The notes beneath the pieces were generated by a model. The model saw only the letters and a program-made list of their open reading frames with translations. It was not told the DNA's origin and ran no database searches. From contig CASFOP010000005.1 in NCBI GenBank assembly GCA_949296525.1, positions 13,519-77,518 on the forward strand: a DNA stretch of 64,000 nucleotides, in the 5' to 3' direction. Source of the DNA: an uncultured bacterium (GTDB lineage Bacteria > Elusimicrobiota > Elusimicrobia > Elusimicrobiales > Elusimicrobiaceae). How positions within the stretch are numbered: position 1 is the stretch's first letter; every line of letters starts with the position of its first letter. This document shows positions 1 to 64,000 of this stretch, piece by piece. Position numbers and translations under genes: made by a program.

Positions 1-144
1 CCACCGCCCCATTTTTATGTAACCCGATAAACAGTATACTCCCGCTTACAGGAATATTTTCTTTTTCGTAAAGCGTAATTTTACGAAAATATGCAAGCGT
101 AATTAATGTTATAAAACCAGTATACCAGACTCTTTTTAACAAGT

Positions 145-3100
145 TCACAAAGGTTGCGCCATCTCTTTTAATTTAACGTAATCCACTTTGCCCGTACCCG
201 TCAGCGGGATTTCGTCCATTATGCGCACCGTTTTGGGAACGGCCAGTTCGCTGAGGCCCTTTTCTTTGAAATCCGCCAGAATGGCCGCGCGCGAAGCGTC
301 CTTTTGCGTGGTAAACAAAATCAGCTGTTCGCCTTTCTTTTCGTCCGGAATGTTCACGAGCCCGTGCATTTTGTCCGGCCATATAGCGGCCAGTTCCGTT
401 TCCACGGCGGCGAGCGAAATCATCTCTCCCGCGATTTTGGCAAACCGTTTGGCGCGGCCCAAAATTTGAACGAACCCGTCGCCGTCTATGCTGACGATGT
501 CGCCCGTGTCGTACCAGCCGTCCGTGGGCGGTTCCAATACGCCGGGGTTCGTATCGCGCAGGTATCCGGCCATAATGTTTTTGCCTTTGACGAGCAGTTT
601 CCCGCCGTTTTCCACACCCGGGATAGTTTCCAGACGGTGTTCAATCCCCGGCAGTAAGCGTCCCACCGTGCCGCGTTTAAAATACATCGGCGTATTGACG
701 GCTAATACGGGGGAGGTTTCCGTTGCGCCGTACCCTTCCATAATGCGCAGGCCAAACAAATCGTAATACTTGCGGATGGTTTCTTCCTTCAGCTTTTCCG
801 CGCCGACCACGGCCAGCCGTACGGAGTAGAAATCGTACGGGTGGGCCATTTTGGCGTAGCCGTTCAAAAACGTATCCGTGCCGAACAGAATCGTGGCGTT
901 GCGGTCATACACCAGTTCCGGTACGATGCGGTAATGCAGGGGGGAAGGATAGAAGAACACGGGTACGCCTGACAAGAGCGGCAGCAGCGTGCCTGCCGTC
1001 AGCCCGAACGAGTGAAAAATAGGCATGGCGTTAAACACTTTGTCTTTCAGGCCGAAATCCAAAATGCTTTGCAACTGCAAACGGTTGGCCTGGATGTTTT
1101 GGTGGCTGAGGACCACGCCTTTGGGCGTGCCTTCGGAGCCGGAGGTAAACAGCACCACCGCCGGGTCCTGCGCGCTCACGTTTCCGCGCACCTTTTTATA
1201 ATAATGACGCGGAAAGTAAGAGGCCGTCAGGCCGCATACTTTATCCCACCAAGTGATTTGTTGTTTTACGTCCTCCAGATAAATCAGCTCCACGCCGCTT
1301 TTGGCTATGGCTTGGGCGGTTTCTTCCAGCCCCGCCTGTTTGATAAACGCGCGGGAGGTGTACGCTTTTTTAATGTTGGCGGCCCTGCAGCAGGCGAGCA
1401 TATTTTTTACGCCCGTTGAAAAGTTCAGCATACACGGCGTTAAATTAAACGCCCTGAGGCCGAAAAATGCGGCCGACGCGGCGACCGAGTTGGGCACCAT
1501 CAGCCCCACAAAATCGCCTTGTTTGTTTTGCTTGGCGAATTGTTTCCCCAGCGTGAATACGGCGGTTAAAAACTGCCCGAAGGAAACGGGGCGTCGATTG
1601 ATATCGTCCATAATTTTTTTGCCGCGTCCGACGAGTTCCTCGGCGTCCAAGAGCGAATCGAAAAGCGTTTCGTCCGTATTGCCCGCGTCGTACTTCATAT
1701 TAACCATAATTTCGTACAGCCCGCGCAAGGCCGCCTGGCGGCGTGCGCGCCCTTTGATGTCTTCGCCGATTTCTAATTTTACGGGCGGTAAAACGGTCAT
1801 CGTAATTTTACTTTGCGGCCGCGTTTTTAACTGAGTGCCAAACCGAGAGAACAACGAATACTGGCTGCCTTCCAAACAAATGGGGAGCAACTGCGCGTTG
1901 CTTTTATCGGCAATCATGGCTGGACCGGGATAAATTTTCATAAGGCCTCCCGTCGTGGTGATACGTCCTTCGGGGAAAACGACAACCCGCTTGCCGGCTT
2001 TTACTTCCTCAATAATGGACTTTACCGCCATCGGGGCAGTAGGATCAATCGGAAAGTATTTGATAAGGTGTAAAAAGGGCTTGACCCACCACTTTTTACT
2101 GACATATGTATCAATGGCAAAATACAACTGCCCTGGAATATACACCCACAATAAAACGGCATCTAAAAAGGATGTATGGTTGGCAATAATAAGCGCATTT
2201 CCTTGCAAGTTTTTCCAATTTTCCAGCCCGTTTACTTTTACGCCGTACACAAAATTCAAAATTCGTGTCACAATCATACGGATGATGTGGTGCGGCAGGA
2301 GCCCGCAGATGTATACGGCAGCTAACGCGTTGGCAAAAGCAATCACACCAAAAACGGCAGGAATCGTAAAGTGCATAGCGAGCAGTAACGCACAAAACCC
2401 GCTACCGAGCACCATAAAAAGCGAATTAATAATGTTATTGGTGGCAATCACACGAGAGCGAGTATCCCCAGTCGCCAAAAATTGCAGCATAGCGTTAAGC
2501 GGTACGATATACAGGCCGCCGCAGACGGCAAAGCCGAGCAAATCAAGCGTAATGCGTTTGCCAGAAAAAGTTGACAAAAATGCTTTATAATCTATCGCTT
2601 CCGACGGACGGACAAACCCCGCCACGGCGCAGGCTAAGTCCGCCAGGAAAACCGTCATTAAAATCGCGCTGACGGGGACGTATTTGCTGGTAATTTCGCC
2701 TTTCACCAAAAACTGGCAGATCAGGGCCCCTAACCCGATGCCGCAGGAGAACAACGTCAGCAGAAAGGCAAACAATCCCGGCGTGCCGTTTAAAATATCC
2801 GCAGCCAGGGAAGGCATTTGGGCGATAAGCGCCGTACCCAGCATCCAGAACCAGGATATGCCCAAAATGCACAAGAAAATTTCATGGCTTTGTTTGGCAA
2901 ACGCAATGTTTTTCCACGTACTGCGCAGGAAATTTTTGTCGATTTTCAAATCCGGATTGGCCGGCTGCTGCTTGGGAATAAATAAACTGCATCCGAAACC
3001 AAGTATCGCCACCGCCAGGATAATCCCGGGCAGCAGCATTTCATTCGCCGTGATGATGAGCCCGCCGAAAATGGTACCCTGAAAAATGGAGCCGTAGGTA

Positions 3101-3555
3101 CCGGCTTCAATAATACCGTTGCCGGCAATGAGCTGTTTTTCGTTTAAAATATCGGGCAGGATACTGTATTTAACGGGGCCAAAAAATGCGGACTGCGTTC
3201 CCATTAAGAACAACACAAAAAGAAGCAGCGGCACATTGACCGTTAAGAAGCCAATTCCGGATAAAACGGCAATGACCACTTCCAACCCTTTGGTGATTTT
3301 AATCAGCAGGTCTTTGCGGATTTTGTCGGCCAATTCGCCCGCCTGCGCCGAAAACAGAAAAAACGGCAGCATAAAAAGCGCCACGGCGAGCGCCACAATG
3401 ACCGATTTACTGTTGGCGCTGAGCGTGGTTACCTTATAGGTAATAAACGTGGCCATAGCGGTGCGGAAGAAATTATCGTTAAACGCACCCAAGTATTGCG
3501 TGCAGAAAAGCGATAAAAACGCATGGTTAAAGAAAGTTTTAATAAGGGATAACAT
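145..3555 (-). CDS. Tripartite fusion: MFS lysophospholipid transporter (LplT-like) + PlsC-type acyltransferase + AMP-dependent acyl-ACP synthetase (Aas-like)
   Basis: 1136-aa ORF. The N-terminal ~420 aa is multi-helix hydrophobic. It has the HX4D acyltransferase box (ANHTSFLDA), the AMP-binding box LFTSGSEGTPKGV and a C-terminal GTGKVD. Its start overlaps the marR stop (TAATG). Confidence 0.85.
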   Translation of the reverse strand: MLSLIKTFFNHAFLSLFCTQYLGAFNDNFFRTAMATFITYKVTTLSANSKSVIVALAVALFMLPFFLFSAQAGELADKIRKDLLIKITKGLEVVIAVLSGIGFLTVNVPLLLFVLFLMGTQSAFFGPVKYSILPDILNEKQLIAGNGIIEAGTYGSIFQGTIFGGLIITANEMLLPGIILAVAILGFGCSLFIPKQQPANPDLKIDKNFLRSTWKNIAFAKQSHEIFLCILGISWFWMLGTALIAQMPSLAADILNGTPGLFAFLLTLFSCGIGLGALICQFLVKGEITSKYVPVSAILMTVFLADLACAVAGFVRPSEAIDYKAFLSTFSGKRITLDLLGFAVCGGLYIVPLNAMLQFLATGDTRSRVIATNNIINSLFMVLGSGFCALLLAMHFTIPAVFGVIAFANALAAVYICGLLPHHIIRMIVTRILNFVYGVKVNGLENWKNLQGNALIIANHTSFLDAVLLWVYIPGQLYFAIDTYVSKKWWVKPFLHLIKYFPIDPTAPMAVKSIIEEVKAGKRVVVFPEGRITTTGGLMKIYPGPAMIADKSNAQLLPICLEGSQYSLFSRFGTQLKTRPQSKITMTVLPPVKLEIGEDIKGRARRQAALRGLYEIMVNMKYDAGNTDETLFDSLLDAEELVGRGKKIMDDINRRPVSFGQFLTAVFTLGKQFAKQNKQGDFVGLMVPNSVAASAAFFGLRAFNLTPCMLNFSTGVKNMLACCRAANIKKAYTSRAFIKQAGLEETAQAIAKSGVELIYLEDVKQQITWWDKVCGLTASYFPRHYYKKVRGNVSAQDPAVVLFTSGSEGTPKGVVLSHQNIQANRLQLQSILDFGLKDKVFNAMPIFHSFGLTAGTLLPLLSGVPVFFYPSPLHYRIVPELVYDRNATILFGTDTFLNGYAKMAHPYDFYSVRLAVVGAEKLKEETIRKYYDLFGLRIMEGYGATETSPVLAVNTPMYFKRGTVGRLLPGIEHRLETIPGVENGGKLLVKGKNIMAGYLRDTNPGVLEPPTDGWYDTGDIVSIDGDGFVQILGRAKRFAKIAGEMISLAAVETELAAIWPDKMHGLVNIPDEKKGEQLILFTTQKDASRAAILADFKEKGLSELAVPKTVRIMDEIPLTGTGKVDYVKLKEMAQPL

Positions 3556-4034
3556 TATTTGTCCTCCTGTTGCAGGTTTTCCAGCCAGTTGTTTAAAATT
3601 TCAGCCGCCACGCGCTGTTGTTTGGCGGGAATACGGTCGGTCAGGCGGCGGACCAGTTGGTCGTATGACGGCCATACTTTATCAATGAGCTTTTGGCCTT
3701 TTGCGGTAATTTTAATGATGTTTTCCCGCCGGCTTTGCGGGTTTTGCACGCGGCTTAACAACCCTTCTTTGACGGATTTTTCCACCAGTTTGGTTATATT
3801 GCTGGCCGAAGCGATGAGGCGTTTGCCCATTTCCGCCTGTTTTAGCCCGTTTCCGTTGTTTTGATAAGCGGCCAACATTAATAGGTTAAACTGTACGGGG
3901 GTAAGGCCGCAGGGCGCCAAGCAGGTTTCCACTTGCACATTAATGACGTTATAGATGAGCGCCAAAGCGTACGTGATATTTTCATACGGACGGTTCTTAG
4001 CGGGGTTAATGCCGTAACGGGATAAATCGTTCAT
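3555..4034 (-). CDS. MarR-family transcriptional regulator
   Basis: 159-aa ORF with a winged-HTH MarR-like pattern (LTPVQFNLLMLA, NITKLVEKSVKEGLLSRVQNPQSRRENIIKITAKG). It is translationally coupled to the downstream fusion gene. Confidence 0.85.
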   Translation of the reverse strand: MNDLSRYGINPAKNRPYENITYALALIYNVINVQVETCLAPCGLTPVQFNLLMLAAYQNNGNGLKQAEMGKRLIASASNITKLVEKSVKEGLLSRVQNPQSRRENIIKITAKGQKLIDKVWPSYDQLVRRLTDRIPAKQQRVAAEILNNWLENLQQEDK

Positions 4035-4214
4035 TAAATATCTCCTTTGTAAATAGTTTACTAAAAAATTATTTATTTATCAAACATTTTATTAAACGTA
4101 AACTTACAAACGACAAAAACCTATTATAGAATTATAGATATGCTGAACCTTTTAATGAAAGAACGTAAAGCAAAGAAACTTCTCTAAAAATTAGCCAAAG
4201 ACAACAAATTTACC

Positions 4215-4967
4215 CTATAAAAAACGTGCTAAGCCGGCATTTGTCCACTTGGAGAAGATTTGATTCAGGTCATTCACTCTTTCTTGATTCTTTCGTTCTA
4301 TGAAACTGGGATCTCTGAAACCACCTTCAAATATCCTAGGCAACAATCTCAATTCTTGCAAACGGATAGACAAACTGGTTGCGGACACTTGTGAAAAATA
4401 AGGAGTAAGTGGTCGCGCGAAATAACGGTTTAGCTCTTGCTGACTTTGTACCCAGCGTTTTCGTTTGCCATCGCAATAATAATCTCCGGAGCCAAAGAAA
4501 TCAAAAACACATCCCCGCCCGTACTTCTCCAAAAATTTCTGCACTACAAATTGCGTCGGCATTAGCAAATGAGCAGCAAAGACATCGGCTCTGTGTTCTA
4601 AGGCCGCTAGCTGTTCTTCACTTAATTGCCTTAAATTGAGGTCAGGATTTTCACAAAAATCAATTACATGCCGCATTTCATGAGCGAATGTGAATGCATA
4701 ACGGCATCGATTTATATGCCTTAACGATTCGTCTAATACAATCCATTTCTTTTTCCCATCCGTTAAGGCCCATCTTTCTTCTGTATCTGTCTTTTTATAA
4801 ATGTTCGCGAAGCGCAACTCAAATTCTTTATATTCGGGATAAATTATCCCTGTATAGATTTCATCAATATCAATATGGGGAACAAGCCCCTCTTGCTTAC
4901 ATGTAATTAAATACCTGTTAGCAAGTCCTTCCGCTTGTCTCACATTATCAAAATCATTTTCCAGCAT
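4215..4967 (-). CDS. ImmA/IrrE-family zinc metallopeptidase
   Basis: 250-aa ORF with an HEXXH box (FAHEMRHVIDF), then ADVFAAHLLMP and a C-terminal VSATSLSIRLQELRLL segment typical of the family. It overlaps the upstream XRE gene by 14 nt and is AT-rich compared with its flanks. Confidence 0.75.
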   Translation of the reverse strand: MLENDFDNVRQAEGLANRYLITCKQEGLVPHIDIDEIYTGIIYPEYKEFELRFANIYKKTDTEERWALTDGKKKWIVLDESLRHINRCRYAFTFAHEMRHVIDFCENPDLNLRQLSEEQLAALEHRADVFAAHLLMPTQFVVQKFLEKYGRGCVFDFFGSGDYYCDGKRKRWVQSQQELNRYFARPLTPYFSQVSATSLSIRLQELRLLPRIFEGGFRDPSFIERKNQERVNDLNQIFSKWTNAGLARFL

Positions 4968-5301
4968 TCTTTTTCAACTTGGTTTTTCGATACAATACAA
5001 AATCATCGGAAAACCGATCTTCAAGTTTTAGAGCGAATTCTTCTTTTTTTTGTTCTTTAGCAACTTCGGCAAATTTGTGTAGGTCTTCTCCAAAAATTTC
5101 TGCCATACGGTATATTATCCACGGCTGTGGGATTTCATTATATATCTCTACTTTTGAAATATAACTAGGAGACAGTAATTTGTTATCTTCTCCGATAACG
5201 CCTATTTTTTCAATAAAATCTTTAACAGTCCAGCCATTTTCCCTCCTTAATCTCTGTACTAAACGGCCAAAGTTTTCTTTGTTGTTCATAGTAGCATCCA
5301 T
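4954..5301 (-). CDS. XRE-family helix-turn-helix regulator
   Basis: 115-aa ORF with an N-terminal HTH-like segment (FGRLVQRLRRENGWTVKDFIEKIGV ... SYISKVE). It is paired with the ImmA-like gene. Confidence 0.75.
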   Translation of the reverse strand: MDATMNNKENFGRLVQRLRRENGWTVKDFIEKIGVIGEDNKLLSPSYISKVEIYNEIPQPWIIYRMAEIFGEDLHKFAEVAKEQKKEEFALKLEDRFSDDFVLYRKTKLKKNAGK

Positions 5302-5435
5302 TTTAACACTAATTTTTACTAATTTACACCAAAAATAGTATACTTTGTTTTAATCAAAATGTCAACTCCCAAATAAACTATTAACATTCCACCTATTTAA
5401 TGGCGCAATAATGGCATATAGGAGTGCCATTATAT

Positions 5436-5711
5436 ATGCCAATAGCATTTCATCCGAACTATCAAATTACAAAATCTATCCTTGAAAAGCTTTATAAAAT
5501 AGACCAAATCAAAGAGCAAGTTAAAAATATACCATTAACACCGCGCGTACTGGATGGGCTTAAAGAAACGTCCCGTATTGTTACTACGCACTATTCTACG
5601 GTTATTGAGGGGAACTTTCTAACAGAACGGGAGGCGCGCGCGGTATTAAAAGGGCAAGCCATACAAGGTCGGAAACGGGATGAGTTGGACATTCGTACAA
5701 AAAACCTTTAA
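5436..5711 (+). pseudogene. Fic-family N-terminal fragment (inhibitory-helix region only): truncated gene or orphan antitoxin-like module
   Basis: ~91 codons from the ATG at 5436 (AGGAG upstream). It contains the (S/T)xxxE(G/N) Fic inhibitory motif (STVIEGNFLTEREA). No HPFx(D/E)GNGR catalytic core follows. The frame stops at 5711 and the next ~160 bp are noncoding. Confidence 0.5.
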
Positions 5712-5825
5712 AATTTAAAAGAAATTCGTTGTTTTTCCCTGTATTTACCCTGTTGAACAGGGAATTTAAGGAAGAAAAACATCAGCATATTGCTGCCCAT
5801 ACTACACACTCCGTTGCTTTTCCCG

Positions 5826-5857
5826 CAAAAACGCCGCCCCAAAAACCGGGGCGGCGT
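5826..5857 (-). terminator. Intrinsic terminator
   Basis: A 10-bp GC stem (ACGCCGCCCC/GGGGCGGCGT) plus a T run on the minus strand, after the stop at 5875. Confidence 0.75.
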
Positions 5858-5874
5858 TTACAGATAAAGCGGCT

Positions 5875-6732
5875 TTACTGGGCAGGGAAGAAAAACCCCG
5901 CCGTCATATCCAGGTAATTTTCCCCCAGGTACTGAGGATATTTCGCTTTGACCCGCGCCTTAAAATCTGCCGCATCTTTACTGGCGGCGGCCAGCTGCTT
6001 AATATCCTGCACGTAAGCGATTTTTACGGCCACTTCTGCCTGCCCTTCCGGCATATGATGCGCACTTAAAATATAGCGGTAATCTTTCTGCTGGAACTGC
6101 CGCAGAGTGTCCAACATGGCGTCGGCATGCGCCGGACCTGCAATGATGGAATGCGTATCCGCACCCAGCATATGGGTGTAGACGCTGTTAATCTCGGGGA
6201 TTTCCACATCAAAGGCCTCCGCCGTGGGAATAATACGCAGCGTAAAACCGGCCAACCGGGTTTCCCCCGCAGGCAATTCGCGGTCCATATCGGAGATTTT
6301 TCCGTCAAACGGCGCACCGAAGGTTTGAATAAAGCCGTCTATCAAAGCTTTTCCGCCCCCGTGATGGCCGTATTCCCGCGCCTGCGGCGTGGTATATACG
6401 GGCACATCAGGCAGGAAAGAATCCCCGGACATATGATAAGAAAGCAGCCTGGCCTGCGGTTTGGCATCCAAAGTGTCCATATAAGCGGCCAGTTCTTTTT
6501 CCCCTTCATAAAAGGCCGGCTGTTCTATAATTAATAACTTGCCGTCCTTCTCCAGCAGAAACACGCTGTCAGCCATCGCGTCACGCGTATCATAAGCATG
6601 GAGTTTTACGTCCCCGAAATCATAGACCTGCACCGTGCCTTTATGCAGCGTTTGGGTACGCACGGCCGGTTTATTGGTCGCACAAGCCGCACACAGCGAA
6701 ACGGCGGCCAAAACAGTTATTACTTTTTTCAT
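5875..6732 (-). CDS. Secreted protein or lipoprotein of unknown function
   Basis: 285-aa ORF with an N-terminal signal-like MKKVITVLAAVSLCAACATNK. No catalytic motif was recognised. A strong terminator lies downstream. Confidence 0.7.
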   Translation of the reverse strand: MKKVITVLAAVSLCAACATNKPAVRTQTLHKGTVQVYDFGDVKLHAYDTRDAMADSVFLLEKDGKLLIIEQPAFYEGEKELAAYMDTLDAKPQARLLSYHMSGDSFLPDVPVYTTPQAREYGHHGGGKALIDGFIQTFGAPFDGKISDMDRELPAGETRLAGFTLRIIPTAEAFDVEIPEINSVYTHMLGADTHSIIAGPAHADAMLDTLRQFQQKDYRYILSAHHMPEGQAEVAVKIAYVQDIKQLAAASKDAADFKARVKAKYPQYLGENYLDMTAGFFFPAQ

Positions 6733-6894
6733 TCTTGCCTCCTTTTGGCGTTAAATTGCGTTTTTCAGTATAATAAACAGATAAGCGGCAGTAAAGTAGG
6801 CACTTTTTGCGGCGCTTACTTACCTTTTGGTGACTTTTTACATGAAAAAGCGGCTTTGTAAACAGCTAATTTATATTTGACATTTGAGGACAAT

Positions 6895-7383
6895 ATGGCA
6901 CACATCAAATACGGTAAAGAAGGTCTGGAGTTGGACATTACCCCCGTTTCCCGCTGGTACGATGACGGGAGCGAAGAACCCTGCGTGGAATATGAAATCG
7001 GCCTGTACTACAAGGACACGCCGCTGTTTTCCGACGAATTTGCCGAAAAATTCGTGGCGCTTAAAGATGCCCAGGCGCCGTATCTGTCCGCATTCATTTT
7101 AAACGTATTGGCCAGCGGCCAGCCGGACAACTGGATTATGCTGGAGCCGAAAGTGTCGGTTTTTATGGCTCCCAAAAACGCCCTGGGCTGCGCCTGCCGC
7201 GGCGAAATGCCCGGACAGACGCCGTTTTTTATGGAAATCAAACTGGACCAAAACATTTTGGCAGATAAACCTTATACGGAATATTCCGATACGGGGCTTG
7301 CCCTCAAACTGGAAGCATCGCGCGAGCAGTGGGGCCAGTTTGCCCGCGATCTGGAAACCGAAGAAACAGACTTTGAAGATTAG
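6895..7383 (+). CDS. Hypothetical acidic protein
   Basis: The ORF is 6877-7383. The ATG at 6895 is preceded by GAGGA. Composition is protein-like and a terminator follows at 7432-7460. Confidence 0.6.
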   Translation: MAHIKYGKEGLELDITPVSRWYDDGSEEPCVEYEIGLYYKDTPLFSDEFAEKFVALKDAQAPYLSAFILNVLASGQPDNWIMLEPKVSVFMAPKNALGCACRGEMPGQTPFFMEIKLDQNILADKPYTEYSDTGLALKLEASREQWGQFARDLETEETDFED

Positions 7384-7431
7384 GCCGTTTCCCCGCCACA
7401 CATGGGGCATCGGCCGGCCTTTTGCCCCGAT

Positions 7432-7460
7432 AAAAACCCCCACTGAAAGTGGGGGTTTTT
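7432..7460. terminator. Bidirectional intrinsic terminator
   Basis: CCCCCAC-TGAAA-GTGGGGG flanked by A5 and T5, between convergent genes. Confidence 0.8.
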
Positions 7461-8817
7461 ATTTTTTGTCATCTTCATCAAATTTCGGGATTAAATGCCG
7501 GGACATATCTTTAAAAGTCCGCAACAATAAACCTTTCCGTCCGGACATCCGGCGGATTTTATCCGGGGAATCTAACGGGGAAACAGGCTCCCCTTCGCCT
7601 TCCTTATCAAACGAAATAAACTGGCTGCTGAATACGCTCTGCCGTCCCGTCAGCAAAAAGCTGATGACGCATGCCACGGCGGCGTACGGGGCAATTTCCG
7701 CCCCGAAGAGCTCTATGGCCATAATACTGGCCGAAAGCGGTGTATTGGCCGTCCCCGCCAATACGGCCACCAGCCCCAGCGCGGCCATGGTGGCCGGGTC
7801 CATGCCAAACACCTCTGCCAGCGTCGCCCCGGCCTGGGCCCCCACGAAAAAGATGGGGGTGATAACGCCGCCCACACCTCCGGCGGCGAATGTAACGGCC
7901 GTCGTAAAACTTTTAATCAAAAAGCCAAAAGGGGATTGCAGCTCCCCGCCGGCCAATACGCCGTTAAACCCGTCCAGCCCCAGCCCCAAGTACAGCGGCG
8001 AAGTCAAAAGCCCCACCGCCGCCAATATGGCCCCGCCGATAAAACAACGCCAAAAAGGCGAGGTGCGCAAGGTAATATAGCGGAAAACGACTTTGGCGCA
8101 TTTCATCACTTCCGTAAACATGACCGACACCATGCCAAAAAACAAGCCGGCCAAAATCACTTTCAGAAAAAACTGTTCCGCAAACACCGGGGCAAAATTC
8201 ATGGGATGATAAATATAATCCACCCCCAGCCATGTGGTTACCTGAAACGCGGTAATACCGGCTATAAACGCCGGGAACATGGCGTCATAGAAAATATACC
8301 CCACCCACAGTACTTCCAGCCCAAACAAAGCCCCCGATATCGGCACGCCGAATACCCCGGCAAACCCCGCGCTGACGCCGCAAATCATCATCTTGCGTAA
8401 AGACTGCGGGCTGACGCGCAGCAAACGGCCCAGGGCGGAAGCAACCCCGGCCCCGGCATCGGCACACGGGGCCTCTTTGCCGGCCGAACCGCCCACCGTC
8501 ATGGTCAAAATAGATAACGCCAATGATTTAAAGGCCGATACCAGCCCCACGGGCTGATATGCATTAATGCGGTGAATGACCGCATCGGTGGAATAGTCCT
8601 GTGCCTGCGGGGCCACCCGGCGTGAAAGCAGCCATATCACATAAAGAAAAAAGGGCAGACCCAAAAAATACAGGGGGAAATGGTTGCGCCAGAGAATGGC
8701 CGCATCCAATGCTTTCAAAAATAGCGCATCCAACACCCCCACCGCTATCCCGATACAGGTGGCCAGGAAAAACCATTTAACGATATTCCAAAAATTGTTC
8801 TGTGGATATCTGAACAT
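7459..8817 (-). CDS. ClC-family chloride/anion channel
   Basis: 452-aa polytopic ORF with GSAGKEAP and GVFGVPISGALFGLE selectivity-filter-like motifs. Confidence 0.85.
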   Translation of the reverse strand: MFRYPQNNFWNIVKWFFLATCIGIAVGVLDALFLKALDAAILWRNHFPLYFLGLPFFLYVIWLLSRRVAPQAQDYSTDAVIHRINAYQPVGLVSAFKSLALSILTMTVGGSAGKEAPCADAGAGVASALGRLLRVSPQSLRKMMICGVSAGFAGVFGVPISGALFGLEVLWVGYIFYDAMFPAFIAGITAFQVTTWLGVDYIYHPMNFAPVFAEQFFLKVILAGLFFGMVSVMFTEVMKCAKVVFRYITLRTSPFWRCFIGGAILAAVGLLTSPLYLGLGLDGFNGVLAGGELQSPFGFLIKSFTTAVTFAAGGVGGVITPIFFVGAQAGATLAEVFGMDPATMAALGLVAVLAGTANTPLSASIMAIELFGAEIAPYAAVACVISFLLTGRQSVFSSQFISFDKEGEGEPVSPLDSPDKIRRMSGRKGLLLRTFKDMSRHLIPKFDEDDKK

Positions 8818-8890
8818 ACGTATTATTGTACAAAATCCCTTTCATAAGCACATATATTTGCCGCAAAGGCCACCCAGCACAGAAAGATTT

Positions 8891-8899
8891 TGCTATACT
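8891..8899 (+). promoter_or_regulatory. Extended -10 element TGCTATACT upstream of the marC-family gene
   Basis: TGn-TATACT lies ~60 nt before the ATG at 8960, which has its own AAGGAG. Confidence 0.4.
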
Positions 8900-8959
8900 A
8901 TGGATATCCAACCGAAATGATGCCGTGCAAAACCGGCCGTATCTATCTAAGGAGCTGTT

Positions 8960-9553
8960 ATGGATTTTTTCTTTTCTTCTGTCATCACATTGTGCTTGGT
9001 CATGGATCCCTTCGGGAACATCCCCCTTTTTATTTCTGCGCTGAAAAAGGTGGCACCGGAACGGCGCAAGACCGTGCTTATCCGGGAGCTGGCTATTGCA
9101 CTGGGCATTACGCTGGCTTTTCTGTATTTTGGGAAATGGTTCCTGCACATGTTTGGCATACATTCTTTTTCCATGAGTATTGCCGGAGGCATTATCCTTT
9201 TTATTATATCCATGAAACTGGTATTTAACAACGAAGACGAAACACATGCCAACCCCAAAGAAGAAGAGCCTTTTATCGTACCGCTGGCCATCCCGCTGGT
9301 AGCGGGGCCGGCGGTTCTGTCCATCGTCATGATTTTATCGGCCCAGCAGCCAAACAAACTTATTACGCTCTCTGCAGTATTGGTGGCCTCTGCCATTAAT
9401 TCGGCGGTGTTAATGCTGTCTTTCCCTATTAGCAAACTGCTGGGCAAAAGGGGCCTGATTGCCATAGAACGCCTGACCGGCATGATCCTGGTGCTTATGT
9501 CCGTGGATATGGTAATGGGCGGCGTGTCCGAATTTATTAAAGGCGGCCTATAA
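8960..9553 (+). CDS. MarC-family (UPF0056/NAAT) integral membrane protein
   Basis: 197-aa ORF with the N-terminal LVMDPFGNIPLF motif and six hydrophobic segments. AAGGAG lies upstream. Confidence 0.8.
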   Translation: MDFFFSSVITLCLVMDPFGNIPLFISALKKVAPERRKTVLIRELAIALGITLAFLYFGKWFLHMFGIHSFSMSIAGGIILFIISMKLVFNNEDETHANPKEEEPFIVPLAIPLVAGPAVLSIVMILSAQQPNKLITLSAVLVASAINSAVLMLSFPISKLLGKRGLIAIERLTGMILVLMSVDMVMGGVSEFIKGGL

Positions 9554-9648
9554 TTCCGCGCAGCAGCTTTGCCCCTTATCGCCGCAACCGTACGGACAGG
9601 TCGGGCAGCGTTTTTAGTTGCCGGGAAATTAAAACACAAGGAATATAT

Positions 9649-10215
9649 ATGAAAAGATATGTATATAAAAAGGGTTTTACGGTGACTGAACTGGCCATTT
9701 GCGTATTGATTATAGGCATTCTGGCCGCCATATCCGTCAGCTATTACGGCCGTTTTATAGAGCGCATGCGCATTGCAGAGGCCGACACGGTCATCGGTTC
9801 GGCCATCCCGGCACAGGAACATGTTTTTCTGCGTTCCCAACACTACACGCGCGCCTGGCATAAGCTGGATTCTGCCCCGGTCATGGTGCGCGAAGCCAAA
9901 GCCACAAACGACTATTCCAACGGTTTGGAAAATACTATTTTCTATACGCGAGGCGGCATGCTGTCCGGCACGCCGAATGCCGGGTTTGCCATTTCCTTTG
10001 AAACGGACGCCACAAACCGCTGGTTTGCCGTAGCCAAACGCGTGGGGCACGGGGGATACTCCTACTCCCTGATCAGGCCGTTTGACAGCAATATTACCGT
10101 CTGCGTGCCGGACTGGACCAATCAAAAAGACATAGAAATGTGCATGGACTATATGGGCGTGGATACGGCCGACGAACTTACGGACAACCCCATGGCGGCA
10201 GAAGCTTCCAATTAA
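9649..10215 (+). CDS. Prepilin-type N-terminal cleavage/methylation domain protein (pilin/pseudopilin-like)
   Basis: The N-terminus is MKRYVYKKG|FTVTELAICVLIIGILAA. It has a C-terminal Cys pair. Confidence 0.8.
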   Translation: MKRYVYKKGFTVTELAICVLIIGILAAISVSYYGRFIERMRIAEADTVIGSAIPAQEHVFLRSQHYTRAWHKLDSAPVMVREAKATNDYSNGLENTIFYTRGGMLSGTPNAGFAISFETDATNRWFAVAKRVGHGGYSYSLIRPFDSNITVCVPDWTNQKDIEMCMDYMGVDTADELTDNPMAAEASN

Positions 10216-10243
10216 CATTCCCTTCCCACCCCTTCTTTTTGCG

Positions 10244-10270
10244 GCCCCGGAGAAACCCCGGGGCTTTTTT
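10244..10270 (+). terminator. Intrinsic terminator
   Basis: GCCCCGG-N7-CCGGGGC plus T6. Confidence 0.75.
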
Positions 10271-10394
10271 ATTTTTAAATGAATACCAAAAAAAAACCGC
10301 AAGCCCCTTTCAAAATTCCCATGTGTTTTGCCAAGCTAAAAATGCCCGCAGGTAAAGCGCCCGGCACGGTACAGGAATATTTTTAAAAAAATAC

Positions 10395-10423
10395 TTGATT
10401 TTCTAAAACATTACTGCTAAACT
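10395..10423 (+). promoter_or_regulatory. Sigma70-like promoter TTGATT-17 nt-TAAACT of the pilin gene at 10479
   Basis: Good hexamers with optimal spacing. They are followed by the 5' UTR hairpin GTAGCC-CACA-GGCTAC and AGGAGG. Confidence 0.5.
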
Positions 10424-10478
10424 AATGAGGTAGCCCACAGGCTACGACTTCTATCTCAATAAAACTGTAGGAGGTTTT

Positions 10479-11063
10479 ATGAATAAGAAGGGTTTTACCC
10501 TGGTTGAACTGCTGGTGGTTGTGTTAATCATCGGCATCTTGGCCGCTATGGCCCTGCCGGCTTATTTTAAGTCGGTTGAACGCGCCCGCATGGCGGAAGC
10601 GGATACGCTGCTGGGCAGCATTTCCCAGGCGCAGCAGAGACGCTGGATGAAAACGGGCAGCTATGCCAAAATGTTCAGCGGCCTGTATGCCAAAATGTTC
10701 AGCGGCCTGGATGTGTCCCCTACGTCTATTGCTACGGGTGTATTCTGCACCAAAGGCGGGACGACTGCTAACAAAACGGATTCAACGGCCTGCACCACCA
10801 ATGGCTTTGCCATGATTTTGGATCAGGCCAACGCGGGCAATTTGAATGCTGCCACAGTAGAAGCGGTACGCGTGGGCAACGCCCAATACACCTATACGCT
10901 CAGCCGCCCGTACCAGAGCACGGCTGTAACCTGCACGCCGGGTACCTCTACCGAAGATGCGGCCATCTGCGCCGAATACTGCGGTATTGATTCGCTGACT
11001 GGCGCGAGCTGCACGACAGGCGGAAGCTCTACCGGTACCGATGCAGATGGAGATGGAGATTAA
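10479..11063 (+). CDS. Prepilin-type pilin-like protein (likely strongly expressed copy)
   Basis: The N-terminus is MNKKG|FTLVELLVVVLIIGILAA. It has an AGGAGG SD, its own sigma70-like promoter, a 5' UTR hairpin and a terminator. The C-terminal part is Thr/Ser/Cys-rich. Confidence 0.85.
   Translation: MNKKGFTLVELLVVVLIIGILAAMALPAYFKSVERARMAEADTLLGSISQAQQRRWMKTGSYAKMFSGLYAKMFSGLDVSPTSIATGVFCTKGGTTANKTDSTACTTNGFAMILDQANAGNLNAATVEAVRVGNAQYTYTLSRPYQSTAVTCTPGTSTEDAAICAEYCGIDSLTGASCTTGGSSTGTDADGDGD
10662..10709 (+). repeat. Perfect 2 x 24-bp in-frame tandem duplication inside the pilin gene
   Basis: TATGCCAAAATGTTCAGCGGCCTG occurs twice (10662-10685, 10686-10709), encoding YAKMFSGL twice. Confidence 0.95.
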
Positions 11064-11091
11064 CTCCCACGAAAAAAAGAATTAGTCAGAT

Positions 11092-11118
11092 CCCCCGTCC
11101 GAAAGGGCGGGGTTTTTT
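11092..11118 (+). terminator. Intrinsic terminator
   Basis: A GC hairpin (CCCCGTCC/GGGCGGGG) plus T6, after the pilin gene. Confidence 0.75.
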
Positions 11119-11251
11119 ATTCCCTTTCTCTTTTCCCCGCTATTGCACGCTATGAGAAGAGCCATTTCCGGAGGGATGGTGGAGTTCTGCGGCAGAATTC
11201 TTATCTTTTTTTTCATTGCGTGCAGGTGGGGTCAAGTGCTACCATAACGCT

Positions 11252-12166
11252 ATGAGGAAACTAACGCCCAAAGAAGAAGACGTCATTTTATACAAAGCCA
11301 CGGAACCTCCTTTTTCCGGTAAATTTTGCCACCATACGGAAAAGGGAACGTATATATGCCGCCGCTGCGGGGCCCCGCTTTACCGCTCTAAACACAAATT
11401 CAATGCCGGCTGCGGCTGGCCGAGCTTTGACCGGGCCATCCCCGGGGCAGTACTCTGCGTCCCCGATGCAGACGGCGTGCGGACAGAAATCATCTGCGCC
11501 CGGTGCGGCGGCCATTTGGGGCATGTATTTGAAGGGGAAGGGTTTACCCCCACCGATACGCGCCATTGCGTCAACTCCGTTTCGCTGGACTTTGTTCCGT
11601 TGCCGGAAAATGACTCCTCCCACAGAAGGCCCTTTTCGCCGGCCCCGGTCGTATTCCCGCCACCAAAGCCTTATTCCGGAGAAACGCAATATGCCGTATT
11701 TGCGGGGGGCTGCTTTTGGGGAATAGAATATTTAATGAACCAGGCCCCCGGAGTGCTGGACGTACAAAGCGGCTATACCGGCGGGGAAACCGAACACCCA
11801 ACTTACGAACAGGTCTGCCGCGGGGAAACGGGCCATTATGAGGCCGTACGCATTTTGTTTGATCCTTCCCGCACCGACTATGAAACATTGGCGAAACTTT
11901 TTTTTGAAATCCACGACCCGACCCAAACCGACGGACAGGGCCCGGACATTGGCCCCCAATACCGCTCCGCCGTTTTTTACGCCAACCCATTGCAAAAAGA
12001 AACGGCCCGGAATCTTATTGGGATATTGCAAACAAAAGGCCTAAACGTAAGCACCCGCCTGCTGCCGCTGAGCAAATTCTGGCCGGCTGAAACGCACCAT
12101 CAGCATTATTATGAACGCCACGGAAGCCGCCCCTATTGTCACCGGCGCATAAAACGTTTTGACTGA
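11252..12166 (+). CDS. msrAB: Bifunctional methionine sulfoxide reductase MsrB-MsrA
   Basis: The N-terminal half has the MsrB motifs CGWPSF and RHCVNS. The C-terminal half has the MsrA GCFWG motif. ATG at 11252 (the ORF track starts at an upstream TTG). Confidence 0.9.
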   Translation: MRKLTPKEEDVILYKATEPPFSGKFCHHTEKGTYICRRCGAPLYRSKHKFNAGCGWPSFDRAIPGAVLCVPDADGVRTEIICARCGGHLGHVFEGEGFTPTDTRHCVNSVSLDFVPLPENDSSHRRPFSPAPVVFPPPKPYSGETQYAVFAGGCFWGIEYLMNQAPGVLDVQSGYTGGETEHPTYEQVCRGETGHYEAVRILFDPSRTDYETLAKLFFEIHDPTQTDGQGPDIGPQYRSAVFYANPLQKETARNLIGILQTKGLNVSTRLLPLSKFWPAETHHQHYYERHGSRPYCHRRIKRFD

Positions 12167-12274
12167 ATGTAAATACCGCCGCGCCGCTCTTTATCCTTTG
12201 GGCGATGCCATTTCCTATATTTATAGACAAAAATTCACATGCTACAAGTCCGTGAAATGACAGTGGGTTATAAT

Positions 12275-12325
12275 GACATAAAAAAACCACGCCTTGCAGC
12301 GTGGTTCAAATGGCGCCCTCTAGGA
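12275..12325. repeat. Direct repeat copy 1 (51 bp): last 15 nt of tRNA-Glu plus 36 nt of downstream flank including the terminator
   Basis: Identical by eye to 12484-12534. Confidence 0.9.
12280..12306 (-). terminator. Intrinsic terminator (duplicated copy)
   Basis: On the minus strand: AACCACGC-N6-GCGTGGTT followed by T7. Confidence 0.6.
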
Positions 12326-12476
12326 AAACCGCCTTTTGCCTGCGGCAAAACGCGCAAAATCCTTATGCACTGCGTGCAAAACTGCCGGATTTTGTTCTCA
12401 TTTATACCCCGCCTGCGCTCCGCTGCAGCTGCCCCTTAAAAGGGGCCGGAGTTCGCTTCTGCCCCAGAGGGCGCCC
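12311..12476 (-). ncRNA. Candidate tRNA-Glu-derived structured RNA (acceptor stem retained, interior unrelated)
   Basis: The 5' GGCGCCCTCT (12475-12466) pairs perfectly with the 3' AGAGGGCGCC (12321-12312). It ends ...GCCA like tRNA-Glu. TATAAT lies immediately upstream and a terminator immediately downstream. Confidence 0.35.
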
Positions 12477-12482
12477 ATTATA
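12477..12482 (-). promoter_or_regulatory. -10 hexamer TATAAT in front of the tRNA-like unit
   Basis: Perfect consensus hexamer on the minus strand, directly after the tRNA operon terminator. Confidence 0.35.
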
Positions 12483-12483
12483 A

Positions 12484-12534
12484 GACATAAAAAAACCACG
12501 CCTTGCAGCGTGGTTCAAATGGCGCCCTCTAGGA
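12484..12534. repeat. Direct repeat copy 2 (51 bp), overlapping the genuine tRNA-Glu 3' end
   Basis: Identical by eye to 12275-12325. Confidence 0.9.
12489..12515 (-). terminator. Intrinsic terminator of the tRNA-Lys/tRNA-Glu unit
   Basis: An 8-bp GC-rich hairpin plus T7 on the minus strand, 4 nt after the tRNA-Glu CCA. Confidence 0.7.
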
Positions 12535-12594
12535 GAATCGAACTCCTCTTTTCGGATTGAAAATCCGACGTCCTAACCGATAGACGAAGAGGGC
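12520..12594 (-). tRNA. tRNA-Glu (anticodon UUC)
   Basis: Hand-folded cloverleaf: GCCCTCT/AGAGGGC acceptor, anticodon loop TTTTCAA, T arm AGGAG-TTCGATT-CTCCT, discriminator G, encoded CCA. Confidence 0.9.
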
Positions 12595-12600
12595 AAAAAG

Positions 12601-12672
12601 TGCGCCCGGTGAGACTTGAACTCACGGCCCCCCGCTTAAAAGGCGGATGCTCTACCACTGAGCTACGAGCGC
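12601..12672 (-). tRNA. tRNA-Lys (anticodon UUU)
   Basis: Hand-folded cloverleaf: GCGCTCG/CGGGCGC acceptor, D arm GCTC-AGTGGTA-GAGC, anticodon loop CTTTTAA, T arm GTGAG-TTCAAGT-CTCAC. CCA is not encoded. Confidence 0.9.
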
Positions 12673-12847
12673 GAAAAACGGTCAAATAACTTCAAGGGTT
12701 TGGGTGCTTCGGGTCAAACCCTCAACATAAATATTATACTAAAATTTTATCCGTAAGAAAAGTTTTTCGTTTTTCCTTCAGATTTTGTTAATTTATTATA
12801 GCAAATTTTTATCCGCCACAACAGGCGTATTTTGCTAGAATATGTAT

Positions 12848-13387
12848 ATGCGCTATGTTTTATATTTTCTCACGCTGGGGCTCATGTTTACGGCCGGGAT
12901 GCTGGCCGGGAATTTTTATATTCCCGCCCGCAACAGCAGCCAGGCGGCAGCTGTATCCGTGCCGGACTTGGACCGCTTAAACCCGGCCCTGGATATGGCT
13001 ACGCCGCAACAGGCACAGCGCAATATAACAGCCCTGACACAGGCGCTAAGTTCCTGTCCCGTTGTGGTAGAAACGGAACGGGACAGGCTGTTTAAAGAAT
13101 TGTCTTTATTTCTGGCCTTACAGGATTTTGAACTTAAAAAAGCCGCTTATGCGGCGGAAATAGCCAAAAATGCCGGAGGCATGTCCCCCACCGGACAATA
13201 TAAGGCGGCAGCGGAGGCCTATACCGCCGCCAAAACATACACGGAACAACTGGCCGACCAGCTTTTCCCGCCTGCCCCTGCGGAAGAGACCCAAGCCTCC
13301 AGCGGCACGGTAACGGCTGTTTCAACAACTACAATTTCCCAAAATACTGAAACGGCATCTTCCAGCCAGCCCGTAAACAAAAAATAA
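12848..13387 (+). CDS. Membrane-anchored hypothetical protein
   Basis: The ORF is 12842-13387. It has an N-terminal TM helix (YVLYFLTLGLMFTAGMLAG) and an Ala/Thr/Ser-rich tail. The start is ambiguous (12842 or 12848). The 12848 ATG sits 6 nt after TGCTAGAAT. Confidence 0.6.
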   Translation: MRYVLYFLTLGLMFTAGMLAGNFYIPARNSSQAAAVSVPDLDRLNPALDMATPQQAQRNITALTQALSSCPVVVETERDRLFKELSLFLALQDFELKKAAYAAEIAKNAGGMSPTGQYKAAAEAYTAAKTYTEQLADQLFPPAPAEETQASSGTVTAVSTTTISQNTETASSSQPVNKK

Positions 13388-13393
13388 CCTAAC

Positions 13394-13422
13394 AAAATCC
13401 CCGCCTAAAAGCGGGGGTTTTT
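13394..13422. terminator. Bidirectional intrinsic terminator
   Basis: CCCCGC-N6-GCGGGG flanked by A and T runs, between convergent genes. Confidence 0.7.
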
Positions 13423-14353
13423 ATTTGGAATATTTATCCAACATCAAATGTTTTGCCTGCAGGCCGTTTAGACGCGTTTGCGGGGAAACAATGGCATCCT
13501 CCAGCCGGCAGCCCGTCAGCTCCGCCCCTTCCCCGACGCAAACATAAGGCCCGAGCACGCAGTTTTCCAGCCGGGCGCTTTCATCTATCCAACAGGGCGC
13601 AATAATGCGGTTGGCGCGGGCAAACTTCGCGGGCACCCGGGCATGGCGCTGCAGCAAAATGCGGTTGGTTCGCAGCATAATCTCCACGGTGCCGCAGTCA
13701 AACCAATCGTCCATTTCCACCGGCACAATATCGGCCCCGCGCGCCAACAGCAGGGACAGGGCGTCCGTCAGCTGTATTTCATTTTTTACCGTTTTGCCCG
13801 AGGCAATTACTTCCTCCAGGCAGGAAAACAACTGGCCCGCTTCCAAAAATGAATACGCCCCAATCAGGGCCAAATTGCTTTTGGGATGTTCCGGCTTTTC
13901 TTCAAAACCCGTTATTTTCCCGTCTTTCATCTCCACCACCCCGAAGCGGCGCGGGTCTTCCACCGGTTTTACCCCCACGGCATTACGGCCTCCCTGCACC
14001 AGCGGGCGCAAATCCCCGTCAATAATGGTATCGGACAAAACAATCAGGCACGGCCCCTGCACGGCGTTTTTGGCCATATACACGGCATGGCCCAGCCCTT
14101 TGGGTTCCGTTTGTTCCACAAATACGGCCTGCAAATGCGGGTAATGGCTGCGCACATAATCTATAAGGGCCTGTTTTTGATAGCCGACAATAAACACCGC
14201 CTTGCGGATGCCGCACGCTTCAATCTGGGCCAAAATATGCGCAATAATGGGCTTTCCCGCCACGCTGAGCATGGTCTTGGGGCAATGCTGCGTAAAAGGC
14301 AGCAGGCGCACGCCTTTGCCCGCCGCGGGGATAATGGCTGTATAATTACTCAT
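13421..14353 (-). CDS. Sugar-phosphate nucleotidyltransferase
   Basis: The N-terminus IIPAAGKGVRLLPFT is the GXGTRL-type NTP-transferase signature. The C-terminal part resembles a left-handed beta-helix tail. Confidence 0.8.
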   Translation of the reverse strand: MSNYTAIIPAAGKGVRLLPFTQHCPKTMLSVAGKPIIAHILAQIEACGIRKAVFIVGYQKQALIDYVRSHYPHLQAVFVEQTEPKGLGHAVYMAKNAVQGPCLIVLSDTIIDGDLRPLVQGGRNAVGVKPVEDPRRFGVVEMKDGKITGFEEKPEHPKSNLALIGAYSFLEAGQLFSCLEEVIASGKTVKNEIQLTDALSLLLARGADIVPVEMDDWFDCGTVEIMLRTNRILLQRHARVPAKFARANRIIAPCWIDESARLENCVLGPYVCVGEGAELTGCRLEDAIVSPQTRLNGLQAKHLMLDKYSK

Positions 14354-14413
14354 ATAGCTAGTATAGCAAAAAGATTAGGGCCTTCAAAGGGAAACCGGCT
14401 TTTCATGAAGAAC

Positions 14414-14453
14414 CAAAAAATATAATGCGGGACAAAATAATATTTTGTCCCGC
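14414..14453 (-). terminator. Intrinsic terminator after malQ
   Basis: A 13-bp hairpin GCGGGACAAAATA/TATTTTGTCCCGC followed by a T run on the minus strand. Confidence 0.7.
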
Positions 14454-14484
14454 GTATAAAGTACCACACCTATGAAAAAGCCGC

Positions 14485-16056
14485 TTATCCCCGCCCGGTT
14501 TCTTTCAGCAGCTCCTTATAGCTTTCCAGCTGCAGCGCATATACTTTTTCCGCTTCCTGCGGCGTATATTCGCTGCGGTACGTCCAGTTGTCATCACAGA
14601 CCGTGCCGGGCACGTTTACGCGGTCCAGCGTACCGATAATATCCTGCCAGGAAAACATCGTCAGCGCGGAGCCGGACGTCAGCACCCGGCGCAAAATGGC
14701 GCGCTGGGTGTCGAGATTAAAAGGCACATTGCCGTCGGTTTTTTGGGCGGAAATCATCTCCCAGATATTGGCCCTTTCGCGCTGATCCATGGTTTCCCAC
14801 CAGCCGCGCACCGTTTCGGTATCATGCGTGGAAGTGGTGCACAGGGATACGGCCGGGAAATTGCGCGGCTCCCGGTAATAGCCGTTGTCTTCCCGTTCCC
14901 AGCGCAACACTTTATACCCCGGGATTTTCATTTCCACCAGCATATGGCGTACATAGTTGGGAATAACGCCCAAATCTTCCCCCACGGGCATGGCCCCGCC
15001 GGCGCTTTCCAGCACCATGCTTAAAAACGCATAGCCGCGGTCAATTTGTTCCTGTTCCACCAGAATGTCAAAGCCGCCCTTGTTGTTGCCGGACTGGAAA
15101 ATATAGGTGCGGAAAAAACCGACCAAATGATCCAGGCGGAACAGGTCATACAGTTCCACCGCGCGCTGGATTTTGCGCCGCCACAGGCCGAAATTATCCG
15201 CCTGAATGTGTTTCCAGTCATAGGCGGGCAGACCCCAGCATTGTCCGTTTTCGGAAAACTGGTCCGGCGGCGCGCCGACGGAACATTCCAGGCGGAAATT
15301 TTCACGCTCGCTCCAGACTTCGGCGCTGTCCAAATTCGTGCCGAAAGGGATGTCCCCGAATAAATACACGCCGGCGGCCTGGGCGCAGGATTTGGCCGCA
15401 CGCAGCTGCAGATCCGCCTGCCACTGCACATAGGCAAAGAAATCCACATACTCGCGGTACTGTGACTCAAAGGCGGCCACGGCTTGTTTGTCATAAGAGG
15501 CCAGCCCTTCCGGCCAGTCCGTCCAGGTTTGCCAGCGGTAAAACTCTTTTAACGCGCGGAAAATACTGTACGGCCGCAGCCACTGTGCCTTGGCGGAGCG
15601 ATATGCTTCAAAGGCCTGTGCCTGCGCCGTCCCGCGGGCCATTTCATTTTCCAGGAAAAACTGATAAGCCTGCCAAAGCACTTTTAATTTGGCCTCTTTT
15701 ACAGCCTTGAACGGGGCCCGGTGATACAGCCGCCAGGCCGCAATATCCCCCTGCAAATTATTTACTTCTTCCTGTGCGCGGGGAGAGAGCTTTACCTCGC
15801 GCACGGTGCTTACGTCAATATAAACGGGATCTACGGCAAAAGCGCTGAGCGCCGAATACGGGCAGGTTTGGCCGGGGGCCGTTTCCTGAATGGGCAGGAT
15901 TTGCACAATCTTTGCCCCCAAACCGCCCAAAAAACCTACCCACTGACACAGGGAGGTGAAGTCCCCCACTCCCCAGTCTTGCTCGGTTTTCATGGCCGCC
16001 AGCGGCAACAATATCCCGTTGGTACGCCGCGCCAAAAGTTCCTCATGTACGCTCAT
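14485..16056 (-). CDS. malQ: 4-alpha-glucanotransferase (amylomaltase, GH77)
   Basis: Motifs seen: GVGDF, YSALSAFAVDP, RLDHLVGFFR, GEDLGVIP, TSTHDT. Confidence 0.9.
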   Translation of the reverse strand: MSVHEELLARRTNGILLPLAAMKTEQDWGVGDFTSLCQWVGFLGGLGAKIVQILPIQETAPGQTCPYSALSAFAVDPVYIDVSTVREVKLSPRAQEEVNNLQGDIAAWRLYHRAPFKAVKEAKLKVLWQAYQFFLENEMARGTAQAQAFEAYRSAKAQWLRPYSIFRALKEFYRWQTWTDWPEGLASYDKQAVAAFESQYREYVDFFAYVQWQADLQLRAAKSCAQAAGVYLFGDIPFGTNLDSAEVWSERENFRLECSVGAPPDQFSENGQCWGLPAYDWKHIQADNFGLWRRKIQRAVELYDLFRLDHLVGFFRTYIFQSGNNKGGFDILVEQEQIDRGYAFLSMVLESAGGAMPVGEDLGVIPNYVRHMLVEMKIPGYKVLRWEREDNGYYREPRNFPAVSLCTTSTHDTETVRGWWETMDQRERANIWEMISAQKTDGNVPFNLDTQRAILRRVLTSGSALTMFSWQDIIGTLDRVNVPGTVCDDNWTYRSEYTPQEAEKVYALQLESYKELLKETGRG

Positions 16057-16077
16057 AACCCTTTTCCCCTCTGCCGC

Positions 16078-16455
16078 CTATTTGCGGACAACGGCCTCTA
16101 TTTCAATGGAAGCCCCTTTGGGCAAAGCCGCTACCTGCACGGTGGTACGGGCGGGCGGATTTTCTTTAAAGACAGAAGCGTAAACGGCATTCATATCGGC
16201 AAAAGCGGTCAGGTCCGTCATAAACACTGTGGTTTTGACCACATGTTTGAGCTGGGCCCCGGCAGCTTTGAGTACATTTTCCAGATTTTTGAGCACCAGC
16301 TCCGTCTGGCCTTTTACGTCCCCGCCAAAGATTTCCCCCGTTACGGGATCCACCGGCAGCACGCCGGAAGTAAAAATAAAACCGCCTTCTTCCACCGCCT
16401 GGGAATAAGGGCCGATGGCCTTGGGCGCCTGGGGCGAATTAATAATTTTTTTCAT
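16078..16455 (-). CDS. ridA: RidA/YjgF-family reactive-intermediate deaminase
   Basis: From MKKIINSPQAPKAIGPYSQAV onward. GGAGAGG lies upstream of the ATG at 16455. Confidence 0.9.
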   Translation of the reverse strand: MKKIINSPQAPKAIGPYSQAVEEGGFIFTSGVLPVDPVTGEIFGGDVKGQTELVLKNLENVLKAAGAQLKHVVKTTVFMTDLTAFADMNAVYASVFKENPPARTTVQVAALPKGASIEIEAVVRK

Positions 16456-16521
16456 AAAAACCTCTCCTGCCCAGAAAAACCGGGTCTTTTGTATATGGTA
16501 TAAAACTGCGCCCGACGCGTC

Positions 16522-16548
16522 AAACAAAACCCCCGCTTCCGCGGGGGG
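16522..16548 (-). terminator. Intrinsic terminator after the pilin gene
   Basis: CCCCCGC-TTCC-GCGGGGG plus a T-rich tail on the minus strand. Confidence 0.7.
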
Positions 16549-16550
16549 AT

Positions 16551-17018
16551 TTAATTAAGCAGGAAATACTTCCCGTTCCCATATTCCGTATCCACCGGGC
16601 CCAGGCTGGCACAAATCCGTTTGTCGCTTTCCGTCAGGGCATGGCACCAGTGTTTACCGTGATACGTAACGTCATTTTGTAACGTAAACTCCAGAACAGG
16701 CCCTTTTCCGGTACGGGGAGCGGCGGAACAGGCCCGGTTTTGAAAACATTGGAAATAATAATTTGCCGTGTACAAATACCCGTTTGCATGGGTTTTTATT
16801 CCCAAGTCCGCCAGATCATTAGTATACTTCCCGTTGCTTAAATAATACAGCTCCTGGGCATCGGTTATAGCTTTTAACTGCACCAGGGCATCCACGGTTC
16901 TGCTCTTGGCCACAGCTACCTGATATTGCGGTAAGGCTATGGCGGCCAAAATGCCAATAATTAAAACCACGACTAACAGCTCTATGAGCGTAAATGCAGC
17001 GTTTTTCTCTCTCTTCAT
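16551..17018 (-). CDS. Prepilin-type pilin-like protein (Ala at -1)
   Basis: The N-terminus is MKREKNAA|FTLIELLVVVLIIGILAA. It has four C-terminal Cys and the conserved promoter cassette upstream. Confidence 0.8.
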   Translation of the reverse strand: MKREKNAAFTLIELLVVVLIIGILAAIALPQYQVAVAKSRTVDALVQLKAITDAQELYYLSNGKYTNDLADLGIKTHANGYLYTANYYFQCFQNRACSAAPRTGKGPVLEFTLQNDVTYHGKHWCHALTESDKRICASLGPVDTEYGNGKYFLLN

Positions 17019-17024
17019 GTGAAA

Positions 17025-17052
17025 AGTGTATCAAAAAAAAAAAACAGGTCAA
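17025..17052 (-). promoter_or_regulatory. Pilin cassette promoter TTGACC-TG-T12-GA-TACACT, 6 nt before the ATG
   Basis: -10 at 17025-17030, homopolymer at 17033-17044, -35 at 17047-17052. The same cassette occurs at three other pilin genes. Confidence 0.55.
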
Positions 17053-17149
17053 GGCTGGGCAGTTAAACGGCAAAAAACACCGACGGGAAAACGACAGCTT
17101 TTTTGATAGGGTCATGCCAGCCTTGTTTCGGCATATCCACTGCATGAGT

Positions 17150-17185
17150 CATGCTGAATTTATTTCAGCATCTCCTCCGCTTTTG
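17150..17185. repeat. Intergenic repeat copy 1 (~36 nt)
   Basis: CATGCTGAATTTATTTCAGCATCTCCTCCGCTTTTG is similar to 17350-17386, exactly 200 bp away. Confidence 0.7.
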
Positions 17186-17349
17186 TTTTTATAAAGGCTG
17201 TAAAAAAATTAAGAGTCATCCCCGGGTGCCTTTGCCGGGGATCTTCCTTTGGAATGCTGTTTTATCAAAACAGAACAACCACTTTTCCATCGGAAGATTC
17301 CCGACTACAACCTCGGGAATGACCTTGTTTTATTTCCTGCCAAACAGGC

Positions 17350-17386
17350 CATGCCGGACTTGTTTTCAGTATCTCCTCCGCTTTTC
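17350..17386. repeat. Intergenic repeat copy 2 (~37 nt)
   Basis: CATGCCGGACTTGTTTTCAGTATCTCCTCCGCTTTTC. It shares a 15-nt identical core, ATCTCCTCCGCTTTT. Confidence 0.7.
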
Positions 17387-17396
17387 GGCATATACC

Positions 17397-17423
17397 AAAA
17401 GCCCCGGCATGGCCGGGGCTTTT
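17397..17423 (-). terminator. Intrinsic terminator after the ankyrin genes
   Basis: GCCCCGGC-ATG-GCCGGGGC flanked by A4 and T4. Confidence 0.7.
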
Positions 17424-17445
17424 ATAACCAACCGTAAAGAACTCT

Positions 17446-17838
17446 TCATTCTTCCCGGGCGCCGATAGACTGCAGATACCTTGCCAGCATGGTGGCCCCA
17501 CTCTCTTTAGCTATGCTTAACACGGTTTCGCCTCTGTAATTTTTAGCGTTTATATCCGCGCCGGCAGCGATTAATTCCATGGCCGTTTCCCGTTGATTAT
17601 TCCTACAGGCCTCCATCAGTGGGGTATACTCATACCTGCCTTTAGCGTTTACATCCGCACCCGCTGCTATTAACGCTTTCACTCTTTCCAAATTCCCTGC
17701 ACCGGCGGCCCTCATCAGCATCGTATCCCCTTGCTCATTTACAAAGTTTACATCCGCCCCCGCTGTTATTAAAGCCTGTACCACTTCCATATATCCCAAA
17801 CGGAAAGCTTCCCCTATGGCTGCTATTTTTTCTCCCAT
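17446..17838 (-). CDS. Ankyrin-repeat protein
   Basis: 130 aa with repeated G-TxLMxAxxxGxxExVKALIAAGADVNA units. Confidence 0.8.
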   Translation of the reverse strand: MGEKIAAIGEAFRLGYMEVVQALITAGADVNFVNEQGDTMLMRAAGAGNLERVKALIAAGADVNAKGRYEYTPLMEACRNNQRETAMELIAAGADINAKNYRGETVLSIAKESGATMLARYLQSIGAREE

Positions 17839-18572
17839 TGGCGGGGACTGCGCTCATCACACTCCGTATATATAAACACGGCATTCACATCTGCACCCGC
17901 TGCTATTAAAGCTTTTACCATTTCTAAATTTCCCGAACGGGAAGCCTTCAGAAGTGCCGTACCCCTCCTTTCATCTTTAGCGTTTACATCCGCTCCTAAC
18001 GCTATTAATGTCTTTACCATTTCCCAATTGTCCTCACAAGCGGCCTCTAAAAGCGCCATGCCTCCACATCGTTTGTCCGGAGCATTTATATCTGCCCCCG
18101 CCGCTATCAGGGCTTTGGCCACTGCCCAATGGCCGGCCTGGGAAGCATACATAAACGGCGTAGCGCCCAATTTGTCTGCGTCATTCACAGTTGCTCCCGC
18201 CGCTAGCAATGCCATTACCACATCCAAATGGCCTTTATAGGAAGCTGAAATAAGCGGCGTTTTTCCATCTTTGTCTGCAGCATTTATTTTGGCCCCGGCT
18301 GAAATTGATTCTTTTACAACTTCTAAATGATTATTAAATGAAACCGCCTGCAACGCTGTTTCCCCACAGGCATCCTCCGCATTCACATCCGCTCCGGCCA
18401 TTATCAAGGCTTTTACGACTTCCGCATTACCCAGGGTTGAGGCCTCCAGAAGCGCTGTACGCCCCCTCCATTTATCTTTGGCATTCACATCGGCACCCGC
18501 CTCTATTAGCGCTTTTACTTTATCCAGATTGTTTCCTTTCACGGCTTCCAGTAACTCATTCGTTGCGTTCAT
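17823..18572 (-). CDS. Ankyrin-repeat protein
   Basis: 249 aa with about seven ankyrin units and no signal peptide. It overlaps the next ankyrin ORF by 16 nt. Confidence 0.8.
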   Translation of the reverse strand: MNATNELLEAVKGNNLDKVKALIEAGADVNAKDKWRGRTALLEASTLGNAEVVKALIMAGADVNAEDACGETALQAVSFNNHLEVVKESISAGAKINAADKDGKTPLISASYKGHLDVVMALLAAGATVNDADKLGATPFMYASQAGHWAVAKALIAAGADINAPDKRCGGMALLEAACEDNWEMVKTLIALGADVNAKDERRGTALLKASRSGNLEMVKALIAAGADVNAVFIYTECDERSPRQWEKK

Positions 18573-18933
18573 ATACTTGGTGCCTCCCCGCTATCAAAAT
18601 ATACCCGCCTTGCCCCGTATCCTGCCTTTTCCGCCCGGGCAATCCATTCCGCCCCTCATGCCATTTACAAAAATTATACTATTTCCCCCGACATTCAACG
18701 GCAGGCACGCCGACCGCGGCAAGCAAAACCGCCTAAAATGCCTCCAGAGCGGTTTTTATTGACCGGATACATTTTCCCATATGCAAAATTTATCAAAAAA
18801 AACAATGCAAGGCCTTTTAAAAGGCCCGATCCAACCAATACTCCGGCTCGGTTAGCTGTTTGTTATACATAAGAAGAACGCCCCGCAAACCCGGGGCGTC
18901 CGTTCGGAAAATAAATCTCTGCGCAGGCTGACG

Positions 18934-19434
18934 TTATATTTTTCTCAGGAAGCCAGATGCGTCCCTCTGGGTAAGGCGGGCTTCCAGTTTTTTGGCATAC
19001 TGGGCATACAAATCTTCCAACAGCCAGGTGAAAAGGCTTTTCTTCTTCTCATCCGGCAATTTTTCCAGATAAGCCAACAAAGCGGAAAAGTCGGAAAAAA
19101 TCTCATTCTGCGTATCTTCATCCGCCGCCTGGTGGAAAAAAGCCCCCGCCTGTTCCCCGGACAAGAACAGGAAATAAGCCCCTTCTTTTTGCATATTTAT
19201 TCCGCTTGTTATATCTTTATACAGCAGAAAACAAATAAAATTTTTTTCCTGCACGGGCAACTGGCGCAAATATCCTTTTAACACGGAAAAATCAATCCCT
19301 CGCCGCACATCTTTTTCCTGCTGTTGCGCAGTCCGGTGCAATAAACTGCGCGGTACCCCTTTCCCCTGCAAAGGAGAAGAATACATGCAGAAAACCACCA
19401 GCAGACACATGGCAAAAATTGTTCCCTTTTGCAT
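18934..19434 (-). CDS. Hypothetical secreted protein
   Basis: 166 aa with the N-terminal hydrophobic signal MQKGTIFAMCLLVVFCMYSSPLQG. Confidence 0.55.
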   Translation of the reverse strand: MQKGTIFAMCLLVVFCMYSSPLQGKGVPRSLLHRTAQQQEKDVRRGIDFSVLKGYLRQLPVQEKNFICFLLYKDITSGINMQKEGAYFLFLSGEQAGAFFHQAADEDTQNEIFSDFSALLAYLEKLPDEKKKSLFTWLLEDLYAQYAKKLEARLTQRDASGFLRKI

Positions 19435-19496
19435 GATAAAACACGCTCCTGTGATTTTCTTTTAGGATAAAAAATTAACCATACGGCGACAAGAGT

Positions 19497-19524
19497 CAAA
19501 AGGCCTATTTATTCCATAGGCCTT
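19497..19524 (-). terminator. Intrinsic terminator after the OMP gene
   Basis: A 9-bp hairpin AAGGCCTAT/ATAGGCCTT. Confidence 0.55.
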
Positions 19525-19545
19525 CCGGCTTGAACAGCAGGTAAT

Positions 19546-20295
19546 TTAGAAACGCAGGGAAACGGAGGCTTCCGCCCCTAAACCGTAATAGGCGTAGTTG
19601 GCGGCCAGGCTCAAATCCAAATAAGAAGGAAGCTTAAAGTTCAGCCCCACCGTGGCGCGCGCCGTGGCGGCATATTCGTTTTCGCCGACCAGTTCGGGGG
19701 CGTTGTCGGCCTGGTTAATGTGCAAGGTCGTGTAGTCTACCCCGCCGCCGATGTAGGGCACGAAATATTTAAATTTCATGGACAGCACCAGGCTGGCATT
19801 GTAATGCGTGGCCGAAAAGTCCCGCGCGCTGGCGCTGTGCGCAGACACCACCAGCATCGGCTGGAAAGAGCCCAGCATTTCATTGGGGCGCGTAATGCCC
19901 CAGCGCAGGCCGCCGCCGGCAATGGTCATGCCTTCATAGCTGCTGGCGCGGATAAATCCGTCCAGGCGGAACGGCATGCCGATATCAGCCTGAATCCACG
20001 GGTAAAACACTTCGCCCACTTCGTCGCGCTCGCCCAGCGCGGTGTGCGTGGTGTCGTTTTTGCCTTTGCTCATTTTAAAAATCATGGTGCCGCGCGGCCC
20101 GATTTGAAAGCCGCCCCAGCCCAGCACGCGGCCGGTAGTGTAAGTCCCCGAGCCCATCAGGCCGCCTAAATCTTTGGTAAACGCGCGGACATTGTCCTGC
20201 GACACGTTGGCGGCAAAATCGTCCCAAATATTACGCGCCTGCACGGGCAGGCCCAATACGGCAACGGCCATCACGGCCAGTAAAATTTTTCTCAT
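19546..20295 (-). CDS. Outer-membrane beta-barrel protein
   Basis: It has the signal peptide MRKILLAVMAVAVLGLPVQA, alternating beta-strand patterns and a C-terminal ...SVSLRF aromatic terminus. Confidence 0.75.
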   Translation of the reverse strand: MRKILLAVMAVAVLGLPVQARNIWDDFAANVSQDNVRAFTKDLGGLMGSGTYTTGRVLGWGGFQIGPRGTMIFKMSKGKNDTTHTALGERDEVGEVFYPWIQADIGMPFRLDGFIRASSYEGMTIAGGGLRWGITRPNEMLGSFQPMLVVSAHSASARDFSATHYNASLVLSMKFKYFVPYIGGGVDYTTLHINQADNAPELVGENEYAATARATVGLNFKLPSYLDLSLAANYAYYGLGAEASVSLRF

Positions 20296-20347
20296 CGCTA
20301 TCCTCTTACGTCCAGTATATCTGCTTTACGCCGGCAACGCAAGCGTT

Positions 20348-20686
20348 TTATTCCGTAAAATCCACGCGCATACCGGTCTTAACACGCCCCCGCAGGGTAC
20401 CGCCGGCAAATTCCAGCGTCTGCACCGCACGGTATACAATGGGGCTGATACGCCAGGGCGGCATATTTTCCTTTACATACAACACGGTACCGTCCTCGGC
20501 CAGAAAAAGCACGTCTATGGAAAAGCGCATAAAACAGGTGTGTATCTGCGGGCACGGGGCCAGCAGCAAGGCCTCCCCCGGCAGCATGGACGGGCGGAAC
20601 ATCAGGCCTTTAAGCCGCTTAAAAAAACTGCGCGCGCTTTCCACTTCCTGCGCCAGTACGTCCCCGTTTTCCAGCACGCATTTCAT
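20348..20686 (-). CDS. DUF192-family protein
   Basis: 112 aa with the typical RLKGLMFR ... IHTCFMRFSIDVLFL pattern. Confidence 0.75.
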   Translation of the reverse strand: MKCVLENGDVLAQEVESARSFFKRLKGLMFRPSMLPGEALLLAPCPQIHTCFMRFSIDVLFLAEDGTVLYVKENMPPWRISPIVYRAVQTLEFAGGTLRGRVKTGMRVDFTE

Positions 20687-21135
20687 AAATTCTTCTCCGC
20701 CAGCCGGATTAAATATGTTTTTACCTGCTTTTCCAGCTTCCGGTCTTTAAAAACCGCCTCTGCGGGCGTTTTGACGGAAAACCCGTCCTTATTTTTAAAC
20801 ACCAGAAACGTCAGGCTTATTTCACCGTTAAAATCCACATCGGCAATCAGCATGCGCTCATTGGTAAACGCCTTGCGGTAATCGGCGGAGACGAAACTGA
20901 CTTCTTCCGCCGGATAACGGCAGTCCGCTTTGCACTGCAGCAGGAAATCATACAGGTCTTTGTCCAACACTTTGACATTTTTGTATTTCCCGCCCGAAAG
21001 CGGCAATACCGGCACGCCGCCCTCATTTTTTACGTCTTGTACGTCAAATACGTTCCCGTAGGAAAAAGTGAAAGCGCACGCCGGCACGGCCAACAGACAG
21101 CACAGCAGCGCCGGCGCGCACTTACGCCAAAACAT
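20683..21135 (-). CDS. Hypothetical secreted protein
   Basis: 150 aa with an N-terminal signal (ALLCCLLAVPACA). It shares 1-4 nt overlaps with both neighbours. Confidence 0.6.
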   Translation of the reverse strand: MFWRKCAPALLCCLLAVPACAFTFSYGNVFDVQDVKNEGGVPVLPLSGGKYKNVKVLDKDLYDFLLQCKADCRYPAEEVSFVSADYRKAFTNERMLIADVDFNGEISLTFLVFKNKDGFSVKTPAEAVFKDRKLEKQVKTYLIRLAEKNL

Positions 21136-21707
21136 TATTTGGGCTCCACCACGCGCTCCACATAAGCGCCGGTGCGGGTATCCACCAAAATTTTGTCGCC
21201 TTCGTTGATAAACAGCGGCACTTTGATTTCGGCGCCCGTTTCCAGCGTGGCCATTTTAGTCATATTGGCCACCGTGTCGCCTTTCACGCCCGGCACGGTG
21301 GAAGCCACCGTCAGGGGCACTTTAATCGGCAACTCCATATTGAGCAGTTCGCCGTTGATGTAAATGCCCGTGGTTTCCATATTGTCTTTCAAATATTTTT
21401 TCTGGTCTTTAAGCTTTTCCAGCGGCACGGACACCTGCTCATAGTTTTCGCTGTTCATAAATACGGCCATATCCCCTTCGTCATACAAATACGTAAAGGG
21501 GCGTTTTTCCACTTCCACTTCTTTAAATTTGTCTTCGGGCCGGTAGGCCGTTTCAATCAAAGAACCGGTGTGAATGTTGCGCAGTTTTACGCGCACCACG
21601 GCGCGGGCCTGGCTTTTGCGGTGATGCTGGAACTCCACGATTTCCACAATCTGTCCGTTCTCATCCTCAAAAATCAGTCCGTCGTGAAACTGAGTGGTGT
21701 TGATCAT
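21135..21707 (-). CDS. efp: Translation elongation factor P (non-canonical loop)
   Basis: 190 aa with EF-P-wide similarity (VRVKLRN..TG, YLYDEGD, VPGVKGDT, TGAEIKVPLFI). The usual KPGKG loop is replaced by HHRKSQ. Confidence 0.9.
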   Translation of the reverse strand: MINTTQFHDGLIFEDENGQIVEIVEFQHHRKSQARAVVRVKLRNIHTGSLIETAYRPEDKFKEVEVEKRPFTYLYDEGDMAVFMNSENYEQVSVPLEKLKDQKKYLKDNMETTGIYINGELLNMELPIKVPLTVASTVPGVKGDTVANMTKMATLETGAEIKVPLFINEGDKILVDTRTGAYVERVVEPK

Positions 21708-21775
21708 CTTGTACCTCTCTGCGGGCGGCCTTGCGGCGGGCCCGTTAATTTTGCGTCAAAAAGCCGCGCGGGCTG

Positions 21776-22852
21776 TTATTTCCGCGCGGAATGTTTTTTT
21801 AATTGCGTCAAATTTTTGCTTCCGGTTTTAGTCACCAGGTAGCTGTCTTCCAGGCGCACGCCGAATTTGCCGGGCAAATAAATGCCGGGCTCCACGGTGA
21901 CGATGAAATTTTCTTCCAGCTCCCCGATGGCGCCTTTGCGCTCAATGGGGGCTTCGTGCACTTCCAGGCCAATGCCGTGGCCGGTGGTATGGATATAATA
22001 CTTGCCGTAGCCGGCGTCTTCTATAACGTCGCGGGCGGCTTTGTCCACTTCTGCCACGGGCAGGCCCGCGCGCAAAAGTCCGTCCGCGGCCTGTTTGGCC
22101 ATGGACACAATGTGCCAGATCTTCGTATATTCAGCGGGTTCTTTGTCCCCGTGCCACCAGCTGCGGGTCATATCGGAGCAATACCCCTGATAAAAACAAC
22201 CGAAATCCATTAACACCGCATCATTTTTTTTAAGTTTGCGTTTGGCCGAAGGCGTATGGTGGCAGTCGGCGCAGTTTTCGCCGAAGCATACAATGTTAAA
22301 CGGCACGCTGTCCGCGCCGCGTTTAATCATGGCCAACGCCATCAGCACGCGCACATCTTCTTCGCTCATGCCGGTTTTAATTTGGGGTTTGACTTCCGCA
22401 AACGCTTCGGCGGCGATACGGCAGGATTTTTCTATAAGAGCCACTTCATCTTCGTATTTAACTTTGCGCATTTCCGCCGTGCCGCCTTCCAGCCGGCACA
22501 GACCGGCGCGGGAGAGTTTCTCCCCGCGGGCAAAGTCCGCCGTCTGCGGGTCAAAGGCCAGACGCGTCAGTTTACTTTTAGTCGCCAAATCCAGCGCCGC
22601 TCCCAGCATATCGCCCTGCACAGCTTTGACCGTCATAAAATCTGCCGCCGGAGCCATTTTGGGCACAATCATTTCTTTGGTCAGACAATAAGCCTTGCGC
22701 GGCGTCAGCAGGAATACCGCTTCTTCCGCGTCCACATCCACCCCCGAAAAATAACGCAGTTCCAGCGCGCTTAGACAAATATATCCGTCCAGCTGGGCGT
22801 TTTTCAGAAGTTTTTGAAAATCTTTCAGACGCAGAAAACCGAGGTTTTTCAT
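21776..22852 (-). CDS. M24-family Xaa-Pro aminopeptidase/dipeptidase
   Basis: Pita-bread fold motifs: DFGCFYQGYCSDMTR, HGIGLEVHE, VEPGIYLPGKFGVRLED. Confidence 0.85.
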   Translation of the reverse strand: MKNLGFLRLKDFQKLLKNAQLDGYICLSALELRYFSGVDVDAEEAVFLLTPRKAYCLTKEMIVPKMAPAADFMTVKAVQGDMLGAALDLATKSKLTRLAFDPQTADFARGEKLSRAGLCRLEGGTAEMRKVKYEDEVALIEKSCRIAAEAFAEVKPQIKTGMSEEDVRVLMALAMIKRGADSVPFNIVCFGENCADCHHTPSAKRKLKKNDAVLMDFGCFYQGYCSDMTRSWWHGDKEPAEYTKIWHIVSMAKQAADGLLRAGLPVAEVDKAARDVIEDAGYGKYYIHTTGHGIGLEVHEAPIERKGAIGELEENFIVTVEPGIYLPGKFGVRLEDSYLVTKTGSKNLTQLKKHSARK

Positions 22853-22854
22853 AA

Positions 22855-23916
22855 TTATTTACGGGTTAAAATATCCGCTCCCGCTTCGGTAATGACGGTG
22901 GTGTCTTCCAGACGCACACCGAATTTTCCGGGCAGGTAAATGCCGGGCTCCACAGTAACAACATTACCCTTTTTTAAAATAGCCGTCGTTGTCTGGTCGT
23001 TGCAGGGCTCCTCGTGGATTTCCAGGCCTACGCCGTGCCCCAGGCGGTGCGTAAAATATTCGCCGTATCCGGCGTCGGTAATAATGGCACGCGCGGCGGC
23101 GTCCACCTTTTGTGCGGCGGCGCCGGGCTTTTCGGCGGCGATGCCGGTCTGGCGCGCCTTGTCCACGACATGCCAAATTTTAGTGTATTCTTCGGGCTCA
23201 TTGTCCCCGTGCCACCAGCTGCGGGTCATATCGGAGCAATAGCCGTTATAAATGCAGCCGAAATCCATCAGCACCGCTTCATCGTCTTTCAGCGCGCGGT
23301 GCGAAGTTTCATGGTGTGGATTGGAGGTATTTTCCCCAAAAGCGATAATGGTTAAAAACGATGTGGCCGACGCGCCTTTCACGCGCATGAATTTCTCCAT
23401 TTCGGCAGCCACTTCAAATTCCGTTACGCCGGTTTTCAGCAAAGGTTTAATATATTCGTATGTTTCATAAGCGATGCGGTTGCTGTCGCGCAGAATGGCA
23501 ATTTCATGTTCATCTTTGACCTGGCGCAGCTCACTGATATAACTTTCCGCCTCCACAAACCCCGCCGCTTTGAACAGGCTGCCGGCCATATAGCTTTCCT
23601 TGCCGGCGTCAAAGCCCACACGTTTAAGTCCCAGCCGGCCTGCTTCAGCCACGGCCGCGGCAGCCATTTGCTTATCCTGGCCGACAGTGCGCATAAACGG
23701 GTATTTCTGTTTCATCGGTTCTACATACAACTGCCGCGTAAAACAGGTCAGCCCACCTTCATGTAGCAAAAGCACCGTTTCCCCGAGATAAAAATAAAAA
23801 CCCAGCAAATAAAATTGGTCAATATTATTCGTAATTACCAGCCCGTCCAACCCGTCATGGGTCATAAAATTTTTCAGCGCGGCGATCTTTTGCATGATTC
23901 TTTGTTGTAAAATCAT
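22855..23916 (-). CDS. M24-family Xaa-Pro peptidase (tandem paralog)
   Basis: It has the same motif set (DFGCIYNGYCSDMTR, HGVGLEIHE, VEPGIYLPGKFGVRLED). The ATG at 23916 has AAGGAG upstream. Confidence 0.85.
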   Translation of the reverse strand: MILQQRIMQKIAALKNFMTHDGLDGLVITNNIDQFYLLGFYFYLGETVLLLHEGGLTCFTRQLYVEPMKQKYPFMRTVGQDKQMAAAAVAEAGRLGLKRVGFDAGKESYMAGSLFKAAGFVEAESYISELRQVKDEHEIAILRDSNRIAYETYEYIKPLLKTGVTEFEVAAEMEKFMRVKGASATSFLTIIAFGENTSNPHHETSHRALKDDEAVLMDFGCIYNGYCSDMTRSWWHGDNEPEEYTKIWHVVDKARQTGIAAEKPGAAAQKVDAAARAIITDAGYGEYFTHRLGHGVGLEIHEEPCNDQTTTAILKKGNVVTVEPGIYLPGKFGVRLEDTTVITEAGADILTRK

Positions 23917-24039
23917 AAAATCTGGCTCCTTTTTCTCTATACAATATAATATATCACTTTTCCTGCGTTTTGGACAATGCCGCAAACCGGGAAATTATAT
24001 ATAATAGAAAATATTATGGATACATAACAGGTCTGAGTT

Positions 24040-25614
24040 ATGAAACGACTGCTGGGCCTTTTCCTTGCGTGTTGTTTGGCGGGCACATTGCACGCGGCGG
24101 TTTTTACCTCTGCTGACGGGCGGTTTACCATCGATTTGCCGTCCGGTTGGGCAAAAGCACAAAAACCGGCTGAGGGTTCTGTCTTGTCTGTCGTCAAAGA
24201 CAACGCCCGCATAGACATGAAAACCGTCCCCGAATGCCGGGATGAAGCCTGCATTGAACAAAAGACCCAGGATGACCTGGTGGAAGTAAAAAACAAAAAG
24301 ATGCAGGTAGTGGGCAACACCTATACCGGGGAAGAAATCAAGCGTATTGATTTCTCCACCGGGGAGCCTTTTTTCTATATTAGTTTTTTCACTTCCAAAA
24401 ATGATTTCAGTTCCGGTTATTTCCTCATTGGAGGAAAAGCATATTCCGTATTAGCTAAAGACTTGTCTTATGCACAGACGGATTTGATTTTTTCGTTGAT
24501 TTCCCCCGTACAAAGTACGACAGCGGAGCAAAATCCTGTCATGGAAATGGACCTGGCTGACGCCCGTGCTTATGACATTGAAGCCCTGCCTGCCGTTTCC
24601 CAGGAAATTTTATTGACGGACCAACCCCTTCAGTCTGTAACCCCTCTCCCGACTGAGCAACCCGTGAAACCTGCCGCCAAACCCGTGCGGCTCAAACGCC
24701 TGCGCACATTGGTAACGGATAATATGCCTCCTTACATCAAACGGCTGGGGCACGGATTTGACATATGGGTGTTGTTGCTTTTCCTATATATCTTGGTACA
24801 GGCAGGTGCACTGGTCATACGCCCGTTTATAAAGCCCCGCAAACTGACCGTCCAAGCCAATCCGCACTCCCTTTATCCCATACGGTGCCGACGCCTCTAC
24901 GGAACGCCCTCGCTGATTTACCGCGCACGAGATAATCAGGGCCATGTCCTTCAGTCCTTAACCACCCGTTGGGAAAATTTGTTTTTCTTTGGCGGACTGA
25001 TGTTGGTAATCGGGGCCACACTGGTTATGGCGCTGACTGGCGTGCTGGAACATACGCGCCTGATACCGTTAAGCTCATTTACATATAACACTATTTACTC
25101 GGCTGCATCTTTAATTATCCCGTTGGGTTTTGCCGTTTTTTTCTGCGGGCTGTTGTGGTCTTTGCTAATATTAAGGCAATTTACGTTTTACAATGCAAAA
25201 GGCCATCGTGTTGTTTATATTACCCAACGAGGATTCAGCCTCCGGAAAGAGCGCTATGTAGCTTACTTTACAAAGACAAAAGAGATACTTGTGCTGGAAA
25301 GGAAACGCTTTTCCTGGTTGCATAAATGGCAAATATTGGACAAGGAACAGCGTGTACTGGCACAAATTACGGAGGACAGCCCCTGGCGGGCCCTGATACG
25401 CAAATTTACGGGGCATTTGTGGGGCTTCTTGCGTGCTTGTTACCGCATTGAAGGCCCCATGGGCAGCAGCGGACGCATAGAAAATGCCCGGGGCGCATTT
25501 AACCGTTTTATTTGCCAAATGGACAAACCCCAGGCACTACCCGCGCGGGACATGCTGGTTGCCTCCCTTATCATAAATATCCGCGACCGGGATAAATGGT
25601 ACCCCTGGCCCTGA
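24040..25614 (+). CDS. Multi-domain membrane protein of unknown function
   Basis: 524 aa. It has a signal peptide (LACCLAGTLHA), a ~180-aa exported domain, a Pro/Gln-rich linker, about 4 TM helices and a ~150-aa C-terminal soluble domain. Confidence 0.7.
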   Translation: MKRLLGLFLACCLAGTLHAAVFTSADGRFTIDLPSGWAKAQKPAEGSVLSVVKDNARIDMKTVPECRDEACIEQKTQDDLVEVKNKKMQVVGNTYTGEEIKRIDFSTGEPFFYISFFTSKNDFSSGYFLIGGKAYSVLAKDLSYAQTDLIFSLISPVQSTTAEQNPVMEMDLADARAYDIEALPAVSQEILLTDQPLQSVTPLPTEQPVKPAAKPVRLKRLRTLVTDNMPPYIKRLGHGFDIWVLLLFLYILVQAGALVIRPFIKPRKLTVQANPHSLYPIRCRRLYGTPSLIYRARDNQGHVLQSLTTRWENLFFFGGLMLVIGATLVMALTGVLEHTRLIPLSSFTYNTIYSAASLIIPLGFAVFFCGLLWSLLILRQFTFYNAKGHRVVYITQRGFSLRKERYVAYFTKTKEILVLERKRFSWLHKWQILDKEQRVLAQITEDSPWRALIRKFTGHLWGFLRACYRIEGPMGSSGRIENARGAFNRFICQMDKPQALPARDMLVASLIINIRDRDKWYPWP

Positions 25615-25740
25615 TGCCACCTGGCACGGGCATCGCCGCAGACGAGGGCCCATTTTCTGCCAATCACCGTACGGCTAACTGGGGCTTGTCGCCCGTTTTT
25701 TAATTTTCTGCCCAACCTGGTGCCGCAAGCGGAGAGCCTT

Positions 25741-26187
25741 TTATTTCTTAAAACGGTTTAAATACGGGCTGTAATCGGGCAATACTTTGGTGTACTCCCG
25801 GGAAAACAGCGGTGAAGATATCAAAAAATCCGCCGTCGCACGGTTACAGGCCACCGGGATATTCCACACCGCCGCCAAACGCAGCAGGGCTTTTACATCC
25901 GGGTCGTGCGGCAGCTGGTTCAGCGGGTCCCAAAAGAAAATCAGCGCATGTATCTTCCCTTCTGATATGGCCGCACCGATTTGCTGATCCCCGCCAAAAG
26001 GGCCGCTGTTAAAACAATATACGGGACAGCCAAGTTCCTGCGTAAGCAGGGCGCCGGTAGTGCCCGTGGCAAACAAATGGTGCTTGCTCAGCAAACCCTT
26101 GTTATAAACGGCCCATTCCAACAAGTCTTTTTTCTTATTGTCATGCGCCACCAAAGCAATGTTTTTAGTCTGGGGTATAGTCAGCAT
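25741..26187 (-). CDS. mgsA: Methylglyoxal synthase
   Basis: Motifs seen: [44 protein letters not shown]. Confidence 0.9.
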
Positions 26188-26260
26188 AAATACTCCTCCG
26201 GTTTATTGTAGCATTTGTTTGCCCTTTCTCCTGAAGGCGCAACTTTGCTATTTTATATAT

Positions 26261-27733
26261 ATGAGGTTACTAGCCTGTTTTTTGTTGATTTGTGGCGCGG
26301 GGCCGCTGGCTGCGGCCGATTTGACCCCGTCCGTACTGGCGCTGGCGGACAGGCCCGTTTTGCGCGGGACGTCCTGGGCGGCCGCGGCCTCTTATACGGA
26401 CGGGGAAGAAATTTTTTCCGTCCGCCCGGACTTACGCCTTGCCCCGGCCTCTTCACTCAAGCTGCTTACTTCCGCCGCCGCACTGGAAACCTTCGGCCCT
26501 TTTCACCGCTTTGAAACGCAAATTTACGCCGACGGCGCGGCGGACGAAAACGGCGTCCTGCACGGCAATTTGTATATCCGCGGCGGAGGCGACCCGACGC
26601 TGGGCTCTGCGCGCGTAACGGGCAGCCCGGCCTGGCCGCAGCTGCTGGAAAGCTGGAGCCAAAAAATACGCCGTGCGGGCATTAAACAAATCACGGGCAA
26701 TATTTACGGAGATATTTCTCTTTTTTCCGGTCCTTCCCTGCCGGACAAATTTAACTGGCAGAATATAGGCAATTATTTTGCCGCACCCGCTACGGCGCTG
26801 GCGTTTAACGACAATTCCTTTGAAATTACTTTTTCCCCCCAGCCACGGGACGGCGCCCCCGTAGAGGTGGCATCTTTCTCGCCGGAAACAGAAGGGCTGA
26901 AAATACGCTCTTTCGTTACCGCCAGCGAAAAAGACCGCCGCGACCAAGCCTATGTCTATGCGGCCCCCGGCCAGTACGATTTGGAAATTTACGGCACGGT
27001 ACCGACGGCCTCCCTGCGCGGTCTGACCATACGCGCTGCCCTGCCAGACGCACCGCAGCTGTTGGTAGATTTGCTGCAACAACAGCTGGAAAAGGACGGC
27101 GTCGGCATAGACGGCAGCGCAATACTGCTGGATCAGACGCCCGATTATACCGCCATGAACCTGCTTTTTACGCATCAGTCACCCCCGCTGAAAGATATTT
27201 TGTATATCGTCAACAAACGCAGTTTTAATTTCTATGCGGAAATGCTGCTGCGCATGCTGGCCGTGCAGGCGGGCAAGGCGGGCAGCGTGGAGGAGGGCGT
27301 TAAACAGCTGTATGCTTTTTTAAATAAAAACGGCATAGACACCCAAAATATGCTCTTATATGACGGGAGCGGGCTTTCACGCGACAATCAGATTACCGCC
27401 GCAACACTGCTGGACGTGCTGTCCCTGATGAGCACCAGCCCTTATTTTTCCTATTATTACGACTCGCTGGCTACGCCGGACGACCGGGGAGATTTGATTT
27501 TGCTGCGCCGCTTTTTGAATCCGTTTAAACGCGGGCGGGACGTACACGTCAAAGGAGGCACCATTGACGGCGTCAAAGCCCAGGCCGGCTATGTAAAGGA
27601 CAAAAACGGCAGGCTGATTGCCTTTGCCTTTATGGCCAACAACCTGCTGGACAAGAATGAGGACATCAACCGGTTTTATGAAGAGCTTCTAAAAAAACTG
27701 CTTTTGCTGCCGGATCAGGATTTGACCAAATAA
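26261..27733 (+). CDS. dacB: D-alanyl-D-alanine carboxypeptidase/endopeptidase (PBP4, S13 family)
   Basis: It has the signal peptide MRLLACFLLICGAGPLAA, the SxxK box (PASSLKLLT), SGL and a KGGT-type box. ATG at 26261. Confidence 0.85.
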   Translation: MRLLACFLLICGAGPLAAADLTPSVLALADRPVLRGTSWAAAASYTDGEEIFSVRPDLRLAPASSLKLLTSAAALETFGPFHRFETQIYADGAADENGVLHGNLYIRGGGDPTLGSARVTGSPAWPQLLESWSQKIRRAGIKQITGNIYGDISLFSGPSLPDKFNWQNIGNYFAAPATALAFNDNSFEITFSPQPRDGAPVEVASFSPETEGLKIRSFVTASEKDRRDQAYVYAAPGQYDLEIYGTVPTASLRGLTIRAALPDAPQLLVDLLQQQLEKDGVGIDGSAILLDQTPDYTAMNLLFTHQSPPLKDILYIVNKRSFNFYAEMLLRMLAVQAGKAGSVEEGVKQLYAFLNKNGIDTQNMLLYDGSGLSRDNQITAATLLDVLSLMSTSPYFSYYYDSLATPDDRGDLILLRRFLNPFKRGRDVHVKGGTIDGVKAQAGYVKDKNGRLIAFAFMANNLLDKNEDINRFYEELLKKLLLLPDQDLTK

Positions 27734-28197
27734 TAATTTATGTTGTTTCCCGTATGGTCTATATCCGCAGCATAGGTTTTACAGACCGCATTTTGCATAG
27801 AATCATTTTGACTGGCCAAGCACCATACTTTCCCGGACTGCAGGCTAAATTCAAAAGAGGGCAAACCGCTTTTTCGACTATTCACATGCAAACGGTAATA
27901 GGTCCCTTCTCCGCCGGCGGCATTGTCATCATAATTGGAAGCTTGGTACCGATAAGAATCTGAATCCTGAACTTGCATATCCAACAGGGTTAAATCCGTT
28001 GTATATTGGCCATTAGCCATAAAATAACGCTGAAGAGCCTGCACCAAAGCGGCCCCATTTATAAAAGCTTCAGAAGCGCGCGAACGCGCTACGGCCTTGG
28101 TATACTGGGGCAAAGCGACGGCAGCCAAAATACCAATAATTAAAACAACGACTAACAACTCTATTAGGGTAAATGCGGCATTTTTTTGGTTCTTCAT
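27715..28197 (-). CDS. Prepilin-type pilin-like protein (Ala at -1)
   Basis: The N-terminus is MKNQKNAA|FTLIELLVVVLIIGILAA. ATG at 28197, with the conserved promoter cassette upstream. Confidence 0.8.
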   Translation of the reverse strand: MKNQKNAAFTLIELLVVVLIIGILAAVALPQYTKAVARSRASEAFINGAALVQALQRYFMANGQYTTDLTLLDMQVQDSDSYRYQASNYDDNAAGGEGTYYRLHVNSRKSGLPSFEFSLQSGKVWCLASQNDSMQNAVCKTYAADIDHTGNNINYYLVKS

Positions 28198-28203
28198 ACG
28201 CAA

Positions 28204-28232
28204 AGTATATCAAAAAAACAAAAACAGGTCTA
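28204..28232 (-). promoter_or_regulatory. Pilin cassette promoter TAGACC-N17-TATACT, 6 nt before the ATG
   Basis: -10 at 28204-28209, interrupted tract (T5 G T7 on the coding strand) at 28212-28224, -35 at 28227-28232. Confidence 0.5.
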
Positions 28233-28434
28233 TACTGGTCGGTTAAACGACAAAAAACACCTCCGTTTAATGCATACTCCCGGGGGATGTGGGGCAGGCT
28301 TCCAGGAAAAACTGGAATTTCCAAAATTGCCGGAGGAACCGCTCTTGATGTATAACAAAGAAGCGCAAAGCGTTATGTCTTGCGTTTCATCGGTTTAATT
28401 ACAACAACAAATCCTGCCGAACCCACCCCGGCAT

Positions 28435-29397
28435 TTATGCTTTATAGGCTGCAGGCTCCACAGGTATACGGAACCAGAACAGAGATCCCTGCCCCAAGCC
28501 CGCACTTTCCACGCCTATTTCGCCGTTATGCGCGTTGATGATTTCCTGCGCAATGGACAACCCCAGCCCCCAGCCTTGTTTGCGGCCGGAACGTTCGTTT
28601 TCAGACTGGTGGAATTTTTGAAAAATTTTACTTTGTTCATTAAAAGCAATCCCCGGCCCGTCATCATCCACATAACAAATCAGCCAACTGTCCTGCAGGA
28701 AGTAGCGTATCTCTATGCGGCCGCCCTGAGGCGAAAATTTAATGGCGTTGCCCAACAAATTATTCAACACCTGTGAAATACGGAACCGGTCTGCAAACAC
28801 GGTAACGTCGTTGGGATATTCATACTTGGTCAGAAAAATACCTTTTTTCTGTGCATTGACCTGCTGCAGGCTAAACACATCATTAAGCAGCTGGTTAAAA
28901 TTAAAGCTTTTAAAATCCATTTTAAATTTACCCGATTCTATCATGGAAATATCCATCAGATCGGCCATCAGCTGGTTCATATTGTCCGTGGCCTTTAAAA
29001 TGTTGTTCAGGGCCACCTGGTCGTTATTGCCGCCTCCTTGCGGATTATCCATCATCAATACGGATGTAAAGCCTTGGATGGACGTCAACGGCTGGCGCAA
29101 ATCATGCGCCACAATGGACATAAATTTAGAACGGATTTCACTTAAACGGTTCAATTCCTGGTTGGAAAGTTTCAGCTTTTCTACCATGTTTTCCAACATA
29201 CTGACTTTACCTGAAAGCTGCATTTGCAGGGAAGCTATCTGCTGCTGGTAGCTGTGCTCCGCTTTCATGACCGCGCGTTTCATTTTACGCATGGCAAAAC
29301 GCCGAGCAATCCAAAACGTCAAAATCAACAGCGTGAGCGTCAGCACTGTGTAATAAATGGGATAACTCATCTGTTTAAAAAATTCAATAATTGCCAT
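28435..29397 (-). CDS. Sensor histidine kinase (no adjacent response regulator)
   Basis: It has an N-terminal TM segment, an H box FMSIVAHDLRQPL, an N box LLGNAIKF, G1 DDGPGI and G2 GWGLGLSIA. Confidence 0.85.
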   Translation of the reverse strand: MAIIEFFKQMSYPIYYTVLTLTLLILTFWIARRFAMRKMKRAVMKAEHSYQQQIASLQMQLSGKVSMLENMVEKLKLSNQELNRLSEIRSKFMSIVAHDLRQPLTSIQGFTSVLMMDNPQGGGNNDQVALNNILKATDNMNQLMADLMDISMIESGKFKMDFKSFNFNQLLNDVFSLQQVNAQKKGIFLTKYEYPNDVTVFADRFRISQVLNNLLGNAIKFSPQGGRIEIRYFLQDSWLICYVDDDGPGIAFNEQSKIFQKFHQSENERSGRKQGWGLGLSIAQEIINAHNGEIGVESAGLGQGSLFWFRIPVEPAAYKA

Positions 29398-29411
29398 ATT
29401 TTAGATTATAT

Positions 29412-30044
29412 CTATTTTATGGGTTTAGCCAGTACTTTTTCCAAAGTTTGACGGGATAAAGCTTCCTGCCGTAAAAGTAGCGGCTGCGGGCCCGTCAGGT
29501 CCAACACGGAAGAGGCCCTGGCCCCCAGTGTCCCTCCGGTAAAAATAATGTCGGCTTTCCCGTCAAAAAATTCTGTTATTTCTTCTTCCCGCGTGAATAC
29601 GGGCCGGCTGTGCAAGTTGGCGCTGGTGGAAGCTAGCGGATATTTCATGGCGCCCAGCAGGCAGGCCAACGGCGGATGTGCCGGCACACGCAGGCCCAGC
29701 CCTTCAAACCCGCGCCGCAAAGGTTCCCCTTTTTCATTCGGGCGCAAAATCATCGTCAGCGCCCCGGGCCAAAACGCCGCGGCCAGCTTTTCCGCGTCGT
29801 CGTTCCATTGCGTAATTTGCCGCGCCTGTTCTACGGTACCGATTAAAATCTGCAAGGCCGCGCCGGAAGGTCTTTGTTTTATTTGATAAATGCGCTGTAT
29901 GGCCGCCTCGTCAAACGCACACGCACCGATGCCGTATACTGTATCAGTGGGATATACGGCCACGGCTCCGCCGTCTATAAGCGCGGCGGCCTGCTCCAGC
30001 TGCTGCGGCGTCATTTGCTCAATACGGTAAATCCGGCTCTTCAT
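29412..30044 (-). CDS. tsaC: L-threonylcarbamoyladenylate synthase (TsaC/YwlC/Sua5 family)
   Basis: Motifs seen: VAVYPTDTVYGIG, KQRPSGAALQILI, SANLHSRP. The ATG at 30044 has GGAGGA upstream. Confidence 0.85.
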   Translation of the reverse strand: MKSRIYRIEQMTPQQLEQAAALIDGGAVAVYPTDTVYGIGACAFDEAAIQRIYQIKQRPSGAALQILIGTVEQARQITQWNDDAEKLAAAFWPGALTMILRPNEKGEPLRRGFEGLGLRVPAHPPLACLLGAMKYPLASTSANLHSRPVFTREEEITEFFDGKADIIFTGGTLGARASSVLDLTGPQPLLLRQEALSRQTLEKVLAKPIK

Positions 30045-30726
30045 AGGCCTTTTCCTCCGTTTCCGGCAGGCCGATAACGACAACAAATTCCCCCTGCACT
30101 TTCTTGCGTTTGCCCAAATTATCCGCCACTTCACGGGCCGTGCCGCGCAGCCACTCCTCATATATCTTGGATATTTCGCGCGCGGCCACCACGGGCGTGT
30201 TTTCCCCCAGCGTCACCGCGATAAGCTCCAGCAGTTTTACCACGCGGAAAGGCGATTCATATACAATAACGGGGTGCTTCTGCGCATAAGCGCCGGAAAG
30301 CAGTTTGGCCGCTTTGCCGCTCCTGCGCGGCAGAAACCCCAAAAACGTAAACGCCCCGCCCGTAAAGCCGGCCCCCGCCAATGCGCAGGCAGCCGCGCTG
30401 GGCCCGGGCAGGGAAGTCAGCGGCAGGCCTTCTTTGGCCGCTTCTTTGACCAACTTCCACCCCGGGTCGGAAATACACGGCGTGCCGCAGTCAGACACCA
30501 GCGCACAGCGTTTACCTTGGCGCAGCAGATCCAGACAGCGCCGAACGGAAGACGGGTCGTTTTCATTATAACGCACCGTAGGCTTGGATATGCCAAAATG
30601 CGTCAGCAAAACCTGTGTGCGGCGCGTATCTTCGCACAGCACAAAATCCGCACTTTTAAGCGTTTCCAGCGCGCGCAGGGTAATGTCCTGCAAATTCCCC
30701 AGCGGGGTGGGCACAATAGACAGCAT
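30019..30726 (-). CDS. rsmI: 16S rRNA (cytidine1402-2'-O)-methyltransferase
   Basis: Motifs seen: LSIVPTPLGNLQDITLRALETL, LCEDTR, SDCGTPCISDPG. The ATG at 30726 is preferred over the upstream GTG. Confidence 0.85.
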   Translation of the reverse strand: MLSIVPTPLGNLQDITLRALETLKSADFVLCEDTRRTQVLLTHFGISKPTVRYNENDPSSVRRCLDLLRQGKRCALVSDCGTPCISDPGWKLVKEAAKEGLPLTSLPGPSAAACALAGAGFTGGAFTFLGFLPRRSGKAAKLLSGAYAQKHPVIVYESPFRVVKLLELIAVTLGENTPVVAAREISKIYEEWLRGTAREVADNLGKRKKVQGEFVVVIGLPETEEKAYEEPDLPY

Positions 30727-30827
30727 AGATGTAGTATATAAAATTCCGCCGCGCACCGGGGCCGCCTGTATAGTAAAAACGGCGTAAAAATGCTATGCTG
30801 ATATATATATTTTAAGAAGAGGTGCTT

Positions 30828-31373
30828 ATGCAACAAAAAGATATTGCCGTGCTGGCGGCCCGCTACGCGGACGAGAAAAAGGCCGAAAATGTAAGATTAC
30901 TGGATTTAAACGGCCTTTCTTCACTGTGCGACTATATTGTGCTGGCCACCGTAACTTCCAAGCCCCATTTGGAGGCGGTGGAAGACGAAATAAGCACCCA
31001 GCTTAAAAAAATAGGCGTCTATAAATTAAACCGTGACGGCGGAGAAAGCATGATTTGGCGCGTTTCCGATTACGGTTCTTTTTTAGTGCATATTATGACA
31101 CAGGAAGCGCGGGATTTTTATGCGCTGGACAAAATTTTTAGTTTCGCCACGGAACTGAATTACAAAAAACCCAAAGCCGCCAAAAAAACCGCGGCCAAAA
31201 AAACATCTGCCAAAAAAGCAGCCGTAAAAAAATCTGCTTCTAAAACGACGGCGAAAAAAACGACCGCCAAGAAAACCGCCGCTAAAAAACCGGCCAAAAC
31301 CGCAGCCAAAAAAACAACCAAAACCGCCAAAAAACCGGCGGCCAAAAAATCTGCCAAGAAGGTATCCAAATAA
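30828..31373 (+). CDS. rsfS: Ribosome silencing factor RsfS with Lys/Ala-rich C-terminal extension
   Basis: The iojap-like core is DLNGLSSLCDYIVLATVTS ... WRVSDYGSFLVHIM. It is followed by ~70 aa of AAKKT/AKKP repeats. Confidence 0.8.
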   Translation: MQQKDIAVLAARYADEKKAENVRLLDLNGLSSLCDYIVLATVTSKPHLEAVEDEISTQLKKIGVYKLNRDGGESMIWRVSDYGSFLVHIMTQEARDFYALDKIFSFATELNYKKPKAAKKTAAKKTSAKKAAVKKSASKTTAKKTTAKKTAAKKPAKTAAKKTTKTAKKPAAKKSAKKVSK

Positions 31374-31375
31374 AC

Positions 31376-32971
31376 ATGTTTGAGCAATTGAAAAAAGAAA
31401 TTGATTTAAAACTTTCCAGCGCGCCCGTTTTTGAAGGGGCGCAGCTGCCTGCGGCGGAGCTTTCCCCCGCACCGGAACATACGGGGGCGGATCTGTCCCT
31501 GAACTGGGCGATGGCCGCGGCAAAAACCCTGCGCAAGAGCCCCATGGAAATTGCCAAACAGGCCGCCGTGCTGCTGCGCGAGGTCAACGGCATTGAAGAC
31601 GCTTCCGCCGCTGCGCCCGGGTTTATCAATATCAAGCTGGAAGAAGGCTTTATCATCGCCGCCGCCAAAGACCGCCGCATTAAAGACAACAGTCTGGGTT
31701 ACGGCGGGCAAAATAAGATTTTGATTGAATTTGTATCGGCCAACCCCACCGGCCCCCTGCATGTGGCTTCGGGCCGCGGCGCGGCACTGGGCGACAGCCT
31801 GGTGCGCATTCACCGCGCCCTGGGATATTTGTGCGACAGCGAATATTACGTTAATGACGCGGGCAATCAGGCCCAGCTGCTGGCGCAGTCTTTAAAGGCC
31901 CGCATAGAAGGAAAAGAACCGCCGGAAAACGGCTATCACGGCTCTTACCTGATTGAAATGGCCAAAAAGGCACCCAAAGATTTAAAAGAAGAAGATTACG
32001 GACGCTGGGCCATGGAATACCTGATTAAAACCCAGCAGGACGACATGGAAGCCTTCCGCGTACAGTTTACGCGCTGGTTCCGCGAATCGGAGCTGCATCA
32101 GGAAGGCGCCGTACAGGCCGCTTTAAAAGATTTGGAAAAAAACGGCTATGCCTATGAGAAAGAAGGCGCCGTCTGGTTCGGCTCCACCCAGGACAAAGAA
32201 GCCAAAGACGACAAAGACCGCGTGCTTGTGCGCGCCGACGGCCGGCCGACTTATTTTATGGCGGACATCGCCTACCATAAAAACAAATACGACCGCGGCT
32301 ACGGCACGCTGGTGGATATTTTGGGGGCGGACCATCACGGCTATGTGCCGCGCATGAAAGCGGCCGTACACGCGCTGGGCAAAGAAGAAAAATCCTTTGT
32401 GCCCATCATTCACCAGCTGGTGCATTTGCTGGAAAACGGCGAACAGGTCAAAATGTCCAAACGCGCCGGCAAGTTTATCACCCTGCGCGAACTGGTGGAC
32501 GAAGTGGGTGCGGACGCCTGCCGTTTCTTTTTCGCCAGCCGCACGCCCAACGCGCAAATGACTTTTGACATTGAACTGGCTAAAAAACAGTCCAATGAAA
32601 ACCCCGTCTATTATGTGCAGTATGTGCATGCGCGCATTCATTCCATTTTTGCCGCGGCGGCCGAAAAAGGGCTGGAACCGGCGGCGGATATTTTGACTCC
32701 GCTGACCCCGCAGGAACGCGCACTGCTGCTCAAACTGGTGTGGTTTAAACCCGTACTGCAAAACTGCCTGCGGGATATGAGCCCCCATCATTTGACCACT
32801 TACTTAATGGAACTGGCGGGGCTGTTCCACTCGTTCTATGACACCTGCCGCGTCATTGACGAAAACAACCTGCCGCTTACCCGCTCGCGCCTGCTGATTT
32901 GCCAGCGCGTGGCGGAACGCATTAAGAAAGGGCTGGAATTTTTGGGCGTGAGCGCTCCAGAAAAGATGTAA
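31376..32971 (+). CDS. argS: Arginine--tRNA ligase
   Basis: Motifs seen: SANPTGPLHVASGRG (HIGH region) and KMSKRAG, with a C-terminal anticodon-binding DALR-type region. Confidence 0.9.
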   Translation: MFEQLKKEIDLKLSSAPVFEGAQLPAAELSPAPEHTGADLSLNWAMAAAKTLRKSPMEIAKQAAVLLREVNGIEDASAAAPGFINIKLEEGFIIAAAKDRRIKDNSLGYGGQNKILIEFVSANPTGPLHVASGRGAALGDSLVRIHRALGYLCDSEYYVNDAGNQAQLLAQSLKARIEGKEPPENGYHGSYLIEMAKKAPKDLKEEDYGRWAMEYLIKTQQDDMEAFRVQFTRWFRESELHQEGAVQAALKDLEKNGYAYEKEGAVWFGSTQDKEAKDDKDRVLVRADGRPTYFMADIAYHKNKYDRGYGTLVDILGADHHGYVPRMKAAVHALGKEEKSFVPIIHQLVHLLENGEQVKMSKRAGKFITLRELVDEVGADACRFFFASRTPNAQMTFDIELAKKQSNENPVYYVQYVHARIHSIFAAAAEKGLEPAADILTPLTPQERALLLKLVWFKPVLQNCLRDMSPHHLTTYLMELAGLFHSFYDTCRVIDENNLPLTRSRLLICQRVAERIKKGLEFLGVSAPEKM

Positions 32972-33071
32972 GCGCGCACACGCTTTTGTGCAGTTTAAAA
33001 GAATACGGAAAATCTCTTCGGCGTCTAACGCAAAGGGATTTTTCCGTCTTATGGAAACACAGGGAGGAAGC

Positions 33072-36000
33072 ATGAAAAAAATTATTTTGTTGGCGGCGTG
33101 CCTGCTGCCCATGGGACTATGCGCCCAAAACCGACAGGCGGCCGACGCGGCCTTTGAAAACGGCCGCTTTGCCGAAGCGTTGTCTTTTTACCAGGAAGAG
33201 TTAAAAACGGCCAAAGGCAACTCTTTATATGAGGCGCAGCTGCGCGTCATCGCCAGCCAGTATATGCTGGGACGTTATCAGGCGGCGGCGGAAAGCGCGT
33301 TTACTTTTGAACTGCCTCAAAACCCGCTGTGGAAAGCCCGCTTCCTGCTTTACCGCACGCAGACGGCACAGCGCGTCAGTACCCTTTACAACCCCATTTT
33401 GCCCGATGCTTCCGAAGACGGAGCCTCCCTGCCGCAGCTGAGCAAAGAGCAATGGAACGCAAAAATAGATGAATGTTATGAGCAGCTGTGGGACCTGCGC
33501 ACCTTTCTAATCAACGCCCCCATTGACCAGGAAACCCTGGTATTGGAAATAAAAGATACCGACCAAAAAGCCATCCCCACCCTGTTTGATTTTGTGGTGC
33601 TGCAATGGAAAAACCGCCTGCTGTCCTCCCCGGCAGTGCCGGTTCCCCTGCGCGCGGCCTCGGTGTTGACGCTGGATTACAAAATCCCCTCCAAGGCAAA
33701 AGACGACGCGCAAAAAGCCGTTTCCCTGCTGGCCGAAGCGGCCGAACTGGGCGGCAAAGGCCGCGCCGATGCGCGTATCATCTGGCAGGCCCAGCGGCTG
33801 ACGCTTCCGTTTGAATACCCCAATCTGTTCAGTTTTGAAAACCAGGATGCACAGCGGCTGGAAGCGGCACAACTGCTGCAAACGCTGTCGGGGTATTCCA
33901 AAGAGAAAAAAGGCTTCCTGGCCAAAATCAGCCAGGCGCTGCTCTCTTCCGGCGCGCCGTACGGCAAAGCCTACGCTGCCCAACAGGCTGCCTACCTGTT
34001 AAACGACGCCAAAGAATATGAGCAAGCCGCCGCCGTGTGCGACTGGGCCTCGGCGGAACTGGACGGCGGATATTACGCTAAATCCTGCGCCCGGTTTGCC
34101 GAAGGTATCCGCGCGCCGGTGCTAAACCTGGACGCGTCGGCCTTCAGCCAGGATCCCGCCCAGACGAAAGTTTCGTTTACCGCGCGCAATATTAACCAGG
34201 TATATGTACGCATTTATTCCGCCAGTGAGGCCGATTTGAAAAAATGGTATAAACAACAATATCCCGGCACCGTTAATTCCTGGCGTTATCTGACCACCGT
34301 GCCCGCCCAGCAAATCCCGCAGCTGCTTGCGCGCACGCCCGTGGCGGAAACGGACGCGGCCCTGACCTATGACAAGCCGCATGACTTTAAACAAACCGAT
34401 ATACGTCTGCCCCTACCGGACAAACGTGGGTTTTATGCGGTGCTGTTTTCCTATGACAAAGACTTTAACCCCGACACCGCCCCCGTGCAGGCGCTGGTGC
34501 TTAACAGCACGGACCTAGCGCTGTTTGCTTCCGCGGCGATTGAAGGCGACCCCGCCGATTACCGCACCAAAGAGAGCAAAACGTTTACCCCCAACCTTTT
34601 CCGCATTTACGCGCTGGATTTAAAAACCGGTGAACCGGTGGCAGATGCGGACGTGGTGTATTATACGGACTGGAAAGGCAACACCGAAACGGACAAAACC
34701 AATGAAAACGGCCTGCTGACACTGGCGCGCAAAATCAAAACAAACAGCGACAGCAACAACAATTATTCCGTACTGCCCAAAGCGGTCAAAGGCGCCAGCA
34801 CCGCTTTTATGACCAATGCGCTGTATTTCAATTATTACAGTTCCTCCCCGTTCAGCCTCTACGCCGAAATGGACCGCGCCATTTACCGCCCCGGGCAAAA
34901 AGTACAGCTGGCGGTATACGGATTTGAAAAAGCCGGACGCGGCCTGAAAACCATGGACGAAAACTCCCGTGTGACGCTGACGGTGCGCGACGCCAATCAC
35001 CAAAAAATCCACGAAAAAACCTTAACGCTTAACGCCTACGGCACGGCACGCGATGAAATCACCCTGCCCGAAGACGGCCTGCTGGGTTATTACACCGTGG
35101 AAACCGCTTATAAATGGAATAAACGCAACGTATACGGGCACGCCAGTTTCCGCGTGGACGAATACAAACGCCCTGAATACGAAATCACGTTGGCCGACGC
35201 GGCCAAACTGCAATACGGCAAAGAAGCCTCCATTACCGGCAGCGCCAAATATTATTTCGGCGCACCGCTGGAGAAGGCCTCCGTCAAGTACAGCGTACAC
35301 CGCACCTATTTCCGCCCGCCGTTCTGGTGGTGGCGGCCGTTTAATCTGACCGCCGCGCGCGAGTTTATCGCCGAAGGGTCCACCCAAACGGATAAAGAAG
35401 GAAATTTTACCGTCAAGTTTACCCCCGAAGCGGGACAGGACGACGGGTTTCCTTCCGTGTTTACGGTGCATGCCGAGGTGATGGACGCTTCCGGCCGCGT
35501 CATTGAAACACAGCATACTTACAAAGCCAGCCGTCAGCCGCTTTTCTTCCAGGCATCATTTGACAAAGGTTTCTACGACGCCAATACCGAAAGCCCGCTG
35601 GCCCGCATTAAACTGACCGATGTTAACGGCCAGGCCGCGGATGGAAAATTTACCGCTGAAATTTACGAACTGGAAAACGTACTTTCCGAGCCGGAAAACA
35701 GTCAGGATATCCTGCCGTATTCCGAACAGGGCAGTCTGGAACAGCTCTATGGAAAGAACAAAGAGCTGCGCCGCATATCCAAAAAATCCTTCAGCCTCAA
35801 AAACGGCGAAGAAGCCCAGTTGCACCTAGAAGCCCTGCCCGAAGGCATTTATAAACTCAAACTGCAAAGCAAAAACGCCGACGACGCGGAACTGGTCTTC
35901 CTGGTGGCGGACAAAACCTCCCGCCTGGCGCTGCCCGCCGTGGCCATTGCCCAGCAGGAAAAATATTATCCGGGCTCCCAGGCTAAAGTGCTTATCGGCG

Positions 36001-39000
36001 CGCAGGGCTTAAACGGCGCCAAACGCGTGGAAGTGTACGAAAGCGGCGAATTTTTGGCCGCGCGCGAGCTGACGGGCGCGGGAGCCGGCGTGTACAGCCT
36101 GCCCATACAGGAAGGCTGGCGCGGCGGCGTGTACCTGCGCTGGTTCGGCGCGAGCGATTATAAATTCTACACAGCGCAGACATTTATCAATGTACCTTTT
36201 AACAATAAGGAGTTGTCTTTGCACATTGATGTGCCTGCCGCGGTTAAACCCGCCGAAAAAGTATCCTGGAGCGTAACGGCCAAAAACGCCGCCGGCGACC
36301 CCGTACAGGGCCAGCTGTCCGCACGCGTATATGACAAATCGCTGGACTATTATGCCTCTTCGGCCCAAAGCGTTTTGTCATTAAACGGCCTGTATCCTTC
36401 TTACGGTTTCGGCGCAGGCCTGAACGACAGCGGTTTTAACGTATACGCCACGTCCCTGTTCACGCAGGAAAAAGAAACGGAAATCTTAAACGCGCCGATA
36501 ATGCCGCGGCTGAATTTGCAGCCGTACTTCCGCGCATATGGGGCCACGTCCCGTTCCCTGGCAGGCGGCGTCATGCTTAAAGCCGCCGCGCCCGCCATGG
36601 CGTCCGTGCAAAATTCCGCCGTCTTTGACACGGCGGCGCGTGACGGTATGGAAATAGCGGTGGAAGAGTCCGCCGTCACGGCAGACGCCGGCGTTTCCGG
36701 AGGCAGTGCGGAAAACGAAACGGCACAAAGCGCGCCGCGCACGGACTTTTCGGAAACGGCGTATTTTAACCCCATGGTGCCGCTGCAAAACGGCAAAGGG
36801 AACCTTACCTTTACCATGCCTGAAAGCCTGACCGCATGGAACCTGGTGGCGTTTGCGCTGACGCGCGACGCAAATTTCGGTGCTTATACGGCGCAGACCG
36901 TCACACAAAAAGACATTATGGTACGCCTGTCGCTGCCGCGCTTCTGGCGCGAGGGTGACGTCAGCACGATTGTAGCGCAGGTCACCAATTTAACGGATAA
37001 AAAACGCTCCGCCGAAGTAACCCTTGACCTGATGCAGGACGGCCAAAACGCCGCGGCAAAATTCGGCATAGAAAAAACGGCGCAAAGCCTGTCCGTTCCC
37101 GCGGGCGGCACGGCAGAAGTCACCTGGGCCGTTACCGTACCGCAGGGCGTGGGCATTTTAAATGTCACCGCCACGGTGCGCGCCGCACAGGACAGCGACG
37201 CCGAAAGCCGCCAGCTGCCCCTGCTGCCCGCCAAAGAACGCTTGGCAGAAAGCGTTACGGCGGCATTGGATATCGGCACGCAAACCCTGAAACTGGACAA
37301 TCTGCTGACACCCGACGCCACGCGTGAAGTTTCTTCCGTTACCCTGCGGGTGGATCCGGGGCTGTTGCTGTCGGTGTTTAATGCCATGCCGCAGCTGTTA
37401 AAGCCGCGCCATGAGGACGCGTTGAGCGTGGCCGACCGCTATGTGCCGCTGTCGGTGGTTAACGGTTTTTATAAGACGTATCCGCTGTTGCAAAACGCAG
37501 TGGCGGAACTGCCCAAACGCGACAGCCAAACCCCTTCGTGGAATGAACAGGATCCGGCGCGGCTGATGCTGCTGTCGCAAACGCCGTGGCTGCAGGACTC
37601 CCTGGGCGGGGCAACCCGCGAAGAGTTCCTGACGGATTTGTTTAATCCTTCCGCCGTGGAAAAAGCCCGCGCCAAAGTCGAAAAAGACCTGGCCAAATAC
37701 CAGACGGCTTCCGGCGGATACAGCTGGATGCCCGGCGGCACGCCCAGCGAATTTATCACCCTGCGCCTGCTTTCCGCATATGCGGAGGCGCTGCGCTACG
37801 GAGGCCAAATCCCGCAGGCCTCGGCCAAAAAAGCCCTGGTCTGGCTGGCCCCGCGCATTGAAAAAAGCCTGAAAGAATCCGCCGGCTCCGCTTCCACCGT
37901 GGCGCAGGCGCTGTACGCCGCGTATGTGTTTACGGCTTTCCCGCAGGACTGGAAAGAAATTAAAGAAGCCCCCGTGCAAAACTGGCTGGATTACGCCGAC
38001 CAACACGCCCGGTATATGACGCCTTTGGGGCAGACGTACGCCGCCGCGGCCTATTACCGCCTGGGCAAAAATACCAAGGCGCAGAATTATCTGGACGTGG
38101 TGCTTTCACAAATGCGCACGGACCCCGTGACGGGCTCTTATTTCGCACCCGAAGCGCAAAGCTGGCTGTGGTACAACGACACCCTGGCTACGCAAACGGC
38201 TACGCTGCGCACGCTGCTGGAAGTACGCCCCGAATCGGACAAAGCGCAGGGACTGGTCAAATGGCTGCTGTTTAACCGCAAAGCCCAGGCCTGGGATTCT
38301 TCCGCCGCTACGGCAGACGCGGTGTACGCCCTGCTGGATTATATGAAACGCAACGGCCTGCTGGACGACCCCGCCGAATATACCCTGCAATGGGGCGACA
38401 AAAAGGAAACCCTGCACTTTGAACCGCTGGACTGGAGCCAGCAGCTGGCCTGGACGCAGCAGGGTCAAAACGTGGAGGACAAATATTATACGGCTTCCGT
38501 GACCAAACGCGGCGGTCTGACGGGCTTTGTCACGCTGGACGCGGTCTATACTACGGCCAATGCCCTGCCTTCCCCCGAAGGCGTACTCAATGTAACGCGC
38601 CAGTATCTGCTCAAATATACGGAAAACGGCACGGAAAAAGTACGCCCTCTGCAGGAAGGGGAAGCCTTGCCCGTGGGCAGCGAGGTAGAAGTGCGCCTGA
38701 CGCTGACGGCTTCCTCCGCCTTTGATTTCGTGGTGTTGAGCGACCCCAAGCCCGCCGGCTTTGAAAGCACGGAACTGTTAAGCGGCTGGAGCAGCGACGT
38801 GCTCAGCTTCTACCGCGAAAACCGTGATGCGGCCACTAACTTCTTCTTTGACCGCGTGCCCGCCGGCACCTATACGCTGCGTTACACCCTGCGCCCCACG
38901 CTGGGCGGTGATTACCATGCTCTGCCCGCGCAAGTGCAGTCCATGTACGCGCCGGAATTCTCGGCGCATACGGGTGCAGACCGGCTGACCGTACAAGCCT

Positions 39001-39011
39001 TGGAAAAGTAA
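33072..39011 (+). CDS. Alpha-2-macroglobulin-family large exported protein
   Basis: ~1979 aa from the ATG at 33072 (AGGGAGGA upstream). It has the signal peptide MKKIILLAACLLPMGLCA, a long series of MG-like beta-sandwich segments and a terpenoid-cyclase-like region (SGGYSWMPGG). I found no CxEQ thioester motif by eye. Confidence 0.75.
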   Translation: MKKIILLAACLLPMGLCAQNRQAADAAFENGRFAEALSFYQEELKTAKGNSLYEAQLRVIASQYMLGRYQAAAESAFTFELPQNPLWKARFLLYRTQTAQRVSTLYNPILPDASEDGASLPQLSKEQWNAKIDECYEQLWDLRTFLINAPIDQETLVLEIKDTDQKAIPTLFDFVVLQWKNRLLSSPAVPVPLRAASVLTLDYKIPSKAKDDAQKAVSLLAEAAELGGKGRADARIIWQAQRLTLPFEYPNLFSFENQDAQRLEAAQLLQTLSGYSKEKKGFLAKISQALLSSGAPYGKAYAAQQAAYLLNDAKEYEQAAAVCDWASAELDGGYYAKSCARFAEGIRAPVLNLDASAFSQDPAQTKVSFTARNINQVYVRIYSASEADLKKWYKQQYPGTVNSWRYLTTVPAQQIPQLLARTPVAETDAALTYDKPHDFKQTDIRLPLPDKRGFYAVLFSYDKDFNPDTAPVQALVLNSTDLALFASAAIEGDPADYRTKESKTFTPNLFRIYALDLKTGEPVADADVVYYTDWKGNTETDKTNENGLLTLARKIKTNSDSNNNYSVLPKAVKGASTAFMTNALYFNYYSSSPFSLYAEMDRAIYRPGQKVQLAVYGFEKAGRGLKTMDENSRVTLTVRDANHQKIHEKTLTLNAYGTARDEITLPEDGLLGYYTVETAYKWNKRNVYGHASFRVDEYKRPEYEITLADAAKLQYGKEASITGSAKYYFGAPLEKASVKYSVHRTYFRPPFWWWRPFNLTAAREFIAEGSTQTDKEGNFTVKFTPEAGQDDGFPSVFTVHAEVMDASGRVIETQHTYKASRQPLFFQASFDKGFYDANTESPLARIKLTDVNGQAADGKFTAEIYELENVLSEPENSQDILPYSEQGSLEQLYGKNKELRRISKKSFSLKNGEEAQLHLEALPEGIYKLKLQSKNADDAELVFLVADKTSRLALPAVAIAQQEKYYPGSQAKVLIGAQGLNGAKRVEVYESGEFLAARELTGAGAGVYSLPIQEGWRGGVYLRWFGASDYKFYTAQTFINVPFNNKELSLHIDVPAAVKPAEKVSWSVTAKNAAGDPVQGQLSARVYDKSLDYYASSAQSVLSLNGLYPSYGFGAGLNDSGFNVYATSLFTQEKETEILNAPIMPRLNLQPYFRAYGATSRSLAGGVMLKAAAPAMASVQNSAVFDTAARDGMEIAVEESAVTADAGVSGGSAENETAQSAPRTDFSETAYFNPMVPLQNGKGNLTFTMPESLTAWNLVAFALTRDANFGAYTAQTVTQKDIMVRLSLPRFWREGDVSTIVAQVTNLTDKKRSAEVTLDLMQDGQNAAAKFGIEKTAQSLSVPAGGTAEVTWAVTVPQGVGILNVTATVRAAQDSDAESRQLPLLPAKERLAESVTAALDIGTQTLKLDNLLTPDATREVSSVTLRVDPGLLLSVFNAMPQLLKPRHEDALSVADRYVPLSVVNGFYKTYPLLQNAVAELPKRDSQTPSWNEQDPARLMLLSQTPWLQDSLGGATREEFLTDLFNPSAVEKARAKVEKDLAKYQTASGGYSWMPGGTPSEFITLRLLSAYAEALRYGGQIPQASAKKALVWLAPRIEKSLKESAGSASTVAQALYAAYVFTAFPQDWKEIKEAPVQNWLDYADQHARYMTPLGQTYAAAAYYRLGKNTKAQNYLDVVLSQMRTDPVTGSYFAPEAQSWLWYNDTLATQTATLRTLLEVRPESDKAQGLVKWLLFNRKAQAWDSSAATADAVYALLDYMKRNGLLDDPAEYTLQWGDKKETLHFEPLDWSQQLAWTQQGQNVEDKYYTASVTKRGGLTGFVTLDAVYTTANALPSPEGVLNVTRQYLLKYTENGTEKVRPLQEGEALPVGSEVEVRLTLTASSAFDFVVLSDPKPAGFESTELLSGWSSDVLSFYRENRDAATNFFFDRVPAGTYTLRYTLRPTLGGDYHALPAQVQSMYAPEFSAHTGADRLTVQALEK

Positions 39012-39032
39012 AATATACATACCCTTGGCATC

Positions 39033-39064
39033 AAAAACCCCCGCTCCAAAGAGCGGGGGTTTTT
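39033..39064. terminator. Bidirectional intrinsic terminator
   Basis: CCCCCGCTC-CAAA-GAGCGGGGG flanked by A5 and T5, between the convergent A2M and MATE genes. Confidence 0.8.
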
Positions 39065-39079
39065 ATCGTTTATATTCCG

Positions 39080-40450
39080 TTATGCGGTAACGCGTATGTT
39101 TTTCCACTTGCCCAACAGGAAACGCCACAGCATAAATACCGCCGTCAGTCCGGCGTAAAAGGTCAGCCAGCTCCACACCGCAAATACACTGCCGTGCAAC
39201 TTATACACGATCAGCCATGTACCCGGTATCAGCAGCAGCCACGCACAGCCCAGCATGACCAACATATAGTATTTGGTGTCGCCCGCGCCGCGTATGGTTT
39301 CGCCGAAGATTAAATACGTCGCGTCAAACAGCACAAAAATGCTGACCAGTTTCATCAGCGGATAGGTTTTGGCCGTAATGGCCGCCGCATCGGCAGACGA
39401 GGCCGGAATAAACAGCCCCACAAACAGCGGCGCGGCAAAAAAGAAGGCCAGCGCCACCGCACCGGCATAAGTGTAGCCGATAACGCAGGCGTTTTTAAGT
39501 ACGCGCACGCTTAAATCGGGCCGGTTGAGACCCTGGTACTTGCTGACCAGGATTTGTATGCCCACACCCAGCCCCAGCAATACCATAAACACCACCGGCT
39601 GCATGGACATGACCACATTGCTGGCCTGCAGGGAAATTACGTCAATGTTCCCCACCATAAACGTAAAAAGCGTAAAGGATACCGTATCCATCAAAAACCC
39701 AAATCCGTTCGGCACGCCGAAACGCAGCATGCGCGAAAACACGGGCTTGTAAAATCCGGCCAGGCGCGCCACCTTAAAGCGTTTGCGCACGCGTCCGCCG
39801 AAAATCAGCCCCGCAAACACCAGCGTCATCGACACCGATCCCATCACCGTGGCCCAGGCCGCACCGGCTATACCCATTTCAGGGAAACCAAGTTTTCCAA
39901 AAATCATGACATAATCCAAAACGATATTGACGATATTTCCGCATACCGCCACATACATGGGTACTTTGGTTTTGCCCCGTCCGCTGAAAAAGCTGGCCAG
40001 GGCATTATTGATAACGGCAAAACCGCCGAATAAATTTAAAATGCCGAAGTATTTCAGTTCCAGCGGCGTAACGGCCGGGCCGTGGTCAAACCAGCGTATC
40101 AGCGCACCGCCCAGCGGCGTAAGCGAGGCCAACAAACAGGCCGACAATACCGCCAGAAAAATCCCCTGCCACAAAGATATGGTCACGGACGCATATTTTT
40201 TCTGCGCATAAAACTGGGAAATAAACACGCTGGTATAGCTGGCCAGCCCCATAAACAGGGCCGCAAATGTCGTGGCCAGCACGCCCGCCGGCACACACGC
40301 CGCCAGCGCATCATGGCTGTACCACGCCAGAAACATACGATCTGCAAACTGCATGACCACCTGAGCCGCCATTGTAACAATCAGCGGATAAGACAACAGC
40401 CACAACTCGGAAAGAGAGGCCTCTTTCACGGTTGCTTTTTTCACACCCAT
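39080..40450 (-). CDS. MATE-family efflux transporter
   Basis: 456 aa with 12 predicted helices and a typical N-terminus (LWLLSYPLIVTMAAQVVMQFADRMFL). Confidence 0.85.
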   Translation of the reverse strand: MGVKKATVKEASLSELWLLSYPLIVTMAAQVVMQFADRMFLAWYSHDALAACVPAGVLATTFAALFMGLASYTSVFISQFYAQKKYASVTISLWQGIFLAVLSACLLASLTPLGGALIRWFDHGPAVTPLELKYFGILNLFGGFAVINNALASFFSGRGKTKVPMYVAVCGNIVNIVLDYVMIFGKLGFPEMGIAGAAWATVMGSVSMTLVFAGLIFGGRVRKRFKVARLAGFYKPVFSRMLRFGVPNGFGFLMDTVSFTLFTFMVGNIDVISLQASNVVMSMQPVVFMVLLGLGVGIQILVSKYQGLNRPDLSVRVLKNACVIGYTYAGAVALAFFFAAPLFVGLFIPASSADAAAITAKTYPLMKLVSIFVLFDATYLIFGETIRGAGDTKYYMLVMLGCAWLLLIPGTWLIVYKLHGSVFAVWSWLTFYAGLTAVFMLWRFLLGKWKNIRVTA

Positions 40451-40568
40451 AGCGTACCACCTCCGGTAATTTACCTTCTAAATTCCGCCGCGGCAAGGGC
40501 CTGCGGCGGCACGTATTTTTTCAAAACCCCTTCCGGAGCTCAACCCCGAAATGAAGCTTTGAATACCT

Positions 40569-40595
40569 AAAAAAACCCGTGCCCGAAGGCACGGG
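40569..40595 (-). terminator. Intrinsic terminator after csp
   Basis: CCCGTGCC-CGAA-GGCACGGG plus T7 on the minus strand. Confidence 0.8.
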
Positions 40596-40621
40596 GTTGA
40601 AAAGTCTAAAAAAATAAAAAT

Positions 40622-40825
40622 TTATTTTTTAACGACTTTTACGGCTTTCGGGCCTTTTTCGGATTCGACGATTTCGAATTCCACTTCCTGGCCCTCGGCT
40701 AAGGTTTTGAAACCATCGCCCTGAATTTCCTGATAGTGCACAAAGAGATCTTTAGAACCGTCTTCGGGCGTAATGAAACCATAACCTTTCTGGTCGTTAA
40801 ACCACTTCACTTTTCCGTTTGCCAT
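40622..40825 (-). CDS. csp: Cold-shock protein (CspA family)
   Basis: 67 aa with the RNP1/RNP2 motifs [12 protein letters not shown] and VHY. Confidence 0.95.
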
Positions 40826-40968
40826 TTTACTTTTTACTTCCTTGTTTTAATTATTTCGGATAGCTAAGCTTAATAGCTATCTATATGTATTATAGCAAAA
40901 GTTTTGAAAAATCAAAATATTCTACGAAGAATTTTTCGCCGGATATTTTTTTGGGCTATAATGTAGGT

Positions 40969-41943
40969 ATGCCTTTTCTGGAAGCCGTGCCCAATGTATC
41001 CGAAGGGAAAAACCCCGCCGTGCTGCGCGCGCTGGAAGACCTGCTGCGCGCCGCGCCGCGCGTGCGTTTTCTGGGCGCGGACGCCAACGGCGCGGCCAAC
41101 CGCACCGTTTTTACCCTGGCCGGAGAGCCTAACGCCGTCGCCGGTGTTTTGTTTGATTTTATCGCGCTTTCCTGCCGCCTCATTGACATGCGCACGCAGT
41201 ACGGCACGCACCCGCGTTTGGGCGCGGCAGACGTATGCCCGCTGGTGCCGCTGGAAGGAGTTTCCCTGGAAGAATGCGCCCGTCTGGCGCGCAGGCTGGG
41301 CCGGCGTGTCGGCACGGAATTGGGCGTACCCGTATATTTGTACGAAGCGGCGGCCGAAACGCCGCAGCGCAAAAACCTGGCCTTTATCCGCAAAGGGGAA
41401 TACGAAGGCCTGCGCGAAAAACTGCGCACCCTGCCGCCGGATTTCGGCCCTGCACAATGGACGGAAACGACGGCCAAAAGCGGCGCCTGCGTCATCGGAG
41501 CGCGGGATATTTTAATTGCGTTTAATATCAATTTAAATACCCAAGACCCCGCGCCGGCCAAAATCATCGCCGCTAAAATACGCGAAAGCTCCGGCGGATT
41601 AAAGGGCGTTAAGGCCATCGGCTGGTATATGGAAAATTTTGCCCGCGCGCAGGTGTCCTGCAATATTACCGATTTTCACGCCGCACCACTGCACACCGTG
41701 TATGAAGCCTGCCAACAAGAAGCCGCCGCGCTGGGCTTGAAGGCCACGGGGTGCGAGCTGGTCGGCCTGGCGCCGCTGGCGGCCCTGCTGGAGGCGGGAC
41801 GTCATTATGCACCGCGGGAAACGCGGGAAGACGCCTTGATTTCGGCCGCCGTGCGCGGCCTGCATTTAACGGAAGTAAAACCGTTTGACCCGCGGGAGCA
41901 AATTTTGGAATACAAAGCGGGTTTTCGGAAAAGCGTTTTTTAA
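40969..41943 (+). CDS. Glutamate formimidoyltransferase-like protein
   Basis: The N-terminus is MPFLEAVPNVSEGKN, followed by PRLGAADVCPLVP. ATG at 40969, 6 nt after TATAAT. Confidence 0.75.
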   Translation: MPFLEAVPNVSEGKNPAVLRALEDLLRAAPRVRFLGADANGAANRTVFTLAGEPNAVAGVLFDFIALSCRLIDMRTQYGTHPRLGAADVCPLVPLEGVSLEECARLARRLGRRVGTELGVPVYLYEAAAETPQRKNLAFIRKGEYEGLREKLRTLPPDFGPAQWTETTAKSGACVIGARDILIAFNINLNTQDPAPAKIIAAKIRESSGGLKGVKAIGWYMENFARAQVSCNITDFHAAPLHTVYEACQQEAAALGLKATGCELVGLAPLAALLEAGRHYAPRETREDALISAAVRGLHLTEVKPFDPREQILEYKAGFRKSVF

Positions 41944-42701
41944 GAAAACTGACGGTATATTTCCAAAAATTTTTCCAACGAAATTTCCTGTGCCCGCGCC
42001 GCAGGCGCCACGCCCGCGCGGGCCAACGCGTCCGTTACGCGTTCTTTATCCCAGCCTGACAGCACCAGCGAATTAAACAAAGTCTTGCGCTTATGCGCAA
42101 AGGCCGCGCGAACCAGGCGCGCAAAACGCACATATTCCAAAGGAGTCAGAACAGCGGGCAGCGGCTCAAAAGTCAGCACCATGCTTTCCACCTTCGGCGG
42201 CGGGTTAAAACACGCCCTCCCCACGCGCAGCAAGCGGCGGGGCCGCGCGCGCAGCTGCGTCAAAATGCTGATGGGGCCGTATCCTTCCTGCCCAGCGGAG
42301 GCCAAAATGCGCTGGGCCTGTTCCTTTTGAAACATAAACACCGCCCCCGCAAAATGCGGCCAGGACAATACTTTATCCAAAATATCCGCCGCGTCAATAT
42401 ACGGCAGATTGCTGACAAAAAAAGTCGGGCGCGGCGGCAGGGTATCCAAATCAAACGTCAAAAAATCGGCCAGAATGATATGACCTTGCAGCTGCGGGAA
42501 TTTTCGCAGCAGGACCTCACGCATGGCGGGATCAATTTCAACCAGCGTAAAAGAAGGGAAGTTTTTTTGAAGCAGTTCTTCCGTCAGCGCGCCGCGCCCG
42601 GGGCCGATTTCCACCAGATCCGCCGTGGTTTGCGGCACTGCCGACACAATAGCCTCAATAACCTGCGGGCTGATTAAAAAATGCTGGCCGTATTTCCTCA
42701 C
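41940..42701 (-). CDS. rsmA: 16S rRNA (adenine1518/1519-N6)-dimethyltransferase
   Basis: Motifs seen: KYGQHFL, VEIGPGRGALTEEL, SNLPY. Confidence 0.9.
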   Translation of the reverse strand: MRKYGQHFLISPQVIEAIVSAVPQTTADLVEIGPGRGALTEELLQKNFPSFTLVEIDPAMREVLLRKFPQLQGHIILADFLTFDLDTLPPRPTFFVSNLPYIDAADILDKVLSWPHFAGAVFMFQKEQAQRILASAGQEGYGPISILTQLRARPRRLLRVGRACFNPPPKVESMVLTFEPLPAVLTPLEYVRFARLVRAAFAHKRKTLFNSLVLSGWDKERVTDALARAGVAPAARAQEISLEKFLEIYRQFS

Positions 42702-44380
42702 TCCCCCTCCAGCACATTTAAATTGCGTTTGGCGGTTTTATTGCCCGGGTCTTTTTCCAAAGCCTGCCTGTAATAGGAAGCGGCGGCTTCGTCCTGCGCG
42801 GCGATAACGGCCGCCGTGCCCAGCCCCAGCAGGGGCAGCGGGTCGGCAGCATTCTGTTTTTGCGCGGCTTCAAAAGCCTCTCCCGCCGCGCCGGCATTGC
42901 CGGCAAGCAGCGCGGCCAGCCCCTGCAAAATAAAATATTCCGCCGTCGGAGTTTGCAACACCTGTTCATTTAAGTCCGACTCTATGTCGTCTACATATTT
43001 GACCCAGGTTTTGCCCATGACCCAAAGTCCCATATCGTTGCCCACAATGCGCGGGTCATATACGGCTTTGGGTGCGGAGGTGCGGTCCTGCGTCAGCGCG
43101 GAAGGAGAGGCATAATCCATCGTGCGGCCCTGCAGAGTCATGTTGACGTCATATTTATCGGCCGCGGCGCTGACGGCGCGCTCCAGCTCGGACACCAGCT
43201 CCTCCACCTGCGCTTCACGCTCGGCGTCGGAACCGGCATTTAATACAAAAGCACGTTTAAAGGACATCGGCGAGGTGCCGTCCGCCGCGGCGGACGGGTT
43301 TTGGCTGCTGCGCAAAGACTGGTAGGCCTCGGCAAAGCGGCTGCCGCCCGTTTCGGGCGCCGAAGGCGGAGCTACGGGATTATAGTCCAAAGACACTTCC
43401 ACGCTCACATTTTTGGCCGCGGGCACTTTCAGCAAATTGTCCTTGAACTTTTCAATTTGTTTACGGAATGTTTCCCCGTTGCGGCCGCTGGCGCGGTAAA
43501 CGGCGTTTAGGGCCAGGCCGTCTGCATCAAACTGCACAATGGAAAAAGCCCCCTCCAGCACTTCGCGCGCGTCTTTTACTTCCCCCAGACGCATCAGCAA
43601 ATACGCATAACGCAGGCGCGCCACGAAATCCCCGGGTTTGGTTTTGACGGCTTTTTTATAATACTTCAGCGCATCGCCGTAATTTTCCCGCTTTTCATAT
43701 AAAGCCGCCAGCGCCAGCTGGGCGTCTTCATAACGGAAAAACAGTTTTAAGGCTTTTTTATAGGAGGCTTCCGCCTGTGCGTCACGCCCCATAAAATCAT
43801 ACAGCGTACCCAGCTGATAGTGATACAGGGCCTCCCGCGGGGCCAGCTCCACCGCTCGGCGGTAATGATCCAGTGCACGGTCAAATTTTTCCTGCGCGGC
43901 ATACGTGGAGCCCAGGTTCATGTGCGTATCGGCTTTATAAGGATTTAACTTTTCGGCTTTGAGAAAATTTTCCTGCGCCTGACCGATATCGCCTTTCCAG
44001 CCCCAGGCAATACCCAAAAGCTGGTAGCCCATGGCATTGCCCGGATCCAGACGCAAAGCCTCACGGTATTCGGTCATAGCGTCGTCCACTTTGCCGCTCC
44101 AGTATAAAGAAGCGCCGTAAAGCAGGTGCGGCAGCGGGTCGGACGGGTTTTTAATAATGGCTTTAGCAAAAGAATTGGCAGCGTCGCGGTAGCGCGCCAG
44201 GGACATTTCCCCCATGCCGCGGCGCATGTCGGATACGGACTGGTCCAGCATAATGCGGTCCCACACCGTCTGGGAATAGTCGGTTTTCAGCTCCTGCCGC
44301 CCCCAGGAAAACGGGAAAAACGCCCGCGCCAGCGGCGCGGCAAACACAAGTAAAACAAATGCGAAAACCGTTTTTTTCAT
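42698..44380 (-). CDS. Exported tetratricopeptide-repeat protein
   Basis: The signal peptide MKKTVFAFVLLVFAAPLARA starts from the ATG at 44380. It has multiple TPR units in the N- and C-terminal thirds. Confidence 0.75.
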   Translation of the reverse strand: MKKTVFAFVLLVFAAPLARAFFPFSWGRQELKTDYSQTVWDRIMLDQSVSDMRRGMGEMSLARYRDAANSFAKAIIKNPSDPLPHLLYGASLYWSGKVDDAMTEYREALRLDPGNAMGYQLLGIAWGWKGDIGQAQENFLKAEKLNPYKADTHMNLGSTYAAQEKFDRALDHYRRAVELAPREALYHYQLGTLYDFMGRDAQAEASYKKALKLFFRYEDAQLALAALYEKRENYGDALKYYKKAVKTKPGDFVARLRYAYLLMRLGEVKDAREVLEGAFSIVQFDADGLALNAVYRASGRNGETFRKQIEKFKDNLLKVPAAKNVSVEVSLDYNPVAPPSAPETGGSRFAEAYQSLRSSQNPSAAADGTSPMSFKRAFVLNAGSDAEREAQVEELVSELERAVSAAADKYDVNMTLQGRTMDYASPSALTQDRTSAPKAVYDPRIVGNDMGLWVMGKTWVKYVDDIESDLNEQVLQTPTAEYFILQGLAALLAGNAGAAGEAFEAAQKQNAADPLPLLGLGTAAVIAAQDEAAASYYRQALEKDPGNKTAKRNLNVLEGE

Positions 44381-44516
44381 ATATGCTATTGTAGCAATAT
44401 TTATAAAGCGGGGTATCCCGCTTACTATATTTTCACGTTCCTCCAAAGGCAAAACGGAAAAAATAACATAAAAATCCCGCATGGGATACATGCGGGAAAA
44501 AAGTAAAACCAACTTC

Positions 44517-44876
44517 TTAGCGGCTTATTTGTTTAATAGTATTCAACAATTCGTCGCTGTCAAAAGGCTTATACAACACTCCGTCGGCCCCCAGGCGTTT
44601 GGCTTCATCGGCAATGGTTTCCTGTTTTAAACCCGTTACCATTAATACTTTAACATGCGGGTGCTGTTTTTTGAGGCGGGCCAGCATATCCAAGCCGTTT
44701 TCCGTCGGGAAAAATACATCCAGCAATAATAAACCGGGTTCTGCTTTTTCCAGCTTTTCAAACAGTTCTTTAGACCCGCCCGCCTCCAAAATTACTTCAT
44801 AACCCGACGACTCCAACACATTTTTAATGGCGGAACGCAAAATAACGGAATCATCCACCAAACCTATCTGTAACAT
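44517..44876 (-). CDS. Single-domain response regulator (CheY-like receiver)
   Basis: 119 aa with a DD pair, the phospho-acceptor context LLLLDVFFP, and T/K positions (MVTG, KPF). Confidence 0.85.
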   Translation of the reverse strand: MLQIGLVDDSVILRSAIKNVLESSGYEVILEAGGSKELFEKLEKAEPGLLLLDVFFPTENGLDMLARLKKQHPHVKVLMVTGLKQETIADEAKRLGADGVLYKPFDSDELLNTIKQISR

Positions 44877-44884
44877 ATACTCCC

Positions 44885-46294
44885 CTATTTAATATATTGG
44901 GCAACTAACTTTTCACCAAAGTCCAACAAAGCCTGCGTATCTTTTTTCGTCGCCGTTTCGGCATACACACGCACCAACGGCTCCGTGCCGGAGGGCCGGA
45001 CCATCAGCCATTCATCATGTTCAAAGTAAATTTTCAACCCGTCCAGCGTACTGATTTCCGCAATTTTAAAGGCTCCCACTTTTTTGGGCAGTTTTTTGCG
45101 CAGCTTTTCCACAAAAGCGGCTTTGTCTATCGGCTTGGCAGCCGGCAAATCCCTCCGCAAGTACACAGATGCGCCGTATTGTTTGGACACTTCCTCACAC
45201 AGCTGCGAAACTTTCTTTTTGGTGGACGCCATGATATCCAGCCAGGTCAGCGCCACGGCCAAACCGTCACGGTCGGAGGCGCCGCCTTTCCAGGCGTAAC
45301 CGCCGGCTTCTTCCACGCCAAAGGCCACTTCTTCCAAGGCCATGCGTTCAGCCACATTTTTAAACCCAACCGGCACTTCTTCGTAGGGCAAACCGTATTG
45401 ACGCGCAATACGTTTGGGCAAATATCCCATGGACACGGTTTGCACCACTTTGCCTTTTAGTTTTTTAGTTTTAATTAAATAGTCCAGCAACACCGCCGCC
45501 AGCAGGCACGGCGTAACAAAATTGCCTTTTTCATCTATCAGGCCGAAGCGGTCGCCGTCCCCGTCAAAGGCCAGGCCGGCAATGGCCTTTTTAGCCAGCA
45601 CTGTTTTTTTCAGTTCATCCAAATTCTTGGGAGACGGATCCGGCTGCAACCCGCGAAAAGTAGGGTCATGTTCTTCATGCAAGGAAATAATTTTATTTTT
45701 CGGCAGCAGTTTTTCCATCCAGCCCGCCGCCGCACCGTACATATAATCCACCACGATATTGCCTTTTAGCCCGGCAATTTTTTTCAGGTTGGCTGTTCCC
45801 GCCAGGTATTTTTGATATAAATCCGTCAGGTTCTTTTGTTCCGCTTTCTGCCCGAATAAAAACAAGACGGGGTTGGCATCTATCAGCTGTTCAATTTCGC
45901 GCGTTTCACGCGTTGGCGCGGAACAGCCGGCCCACTTGACTTTGACGCCGTTATATTGGGGCGGATTATGGCTGGCCGTCACGGTAATACCCAGCCAAAA
46001 TTTGCGCACGGTCAGCGCACTGACCATGGGCGTAGTGACGGGCCGGTCGGACAAGGTCACGTCTATTTTATTGGAGCGCAAAATGCTGGCAATGTCCGCT
46101 GCAAACAAATCCGACATAAAACGGCGGTCATAGCCCACAAAAACTTTGGCCATTTTGCCGTCTTCATCAGACGGGGCGTTCTCATTAATATAATCGGCCA
46201 AAGCCTGCGCCAGGCGGCGCACGTTTTCATACGTAAAATCCCAGGCTACAACGCCTCTCCAACCGTCAGTGCCAAATCTAATGTCAGCGGCCAT
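44885..46294 (-). CDS. Phosphoglucomutase/phosphomannomutase-family alpha-D-phosphohexomutase
   Basis: It has the active-site TASHNP, the metal loop FDGDGDR and a C-terminal RPSGTEP. Confidence 0.9.
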   Translation of the reverse strand: MAADIRFGTDGWRGVVAWDFTYENVRRLAQALADYINENAPSDEDGKMAKVFVGYDRRFMSDLFAADIASILRSNKIDVTLSDRPVTTPMVSALTVRKFWLGITVTASHNPPQYNGVKVKWAGCSAPTRETREIEQLIDANPVLFLFGQKAEQKNLTDLYQKYLAGTANLKKIAGLKGNIVVDYMYGAAAGWMEKLLPKNKIISLHEEHDPTFRGLQPDPSPKNLDELKKTVLAKKAIAGLAFDGDGDRFGLIDEKGNFVTPCLLAAVLLDYLIKTKKLKGKVVQTVSMGYLPKRIARQYGLPYEEVPVGFKNVAERMALEEVAFGVEEAGGYAWKGGASDRDGLAVALTWLDIMASTKKKVSQLCEEVSKQYGASVYLRRDLPAAKPIDKAAFVEKLRKKLPKKVGAFKIAEISTLDGLKIYFEHDEWLMVRPSGTEPLVRVYAETATKKDTQALLDFGEKLVAQYIK

Positions 46295-46527
46295 AAAGTC
46301 CTCCGTGTATTATCCAAAACCGTCAATTTCCGTTTTTCTGCATACAAGCAACGTAAAATTTTATTAAAAGGGCAAAAAGGTCTTTGAAACAGATTAAAAT
46401 ATCCTTTTTAAGAAAATATTTTCCGTTCGCCCTGCCTTTGTGCCCGTTGTTGGAAAAGGGGCAAAACCAGCCGGCTCACAGACTGAAAAAGCTAGGACAC
46501 ACATGCCCCTTTTTACAAAATCAAAAG

Positions 46528-46869
46528 TGGAGGTGGGGGGATTCGCACCCCCGTCCGAACATCCTAACAGTTCAGGCCCTACAGGTTTATCCGCGCCTGA
46601 TAATCGCGGGGTAAGCGCGCGGAGGCACCCCCGTGATTTGTTCCGTTGGTCTTAAGCGAAGCAAGACGAAACGCGCCAGCCTCGCCGCATTCCGCATGAT
46701 GACTGCCCTGCCTCCGCGTGCGGAAAGCGCAAAGGCGGCAGTGGACTAAGCGTTAGCCCAAGCGACTTGATGGTCGTTAGTTATTTTTTTGGCCCTGTTT
46801 GAATTGGCCTGGCCAACCAATACCTGCTCCCGAGCCGTAACAGATACCCGTCGAATCTATTACACCCCC
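46528..46869 (-). ncRNA. ssrA: tmRNA (SsrA)
   Basis: The 5' end is GGGGGTGTAATAGATTCGACGGG. The 3' end is GGACGGGGGTGCGAATCCCCCCACCTCCA. The acceptor helix has a G3:U pair. An internal tag frame AAC GAC CAT CAA GTC GCT TGG GCT AAC GCT TAG follows an A-rich stretch. Confidence 0.9.
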
Positions 46870-46983
46870 GAAAATACGGAAATTGTCAAAGAACCTTCCG
46901 GCCGTGCCGGAAAAGGGTATTATATTGTATCATTTTCTTATATCAATTTTATGCTTCCGGCACAATAGCCGGCATCCGAAATT

Positions 46984-47394
46984 ATGTACGTTACCACCAA
47001 ACCCACCATTTATTTGATAGACGGCCTGAATCTGGTGCGCAGTTTTTTGTGGCAGTTTGCGCGCACGGAAGAAGACGTAACGGCCGATTTTCTGGACTTT
47101 TTGGAAGAAGTGTCTTTGGACGACAAATACGCCATGCACGAATACCGCGTGGTGTTTGACGGCGCCTTCCGCCCCGTGGGGCCGCTGTATCGCGGCGGGG
47201 TGCATGTGGTGTTTTCCGAAGACATCACCGCAGACGATTATATTTTTCAGGAAGCGGACTATTTGAGCCAAAACGGCACGCGCGTGATTGCCGTTACTTC
47301 CGACCGGGATTTGCAGGCGCGCCTGAAGGACATCGGCGTCAAGGCGCTTTTCTGTCAAAAATTTTATAATTCTCTCAAACTTTCTTCCCGCTGA
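46984..47394 (+). CDS. NYN/PIN-like YacP (Rae1)-family RNase domain protein
   Basis: 136 aa with the pattern IYLIDGLNLV ... VVFDG ... FSEDITADDYI ... VTSDRDLQ. Confidence 0.7.
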   Translation: MYVTTKPTIYLIDGLNLVRSFLWQFARTEEDVTADFLDFLEEVSLDDKYAMHEYRVVFDGAFRPVGPLYRGGVHVVFSEDITADDYIFQEADYLSQNGTRVIAVTSDRDLQARLKDIGVKALFCQKFYNSLKLSSR

Positions 47395-47443
47395 CGAATC
47401 CGCGCGTGCGGGAGGCGTGATTATTTGTTAAAATAAATACAGA

Positions 47444-47526
47444 GGGCTGGTGGCGGAATGGTAGACGCGACAGACTTAAAATCTGTTGGCCGCAAGGCCG
47501 TGGGGGTTCGAGTCCCCCCCTGCCCA
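47444..47526 (+). tRNA. tRNA-Leu (anticodon UAA)
   Basis: Hand-folded: D arm GCGG-AATGGTAGA-CGCG, anticodon arm ACAGA-CTTAAAA-TCTGT, long variable arm, T arm GGGGG-TTCGAGT-CCCCC. There is one U-U mismatch in the acceptor stem. Confidence 0.85.
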
Positions 47527-47566
47527 CTCTTATAACCGGCCGGTCAAAGCCGGAAAAGGGGTGTGT

Positions 47567-48235
47567 ATGTTAGAGGACTTTCAAAGAACGCTGGTTAAGG
47601 CCTTCGGCTGGGTGTTTACCGTGCTGCCCATCGGGCTGCGCTTTTTCTCCATCGCTTTGTTAATTTCCGTTTTCTTTTTGCTTTTGGGGTTCCGTTTATT
47701 AGGGGCGTTGTTCCTGGTTATCGCGTGTTTTTGCGCTTTCTTTTTCCGCAACCCCAAACGCGACGTCCAGTTTTCCGAGGATGAAATCGCCTGCCCGGCA
47801 GACGGCACCGTGTTAAGCATCAAAACAGAGGACGATCCCAACTCCGTGGTTATCCGCATTTTCCTGTCCATTTTTGACGTGCATGTGCAGCGCGCTACCG
47901 TCAACGGCGTTATCGGGGATATTTTCTATCACAAAGGGCAGTTCCTCTTTGCCAACAATCCCAAAGCCGCCGCAGACAACGAGCGCAACCTGATTCAGAT
48001 TTTCCGCCCGCACAGCGACCGCTTTGCCCATGTGGAACAAATCACGGGTGCCATTGCACGGCGCATTGAATGCTGGGTCAAACCCGCCCAGGAAGTCAAA
48101 GCCGGCCAGCTGATAGGCCTGGTGCGCTTTGGCAGCCAGGTGGCTGTATACCTGCCCAAAGACGCGGTGCGCGTTATCGTTAAAGAAGGACAAAAAGTGC
48201 AGGGCGGCAACACAGTGCTGGCCTTGTGGAAATAA
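47567..48235 (+). CDS. psd: Phosphatidylserine decarboxylase proenzyme (short type)
   Basis: Motifs seen: [19 protein letters not shown], and the self-cleavage-type RFGSQV. ATG at 47567. The longer ORF would overlap tRNA-Leu. Confidence 0.85.
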
Positions 48236-48246
48236 TCTTTTTTACA

Positions 48247-48271
48247 AACGGCGTCACAACGCCGTTTTTTT
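48247..48271 (+). terminator. Intrinsic terminator-like hairpin between psd and pssA
   Basis: AACGGCGT-CACA-ACGCCGTT plus T7. Confidence 0.6.
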
Positions 48272-48283
48272 GTTAAGTAAATT

Positions 48284-49081
48284 ATGACAAACGAAGAGCA
48301 ACACCAACCCACGAATGTGGAAAAACTCAGACGCACCGGCGCGGCGGCGGCGCCGTCGCTGTTTACGCTGGGCAATCTGGCATGCGGATTTTTCTCCATT
48401 TTGTCTGCCAGCAACGGCCACTTCAGCAAAGCCGGCTGGCTGATTCTTATTGCAGCCGTATTTGACCTGTTTGACGGGCGCATTGCGCGCCTGCTGGGCA
48501 CGGAAAGCAATTTCGGCGTGGAGATGGACTCCCTGGCCGACGCGGTGTCTTTCTGCACGGCTCCGGCGCTGCTGATGTATTTTATGGTTTTGCAGCAGTA
48601 TCCGCTCTGGGGCGCGCCGATCGCCTGCGTGTATGCGTGTTTCGGCGTGCTGCGCCTGGCCAAATTCAACGCCATGGCTTACGCGGGCGAAGGCTCCAAA
48701 AAGTATTTTTCCGGCCTGCCCGTGCCGGCGCCGGCCTGCATTTTCGCCTCCTTTGCCATTTCTTACAGCATTATGGAATACAACATGGGCGGGCACAATC
48801 TGCGCATTATGGAAGTATACCTGCCGCATTTGTATAATTTTGTTGCCATCGCGATGATTGTCATGGCCCTGCTGATGGTGTCCACGGTGCCTTATGCGGC
48901 CTTTAAAGCCAAACGTGAAAAAAAGATGAGCGTATGGTTTCTGCTCCTGCTTGTCGTGCTGGTGGTGCTGTTGGTGCGTTACCCGCAGGACGTGATTTTT
49001 ATTGTCATGTCTGCTTATGTAGCCTTTGGACTGCTGGCGGTGCTGTACCGCGCGTTCAAAGGCATTAAAGTGGAAAAATAA
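48284..49081 (+). CDS. pssA: CDP-diacylglycerol--serine O-phosphatidyltransferase
   Basis: It has the CDP-alcohol phosphatidyltransferase motif DLFDGRIARLLGTESNFGVEMDSLAD and is multi-TM. Confidence 0.9.
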   Translation: MTNEEQHQPTNVEKLRRTGAAAAPSLFTLGNLACGFFSILSASNGHFSKAGWLILIAAVFDLFDGRIARLLGTESNFGVEMDSLADAVSFCTAPALLMYFMVLQQYPLWGAPIACVYACFGVLRLAKFNAMAYAGEGSKKYFSGLPVPAPACIFASFAISYSIMEYNMGGHNLRIMEVYLPHLYNFVAIAMIVMALLMVSTVPYAAFKAKREKKMSVWFLLLLVVLVVLLVRYPQDVIFIVMSAYVAFGLLAVLYRAFKGIKVEK

Positions 49082-49097
49082 AGTTTTAGTTTCACAT

Positions 49098-49128
49098 AAA
49101 ACGCCCCGCCTTCTGGCGGGGCGTTTTA
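49098..49128 (+). terminator. Intrinsic terminator after pssA
   Basis: An 11-bp stem AACGCCCCGCC/GGCGGGGCGTT plus a T run. Confidence 0.8.
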
Positions 49129-49181
49129 TTATTCCCTTTCACGGCGGGAAATTGCTACAATAGCACAAAGGACCCTTTCAC

Positions 49182-49823
49182 ATGAAGACACCCCTGCAGG
49201 ATTTTGATAAAAAAATGGCTTTCGAGCTGGAAACAGCCACGCTGTTCGGCGTGGATGAAGCCGGGCGCGGCCCGCTGGCCGGCCCCGTGGTGGCCTGTGC
49301 TTGCTATATCGGCTCCAATTTATATACCTATTTTGAAGATGTCAACGACAGCAAAAAACTCACGCACAAAAAACGCGAAGAACTGTTTGAACGCATGAAC
49401 AAACTGGGCGTTTTATACGGGGTAGGATTTGCTTCGGCGGCGGAAATAGACCGGCTTAACATTTTGCAGGCTACGTTTCTGGCCATGCGCCGCGCCTGCC
49501 AAAAATTTTTTGTCATTCCCGGTGCGGTGGCACTGGTGGACGGCCCGCACCCCATTGCCGATTTCCCGCTGCGCCAGCGCCCCGTCATAGACGGGGACGC
49601 AAAATCCCTCAATATCGCCGCGGCCAGCATTGTGGCCAAGGTGGTCCGCGACCGCTACATGGCCACGCTGGACACGCTTTACCCGGGTTACGGTTTTGCC
49701 GCGCATAAGGGTTACGGCACGCCCAAGCACCTCGCCGCCGTGGAAAAGCTGGGCCCCTGCCGCGAACACCGCAAAACTTTCTCCCCCATCAACCGCTTTT
49801 TTAAGCCCACGCTCTTTCCGTGA
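49182..49823 (+). CDS. rnhB: Ribonuclease HII
   Basis: GVDEAGRGPLAGPVV, with DSKKL and the active-site context. Confidence 0.9.
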   Translation: MKTPLQDFDKKMAFELETATLFGVDEAGRGPLAGPVVACACYIGSNLYTYFEDVNDSKKLTHKKREELFERMNKLGVLYGVGFASAAEIDRLNILQATFLAMRRACQKFFVIPGAVALVDGPHPIADFPLRQRPVIDGDAKSLNIAAASIVAKVVRDRYMATLDTLYPGYGFAAHKGYGTPKHLAAVEKLGPCREHRKTFSPINRFFKPTLFP

Positions 49824-50179
49824 ACACCACCCAAACCGGCGCGCGGGGCGAGGACGCAGCCTGTACATTTCTGCAAAAACAGGGCTGCCAAATCCTGGCG
49901 CGCAACTGGCGCAGGCCCTGCGGGGAAATAGACATCGTGGCGCTGGAGGGCAAAACGCTGGTGTTTGCCGAGGTGAAAACGCGCGCGTCCAACGCTTTCG
50001 GCGGGCCGCTGGCGGCGGTAACGGCGGGCAAACAGCGCAAAATCGCGCTGGCGGCGCATTTGTTTATCAAGGAAAACGCCCCCAAATTTGATAGTATAAG
50101 ATTTGACGTCATATGCCTGCTGGGCGGGAAACTGACGCATATAAAAAACGCCTTTTCCCCCGCCCGCGGCACTTTATGA
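49820..50179 (+). CDS. yraN: YraN-family (UPF0102) endonuclease-like protein
   Basis: Motifs seen: GARGEDAACTFLQKQG, GEIDIVA, FAEVKTR. It overlaps rnhB by 4 nt. Confidence 0.85.
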   Translation: MNTTQTGARGEDAACTFLQKQGCQILARNWRRPCGEIDIVALEGKTLVFAEVKTRASNAFGGPLAAVTAGKQRKIALAAHLFIKENAPKFDSIRFDVICLLGGKLTHIKNAFSPARGTL

Positions 50180-50192
50180 ACACGGAGGCCGT

Positions 50193-51014
50193 ATGACCCA
50201 ACTGCAGCAAGTCAAAAAAGCCGTCGCTTTCATCAACAAAAAGACTAAAAACTTTAAGCCCGAAATCGCCCTGATTACCGGTTCGGGCCTGGCGGGCTCG
50301 GTGCCGCCGCTGGAGAAAAAAGTTGTTATTTCTTATGCCGCCATTCCCGGGTTTTTGCAAAGCACCGTCCCGGGCCACAGCGGGAACCTGATTTTCGGCA
50401 GCTACAAAGGCCGTAAACTGATGATTATGCAGGGGCGCTTTCATTATTACGAAGGGCACCCCATGAAAGATTTGGCCGTGTCCGTGCGCACGATGTTTAT
50501 GCTGGGCGTGCAGAAACTCATCGTGTCCGCCGCCGTCGGCTCGCTGGACATGAAACTCAAACCCGGCTCCCTGTGCGTGTTAAACGACCACATCAATTTT
50601 ATGTGCAACAACCCGCTTATCGGCAATCACGACCCCGCCTTTGGCCCGATGTTTTTTGACCTCTCCGAAGCGTATGACAGAAAAATGCGCAAAACCGCTT
50701 TGGACGCCTGCAAAAAACTGAAAATCAACGCCGGCGAAGGCGTATATTTGGCCGCCACGGGCCCGAACTTTGAAACGCCCGCGGAAATCCGCGCGTTTAA
50801 AAAGCTGGGCGCCACCGTGGTGGGCATGAGCGTAGTGCCCGAAGTGCTGGCCGCCCGCCAGTGCGGTATTTTGGTGCTGGGCCTGGCCTGGGTAAGCAAT
50901 ATGGGCTGCGGCATCGCCAAAGAGCCGCTCTCCCACGCGCAGACCATACGCGAAACCAAAAAAATTGAGGGCAAGTTTAAAGACCTGCTGGAAGCCATAC
51001 TGCCCAAACTGTAA
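50193..51014 (+). CDS. Purine nucleoside phosphorylase (PunA type)
   Basis: Motifs seen: ITGSGL, GHSGNLIFG, MQGRFHYYEG, VGMSVVPE. GGAGG lies upstream. Confidence 0.85.
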   Translation: MTQLQQVKKAVAFINKKTKNFKPEIALITGSGLAGSVPPLEKKVVISYAAIPGFLQSTVPGHSGNLIFGSYKGRKLMIMQGRFHYYEGHPMKDLAVSVRTMFMLGVQKLIVSAAVGSLDMKLKPGSLCVLNDHINFMCNNPLIGNHDPAFGPMFFDLSEAYDRKMRKTALDACKKLKINAGEGVYLAATGPNFETPAEIRAFKKLGATVVGMSVVPEVLAARQCGILVLGLAWVSNMGCGIAKEPLSHAQTIRETKKIEGKFKDLLEAILPKL

Positions 51015-51027
51015 AATATGCGCAAGG

Positions 51028-51059
51028 CCCCGCGCCGACATGCGGCGCGGGGTATATTT
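51028..51059 (+). terminator. GC hairpin after the purine nucleoside phosphorylase gene
   Basis: A 10-bp stem CCCCGCGCCG/CGGCGCGGGG followed by TATATTT (weak U tract). Confidence 0.45.
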
Positions 51060-52517
51060 ATGTTTAAAGACATTTTACGCCTCGGCAAAGAAACGCTGGT
51101 TTACGGTACGTCCACGGTAGTGGCGCGGCTGCTGAACTTCTGCCTGGTGCCGTTTTACACCTATTATCTGGCCACGTCCGATTACGGCGTGGTGGCCACG
51201 CTGTTTGCTTTTATTGCGCTGCTGAGCGTGGTGTTTCTGTTCGGCATGGACCAAAGCTACCTGCGCTTTGCCAGCGAAGCCAAAGACAAGCGGGAAGTGT
51301 TCCAGCATTGTTTTTATGGGCTATTGTGTTACGGGGCCCTGCTGGGCGCACTGATTTACCTTTTTGCGCGGCCACTGGCGCAGCTGGCGGGCATCGGCGA
51401 GGAAAACGCGCACCTGATGCACCTGGCCGTATTTATTTTATTTTTGGACATGCTCAACATGATCCCGTTCACCAAGCTGCGCCTGCAGCGGCGCGCGTGG
51501 TACTTTGCGGGAGTGCGCACGGCGTCCATCGTCGTCAATGTGGCGGGCAATGTGTTGTTTATTGCGGTGTTCCACTTAGGCATGGCGTCCATTTTCTGGG
51601 CCAATATTTTGGGCTCGCTGGCCTCGCTGCTTTTATTGTCCCCCATCGTGTGGGAGGAGCTTAAAGGCGGGTTCTGCCGCTTCAGCCCCGCACTGGAAAA
51701 ACACATGCTGCGCTTTGCCTGGCCTTTTGTGCCGGCAGGATTGGCCAGCCTGCTGGTCAGCGTGATAGACAAACCGATTTTGGTGCAGCTGGTCGGCCTG
51801 TCGGAAGTGGGCGTTTATCAGGCCAATTTTAAAATCGGCGTATTTATGATGCTGATTGTGTCTATGTTTGACCAGGCCTGGCGGCCCTTTTTCCTCTCCC
51901 ACGCCAAAGACGCCAACGCCAAACCCCTGTTTGCGCGCGTGCTGACTTTCTTTACCGCCTTTTCCGCCTGGGTGCTGCTGGGGCTGGCTTTCTTAATGCC
52001 GGACATTATTAAAAGCGACATCTTCGGCTCTTTTCATTTGATTTCCCCTCAGTACTGGGGCGGCCTGCACGTTATTCCGCTGGTGCTGGCGGGATATTTT
52101 TTCTACGGCCTGTACATTAATTTTATGGTCGGCCCCGTGATTACCAAACGCACACGCGTGCTGATGTGGATTACGCTGGCCGGCGCGGCCACCAGCATTG
52201 CCGTCAACCTGCTGGCGGTACCGCGCGTGGGGATTATCGGCGCAGGCTGGGCCGTGGCGGCCAGTTATTTTGTCATGGCCTGCTGCCTGTTTGCCTTCAC
52301 ACAAAAAGTGTATGGCGTGCCGTATGAATATGCGCGCCTGGCCCTGCTGGCCCTGCTGGCGGGCGGCATGGCCGCGTGGGTATGCATGGCGGCGGACAAT
52401 TTTTCGCCGTCGCATTTGCTGGATCTGAAAGTTGTTTTGCTGTGCCTGTATCCGCTGCTGGCGGGGTTAATCGTTTTATTTGGAAAAATAAAGTTTTTTA
52501 AAAGGGGGAGCCTATGA
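51060..52517 (+). CDS. MOP-superfamily polysaccharide/oligosaccharide flippase (Wzx-like)
   Basis: About 14 TM helices, with an N-terminus typical of polysaccharide biosynthesis proteins. The alternative start at 51018 would translate through a 10-bp GC hairpin. Confidence 0.75.
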   Translation: MFKDILRLGKETLVYGTSTVVARLLNFCLVPFYTYYLATSDYGVVATLFAFIALLSVVFLFGMDQSYLRFASEAKDKREVFQHCFYGLLCYGALLGALIYLFARPLAQLAGIGEENAHLMHLAVFILFLDMLNMIPFTKLRLQRRAWYFAGVRTASIVVNVAGNVLFIAVFHLGMASIFWANILGSLASLLLLSPIVWEELKGGFCRFSPALEKHMLRFAWPFVPAGLASLLVSVIDKPILVQLVGLSEVGVYQANFKIGVFMMLIVSMFDQAWRPFFLSHAKDANAKPLFARVLTFFTAFSAWVLLGLAFLMPDIIKSDIFGSFHLISPQYWGGLHVIPLVLAGYFFYGLYINFMVGPVITKRTRVLMWITLAGAATSIAVNLLAVPRVGIIGAGWAVAASYFVMACCLFAFTQKVYGVPYEYARLALLALLAGGMAAWVCMAADNFSPSHLLDLKVVLLCLYPLLAGLIVLFGKIKFFKRGSL

Positions 52518-53059
52518 AAGCATGTATGATTGTAACGGACGGATTTGAAGAAATTGAAGCTGTGGGTACCTATGCCATTTTGCGCCGCGGCGGGCTGGAC
52601 GTGGACGTATACAGCCTGCGCGGGGACAAAGCCACGGGCCGCTTTGGCTTAACCTGCTGCGCGCTCAAACCGTTTGCGCAGTTTAAAGACGACAATTACG
52701 CCGCCGTTATTTTGCCCGGCGGGCCGCAGTGGAAAGAGCTGGAAGCCAACGCGCAGGTGCAGCAGCTGCTGCGGGATTTTGACGATACGGGCCGTTACCT
52801 CTGCGCCATCTGCGCCGGGCCGACCATATTGGGCCGCGCCGGCTATTTAAAAGGCAAAAACTATACCTGCTTTACCGCCATGAATGGCGACTTCGGCGGG
52901 ACGTACCGCGAAGACTATGCCGTCACGGACGGGCGCATTATCACCGGCAAAAGCGCGGCGGCCGCGATTGATTTCGGCTTTGCCATATTGCAGGCCGTAG
53001 CCGGAGAAGAAGCGGCGCAGAAAACCAAAAAAGAAATTTATTACAAAGAAGGGAAATAA
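52514..53059 (+). CDS. DJ-1/PfpI-family protein
   Basis: 181 aa with the nucleophile-elbow Cys in AICAGPTILG. Confidence 0.85.
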   Translation: MKACMIVTDGFEEIEAVGTYAILRRGGLDVDVYSLRGDKATGRFGLTCCALKPFAQFKDDNYAAVILPGGPQWKELEANAQVQQLLRDFDDTGRYLCAICAGPTILGRAGYLKGKNYTCFTAMNGDFGGTYREDYAVTDGRIITGKSAAAAIDFGFAILQAVAGEEAAQKTKKEIYYKEGK

Positions 53060-53128
53060 ATTTTTTTGTATCTTCTTAAAATATCCCCCTGGGCGTAAAC
53101 CCGGGGGGTTCATAAGAAACAACTCTAT

Positions 53129-55573
53129 TTAAAGGCCGGACTCATCGGCTACCGGCACAGAAACCTCCGCGGCGGCCTCCTCAGGCAGGCTGTCCCCAGG
53201 GGGAAGCCCTTCACTCTGTCCGGCGGGCAAAGTTCCTTCCGCCGTTTCTTCTTTCTTTTTAAATAAACCAAAGAAGCCTCCCAGGGTCTTTTTAACGCCA
53301 CGGCTGACAAAGTTATTGCCCACCCCCTGCGTTACCAGCGATGTTACCGAGGAGGCCATGCTCATGCTGCCTTTCGGCTCATCCAGCGTGCCGCCTATGC
53401 CCAGCGTCAGCGGCATGATGCCGTCCTCATAATGTTTGCCGGGGGCGGCATTGACTTTCAGATCCAGCGCCTGCGTCCGGAAATCCATGTTGCCCGTCAG
53501 GTTAAAAGAGATTAAGTCGGATACAAACGTCCCCTTTTTAATATCTGCACTCCCGTCGGTAAATGTCATATCCGTGGAAAAAAGTTCAAAGGCCAGCCGC
53601 CCGTCCACTTTCTGATCCGTATAAGGCACCATGATTTGGATGTCACTTCCGTTTTCGTCCTTGACGGTTTGCACGACCATATCGGCCGGCTTATCCCCTT
53701 TGTCAGACACCGCAGCCACTACTCCGCTCCCCAAACCGTTCAATACGGAAAACACATTTAAACTGTTAATGGCCTTGCTGACCGCACTTAATGAGCCAAA
53801 CATCACTTTGGTCAATATGTTGGCATTGGTCAGTTTGTTTAAATCCTTTATTTCCCCTTTTCCCGTTTCCAAGGCCAGCTCCCCATGGGCCCGGTCCAGT
53901 GCCGGGGTCAGGCCCTGCAAATCCGCGGCAAAATGGATATCATTGCCCCAAATATACGGAGCGTCCAGAGAGCCTATATCCGCTTTGGCCTTTAAATTAA
54001 CAGGCGGCAGGGCAAATGCGGCGCTGCCGCTGCGTGCGGGAACCTGTCCCCCGGCAGAGGGGAGTTCCGTTTGCGCCGAATCCGTTTCCAGCGCGGGCAG
54101 GGCCAGGCGCGGCGAACGGAATGCCACCTCGGCATCTACAACTTGCCCGTTATAGGCTGCGGCCAGGCTGCCGTCAAAATCCCCGCCGTTTAACTTTCCG
54201 GAAAAAGCGGGTATTTGCAAATCTTTCAAATCCGTCAGCACGGCACGCATACGGAAATCGGACAAAGTGCCCGCATAAGGCAACACCGCGCCCACTGCTT
54301 CCAGCGACACATCCGCAGAGGCCGTGGACGGCGTACCCTGCGCCGTACCGCTTACGCTGCCGCGCGGGCGGTATGCAGCCAGGGCGGCCAGTGCTTCCCC
54401 CGCCGCCTGCAAATCCGCTTTAAACGAGCCGGACAGGTTAAAATCCAGCTCCGGCGCCCAGGTAACGGTGCCGGAGGACGAAATAAAAGAGTTTAACCCC
54501 TGCGCGGTAAACGAAGATATGTCCGCCCGGTTTTCTCCCCAGTTGGCTGTGGCCGACACAAAAACGGAGGCGTCCGGCAGGACAATATCCGGCGCAGAGA
54601 CTGTGCCGGAAGAATATACGGCAGCGGAATGTATGTGCGCTTCTAACGACGAAATATCCGCCCGCTGCGCGGCCAAATCCGCCGACGCCGCCAGGCGCAC
54701 GGAGGCCCCGTTAACCGCAAAGGCCGGCACATCCGGCACGGCAAAGCGCAACAAGGCGTCTGATAGTTTTTTACCGTCCAACTGCAGGGTTGCGGAAGGA
54801 TTTTCTAAATTTTGCACCGTCCCTTCCGCCACAAAAACGCCGCCTTCATGTTTCAGCACCAACCGTTTGACATGCAAAGAGGCGGCCGCCAAATCCAAAT
54901 TTTTCAAATCCGGCCACACGGTCAGGCCCAGCTGCACCGTTTGCGCGGGCACCCGGGGCGCCTGATACGTCAGGGCCGCATTGACGCTGACGGGGAACTG
55001 CCCGTCAAACCCAAAGTTATGTGCCGAAAAAAACAACCCGCCGATTTCCGCCGACTGCCCCTTTTGCTCATCGGTAAACAAAATATGTCCGTTGGTCAGG
55101 CGCAGCTGACGAACATTCAAATTTAAGCCAAAAGGCTTGCCCTCTTCCGCCGCAGCAGGCTCTGCGGCCGCCTCCCCCGCGCCGAACAGGCCGTCAAAAT
55201 TAAATGTCCCGTCTGCATAGCGGATAACATGCACCTCCAGCCCGTTTAAAATAGCGGCATATACAACTATTTTGCCGCGCAGCAGCTGGGCCAGACTCCA
55301 GCGCAAATGTACATTTTGCATACGCAGCAATGCTCCCGCCTCTTCCGCAGAGGCGGAAGAAGCCACTTCCACGCCATGCAGATCCAGCCCCGTCCAACGC
55401 GCTGAAATATCCTGTACTTGCACGGGGCGCCCGGCAGCCCGGCTTATTTCTTTTTGTAAAAAATCCTGCACCGGCTGCCACGGCAGCAGCCAATGGAAAA
55501 ACACCTGTACCGACAGCCACAGCCCTCCAGCCGCGGCCAGTACAACATATAATACGTCACATGCTTTTTTCAT
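53129..55573 (-). CDS. AsmA-like envelope protein
   Basis: 814 aa with a single N-terminal TM anchor, a long repetitive beta-rich body and a C-terminal charged tail. Confidence 0.55.
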   Translation of the reverse strand: MKKACDVLYVVLAAAGGLWLSVQVFFHWLLPWQPVQDFLQKEISRAAGRPVQVQDISARWTGLDLHGVEVASSASAEEAGALLRMQNVHLRWSLAQLLRGKIVVYAAILNGLEVHVIRYADGTFNFDGLFGAGEAAAEPAAAEEGKPFGLNLNVRQLRLTNGHILFTDEQKGQSAEIGGLFFSAHNFGFDGQFPVSVNAALTYQAPRVPAQTVQLGLTVWPDLKNLDLAAASLHVKRLVLKHEGGVFVAEGTVQNLENPSATLQLDGKKLSDALLRFAVPDVPAFAVNGASVRLAASADLAAQRADISSLEAHIHSAAVYSSGTVSAPDIVLPDASVFVSATANWGENRADISSFTAQGLNSFISSSGTVTWAPELDFNLSGSFKADLQAAGEALAALAAYRPRGSVSGTAQGTPSTASADVSLEAVGAVLPYAGTLSDFRMRAVLTDLKDLQIPAFSGKLNGGDFDGSLAAAYNGQVVDAEVAFRSPRLALPALETDSAQTELPSAGGQVPARSGSAAFALPPVNLKAKADIGSLDAPYIWGNDIHFAADLQGLTPALDRAHGELALETGKGEIKDLNKLTNANILTKVMFGSLSAVSKAINSLNVFSVLNGLGSGVVAAVSDKGDKPADMVVQTVKDENGSDIQIMVPYTDQKVDGRLAFELFSTDMTFTDGSADIKKGTFVSDLISFNLTGNMDFRTQALDLKVNAAPGKHYEDGIMPLTLGIGGTLDEPKGSMSMASSVTSLVTQGVGNNFVSRGVKKTLGGFFGLFKKKEETAEGTLPAGQSEGLPPGDSLPEEAAAEVSVPVADESGL

Positions 55574-56120
55574 TTTTTACCGAGCGGCGGCTATAAATGC
55601 AGCCGCAATATTTCTGGCTGTAAATCTGCATTTCCTTCATCAGGGCGGCGCGTAACTGTTCCGTGCCTCCTTTACGCCAGTTGGTCATATCATACGCTAT
55701 GCCCGCCGCCTGCGCGGCATTTTGCGCGGCAGCATTTACCTGGTTTAAATCTTTATAGCGCGAAATGCCCAATACCGAAGAAAACGCCGTAAAGCCGTGC
55801 TCTTTGGCATACCGCGCGGCCTGCTTTAAGCGCAACTCAAAACACACAGTGCAACGTTTGCCACGCTCCGGCTCATTCTCCAGTCCCCGTACAGCCTGAT
55901 GCCAAACTTCGGGCTCATACGGCAGCTGCACAAACGGCACGTTAAAACGCATACAGACGCGTTTGTTCTCTTCCAAACGTTTTTGATATTCCTCTTCCGG
56001 AGTGACATTTGGATTATAAAACAATACCGTAAATTTGCGCCCCCGGGCGGCCAGTTGTTGGATAACGCCGCAGGAACACGGGGCGCAGCAGGACAAAAGC
56101 AATAGTTTTTCTTCGGGCAT
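55557..56120 (-). CDS. queH: Epoxyqueuosine reductase QueH (DUF208)
   Basis: Motifs seen: LLLSCCAPCS, FYNPN, C-x2-C (RCTVC), and a terminal YCGC. Confidence 0.85.
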   Translation of the reverse strand: MPEEKLLLLSCCAPCSCGVIQQLAARGRKFTVLFYNPNVTPEEEYQKRLEENKRVCMRFNVPFVQLPYEPEVWHQAVRGLENEPERGKRCTVCFELRLKQAARYAKEHGFTAFSSVLGISRYKDLNQVNAAAQNAAQAAGIAYDMTNWRKGGTEQLRAALMKEMQIYSQKYCGCIYSRRSVKNEKSM

Positions 56121-56175
56121 GATAAAATTATAGCAGTTTCCCGCCCGGCAGAAACAAGGCGCAAAACACTACATC

Positions 56176-56733
56176 TTACCAACAATAGAAAACAAACCCG
56201 GAGGTTTCTTCGTCTATTTGCCCGTTATAGTTACAGGCCTCTGCCCCATGGCTCCGGCCCAGGTTTATACAACGCCCGTCGGAAAGGGGGCACTGCAGGA
56301 CAAACTGCCGCCGGCCGTTCCTTTCTTCGTAAACCAAACGGGCCAAGCTCCCGGAGGTCCAATAAAAATTGGCCCAGGCAGCACGGCTGCGCAGCACCAA
56401 ATTAAACCTCCGTCCGCCGCATGTAACGGCGCACAGGCTGCTGTCCTGGCAGCTGTCCCAGTTATCGGCCGGGATGCTAACAGACAGATCCGAAAAATGG
56501 AAATAACTGCCGTCCAAATCCTCTTTATTCGGGACGGGATAGCCCCCTTGTTCCATAGCCGCCACGGCCTGGGCCTGCACCAGGCTGCGCAGTATGGGCA
56601 TCACACAGGAGACAGCCGCTTTGTCCGCGGCACGCTGGTATTGGGGAAAAGCCACGGCAGCCAAAATACCAATGATTAAAACCACCACTAACAGCTCTAT
56701 TAGGGTAAATGCGGCGTTTTTCTTATTTTTCAT
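56176..56733 (-). CDS. Prepilin-type pilin-like protein (Ala at -1)
   Basis: The N-terminus is MKNKKNAA|FTLIELLVVVLIIGILAA. The C-terminal half is Cys-rich, and the conserved promoter cassette lies upstream. Confidence 0.8.
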   Translation of the reverse strand: MKNKKNAAFTLIELLVVVLIIGILAAVAFPQYQRAADKAAVSCVMPILRSLVQAQAVAAMEQGGYPVPNKEDLDGSYFHFSDLSVSIPADNWDSCQDSSLCAVTCGGRRFNLVLRSRAAWANFYWTSGSLARLVYEERNGRRQFVLQCPLSDGRCINLGRSHGAEACNYNGQIDEETSGFVFYCW

Positions 56734-56739
56734 GCGAAA

Positions 56740-56767
56740 AGTGTATCAAAAAAAAAAAACAGGTCAA
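56740..56767 (-). promoter_or_regulatory. Pilin cassette promoter TTGACC-TG-T12-GA-TACACT, 6 nt before the ATG
   Basis: -10 at 56740-56745, homopolymer at 56748-56759, -35 at 56762-56767. Confidence 0.55.
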
Positions 56768-56964
56768 GGCCCGGCGATTAAACGACAAACAGAAAACAGC
56801 CCGCCGCATAGCGGCCCCAACAATTTCCTTTGGGGTTTCCGCCCCGCCGGCCCTTTTCGGGATAAGGAAGGCCCTATTCCAAAAAGATCCCGCACCGGCC
56901 CGTACGGGGCCGCCCACAGGCCCAGCGGCAGGAGAAACCGCCTTTTATTTGCTAAAATAACTTT

Positions 56965-57576
56965 ATGATTGCATACCTCCAAGGCCAAATCCTGGAAACG
57001 CGCGAAGAATCCGTCATCATCGTGTGCGGCGGCGTGGGTTATGAAGTAAACATGACCAAAAGCAGCGCCGCCGAACTGGAAGCCGGACGCGAGGCCGCGC
57101 TGTATATCGCCGAGTCCATTTCCCCGTATGACGGCACGGTGCTGTATGGGTTTTTGTCCAAAGAGGATAAAGAATTGTGGACGCTGTTTAAGACCGCCAT
57201 CCCAAATACGGGAGCCAAAAAAGCGCTGGAATTTTTAAACAAGGCCCTGCGCTCGGTGGCGGATTTCCATGCGGCTATTATCAAACGCGACCCGAAAATT
57301 TTGACGGGCATCTTCGGCTTTACGGCCAAAACGGCCGAAAAGCTCATCACCTCGCTCAAAGACAAGATGGACGCCGTCAGCGTACAGGGCGCCGGCAAAA
57401 TTAAAGTTTTGGACGACGCGCCGTATATGAGCGGCGTGCTGGAAGCGCTGATCGCGCTGGGCTATTCCGCGCCGGAAAGCCGCCGTGCCATAGAACAGCT
57501 GTATCACGAAGGGATAAATCCCAACGATAAAATTGAAAACATTATTAAAGAAGCTTTGCGGGTGCTGAAAAAATGA
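56965..57576 (+). CDS. ruvA: Holliday junction branch migration complex subunit RuvA
   Basis: MIAYLQGQI ... VGYEV, helix-hairpin-helix region, and a C-terminal domain III. Confidence 0.9.
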
Positions 57577-58595
57577 ACAACCAAAACGAAGTCCTGGACG
57601 TCAACCAGCTGGCCGAAGAATCCAACGGCCTGGAAGCGGCGTTGCGCCCGGGCACATTGGACGAATTTGTCGGCCAGGACAAACTCAAAGAAAACCTGCG
57701 CATTTTTATTGAGGCCGCCCGCACCCGCGGCGAAGCGCTGGACCACTGTCTGTTTTACTCTCCCCCGGGCCTGGGCAAAACCACGTTGGCCAATATTTTA
57801 GCCAAAGAAATGGGCGTAAACATTAAAACCACTTCCGGCCCCGTACTGGCGCGCCCCGGAGATTTGGCCGCCATGCTGACGACGGAACTTTCCGACGGGG
57901 ATATCCTGTTTGTGGACGAAATACACCGCCTAAACCCCGCCGTGGAGGAGGCCCTGTACCCGGCCATGGAAGATTTCACATTTTTTATCAACACCGGCAA
58001 AGGCGCCGGCTCCACCACGCTGAAACTGGCCGTACCGAAATTTACGCTTGTGGGCGCCACCACCCGATCGGGCTTGCTTACGGGCCCGCTGCGCGACCGC
58101 TTCGGCATTGTATTTAATTTAGGTTTTTATGAGATAAAAGAAATTACCGATATTCTGGCCCGCTCGGCCCGCCTGCTTAACATCGCAGCCGACCGCGAGG
58201 GCCTGACGGAGCTGGCCAAACGCTCCCGCGGCACGCCGCGCATCGCCAACCGGCTTTTGCGCCGCGCGCGGGATTTTGCACAGGTCAAAGGCAACGGCGT
58301 CATCACGCGTGACATTGCCGTAACGGCCATGAACTCTTTGGATATTGACGCCGAAGGCCTGGACAGCGTGGACAAGCGCATTTTGGAAGCGTTGATAGAC
58401 CGCTTCGGCGGAGGACCGGTGGGCGTGGAAAACCTGGCCATTGCCGTATCCGAAGCTGTGGACACGCTAACCGACGCCATAGAGCCTTACCTCATTAAAG
58501 CCGGTTTTATCGCCCGCACGCCGCGCGGCCGCGTAGCCACCAAAAAAGCCTATGACCATTTGGGTAAGAAACGCGGCGAAGGGTTGCTGTTTTAA
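57573..58595 (+). CDS. ruvB: Holliday junction ATP-dependent DNA helicase RuvB
   Basis: It has Walker [12 protein letters not shown], Walker B LFVDEIH and the sensor motif GATTR. Confidence 0.95.
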
Positions 58596-59714
58596 ATGAA
58601 GAAAATCTTGCTTGCTGTTTTTCTGGCCTCTTTTGCGCTGCCCGCCTGCGCCGGGCAGACTGTGCGCATTTTGCTGGCGGAAAATCTGAAAAACGCCCAA
58701 ATACAAAGTTCCGGCCTGGTGTATATATACGCAAAAAACAGCAAGAAAAAATATAAAGTCAGCAAACCGGAAACCATCACCGTACAATCCACAGGCAACG
58801 GAACCGTGCGTATCGGCGCTTTAAAATACCGGGGGACACTGGTTATCGAACCCAGTAAAAACGTTACTTTAGCTTTTCAAAAAAATACCTATACGGGCAA
58901 ACTCTATGCCGTGCCAAACGGTAAGACTTTTAAAATCATAGAATACGCAGATATGGAAAATTACCTGCTGGGCGTGCTGCCGTATGAAATGAGCCCTTCC
59001 TGGCCGCTGGAAGCCTTAAAGGCGCAGGCAGTGGCCGCACGCACCTATACGCTGATGGAAGTGCAGCGGCGCCAAAATGCCGAGTTTGATGTATATGATG
59101 ACGTACGCAGTCAAATGTACAAAGGCTCCGGGAAAGTGTATGACAGCGTGTGCCAGGCCGTTACTGCCACCGAAAATCAAATTTTAACGTATAAAGGCCG
59201 GCCGTTTTACACCTATTACCATGCCAACTGCGGCGGCGGCACCGATGACGCCAAAAGCTGGACAGGCTCCAAAGATGCCACGATAAAACCTCTCCGGGGC
59301 GCTTCCTGCTCCACCGACAGGCACAGCAAAAGCTATTCCTGGACGCATAAAGTGCCGCAAAAATCCATCAATAATTTTGTCAACAGAAATGGCCTAAAAG
59401 GTTCCGTCAAAAAAATAAAAGTGGCCAAAAAGAGCCGCACCAAACGCGCCGAAACACTAGAGTTTATTACCAATAAGGGCAAGAAGGAACTTTCCTGCCC
59501 CAAATTCCGCCTGGCCGTGGGCAGCAGCGTGCTGCGCAGCTGCAAAATCACGGATATAGACAAAAGCGCAGGCGGATTTACATTTTCCGGCCGCGGCTAC
59601 GGCCACGGCGTAGGTTTGTGCCAGGACGGGGCCAAAGGCATGGCCGAAGACGGTAAAAATTATAAAAAGATTTTGGACAAATATTTTCCTTCCTCCAAAA
59701 TAACCAAACAATAA
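58596..59714 (+). CDS. SpoIID/LytB-domain protein
   Basis: It has a signal peptide, then YLLGVLPYEMSPSWPLEALKAQAVAARTY and GHGVGLCQ. Confidence 0.85.
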   Translation: MKKILLAVFLASFALPACAGQTVRILLAENLKNAQIQSSGLVYIYAKNSKKKYKVSKPETITVQSTGNGTVRIGALKYRGTLVIEPSKNVTLAFQKNTYTGKLYAVPNGKTFKIIEYADMENYLLGVLPYEMSPSWPLEALKAQAVAARTYTLMEVQRRQNAEFDVYDDVRSQMYKGSGKVYDSVCQAVTATENQILTYKGRPFYTYYHANCGGGTDDAKSWTGSKDATIKPLRGASCSTDRHSKSYSWTHKVPQKSINNFVNRNGLKGSVKKIKVAKKSRTKRAETLEFITNKGKKELSCPKFRLAVGSSVLRSCKITDIDKSAGGFTFSGRGYGHGVGLCQDGAKGMAEDGKNYKKILDKYFPSSKITKQ

Positions 59715-59715
59715 T

Positions 59716-60750
59716 ATGGCATTTGAACGATTCAAAAAATTCAACATTGACCCCCTCATCGCCAAGCAGCCCGCCACTCCGCGCGACAGCGCGCGGCTGA
59801 TGGTATTGCACCGCGACAGCCAAATCATAGAACACCGCATTTTCCGTGACATACACGAATATTTTAATGCCGGGGACGTGCTGGTGCTTAACAACACCAA
59901 AGTTTTCCCCGCCAAACTGTTTGCACATAAAAAAACAGGCGGTAAAGTGGAAATTTTGCTGGTGCGCCCGCAAAAAGACCCGCATGTATGGACGGTGCTG
60001 ACGCGCGATTACAAAGAAAACGCAGAACTGGATTTCGGCAACGGCTTAAGCGGCAAAATGCTGGGCAAAACCGACAACAACGAAGTTTTGGTACAGTTTA
60101 ATCAGGAAGACATTTTGCCTTTTTGTCACGCACACGGTTTGATGCCGTTACCCGTATATATTGAAAAAGCCCGCAAGCATGAAGGCATGTCCCCCAGCCT
60201 GGCCGGCGACAAAGAACGCTATCAAACCGTATACGCCAAATATGAGGGATCCATCGCAGCACCGACGGCGGGGTTTCACTTTACCGAAGGACTTCTGCAA
60301 AAGCTAAAAGACAAAAGGGTGCAAATTGCTTACATTACCCTGCATGTGGGCTGGGGCACCTTTAAACCCCTGCGCGGGGAACCGCAGCAGCACCACATGC
60401 TGGCCGAACTGGCCGAAGTGCCGCCTGAAACGGCCGCAACCGTCAATGCGGCGCGCGCGGCAGGAAAACGCATTTTTTCCGTCGGCACCACCAGCACACG
60501 CACGCTGGAAAGTTTTACCGAAAACGGCCTTACTTCCGCCGGCAAAAAATGGACGGACCTGTTTATTTACCCGGGATATCAATTTAAAGCCATAAACTGC
60601 TTTATTACCAACTTTCATTTCCCGGATTCCACCCCTCTATGTATGGTAACGGCGTTTGCCGATGAAGATTTTATTTACCGTGCGTACAGCGAGGCCGTAG
60701 AAAAAAAATACCGCTTTTACTCGTTTGGCGACAGTATGCTGATACTGTGA
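59716..60750 (+). CDS. queA: S-adenosylmethionine:tRNA ribosyltransferase-isomerase
   Basis: Motifs seen: DSARLMVL, VLNNTKVFPA, YQTVYA, SIAAPTAGFHF, VGTTSTRTLES. Confidence 0.9.
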   Translation: MAFERFKKFNIDPLIAKQPATPRDSARLMVLHRDSQIIEHRIFRDIHEYFNAGDVLVLNNTKVFPAKLFAHKKTGGKVEILLVRPQKDPHVWTVLTRDYKENAELDFGNGLSGKMLGKTDNNEVLVQFNQEDILPFCHAHGLMPLPVYIEKARKHEGMSPSLAGDKERYQTVYAKYEGSIAAPTAGFHFTEGLLQKLKDKRVQIAYITLHVGWGTFKPLRGEPQQHHMLAELAEVPPETAATVNAARAAGKRIFSVGTTSTRTLESFTENGLTSAGKKWTDLFIYPGYQFKAINCFITNFHFPDSTPLCMVTAFADEDFIYRAYSEAVEKKYRFYSFGDSMLIL

Positions 60751-61021
60751 TGTCCTGCCCAGCCTCAGCCGGTTGCGGCGGCGGTCGGCCTTGTAAGATT
60801 GTGCATACGAATATTCTCGTCTCCGTGTTTATTACATATGTAAATGGCGCAAAGGAGTATATTTTTTCACTGTTGCCAAAACTTATCGAATTTCTCCTCT
60901 TTTCTTCTATTTGCCCCTGCCGGCAAAACCCGGCTTTTTACAAGCCCGTCAATATAAGTAAAAAAATAATCTAATTATTTTTTATACTTGATGTATTTTA
61001 ATTATTCTGTTATATATAGAT

Positions 61022-61120
61022 ATATAAAGCTGCTTTTCCGGGGGGAAAAGGGTGAGTTGTACCCATGTCGTAAAAGGGAACGTTATTTCCATGCCAACAC
61101 AGGAAAGAGGTTCCCTTTTT
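61022..61120 (+). other. Candidate short transcript or cis-regulatory leader between queA and tgt
   Basis: TTGATG-17 nt-TATATA (60987-61015, with TGn), then a 7-bp hairpin (61032-61049) and a long hairpin 61073-61116 followed by T6. Confidence 0.25.
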
Positions 61121-61191
61121 TATATTGTTACTGTGGGATTAAGCATCTTCCTTGCAGGACGGTCGTATAAAGCATATGATAAAATATATAT

Positions 61192-62352
61192 ATGATTTCC
61201 CCCTTTCATATCCTCACCAAAGACCCTGCCAGCAAAGCACGCACGGGTATTTTATACACCAAACACGGCGCGGTGCATACGCCGGTGTTTATGCCAGTGG
61301 CTACGCAGGCCAGCGTCAAAGCCCTTACTTCGGCCGACTTGCGCGAAGTACATGCTGAGTGCTTGCTGTCCAACACCTATCATTTATATTTGCGCCCCGG
61401 GACAAAAACCCTGCAGCAGCTGGGCGGCCTGCACAACTTTATGAAATGGGACGGAAGCATTTTGACCGATTCGGGAGGATTCCAAGTATACAGCCTGTCG
61501 CAGTTTCGCAAAATCAGCGAGGAAGGAGTCCTCTTCCGTTCCCACCACGACGGAAGCAAACATTTGTTCACGCCGGAAAATGTCATTGAATTTGAAAAAG
61601 AAATAGGCTCCGACATTTGGACGATGCTGGACGTATGCATCCACGCCAAGGATCCGGCCAAACACGAAGCGCGCCAGGCCCTGGAACAAACCAAACGCTG
61701 GGCCGAACGCGCGGCCAGACAATACCAAAAAACTGTCCCTGCGCAGAACATTACCCAAAACGCGGACGGCTCCTTCACGGTAGGCAATTCCCTGTTATTT
61801 GGCATTATACAGGGGGCCGTTTTCCCCGATTTACGCAAAGAAGCAGCCCTGCACATGGCTTCCCTGCCGACGCACGGCTATTGCATAGGCGGCCTGTCTT
61901 TGGGGGAAACACAACAGCAGATGAATGACTCCGTCCTGGCCGTCACGGACAACCTGCCCGAAGAAAAACCCCGCTATTTTATGGGGCTGGGTACGCCGGT
62001 GGAAATTTTAAACTGCGTGGAGCGCGGGGTGGATATGTTTGACTGTGTCTGGCCCACGCGCGTGGCGCGCAACGGGCTGGTGATGACGGAAGAAGGCCGC
62101 CTGAACATCAAAAACGCCTGCTTCCGTTTGGACGAACGGCCGCTGGACGAACGCTGCGACTGCTTTGCCTGCCGCAATTATTCGCGTGCTTATTTATGTC
62201 ATTTGTTCCGCAGCGGGGAGCTGACCAGCCACCGCCTGCTGTCCATGCACAATATCCGCTTTTTAACGCGTACTATGGAAAACATACGCCAAACTATAGA
62301 AAACGGCACATTTATGCAGTTTAAAGAGGCGTTTATCGCCAAATACCAGTAA
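61192..62352 (+). CDS. tgt: Queuine tRNA-ribosyltransferase (tRNA-guanine transglycosylase)
   Basis: Motifs seen: TPVFMPV, LTDSGGFQV, GGLSLGE, the zinc site C-x-C-x2-C (CDCFAC) and a downstream H. Confidence 0.95.
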   Translation: MISPFHILTKDPASKARTGILYTKHGAVHTPVFMPVATQASVKALTSADLREVHAECLLSNTYHLYLRPGTKTLQQLGGLHNFMKWDGSILTDSGGFQVYSLSQFRKISEEGVLFRSHHDGSKHLFTPENVIEFEKEIGSDIWTMLDVCIHAKDPAKHEARQALEQTKRWAERAARQYQKTVPAQNITQNADGSFTVGNSLLFGIIQGAVFPDLRKEAALHMASLPTHGYCIGGLSLGETQQQMNDSVLAVTDNLPEEKPRYFMGLGTPVEILNCVERGVDMFDCVWPTRVARNGLVMTEEGRLNIKNACFRLDERPLDERCDCFACRNYSRAYLCHLFRSGELTSHRLLSMHNIRFLTRTMENIRQTIENGTFMQFKEAFIAKYQ

Positions 62353-62380
62353 TACTCCCCCCGCACACGAACGGCTTTTG

Positions 62381-62881
62381 TTAAAAACTACAATAGCCGG
62401 AGTCCGCACCACTGCATACAATGGTAATCCCTTTACAATACTTGGAAGCGCCATACACCTTACCCTTACAGTATCGTCTGTAACTATTATCCAGTTTTAT
62501 ACGCATATGCAAACTATACCCATCCTTCCCCGTCACGGCTTCTCCGCTTTCTGAGATACGGTCGCACGTTATATCAAAAAATTGTCCGTAACTCGTTACT
62601 TCCGCGCTAATTTTAAAGTTTTTTGTTAAAAAATATTTTTTATCTTCAGAAAGTCCAGGTATACTAATATCCAAAAGGCTTAAATCCAATCCGTTAAAAT
62701 CCCCGGGGTTAGCCAAATGCCAACGCACCGTAGCCCCATGTATGGAAGACATCCACATAAGCGCTTCTGATGCACGGGTTTTTTCCACCGACATCTTATA
62801 CATAGGCAGCGCCACCGCCGCCAATATGGCGATAATCAACACCACCACCAATAGTTCAATTAACGTAAAGCCTTTTTTCAT
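62381..62881 (-). CDS. Prepilin-type pilin-like protein
   Basis: From the ATG at 62881 (AGGAG upstream): MKKG|FTLIELLVVVLIIAILAA. It is AT-richer than neighbouring genes and has a Cys-rich C-terminus. Confidence 0.8.
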   Translation of the reverse strand: MKKGFTLIELLVVVLIIAILAAVALPMYKMSVEKTRASEALMWMSSIHGATVRWHLANPGDFNGLDLSLLDISIPGLSEDKKYFLTKNFKISAEVTSYGQFFDITCDRISESGEAVTGKDGYSLHMRIKLDNSYRRYCKGKVYGASKYCKGITIVCSGADSGYCSF

Positions 62882-62947
62882 TTTATCTCCTATACGCATA
62901 CAATCCAACAAAAAGCCCTGCAACGGCTTTTTATTTTTTTCATGTAT

Positions 62948-62975
62948 AGGGTATCAAAAAAAAAAAACAAGTCAA
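62948..62975 (-). promoter_or_regulatory. Pilin cassette promoter TTGACT-TG-T12-GA-TACCCT (variant with ~60-nt leader)
   Basis: -10 at 62948-62953, homopolymer at 62956-62967, -35 at 62970-62975. Confidence 0.45.
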
Positions 62976-63182
62976 GGGGAGAGGTATTTTCAACAAATAA
63001 ACAGCCACGACAAACGACCTAACAACAAAGACAAAAAACAGGAAGAACTCCTAAAAAAAGTACAGGGCGGGACTATATTATACTGTAAGAATGACTGTAT
63101 AAAATAAATCATCGGGGCTGACTTTTAAAATAAAATGTCATTGCGGATTTAATCACCATCCCCTTTGTCCGGGTTAATTTAT

Positions 63183-63220
63183 AAAAACAGGCGGGGCACA
63201 ATAAAATTTTGCCCCGCCTG
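63183..63220 (-). terminator. Intrinsic terminator after etfA
   Basis: An 11-bp stem CAGGCGGGGCA/TGCCCCGCCTG plus T5 on the minus strand. Confidence 0.75.
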
Positions 63221-63243
63221 TACAAACCTTCGTCCGTAAGCCG

Positions 63244-64000
63244 TTATTTATTTTTGGCTTTTTTAACGGCGTCCACCACCTTGGGCATCAACTGGCGCGC
63301 ATCACCCACAAACCCGTATTTGCATACGTTGAAAATGGGGGCGTTGGCGTCTTTGTTCACGGCGATAATCACGTCGCTGTGTTCCATGCCCACGATATGC
63401 TGCACCGCTCCGGAAATACCGCACGCCACATACAGCTTGGCCGCTACGGTAACGCCGGACTGGCCGACCTGTTTTTCTTTGGGCTTTAGCCCCAGGTCAA
63501 TGGCCGCGCGGGAAGCACCCACCGCGCCGCCCAGTTCGGCGGCCAGCTGCTCCAGCACGTCAAAACCGGCTTTGTCTTTCATACCGCGCCCGCCGGCGAT
63601 GACCACTTCGGCTTCGTCCAGCTTGTCCTGCGCGGAGGTTTCGTCAAAGTGTTTGCTGATGATGCGCACGCGGCCCGCTTCAGCCGGCACGGCAATGGTT
63701 TCATTGACGATTTGCGCCATGCTGCCCGGGCGCGTAACCACTTTCTTAAACACATTGGGGCGCACGGTGGACATTTGCGGGCGGTAATCCGGGCATTTGA
63801 TATCGGCCATAATGTTGCCGCCGAAAGCCGGACGGGTCTGTATCAAAAGCCCGTCGGCAATGGACAGGCCCGTGCAGTCCGCCGTCAACCCCACAAAGAG
63901 TTCCGAAGAAATACGCGGGGACAAATCGCGCCCGATATAGGTGGACGGATACAGCACCACGCTGGGGTTATACTTTTTAATCAAGGCCACCATGGCATTG
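63244..64000 (-). CDS. etfA: Electron transfer flavoprotein alpha subunit (5'-truncated by window end)
   Basis: FAD-binding C-terminal domain: VIAGGRG, GASRAA, QVGQSG, LYVACGISGAVQH. The reading frame stays open to the window edge. Confidence 0.85.
   Translation of the reverse strand, partial: NAMVALIKKYNPSVVLYPSTYIGRDLSPRISSELFVGLTADCTGLSIADGLLIQTRPAFGGNIMADIKCPDYRPQMSTVRPNVFKKVVTRPGSMAQIVNETIAVPAEAGRVRIISKHFDETSAQDKLDEAEVVIAGGRGMKDKAGFDVLEQLAAELGGAVGASRAAIDLGLKPKEKQVGQSGVTVAAKLYVACGISGAVQHIVGMEHSDVIIAVNKDANAPIFNVCKYGFVGDARQLMPKVVDAVKKAKNK

Follow-up and report, generated by a model that had tools for sequence, protein, structure and literature searches.

A tRNA-Glu-derived unit of gut Elusimicrobiaceae as a candidate family of structured small RNAs

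When the 3′ end of a tRNA gene is repeated a short distance downstream, is the intervening DNA an RNA gene or the trace of an element that once integrated there? The question is raised by a 64,000-nucleotide stretch of DNA from an uncultured bacterium of the Elusimicrobiaceae (the whole stretch is hereafter the window), for which an earlier note had described a 51-bp exact direct repeat around an interval that was "not featureless." The repeat is real: positions 12275–12325 and 12484–12534 are identical over 51 bp, with a 158-bp insert between the copies, and the match grows to 57 nt and reaches the T loop if two mismatches are allowed. Because tRNA-Glu lies at 12594–12520 on the minus strand, the repeat consists of the last 15 nt of the tRNA and 36 nt of its trailer. 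The terminator is likewise duplicated, as identical terminator-like hairpins with a T-run at 12516–12493 and 12307–12284. A metagenome contig obtained independently (L109) has an arrangement identical in layout, at 99.9% identity, and two further assemblies end within the repeat, as is expected of a true repeat. We conclude that a single module, the 3′ end of tRNA-Glu with its terminator, makes up the 51-bp repeat and closes first the tRNA and then the unit that follows it (Table 1).

Read on the minus strand, the insert contains the other landmarks reported for it: TATAAT (12482–12477), GGGC-GCCCTCT (12476–12466), a 10-bp complementarity between 12475–12466 and 12321–12312, and the inner hairpins TGCAC-GCA-GTGCA (12378–12366) and TTTTGCC-GCA-GGCAAAA (12350–12334). 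The 168 nt from 12476 to 12309 have a computed folding energy of −82 kcal/mol (z = −5.1 relative to dinucleotide shuffles). In the window ARAGORN found only tRNA-Lys, tRNA-Glu, and tRNA-Leu genes and no tmRNA, and Rfam returned no tRNA match on 12311–12472, even at E ≤ 10. The best Rfam 15 overlaps, anti-hemB (22.7 bits, threshold 49.5) and AsdA (19.2 bits, threshold 52), both fall on the terminator part, and at 12 other unit-bearing loci (identified below) nothing except tRNAs scored above the gathering score. That the earlier note did not recognize the unit as any named RNA family agrees with Rfam, in the window and at those 12 loci, and our literature search found no description of such an element. 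An overlapping open reading frame (12015–12290) had no match in a Pfam scan; on this ground, and because the copies of the unit differ in length by non-multiples of 3, we rejected a small-protein reading.

Table 1. Features of the tRNA-Glu locus and of the candidate RNA unit in the window.
Feature	Position	Strand	Evidence
tRNA-Lys(UUU), first gene of the operon	12600..12672	−	ARAGORN; Rfam tRNA, 72.6 bits
tRNA-Glu(UUC) with encoded CCA, source of both unit ends	12520..12594	−	ARAGORN; Rfam tRNA, 61.6 bits
Repeat copy 1: tRNA-Glu T-loop/acceptor 3′ end, trailer, and terminator	12484..12540	−	Exact across 12484–12534
Repeat copy 2, with second terminator (12307–12284)	12275..12331	−	Repeat search and terminator scan
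Candidate RNA unit, 162 nt, GCCCTCT to GCCA	12311..12472	−	Covariance model R1, 87.7 bits, E = 2e-18; nhmmer, 109 bits
TATAAT hexamer, just 5′ of the unit	12477..12482	−	Sequence; no −35, no TGn; not conserved among relatives
P1 5′ strand: GCCCTCTGGG, GC bulge, AGAAGCG	12454..12472	−	Alignment to tRNA-Glu reverse complement (inverted copy includes the next 6 nt); no compensatory change
P2 domain, three-way subdomain in the window	12406..12452	−	RNAalifold on four type I sequences; P2 covariation in type II sequences
P3 ACAAAATCC/GGATTTTGC; asymmetric internal loop GGCAGTTT / TAA; apical P3b TGCAC-GCA-GTGCA	12354..12395	−	Two-sided changes
P4 hairpin TTTTGCC-GCA-GGCAAAA with outer pairs	12332..12353	−	Covariation in outer pairs only
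P1 3′ strand CGGTTTT-CCTAGAGGGC and GCCA, copying the tRNA-Glu T-loop/acceptor 3′ end	12311..12331	−	Repeat search; invariant in 14 copies

Scanning one genome per species with the 27-nt 3′ end of the window tRNA-Glu as the query yielded 27 loci, all from gut Elusimicrobiaceae or Elusimicrobiales, including Ca. Avelusimicrobium (two of the contigs are evidently mis-binned). A full homologue of the unit lies directly past the tRNA-Glu terminator in nine of these loci and a 5′ fragment alone in three, with neither in the remaining 15. A metagenome scan using a pattern across the 3′ junction of the unit added four distinct copies. Genomes and metagenomes together gave 14 distinct full units of 134 to 162 nt, each lying on the tRNA strand directly 3′ of tRNA-Lys/tRNA-Glu and having a terminator after it. 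Full copies are present in at least nine species-level lineages, from chicken, ruminant, and human gut. There are one or two full copies per locus; in tandem arrays the first copy is intact and the distal ones are truncated or carry insertions. Truncated or insertion-riddled 5′ fragments, often at the end of an array, were seen in L113, L115, L121, L128, L129, L132, L138, L144, L147, and L166. Contigs encoding relatives of the neighboring MsrAB were also retrieved, and a further set of these (L153, L155, and L164–L166) contained no full unit, only another 5′ fragment. The closest species as judged by MsrAB (L124, 91% amino acid identity) is without the unit. Of note, a full copy is absent from two thirds of the 27 related species, which counts against reading the unit as a structured small RNA.

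This distribution bears on one alternative, that the unit is a MITE-like transposable element whose terminal inverted repeats mimic the end of tRNA-Glu. Its imperfect inverted repeats of ~21 to 28 nt, its size of ~160 bp, and its strongly folding interior would suit such an element, but all copies found adjoin tRNA-Glu: there is one in the 64 kb of the window, and a profile and covariance model search revealed none away from tRNA-Glu across ~360 kb of related loci. Nor is there a target-site duplication besides the tRNA end or an associated transposase, and we regard this explanation as highly improbable.

We examined the fold shared by the copies and the substitutions within it. Folding each sequence singly produced one common plan in all 14 units: P1, P2, an A/U-rich junction, P3 with its apical hairpin P3b, and P4. 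P2 is a single hairpin in type II units and a three-way subdomain in type I units, among them the window copy, where it comprises an outer helix ACUCC/GGGGU, a hairpin GCCCCU-UUUA-AGGGGC, and a hairpin GCUGC...GCAGGC bearing a small apical stem. The 5′ side of the asymmetric internal loop in P3 reads G-Y-N-G-U.... When all 14 units were aligned with plain MAFFT, the hairpins fell out of register and RNAalifold recovered almost nothing; two other alignments took its place, one made by hand on structure (with N as gap) and one made with a covariance model. For the latter, an unsupervised run of MAFFT and RNAalifold on six type II sequences arrived at the same architecture, and the covariance model built from type II sequences (R1) recognized every type I unit, all of them unseen by the model, with the window copy scoring 87.7 bits.

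Covariation was scored in both alignments against shuffled columns and against controls in which partners were slid. Since the sample consists of 14 related sequences and the alignment is in part fitted to structure, the figures are supportive, not conclusive: in the hand alignment 93% of cells were paired and 15 pairs changed on both sides, as against 8.6 ± 1.5 for shuffled columns (reached in 0 of 500) and two to six for controls slid by one to three columns, and the cells with two-sided changes numbered 45, compared with 14.5 for shuffles and at most 10 for slid controls. The model-fitted alignment, to which the same limits apply, gave 91% paired cells and 15 compensatory pairs (shuffles 8.0 ± 1.7, slid controls at most 7). 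The compensatory changes lie in P2, in the two-pair apex stem of P2 (which caps GNNA tetraloops), in P3 and P3b, and in the outer pairs of P4; P3 and P3b have four and six pairs changed on both sides (helices 3 and 4 of the hand alignment). P3b is 100% paired in the hand alignment despite five distinct stem sequences, with three or four pair types at four positions. Paired columns contain 31 G·U cells and 9 A·C cells, an excess that favors the tRNA strand as the folded strand. We conclude from these alignments that the predicted inner helices P2, P3, and P3b and the outer part of P4 are kept by compensatory substitutions across species. The description of the interval as not featureless is thus borne out by a conserved, co-oriented, terminator-ended unit whose fold is backed by compensatory changes. 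As a side observation, a GCAAAA/TTTTGC motif is reused four times in the unit, within the P3 and P4 stems.

The same data weigh on the possibility that the unit is without function: a neutral or selfish tandem duplicate of the tRNA-Glu 3′ region, present as a decaying pseudo-tRNA or palindromic repeat, which owes its apparent structure to an ancestral fold-back duplication. In favor of such a duplicate, the two ends of the unit are tRNA-derived, truncated 5′ fragments are common at the ends of arrays, many species have lost the unit, and mismatches accumulate in P1. Four helices nevertheless carry compensatory changes above the shuffled and slid controls, and full copies persist in at least nine lineages although flanking direct repeats favor deletion. 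Comparison of the window with L118 also gives 95% identity for the unit against 74% for the neighboring msrA DNA, which indicates either constraint or else recent transfer. Taken together, these observations make a functionless duplication quite unlikely.

The ends of the unit were derived from tRNA-Glu in a manner that differs from the earlier description. Its first 28 nt (GGCGCCCTCTGGGGCAGAAGCGAACTCC) match, in reverse complement, the final 26 nt of tRNA-Glu at 24 of 26 positions, with a 2-nt insert, and the local alignment of this inverted copy scores 36, compared with 10.1 ± 2.0 (maximum 24) across 2000 shuffles. The inverted copy starts in the T arm of tRNA-Glu and runs through the 3′ strand of the acceptor and the discriminator into CC. 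GCCCTCT, which had been taken for the 5′ acceptor strand of tRNA-Glu, thus comes from an inverted copy of the tRNA-Glu 3′ end, and it was wrong that nothing of the T arm is retained, because the T arm lies in the inverted copy at the 5′ end of the unit. The 3′ side retains the 3′ half of the T loop (CGGTTTTCC vs CGATTCTCC), and the 3′ end itself, also copying tRNA-Glu, reads CGATTCTCCTAGAGGGCGCCA in most copies and CGGTTTTCCTAGAGGGCGCCA in the window. With an inverted copy at the 5′ end and a direct copy at the 3′ end, the unit is bounded by two copies of the tRNA-Glu 3′ end. Of the 14 copies, 11 encode CCA and three (L119, L123, and L140) do not; in L140 the tRNA-Glu gene itself has no encoded CCA.

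In the window, the closing helix P1 consists of 10 bp, a 2-nt bulge, and 7 imperfect bp. The 10-bp helix with a GCCA tail proposed earlier holds as a helix, but three of its base pairs use the discriminator and CC, and the GCCA tail is unpaired only given a 5′ end cut at G12472. Nine of the 14 copies have leader bases that pair with the discriminator and the first C of CCA, and a third base does so only in the window and L118; on sequence, this pairing looks more like an inverted DNA repeat than a tRNA-like end. The acceptor-like part of P1 is perfect in eight copies, including the window, and has one to three mismatches in the other six, with changes in the 5′ strand that are one-sided (A-U to G·U). 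Checked among relatives, the 10-bp closing helix has no covariation, an outcome explained by its invariant 3′ strand, which equals the tRNA-Glu 3′ end. The helix on which the idea of an acceptor-stem mimic was built is therefore the sole helix without covariation, and one that is mismatched in six of the 14 copies. This weak conservation of exactly the helix that makes the unit tRNA-like counts against the RNA reading.

The tRNA-Glu 3′ end is also a site of recombination. In L152, one of the contigs retrieved through MsrAB, genes for a tyrosine integrase and a DUF3800 protein adjoin msrAB, and the element that they belong to ends in TCTCCTAGAGGGCGCCA and a terminator; in this relative, then, phage attachment does take place at the tRNA-Glu 3′ end. 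Related integrases sit in prophages that use other tRNA 3′ ends, and the attP of a phage contig has the order integrase gene, two TGTAGTAAAAA repeats, ~110 nt, a core of ~20 nt, two repeats, and terminator. The TGTAGTAAAAA repeats also occur past tRNA-Glu in L137 and, degenerate, in L114 and L120, all three of which are without the unit. At L131, a 3-kb island encoding SPFH and Tim44-like proteins lies at the 3′ end of the unit and is closed by a third core copy and the native trailer, and L119, L123, and L143 share TTTTGGACAC repeats with the start of this island. Since the unit carries a copy of the attB core, it serves as a second landing site for islands. Pfam matches downstream of tRNA-Glu in relatives include pilins, a CLC channel, MsrAB, deformylase, a cation-efflux protein, a sulfatase, and the SPFH and Tim44-like proteins, and a scan of part of the open reading frames downstream of tRNA-Glu in the 27 loci found no integrase between the repeats.

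These findings give substance to a reading in which the unit is not an RNA at all but a DNA-level by-product of site-specific recombination, either an attL–attR remnant (CIME-like) or a secondary attachment site, with palindromes that are binding sites for a recombinase or accessory protein or folds of single-stranded DNA. Beyond the proven attB in L152, the exact repeat in the window begins at nearly the same base as the L152 core, and islands are present directly at the 3′ end of the unit in L131, L119, L123, and L143. The distribution is patchy, and L124 and L125 resemble L118 minus the unit, with the gap falling exactly between the repeats. The inverted repeats at the termini of the unit take in the complement of the discriminator and, for the window and L118, also that of CC, and the four GCAAAA/TTTTGC sites could be protein-binding repeats in DNA, an option that counts against the RNA reading.

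The same reading, however, fits poorly with the elements themselves. L152, L156, and L161 gave no match to model R1, and their arms (TGTAGTAAAAA repeats with ~110 to 130 nt to the core) share nothing with the unit; for L152 the comparison covers one junction, the other being past the contig end. The earlier note had asked whether relatives carry a full integrative element between the repeats: an integrase-bearing element does sit at the tRNA-Glu 3′ end in L152, and its arms are unrelated to the unit. The sequences of P3b and P2 vary freely yet stay complementary, which would not be the case for protein-binding sites, and the bias to G·U over A·C points to a single folded strand. Viral contigs gave no match to the 3′ junction pattern or to the end of tRNA-Glu (108 matches of a 15-mer scan, 15 to 18 nt long, were all due to chance), and the unit did not turn up among IMG/VR contigs, GenBank phages, or PLSDB plasmids. 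The trailer after the unit copies that of tRNA-Glu in the window, L115, L116, L118, L121, L129, and L140; it differs in L119, L123, L131, L132, and L147, and a long att-type repeat is therefore not what defines the unit. Unrelated element arms, together with several unit flanks unlike the tRNA-Glu flank, mean that a plain att scar does not explain the unit and is an unlikely origin for it. From the arm comparison, which for L152 covers one junction, we conclude that the unit is not itself a remnant of the elements seen at tRNA-Glu, and consider a by-product of recombination in the wider sense unlikely.

By a modest balance, then, we favor reading the window interval as one copy of a lineage-restricted family of structured small RNAs that is both derived from and coupled to tRNA-Glu; it is a candidate RNA, proposed from comparative sequence analysis. 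The element family is previously undescribed, with members of ~135 to 165 nt that are predicted to fold into a four-way junction. It may have been born from the tRNA-Glu gene and remained physically coupled to it since. Unequal recombination between modules of tRNA end and terminator could account for gain of the unit, its precise loss, tandem arrays, and identical trailers, and recent tandem duplication or gene conversion could keep the two repeat copies identical.

How such an RNA might be transcribed depends in part on the TATAAT hexamer, which had been called the unit's own −10 box. A comparable hexamer at such spacing is found only in the window and in L118, its nearest unit-bearing relative, and in L129 and L132 the unit begins directly at the end of the T-run of the tRNA terminator. 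A promoter scan returned no sites, and the TATAAT is accompanied by neither a −35 nor an extended −10 element. Standing without partners and not conserved, the hexamer allows for an independent promoter in the window genome but not for one that is a feature of the family. Transcription could proceed by read-through of the tRNA operon or from a weak local promoter, and read-through is probably the more general option. RNase P accepts as substrates acceptor/T-stem minihelices with a 3′ RCCA. As the closing helix copies the acceptor/T-stem minihelix, and by analogy with the maturation of tmRNA, we infer that the ends would be matured by the tRNA-processing machinery: RNase P would cut the precursor at G12472 and 3′ trimming would halt at the CCA at 12311, leaving a 162-nt RNA with a tRNA-Glu-like end atop a four-way junction. 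The mature RNA might act in trans, for instance by binding a protein that recognizes the tRNA-Glu acceptor end or the conserved internal loops. Candidate contact sites, picked out by sequence, are the P3 internal loop, the purine-rich P2 loop with its GNNA cap, and the A-rich junction with GGAG.

We also put forward, as a speculation that we think improbable, that the units form a new bacterial class of tRNA-end-mimicking RNAs for tRNA-Glu-binding factors or else an anti-integrase or anti-phage agent at the tRNA-Glu 3′ end. By the former route, RNase P and 3′ tRNA trimming would release the RNA, and tRNA-Glu-binding factors would recognize it by its tRNA-Glu acceptor/CCA end and perhaps charge or sequester it. 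By the latter, the 5′ arm of the unit could act as an antisense to the 17-nt core that ends the integrase transcript of the L152 prophage. If expressed, the unit would place a new family, from an uncultivated lineage of the chicken, ruminant, and human gut (the Elusimicrobiaceae), alongside the few bacterial RNAs with a borrowed tRNA end (tmRNA, YrlA), and would show a tRNA gene spawning a structured RNA, with inverted and direct copies of its 3′ end enclosing new helices. The locus exemplifies tRNA 3′ ends that are at once processing signals, targets of phage and island recombination, and substrates of tandem duplication, and it carries a warning for annotation that short repeats of tRNA 3′ ends are not always att scars.

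Set beside known systems, the unit resembles an att remnant in position only. It shares with att remnants and CIMEs direct repeats of a tRNA 3′ end around a short insert, a proven integration site, tandem accretion, and adjoining islands. Its insert, however, is just 158 bp, has been conserved from species to species with compensatory changes, and bears no relation to the arms of the elements seen at tRNA-Glu; it also has the tRNA end in inverted copy, a feature not shared by att remnants. Escherichia coli 3′ETS-leuZ, a short unstructured trailer of a tRNA operon that acts as a sponge for small RNAs, offers another comparison: both are encoded in or after a tRNA operon, end at the operon terminator, and are (for the unit, prospectively) stable RNAs released by tRNA processing, but the unit stands apart as a duplicated, highly structured module that has a terminator to itself. 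Bacterial Y RNA-like RNAs (YrlA) and viral tRNA-like structures are structured noncoding RNAs that take over some of the shape of a tRNA, as the candidate RNA would. In YrlA the mimics of the T and D arms are internal and the termini form a Ro-binding stem, whereas in the unit the terminal helix alone is tRNA-derived; the unit also has no Rfam match (at E ≤ 10 in the window; above the gathering score in the 12 other loci).

By analogy, the unit appears closest to tmRNA and similar molecules, in which a tRNA-type end is joined to a foreign body. As in tmRNA (SsrA), the ends would pair in an acceptor-type helix of 7 bp, with a discriminator and CCA after it, the anticodon region gives way to a large structured insert, and maturation by tRNA enzymes would be expected. 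The differences are that the acceptor of the unit copies tRNA-Glu and is without the G3:U70 alanine identity, that the unit has no T arm proper, no pseudoknots, and no conserved tag frame, and that it is ~160 nt long and not universal within the family. We rejected tmRNA as an identity for the unit given the absence of an ARAGORN or Rfam match, its GCCCUCU/AGAGGGC acceptor, and the lack of a reading frame conserved among the copies; short frames that could encode a tag after the A-rich junction occur in the window and L129 and are not conserved in other copies. Near the 5′ end of the unit, a GGAAUCGAAC box loosely recalls the GGAUUCGAC box of tmRNA.

An integrated element, of which we see only part because the L152 contig stops within it, occupies the 3' end of tRNA-Glu in this relative and carries genes for a tyrosine integrase and a DUF3800 protein. 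The attR core of this element reads TCTCCTAGAGGGCGCCA, and tandem TGTAGTAAAAA repeats directly follow the integrase gene. Integrases related to that of L152 are encoded by prophages on two further contigs, L161 and L156 (68-82% identity), which target a different tRNA, with the 3' end ...ATCCCGCCGAGCGCACCA. The attP in L161 is complete: a core of ~20 nt is flanked on each side by two TGTAGTAAAAA repeats, after which comes the phage's own terminator.

The 3' end of the unit, the candidate structured RNA downstream of tRNA-Glu, also borders inserted DNA. In L131, a 3-kb insert separates this end from the tRNA-Glu core and trailer, which occur here for a third time; we found no integrase within the insert. 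The ~300-500 nt directly after the unit are common to L131 and three other loci (L119, L123, and L143) and include a terminator as well as TTTTGGACAC repeated twice in direct orientation. This common sequence has the appearance of an arm from a second family of integrative islands, one that targets the unit 3' end.

Coordinates of features at the tRNA-Glu locus, in relatives and in prophages
Feature	Position	Details
Integrated element, tRNA-Glu 3' end	L152:3880-6879	adjoins msrAB orthologue
Prophages with related integrases	L161:11096-11800; L156:11099-11290	
3-kb insert	L131, tRNA-sense 1598-4569 (locus ~3432-6403)	genes for SPFH/Band-7 protein and Tim44-like domain protein
Type IV pilin-like protein genes	window 10479-11063, and downstream genes in relatives	N_methyl motif; weak ComP_DUS match
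31-nt direct repeat	window 12732-12762 and 12794-12824	77% identity; upstream of tRNA-Lys
GGATTTT-sharing sites	window 12354-12362 and 12387-12395 (P3 strands); 12558-12566 (tRNA-Glu anticodon arm)	

Both copies of the 31-nt repeat contain a minus-strand -10-type box (TGCTATAAT and TAGTATAAT), and the repeats are probably duplicated promoters of the tRNA operon. Within the unit, the strands of the predicted inner helix P3 (CAAAATCC and GGATTTTG) have the 7-mer GGATTTT in common with the anticodon stem-loop of tRNA-Glu. This match may mark further unit sequence derived from a fold-back tRNA copy, or else may be due to chance.

Among the genes downstream of tRNA-Glu, the largest ORF cluster has 24 members. 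Type IV pilin-like genes recur near tRNA-Glu across relatives. The Elusimicrobiaceae tRNA-Lys/tRNA-Glu operon and unit were additionally observed on L113 and L132, contigs labelled Duodenibacillus sp. and Eggerthellaceae, which are probably contaminants from binning. In both of these, as in L129 (tRNA-sense ~5540-5640), a second, decaying unit is interrupted by short hairpin repeats (ATGTCCTTTTCTCYGGGGCAGAAAAGGACCAAAAGGCC) and followed downstream by GTCATCC...-type repeats; both kinds may be small mobile repeats.

Follow-up and report, generated by a model that had tools for sequence, protein, structure and literature searches.

The promoters most similar to the one described here would seem, by analogy, to be those of the Bordetella fim and Mycoplasma vlp genes. 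In Bordetella pertussis and B. bronchiseptica, the length of a C-stretch in the fim promoters determines transcription and varies among strains, from C10 to C15 at fim2 and from C13 to C18 at fim3 (PMC1891110), and deletion of a single C turns fim3 off (PMC10172299); in B. parapertussis, the C tracts are interrupted, as C6TC3 and C9TC8 (PMC1891110). In Mycoplasma hyorhinis, insertions and deletions in the promoter poly(A) tract switch each vlp gene ON or OFF independently of the others, according to the part of PMC10502178 that recounts Citti and Wise (1995). The T tract in the promoter region of Helicobacter pylori sabA varies among strains by slipped-strand mispairing (PMC2715451), and in Mycoplasma mycoides vmm a simple repeat sits between the -35 and -10 boxes, where the number of repeats sets the spacer length and the promoter strength (PMC10502178).

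We describe here a promoter cassette whose spacer is largely filled by a T12 homopolymer and which lies ahead of type IV pilin-like genes in a 64-kb stretch of Elusimicrobiaceae DNA; this stretch, analysed over its full length, is called the window throughout. As with fim2, fim3, fimX and fimN, the filament-subunit paralogues are scattered, each with a conserved homopolymer-bearing promoter, and interrupted tracts exist, although in Bordetella these are found in a sister species. The Bordetella homopolymer is, on the other hand, poly-C rather than poly-T, and it is flanked by the BvgA activator site on one side and the -10 box on the other, rather than lying within a σ70 -35/-10 spacer ending in TG. 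The fim products are chaperone-usher fimbriae and not type IV pilin-like proteins, and they are encoded by 3–4 genes, whereas a homology search with the family studied here returned more than 5,500 database relatives. Bordetella fim mRNAs are not leaderless, while a leaderless geometry is predicted here. Finally, fim function is experimentally proven, whereas that of the present system is predicted from sequence.

The M. hyorhinis vlp genes likewise encode surface-protein paralogues, each with its own conserved A/T-homopolymer promoter, but M. hyorhinis is a wall-less Mollicute with clustered vlp genes for lipoproteins, whereas the pilin-like genes here are scattered; furthermore, vlp switching is proven to occur at high frequency, while what we observe is polymorphism between samples with one strongly modal length. 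The adhesin gene sabA of H. pylori shares with our cassette a T homopolymer of variable length in the promoter region. Its tract, however, adjoins the -35 region instead of spanning the spacer and modulates expression in a graded manner, and sabA is a single gene that also carries a repeat in its coding region. The number of spacer repeats also sets promoter strength at porA and opc of Neisseria meningitidis and at hifA/hifB of Haemophilus influenzae. At these loci, as at vmm and in our cassette, a simple repeat sits between the -35 and -10 boxes, but the repeats are poly-G, poly-C or TA dinucleotides rather than poly-T, and they belong to pathogens, in which a genome has one or two such loci, rather than to a lineage-wide family in a gut commensal phylum. 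New here are the phylum (gut Elusimicrobiota), the gene class (type IV pilin-like), the breadth over species and paralogues, and the link with leaderless genes. A literature search found no report of Elusimicrobia pilin promoters and, to our knowledge, phase variation has not been described in the Elusimicrobiota, a commensal phylum. The Elusimicrobiaceae are widespread but poorly studied gut bacteria with a very large pilin-like gene family.

Cassette architecture and the downstream genes

The window holds four copies of the cassette, all on the minus strand, three of which have the same 16-nt spacer made up of TG, T12 and GA. In the 17-kb copy (core 17025–17052), the -35 hexamer TTGACC (17052–17047) is followed by TG, the T12 run (17044–17033), GA and the -10 hexamer TACACT (17030–17025). 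The 56-kb copy (core 56740–56767) has the same two hexamers, at 56767–56762 and 56745–56740, on either side of TG, T12 (56759–56748) and GA, and the 62-kb copy (core 62948–62975) reads TTGACT (62975–62970), TG, T12 (62967–62956), GA and TACCCT (62953–62948). In the 28-kb copy (core 28204–28232), TAGACC (28232–28227) and TATACT (28209–28204) are separated by TG, an interrupted T5GT7 tract (28224–28212; A7-C-A5 on the plus strand) and GA, so that the spacer measures 17 nt. An earlier, sequence-only reading of the window had placed the three T12 runs and the broken run, with its 17-nt spacer, at these positions, and reading the minus strand bears it out on both. It had also assigned a common cassette of ~55 nt to four of six pilin-like genes. 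The count holds: a prepilin-type gene lies downstream of the cassette in all four copies, and the genes at 9649–10215 and 10479–11063 (both on the plus strand) lack it. The extent holds for the 17-, 28- and 56-kb copies, to which a stretch of ~55–65 nt with a GTTTAAC/T element is confined, but not for the 62-kb copy, where the common part is the 28-nt core with a looser upstream region that is T-rich and then A-rich; nor is the 62-kb cassette directly adjacent to its gene, a leader of ~60 nt lying between them. A search with a 27-nt core, at up to three mismatches, gave three occurrences in the window compared with none in 100 dinucleotide-preserving shuffles, and apart from the three T12 runs the 64 kb contain no A/T homopolymer that reaches 10 nt.

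Judged by its sequence, the cassette is very probably a σ70-type promoter with a TG extended -10 element. At the 17-kb site, a promoter scan found 9 of 12 hexamer matches, a 16-nt spacer and a TG before the -10 box; the -35 box, TTGAC(C/T), is near-consensus, although in extended -10 promoters a TTGACA-like -35 box 16–18 nt upstream is optional. The final T of the tract and the following G form the TGn of an extended -10 element (TGnTAnnnT), a feature that had escaped the sequence-only reading; at the level of a sequence match, extended -10 sequences TGATACACT, TGATATACT and TGGTATAAT are present in the cassette copies, and the TG before the -10 box is kept in all 31 distinct cassettes that we compared. 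Also conserved are the TG after the -35 box and the G(A/G) before the -10 box. Position by position, the composition of these 31 cassettes runs from a T-rich zone through an A-rich zone and GGCC to the -35 box; at 17 kb, the corresponding T-rich and then A-rich upstream block lies at 17053–17095 (minus strand), with GTTTAAC at 17068–17062. An UP element or an activator site would be expected at this place, and the block may act as either.

The spacer is always four nucleotides longer than the tract, and in natural alleles its length varies between 11 and 18 nt, for which no change elsewhere compensates. The usual σ70 spacer optimum is 17 nt. A-tract DNA is over-twisted, with ~10 bp per turn, and it is possible that over-twisting explains an optimum at T12 and a 16-nt spacer. 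Ordinary promoter-like sites in the window have mixed-sequence spacers of 16–17 nt; the T tract is therefore specific to this class of promoter and not organism-wide, and the cassette was rejected as the usual promoter form of the organism. Two other candidate explanations also failed. The T12 run is not the T-tail of an intrinsic terminator, since the sequence before it lacks a G+C-rich hairpin and the scan marks no terminator at this position, and an A9 run at 10288–10296 is not a fifth cassette, since it is without hexamers and adjoins a terminator in the interval that separates the two cassette-less pilin genes. The fold of the cassette region was not significant (z = -1.45), and at gathering scores Rfam returned for the window only tmRNA and three tRNAs, with no known RNA family at the cassette.

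The four downstream genes, all on the minus strand, encode prepilin-type proteins. The gene at 16551–17018 (155 aa) begins MKREKNAA/FTLIELL, scores 31.8 bits against PF07963 N_methyl (cut-off 21.2) and is followed by a terminator-like hairpin at 16530–16547; the others lie at 27715–28197 (160 aa), 56176–56733 (185 aa) and 62381–62881 (166 aa, MKKG/FTLIELL, with its ATG at 62881). Five window genes reach 31.8–35.3 bits with the same model, and the window pilins carry the type IV pilin or pseudopilin motif, in which Gly or Ala precedes F-T-L-I-E, with Glu5, and a hydrophobic helix follows. The two pilin-like genes without a cassette (9649–10215 and 10479–11063) served as internal controls; the second of them has instead a promoter-like site, TTGATT and TAAACT separated by 17 nt, and an AGGAGG Shine-Dalgarno sequence. 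The pilin genes are singletons between housekeeping genes (RidA, QueH, TGT, RuvA, a histidine kinase and a PBP4-type peptidase), and no gene for type IV pilus or type II secretion machinery was found among the ten window ORFs scanned against Pfam.

At the 17-, 28- and 56-kb copies, 6 nt separate the end of the -10 box from the ATG, and a Shine-Dalgarno sequence is lacking: TACACT is followed by tttcac and the ATG at 17018, TATACT by ttgcgt and the ATG at 28197, and TACACT by tttcgc and the ATG at 56733. The same 6-nt gap is found in L018, in the second pilin gene of L023 and in P0051, which makes six distinct loci altogether, and the recurrence of this fixed gap in unrelated copies from other species gives independent support to the assignment of the hexamers. 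A gap of 6–7 nt is what a leaderless start calls for, and from this geometry we infer that the 17-, 28- and 56-kb mRNAs are leaderless, with the A of the ATG, 7 nt after the hexamer, as their first nucleotide. It also provides a testable prediction on translation start in the Elusimicrobiota. Prepilins of the leaderless subfamily have Ala, not Gly, at position -1. In the 62-kb copy, the leader (62882–62947, minus strand) contains a 17-codon mini-ORF (62943–62890), which looks like the degenerate remnant of a leaderless pilin 5′ end, together with a hairpin and a GGAG Shine-Dalgarno sequence. The hairpin, AAAAAGCC...GGGCTTTTT, has a folding energy of -12.7 kcal/mol, a stability that does not significantly exceed that of shuffled sequence (z = -1.9), and an attenuator in this leader was thus rejected. 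A stronger fold than that of the 62-kb leader is seen in L053, where it involves bases that are probably upstream of the transcription start.

Distribution in the Elusimicrobiaceae

The cassette was sought in GTDB, with one genome per species, using a pattern in which the hexamers and short T anchors were fixed and up to 16 spacer positions were left free. This returned 50 stretches, ~17 of them from Elusimicrobiaceae or Elusimicrobiales MAGs; every one of the latter has a pure T tract, while matches in other phyla have mixed spacers. Across species, T12 is the modal length (19 of 27 cassettes), and T13, T11, T10, T9 and T7 also occur. Nearly all GTDB cassettes of the lineage precede prepilin-type genes, some of them leaderless and the others with a leader of 30–410 nt that carries a Shine-Dalgarno sequence. 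In the exceptional cases, the gene product has a signal peptide: a secreted HExxH protein (L003 and L004) and an 802-aa secreted protein (L007). In JGI metagenomes, all six pure-tract matches to the cassette core are T12; five precede prepilin genes and the sixth is at a contig end. Another pattern, anchored 3′ of the tract (the -10 box and the 5′ end of a leaderless pilin gene) and chosen to avoid biasing the tract length, found no match in the JGI collection. Among the fetched loci, two pilin genes that lay outside the pattern selection also have T12, and several others are without a cassette.

In ~200 kb of lineage sequence, there are 26 A/T runs that reach 10 nt, each of them inside a cassette; these loci were selected for holding one, so that the informative part is the absence of other long runs. 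Recent duplication alone was rejected as the source of the common cassette, since T12 and the hexamers persist where the flanks of the species no longer align.

Tract length among samples and strains

Orthologous loci were retrieved by exact-protein look-ups with the window pilins, the neighbouring RidA and QueH proteins and five homologues; the assemblies obtained in this way show the majority tract length only. At the 62-kb locus, the tract is T12 in the window and in L076 and T11 in L075 and L077, with no SNPs in 721 shared columns and with the tract as the sole indel, and the two T11 contigs are otherwise the same as the window over 870 nt. The 17-kb locus has T12 in four contigs and T13 in one (L056), and the same slot between L9 and RidA, when occupied by a different pilin of 165 aa, has T12 in three and T9 in two. 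At the 56-kb locus, we find T12 in three contigs, a 4-nt deletion in one and T4GT7 in one.

The homologous loci behave in a similar manner. P0051 has T9 in five contigs, T11 in two and T6GCT6 in one, with the T9 and T11 lengths following the SNP background. P0096 has T12 in two contigs, to which six similar contigs can be added, and T13 in one, and P0103 has T12 in six of eight and T11 in two, the 725 remaining bases being the same in all. P0108 is T12 in all eight pure-tract contigs, a single divergent copy with T7CT4 also having a different upstream region, and P0117 is T12 in four of four. There are two controls, neither with a long pure tract: the interrupted 28-kb locus is T5GT7 in all five contigs and the degenerate P0002 locus is T7 in all ten.

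Tract length is thus polymorphic at seven of nine pure-tract loci and invariant at both controls (15 contigs), with the qualification that ERZ272569xx and ERZ28653xxx, and likewise ERZ172929xx and ERR106105xx, may be double assemblies of one sample, so that, with probable ENA and Logan assemblies of the same samples, independent observations are fewer than contigs. At two loci, the alleles differ by a single T and by nothing else in 720 nt or more (62 kb, 721 nt; P0103, 725 nt), and seven of 13 indel events fall inside the tract, which makes up ~2% of the alignment columns (binomial P ~2e-9). Variant lengths are also present on long or well-covered contigs, including L103 (193 kb, coverage ~31), L101 (140 kb), L055 (25 kb) and L118 (18 kb). 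We thus hold with high confidence that the tract is a mutational hot spot, which mutates far more often than its flanks.

A proposed slippage switch and rival explanations

In the reading that we prefer, the cassette is a strong housekeeping-σ promoter special to the expanded type IV pilin-like family of gut Elusimicrobiaceae, and its T tract is a slippage-driven switch; to this reading as a whole, we give a probability of about 0.55. An uninterrupted T12 would gain or lose T's by slipped-strand mispairing and thereby reset the distance between the -35 and -10 boxes, from 16 nt with T12 to 15 nt with T11, 17 nt with T13 or 13 nt with T9. T12 would be the selected, full-activity length; with shorter or longer alleles, only the extended -10 activity would be left and the gene would be turned down or off. 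Such changes would be heritable and reversible, and each paralogue would vary independently. Length variation without compensation, faster than that of the surroundings, is the sequence picture expected of a slippage-driven promoter switch, and since the run length changes between otherwise identical strains, the T run probably tunes or switches each pilin gene separately. Slippage is expected of uninterrupted homopolymers of about 8–9 nt or more, and T12 at three window sites and the pure T9–T13 tracts of related cassettes are of this kind; the products, being prepilin-type proteins with PF07963 scores above cut-off, belong to the surface and host-interaction class. Whether the tract serves as an adaptive on/off or volume switch we regard, from sequence, as an evenly balanced question.

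The main rival, which we consider distinctly less likely than the switch, is that the T tract is purely an element of promoter structure or strength and that its length variants are ordinary slippage mutations, neutral or mildly harmful. A rigid, over-twisted A-tract could fix how the -35 and -10 boxes are turned relative to each other, or the run could act as a T-rich -16 region; in some other bacteria, promoters have T-rich stretches beside their extended -10 boxes. That T12 has stayed the modal length in many species, even though their flanks have diverged beyond alignment, accords with such a role, as do the long invariant sample series at P0108, P0117 and most of P0103 and the correlation of tract length with SNP background at P0051. 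That T12 is invariant at some loci and so strongly modal speaks against a fast switch. At P0051, length changes may occur on the time scale of strain divergence and not within populations, and the extended -10 element may allow the promoter to tolerate a change in spacer length. Ordinary window promoters, however, manage with mixed spacers, so that a T tract is no general requirement, and ~30% of the cross-species cassettes have non-modal lengths, with spacers down to 11–15 nt, which is many for pure stabilising selection. A structural element could, moreover, tolerate interruptions, as in the 28-kb copy with its 17-nt spacer, yet most copies stay pure.

A very improbable explanation is that the length differences are homopolymer artefacts of assembly or sequencing and that the true tract is T12 everywhere. 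Several one-T alleles do lie on short, probably low-coverage contigs (L075, L077, L136, L137 and L062, the last with coverage 3.4), in which slippage of Illumina sequencing or PCR on a 12-nt run could account for some one-T differences, and contigs are often broken at the cassette (L002, L060, L066 and L071). The same variant was, however, recovered by different pipelines, in L075 (ENA) and L077 (Logan) and again in L136 and L137; differences of 3 and 4 nt are untypical of read errors; and the T5GT7 and T7 controls stay constant through all 15 contigs. The T9, T11 and T13 alleles on the long or well-covered contigs mean that artefacts cannot account for all the variants. It is also unlikely, if somewhat less so, that the tract and its flanks form the site of a class-specific regulator or an alternative-σ promoter, through which pilin-like and some secreted proteins would be co-regulated and in which length variation is incidental. 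The confinement of the cassette to prepilin genes and the few secreted-protein genes, and the conserved dinucleotides next to the two boxes, would fit such a site, but the hexamers are standard σ70 hexamers, the cassette has no dyad symmetry, and no regulator gene is linked to it, the pilin genes standing singly between housekeeping genes. Regulation of this type would in any case be compatible with a switch, as in Bordetella fim, where the C-stretch sits between the activator site and the -10 box.

If the slippage switch holds, a common promoter of labile length would explain how pilin-like genes vary individually, TTGACYTG-Tn-GRTA would be a simple sequence marker for the regulon in any MAG, and homopolymer phase variation would be extended from the classical pathogens to a commensal phylum. 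A wider and more tentative extension, which we think rather less probable than the switch itself, is a lineage-wide contingency system, in which dozens of scattered pilin-like genes and a few secreted proteins per genome, each behind its own T12-spacer promoter and often with a leaderless mRNA, would be toggled independently by slippage. Every cell would then display a different combination of filament subunits, a repertoire of the Vlp or Fim kind, with T12 as the ON length and with T12 and G-interrupted 'locked' copies marking genes that are kept constitutive. Regardless of which reading applies, the cassette is a source of assembly breaks, and tract-length differences between samples are to be tracked rather than 'polished' away.

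The proposal of phase-variable expression made in the sequence-only reading thus stands in part: tract length varies between strains and the tract sits in the spacer, but T12 predominates and the P0051 lengths track the SNP background. The comparison of related strains that it had suggested speaks for the idea, in that tract length is not invariant: samples differ at seven of the nine pure-tract loci. Its view of the interrupted copy as a locked variant fits a mechanism in which a G interruption, as in the 28-kb copy, or decay to T7 would stabilise the tract; the T5GT7 of that copy has the same sequence in the window and in four other samples (L067–L070).

Variation of the pilin gene at the L9-RidA slot

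The chromosomal slot between the genes for ribosomal protein L9 and RidA (window 16551-19434; L053-L062 and L090-L099 among the loci fetched from other genomes or samples) carries a pilin allele that varies by strain or species. It is occupied by a 155/156-aa pilin of the leaderless type with the 17k-type cassette (-10 box 6 nt before the ATG), by a 165-aa pilin type with the 62k-type cassette, which has a leader with a Shine-Dalgarno sequence, or by a 151-aa pilin type with a decayed T7 cassette. The strain of the window has also gained an upstream insertion of extra genes at this slot, including two for ankyrin-repeat proteins (17446-18572). The differing alleles and the inserted genes thus point to pilin genes probably being replaced in a cassette-like fashion. 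Pilins of the leaderless subfamily carry Ala at position -1 of the motif for prepilin cleavage (KNAA|FTLIELL; motif positions 16997, 28176 and 56712). The canonical residue at this position is Gly, which is found in the 62k gene and in the cassette-less 10.5k gene (KKG|FTLIELL).

Leaders and repeats near the pilin promoters

The leader of 62k-type copies (window 62882-62947; L053 1781-1862) starts with ATGAAAAAAATAAAAAGCCG..., a segment that aligns with leaderless pilin genes at their 5' end and forms a mini-ORF of 14-17 codons. From its sequence, this mini-ORF appears to be what is left of an earlier leaderless start of a pilin gene; a new pilin gene, bringing a Shine-Dalgarno sequence of its own, would then have been fused to it. 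The -10 region and the Shine-Dalgarno region of L053 are connected by an inverted repeat of 11 bp, CCTATACATGG / CCATGTATAGG, whose fold has an energy of -19.4 kcal/mol (z = -3.85).

Short hairpin-forming repeats (window about 17100-17400; leaders in L025, L048 and L121-L124), for example GCGGAGGAGATRCTGAAA... and ATGCCGAAACAAGGCTGGCAT, with GTCATTGCGAGCG... and GGATCCCGGATCC... in other species, lie 5' of pilin promoters or within pilin leaders, and resemble REP-like elements. In some MAGs, called pilin ORFs carry long N-terminal extensions in which these repeats have been translated.

Reach of the T12 promoter

In other Elusimicrobiaceae, the T12 promoter also precedes non-pilin genes, namely those for a secreted protein of 416-431 aa with an HExxH motif (FFHEMLHGW; L003 and L004) and for an 802-aa secreted protein (L007). 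The promoter class is thus not strictly confined to pilins, and, judged from the genes it precedes, is a putative small surface or secreted regulon.

Short-read contigs frequently end within the cassette or at its immediate edge (L002, L060, L066, L071 and L073). Assemblies are broken there by an identical 27-mer common to the paralogues, with length heterogeneity possibly a further cause.

Other genes of the window

The sixth pilin-like ORF (9649-10215, plus strand; MKRYVYKKGFTVTELAICVLIIGILAA...) overlaps, on the opposite strand, a 451-aa ORF (8947-10302, minus strand) that starts with TTG and is probably spurious. An A9 run (10288-10296) adjoins the terminator separating both cassette-less pilin genes. 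The window also encodes a 2007-aa bacterial alpha-2-macroglobulin (32988-39011, plus strand), as well as a tmRNA (123.5 bits) and three tRNAs (46525-46869 and 12523-12672, minus strand; 47444-47526, plus strand). A 1136-aa MFS transporter/acyltransferase/AMP-binding enzyme fusion (145-3555, minus strand) is similar to lysophospholipid transporter / acyl-ACP synthetase.
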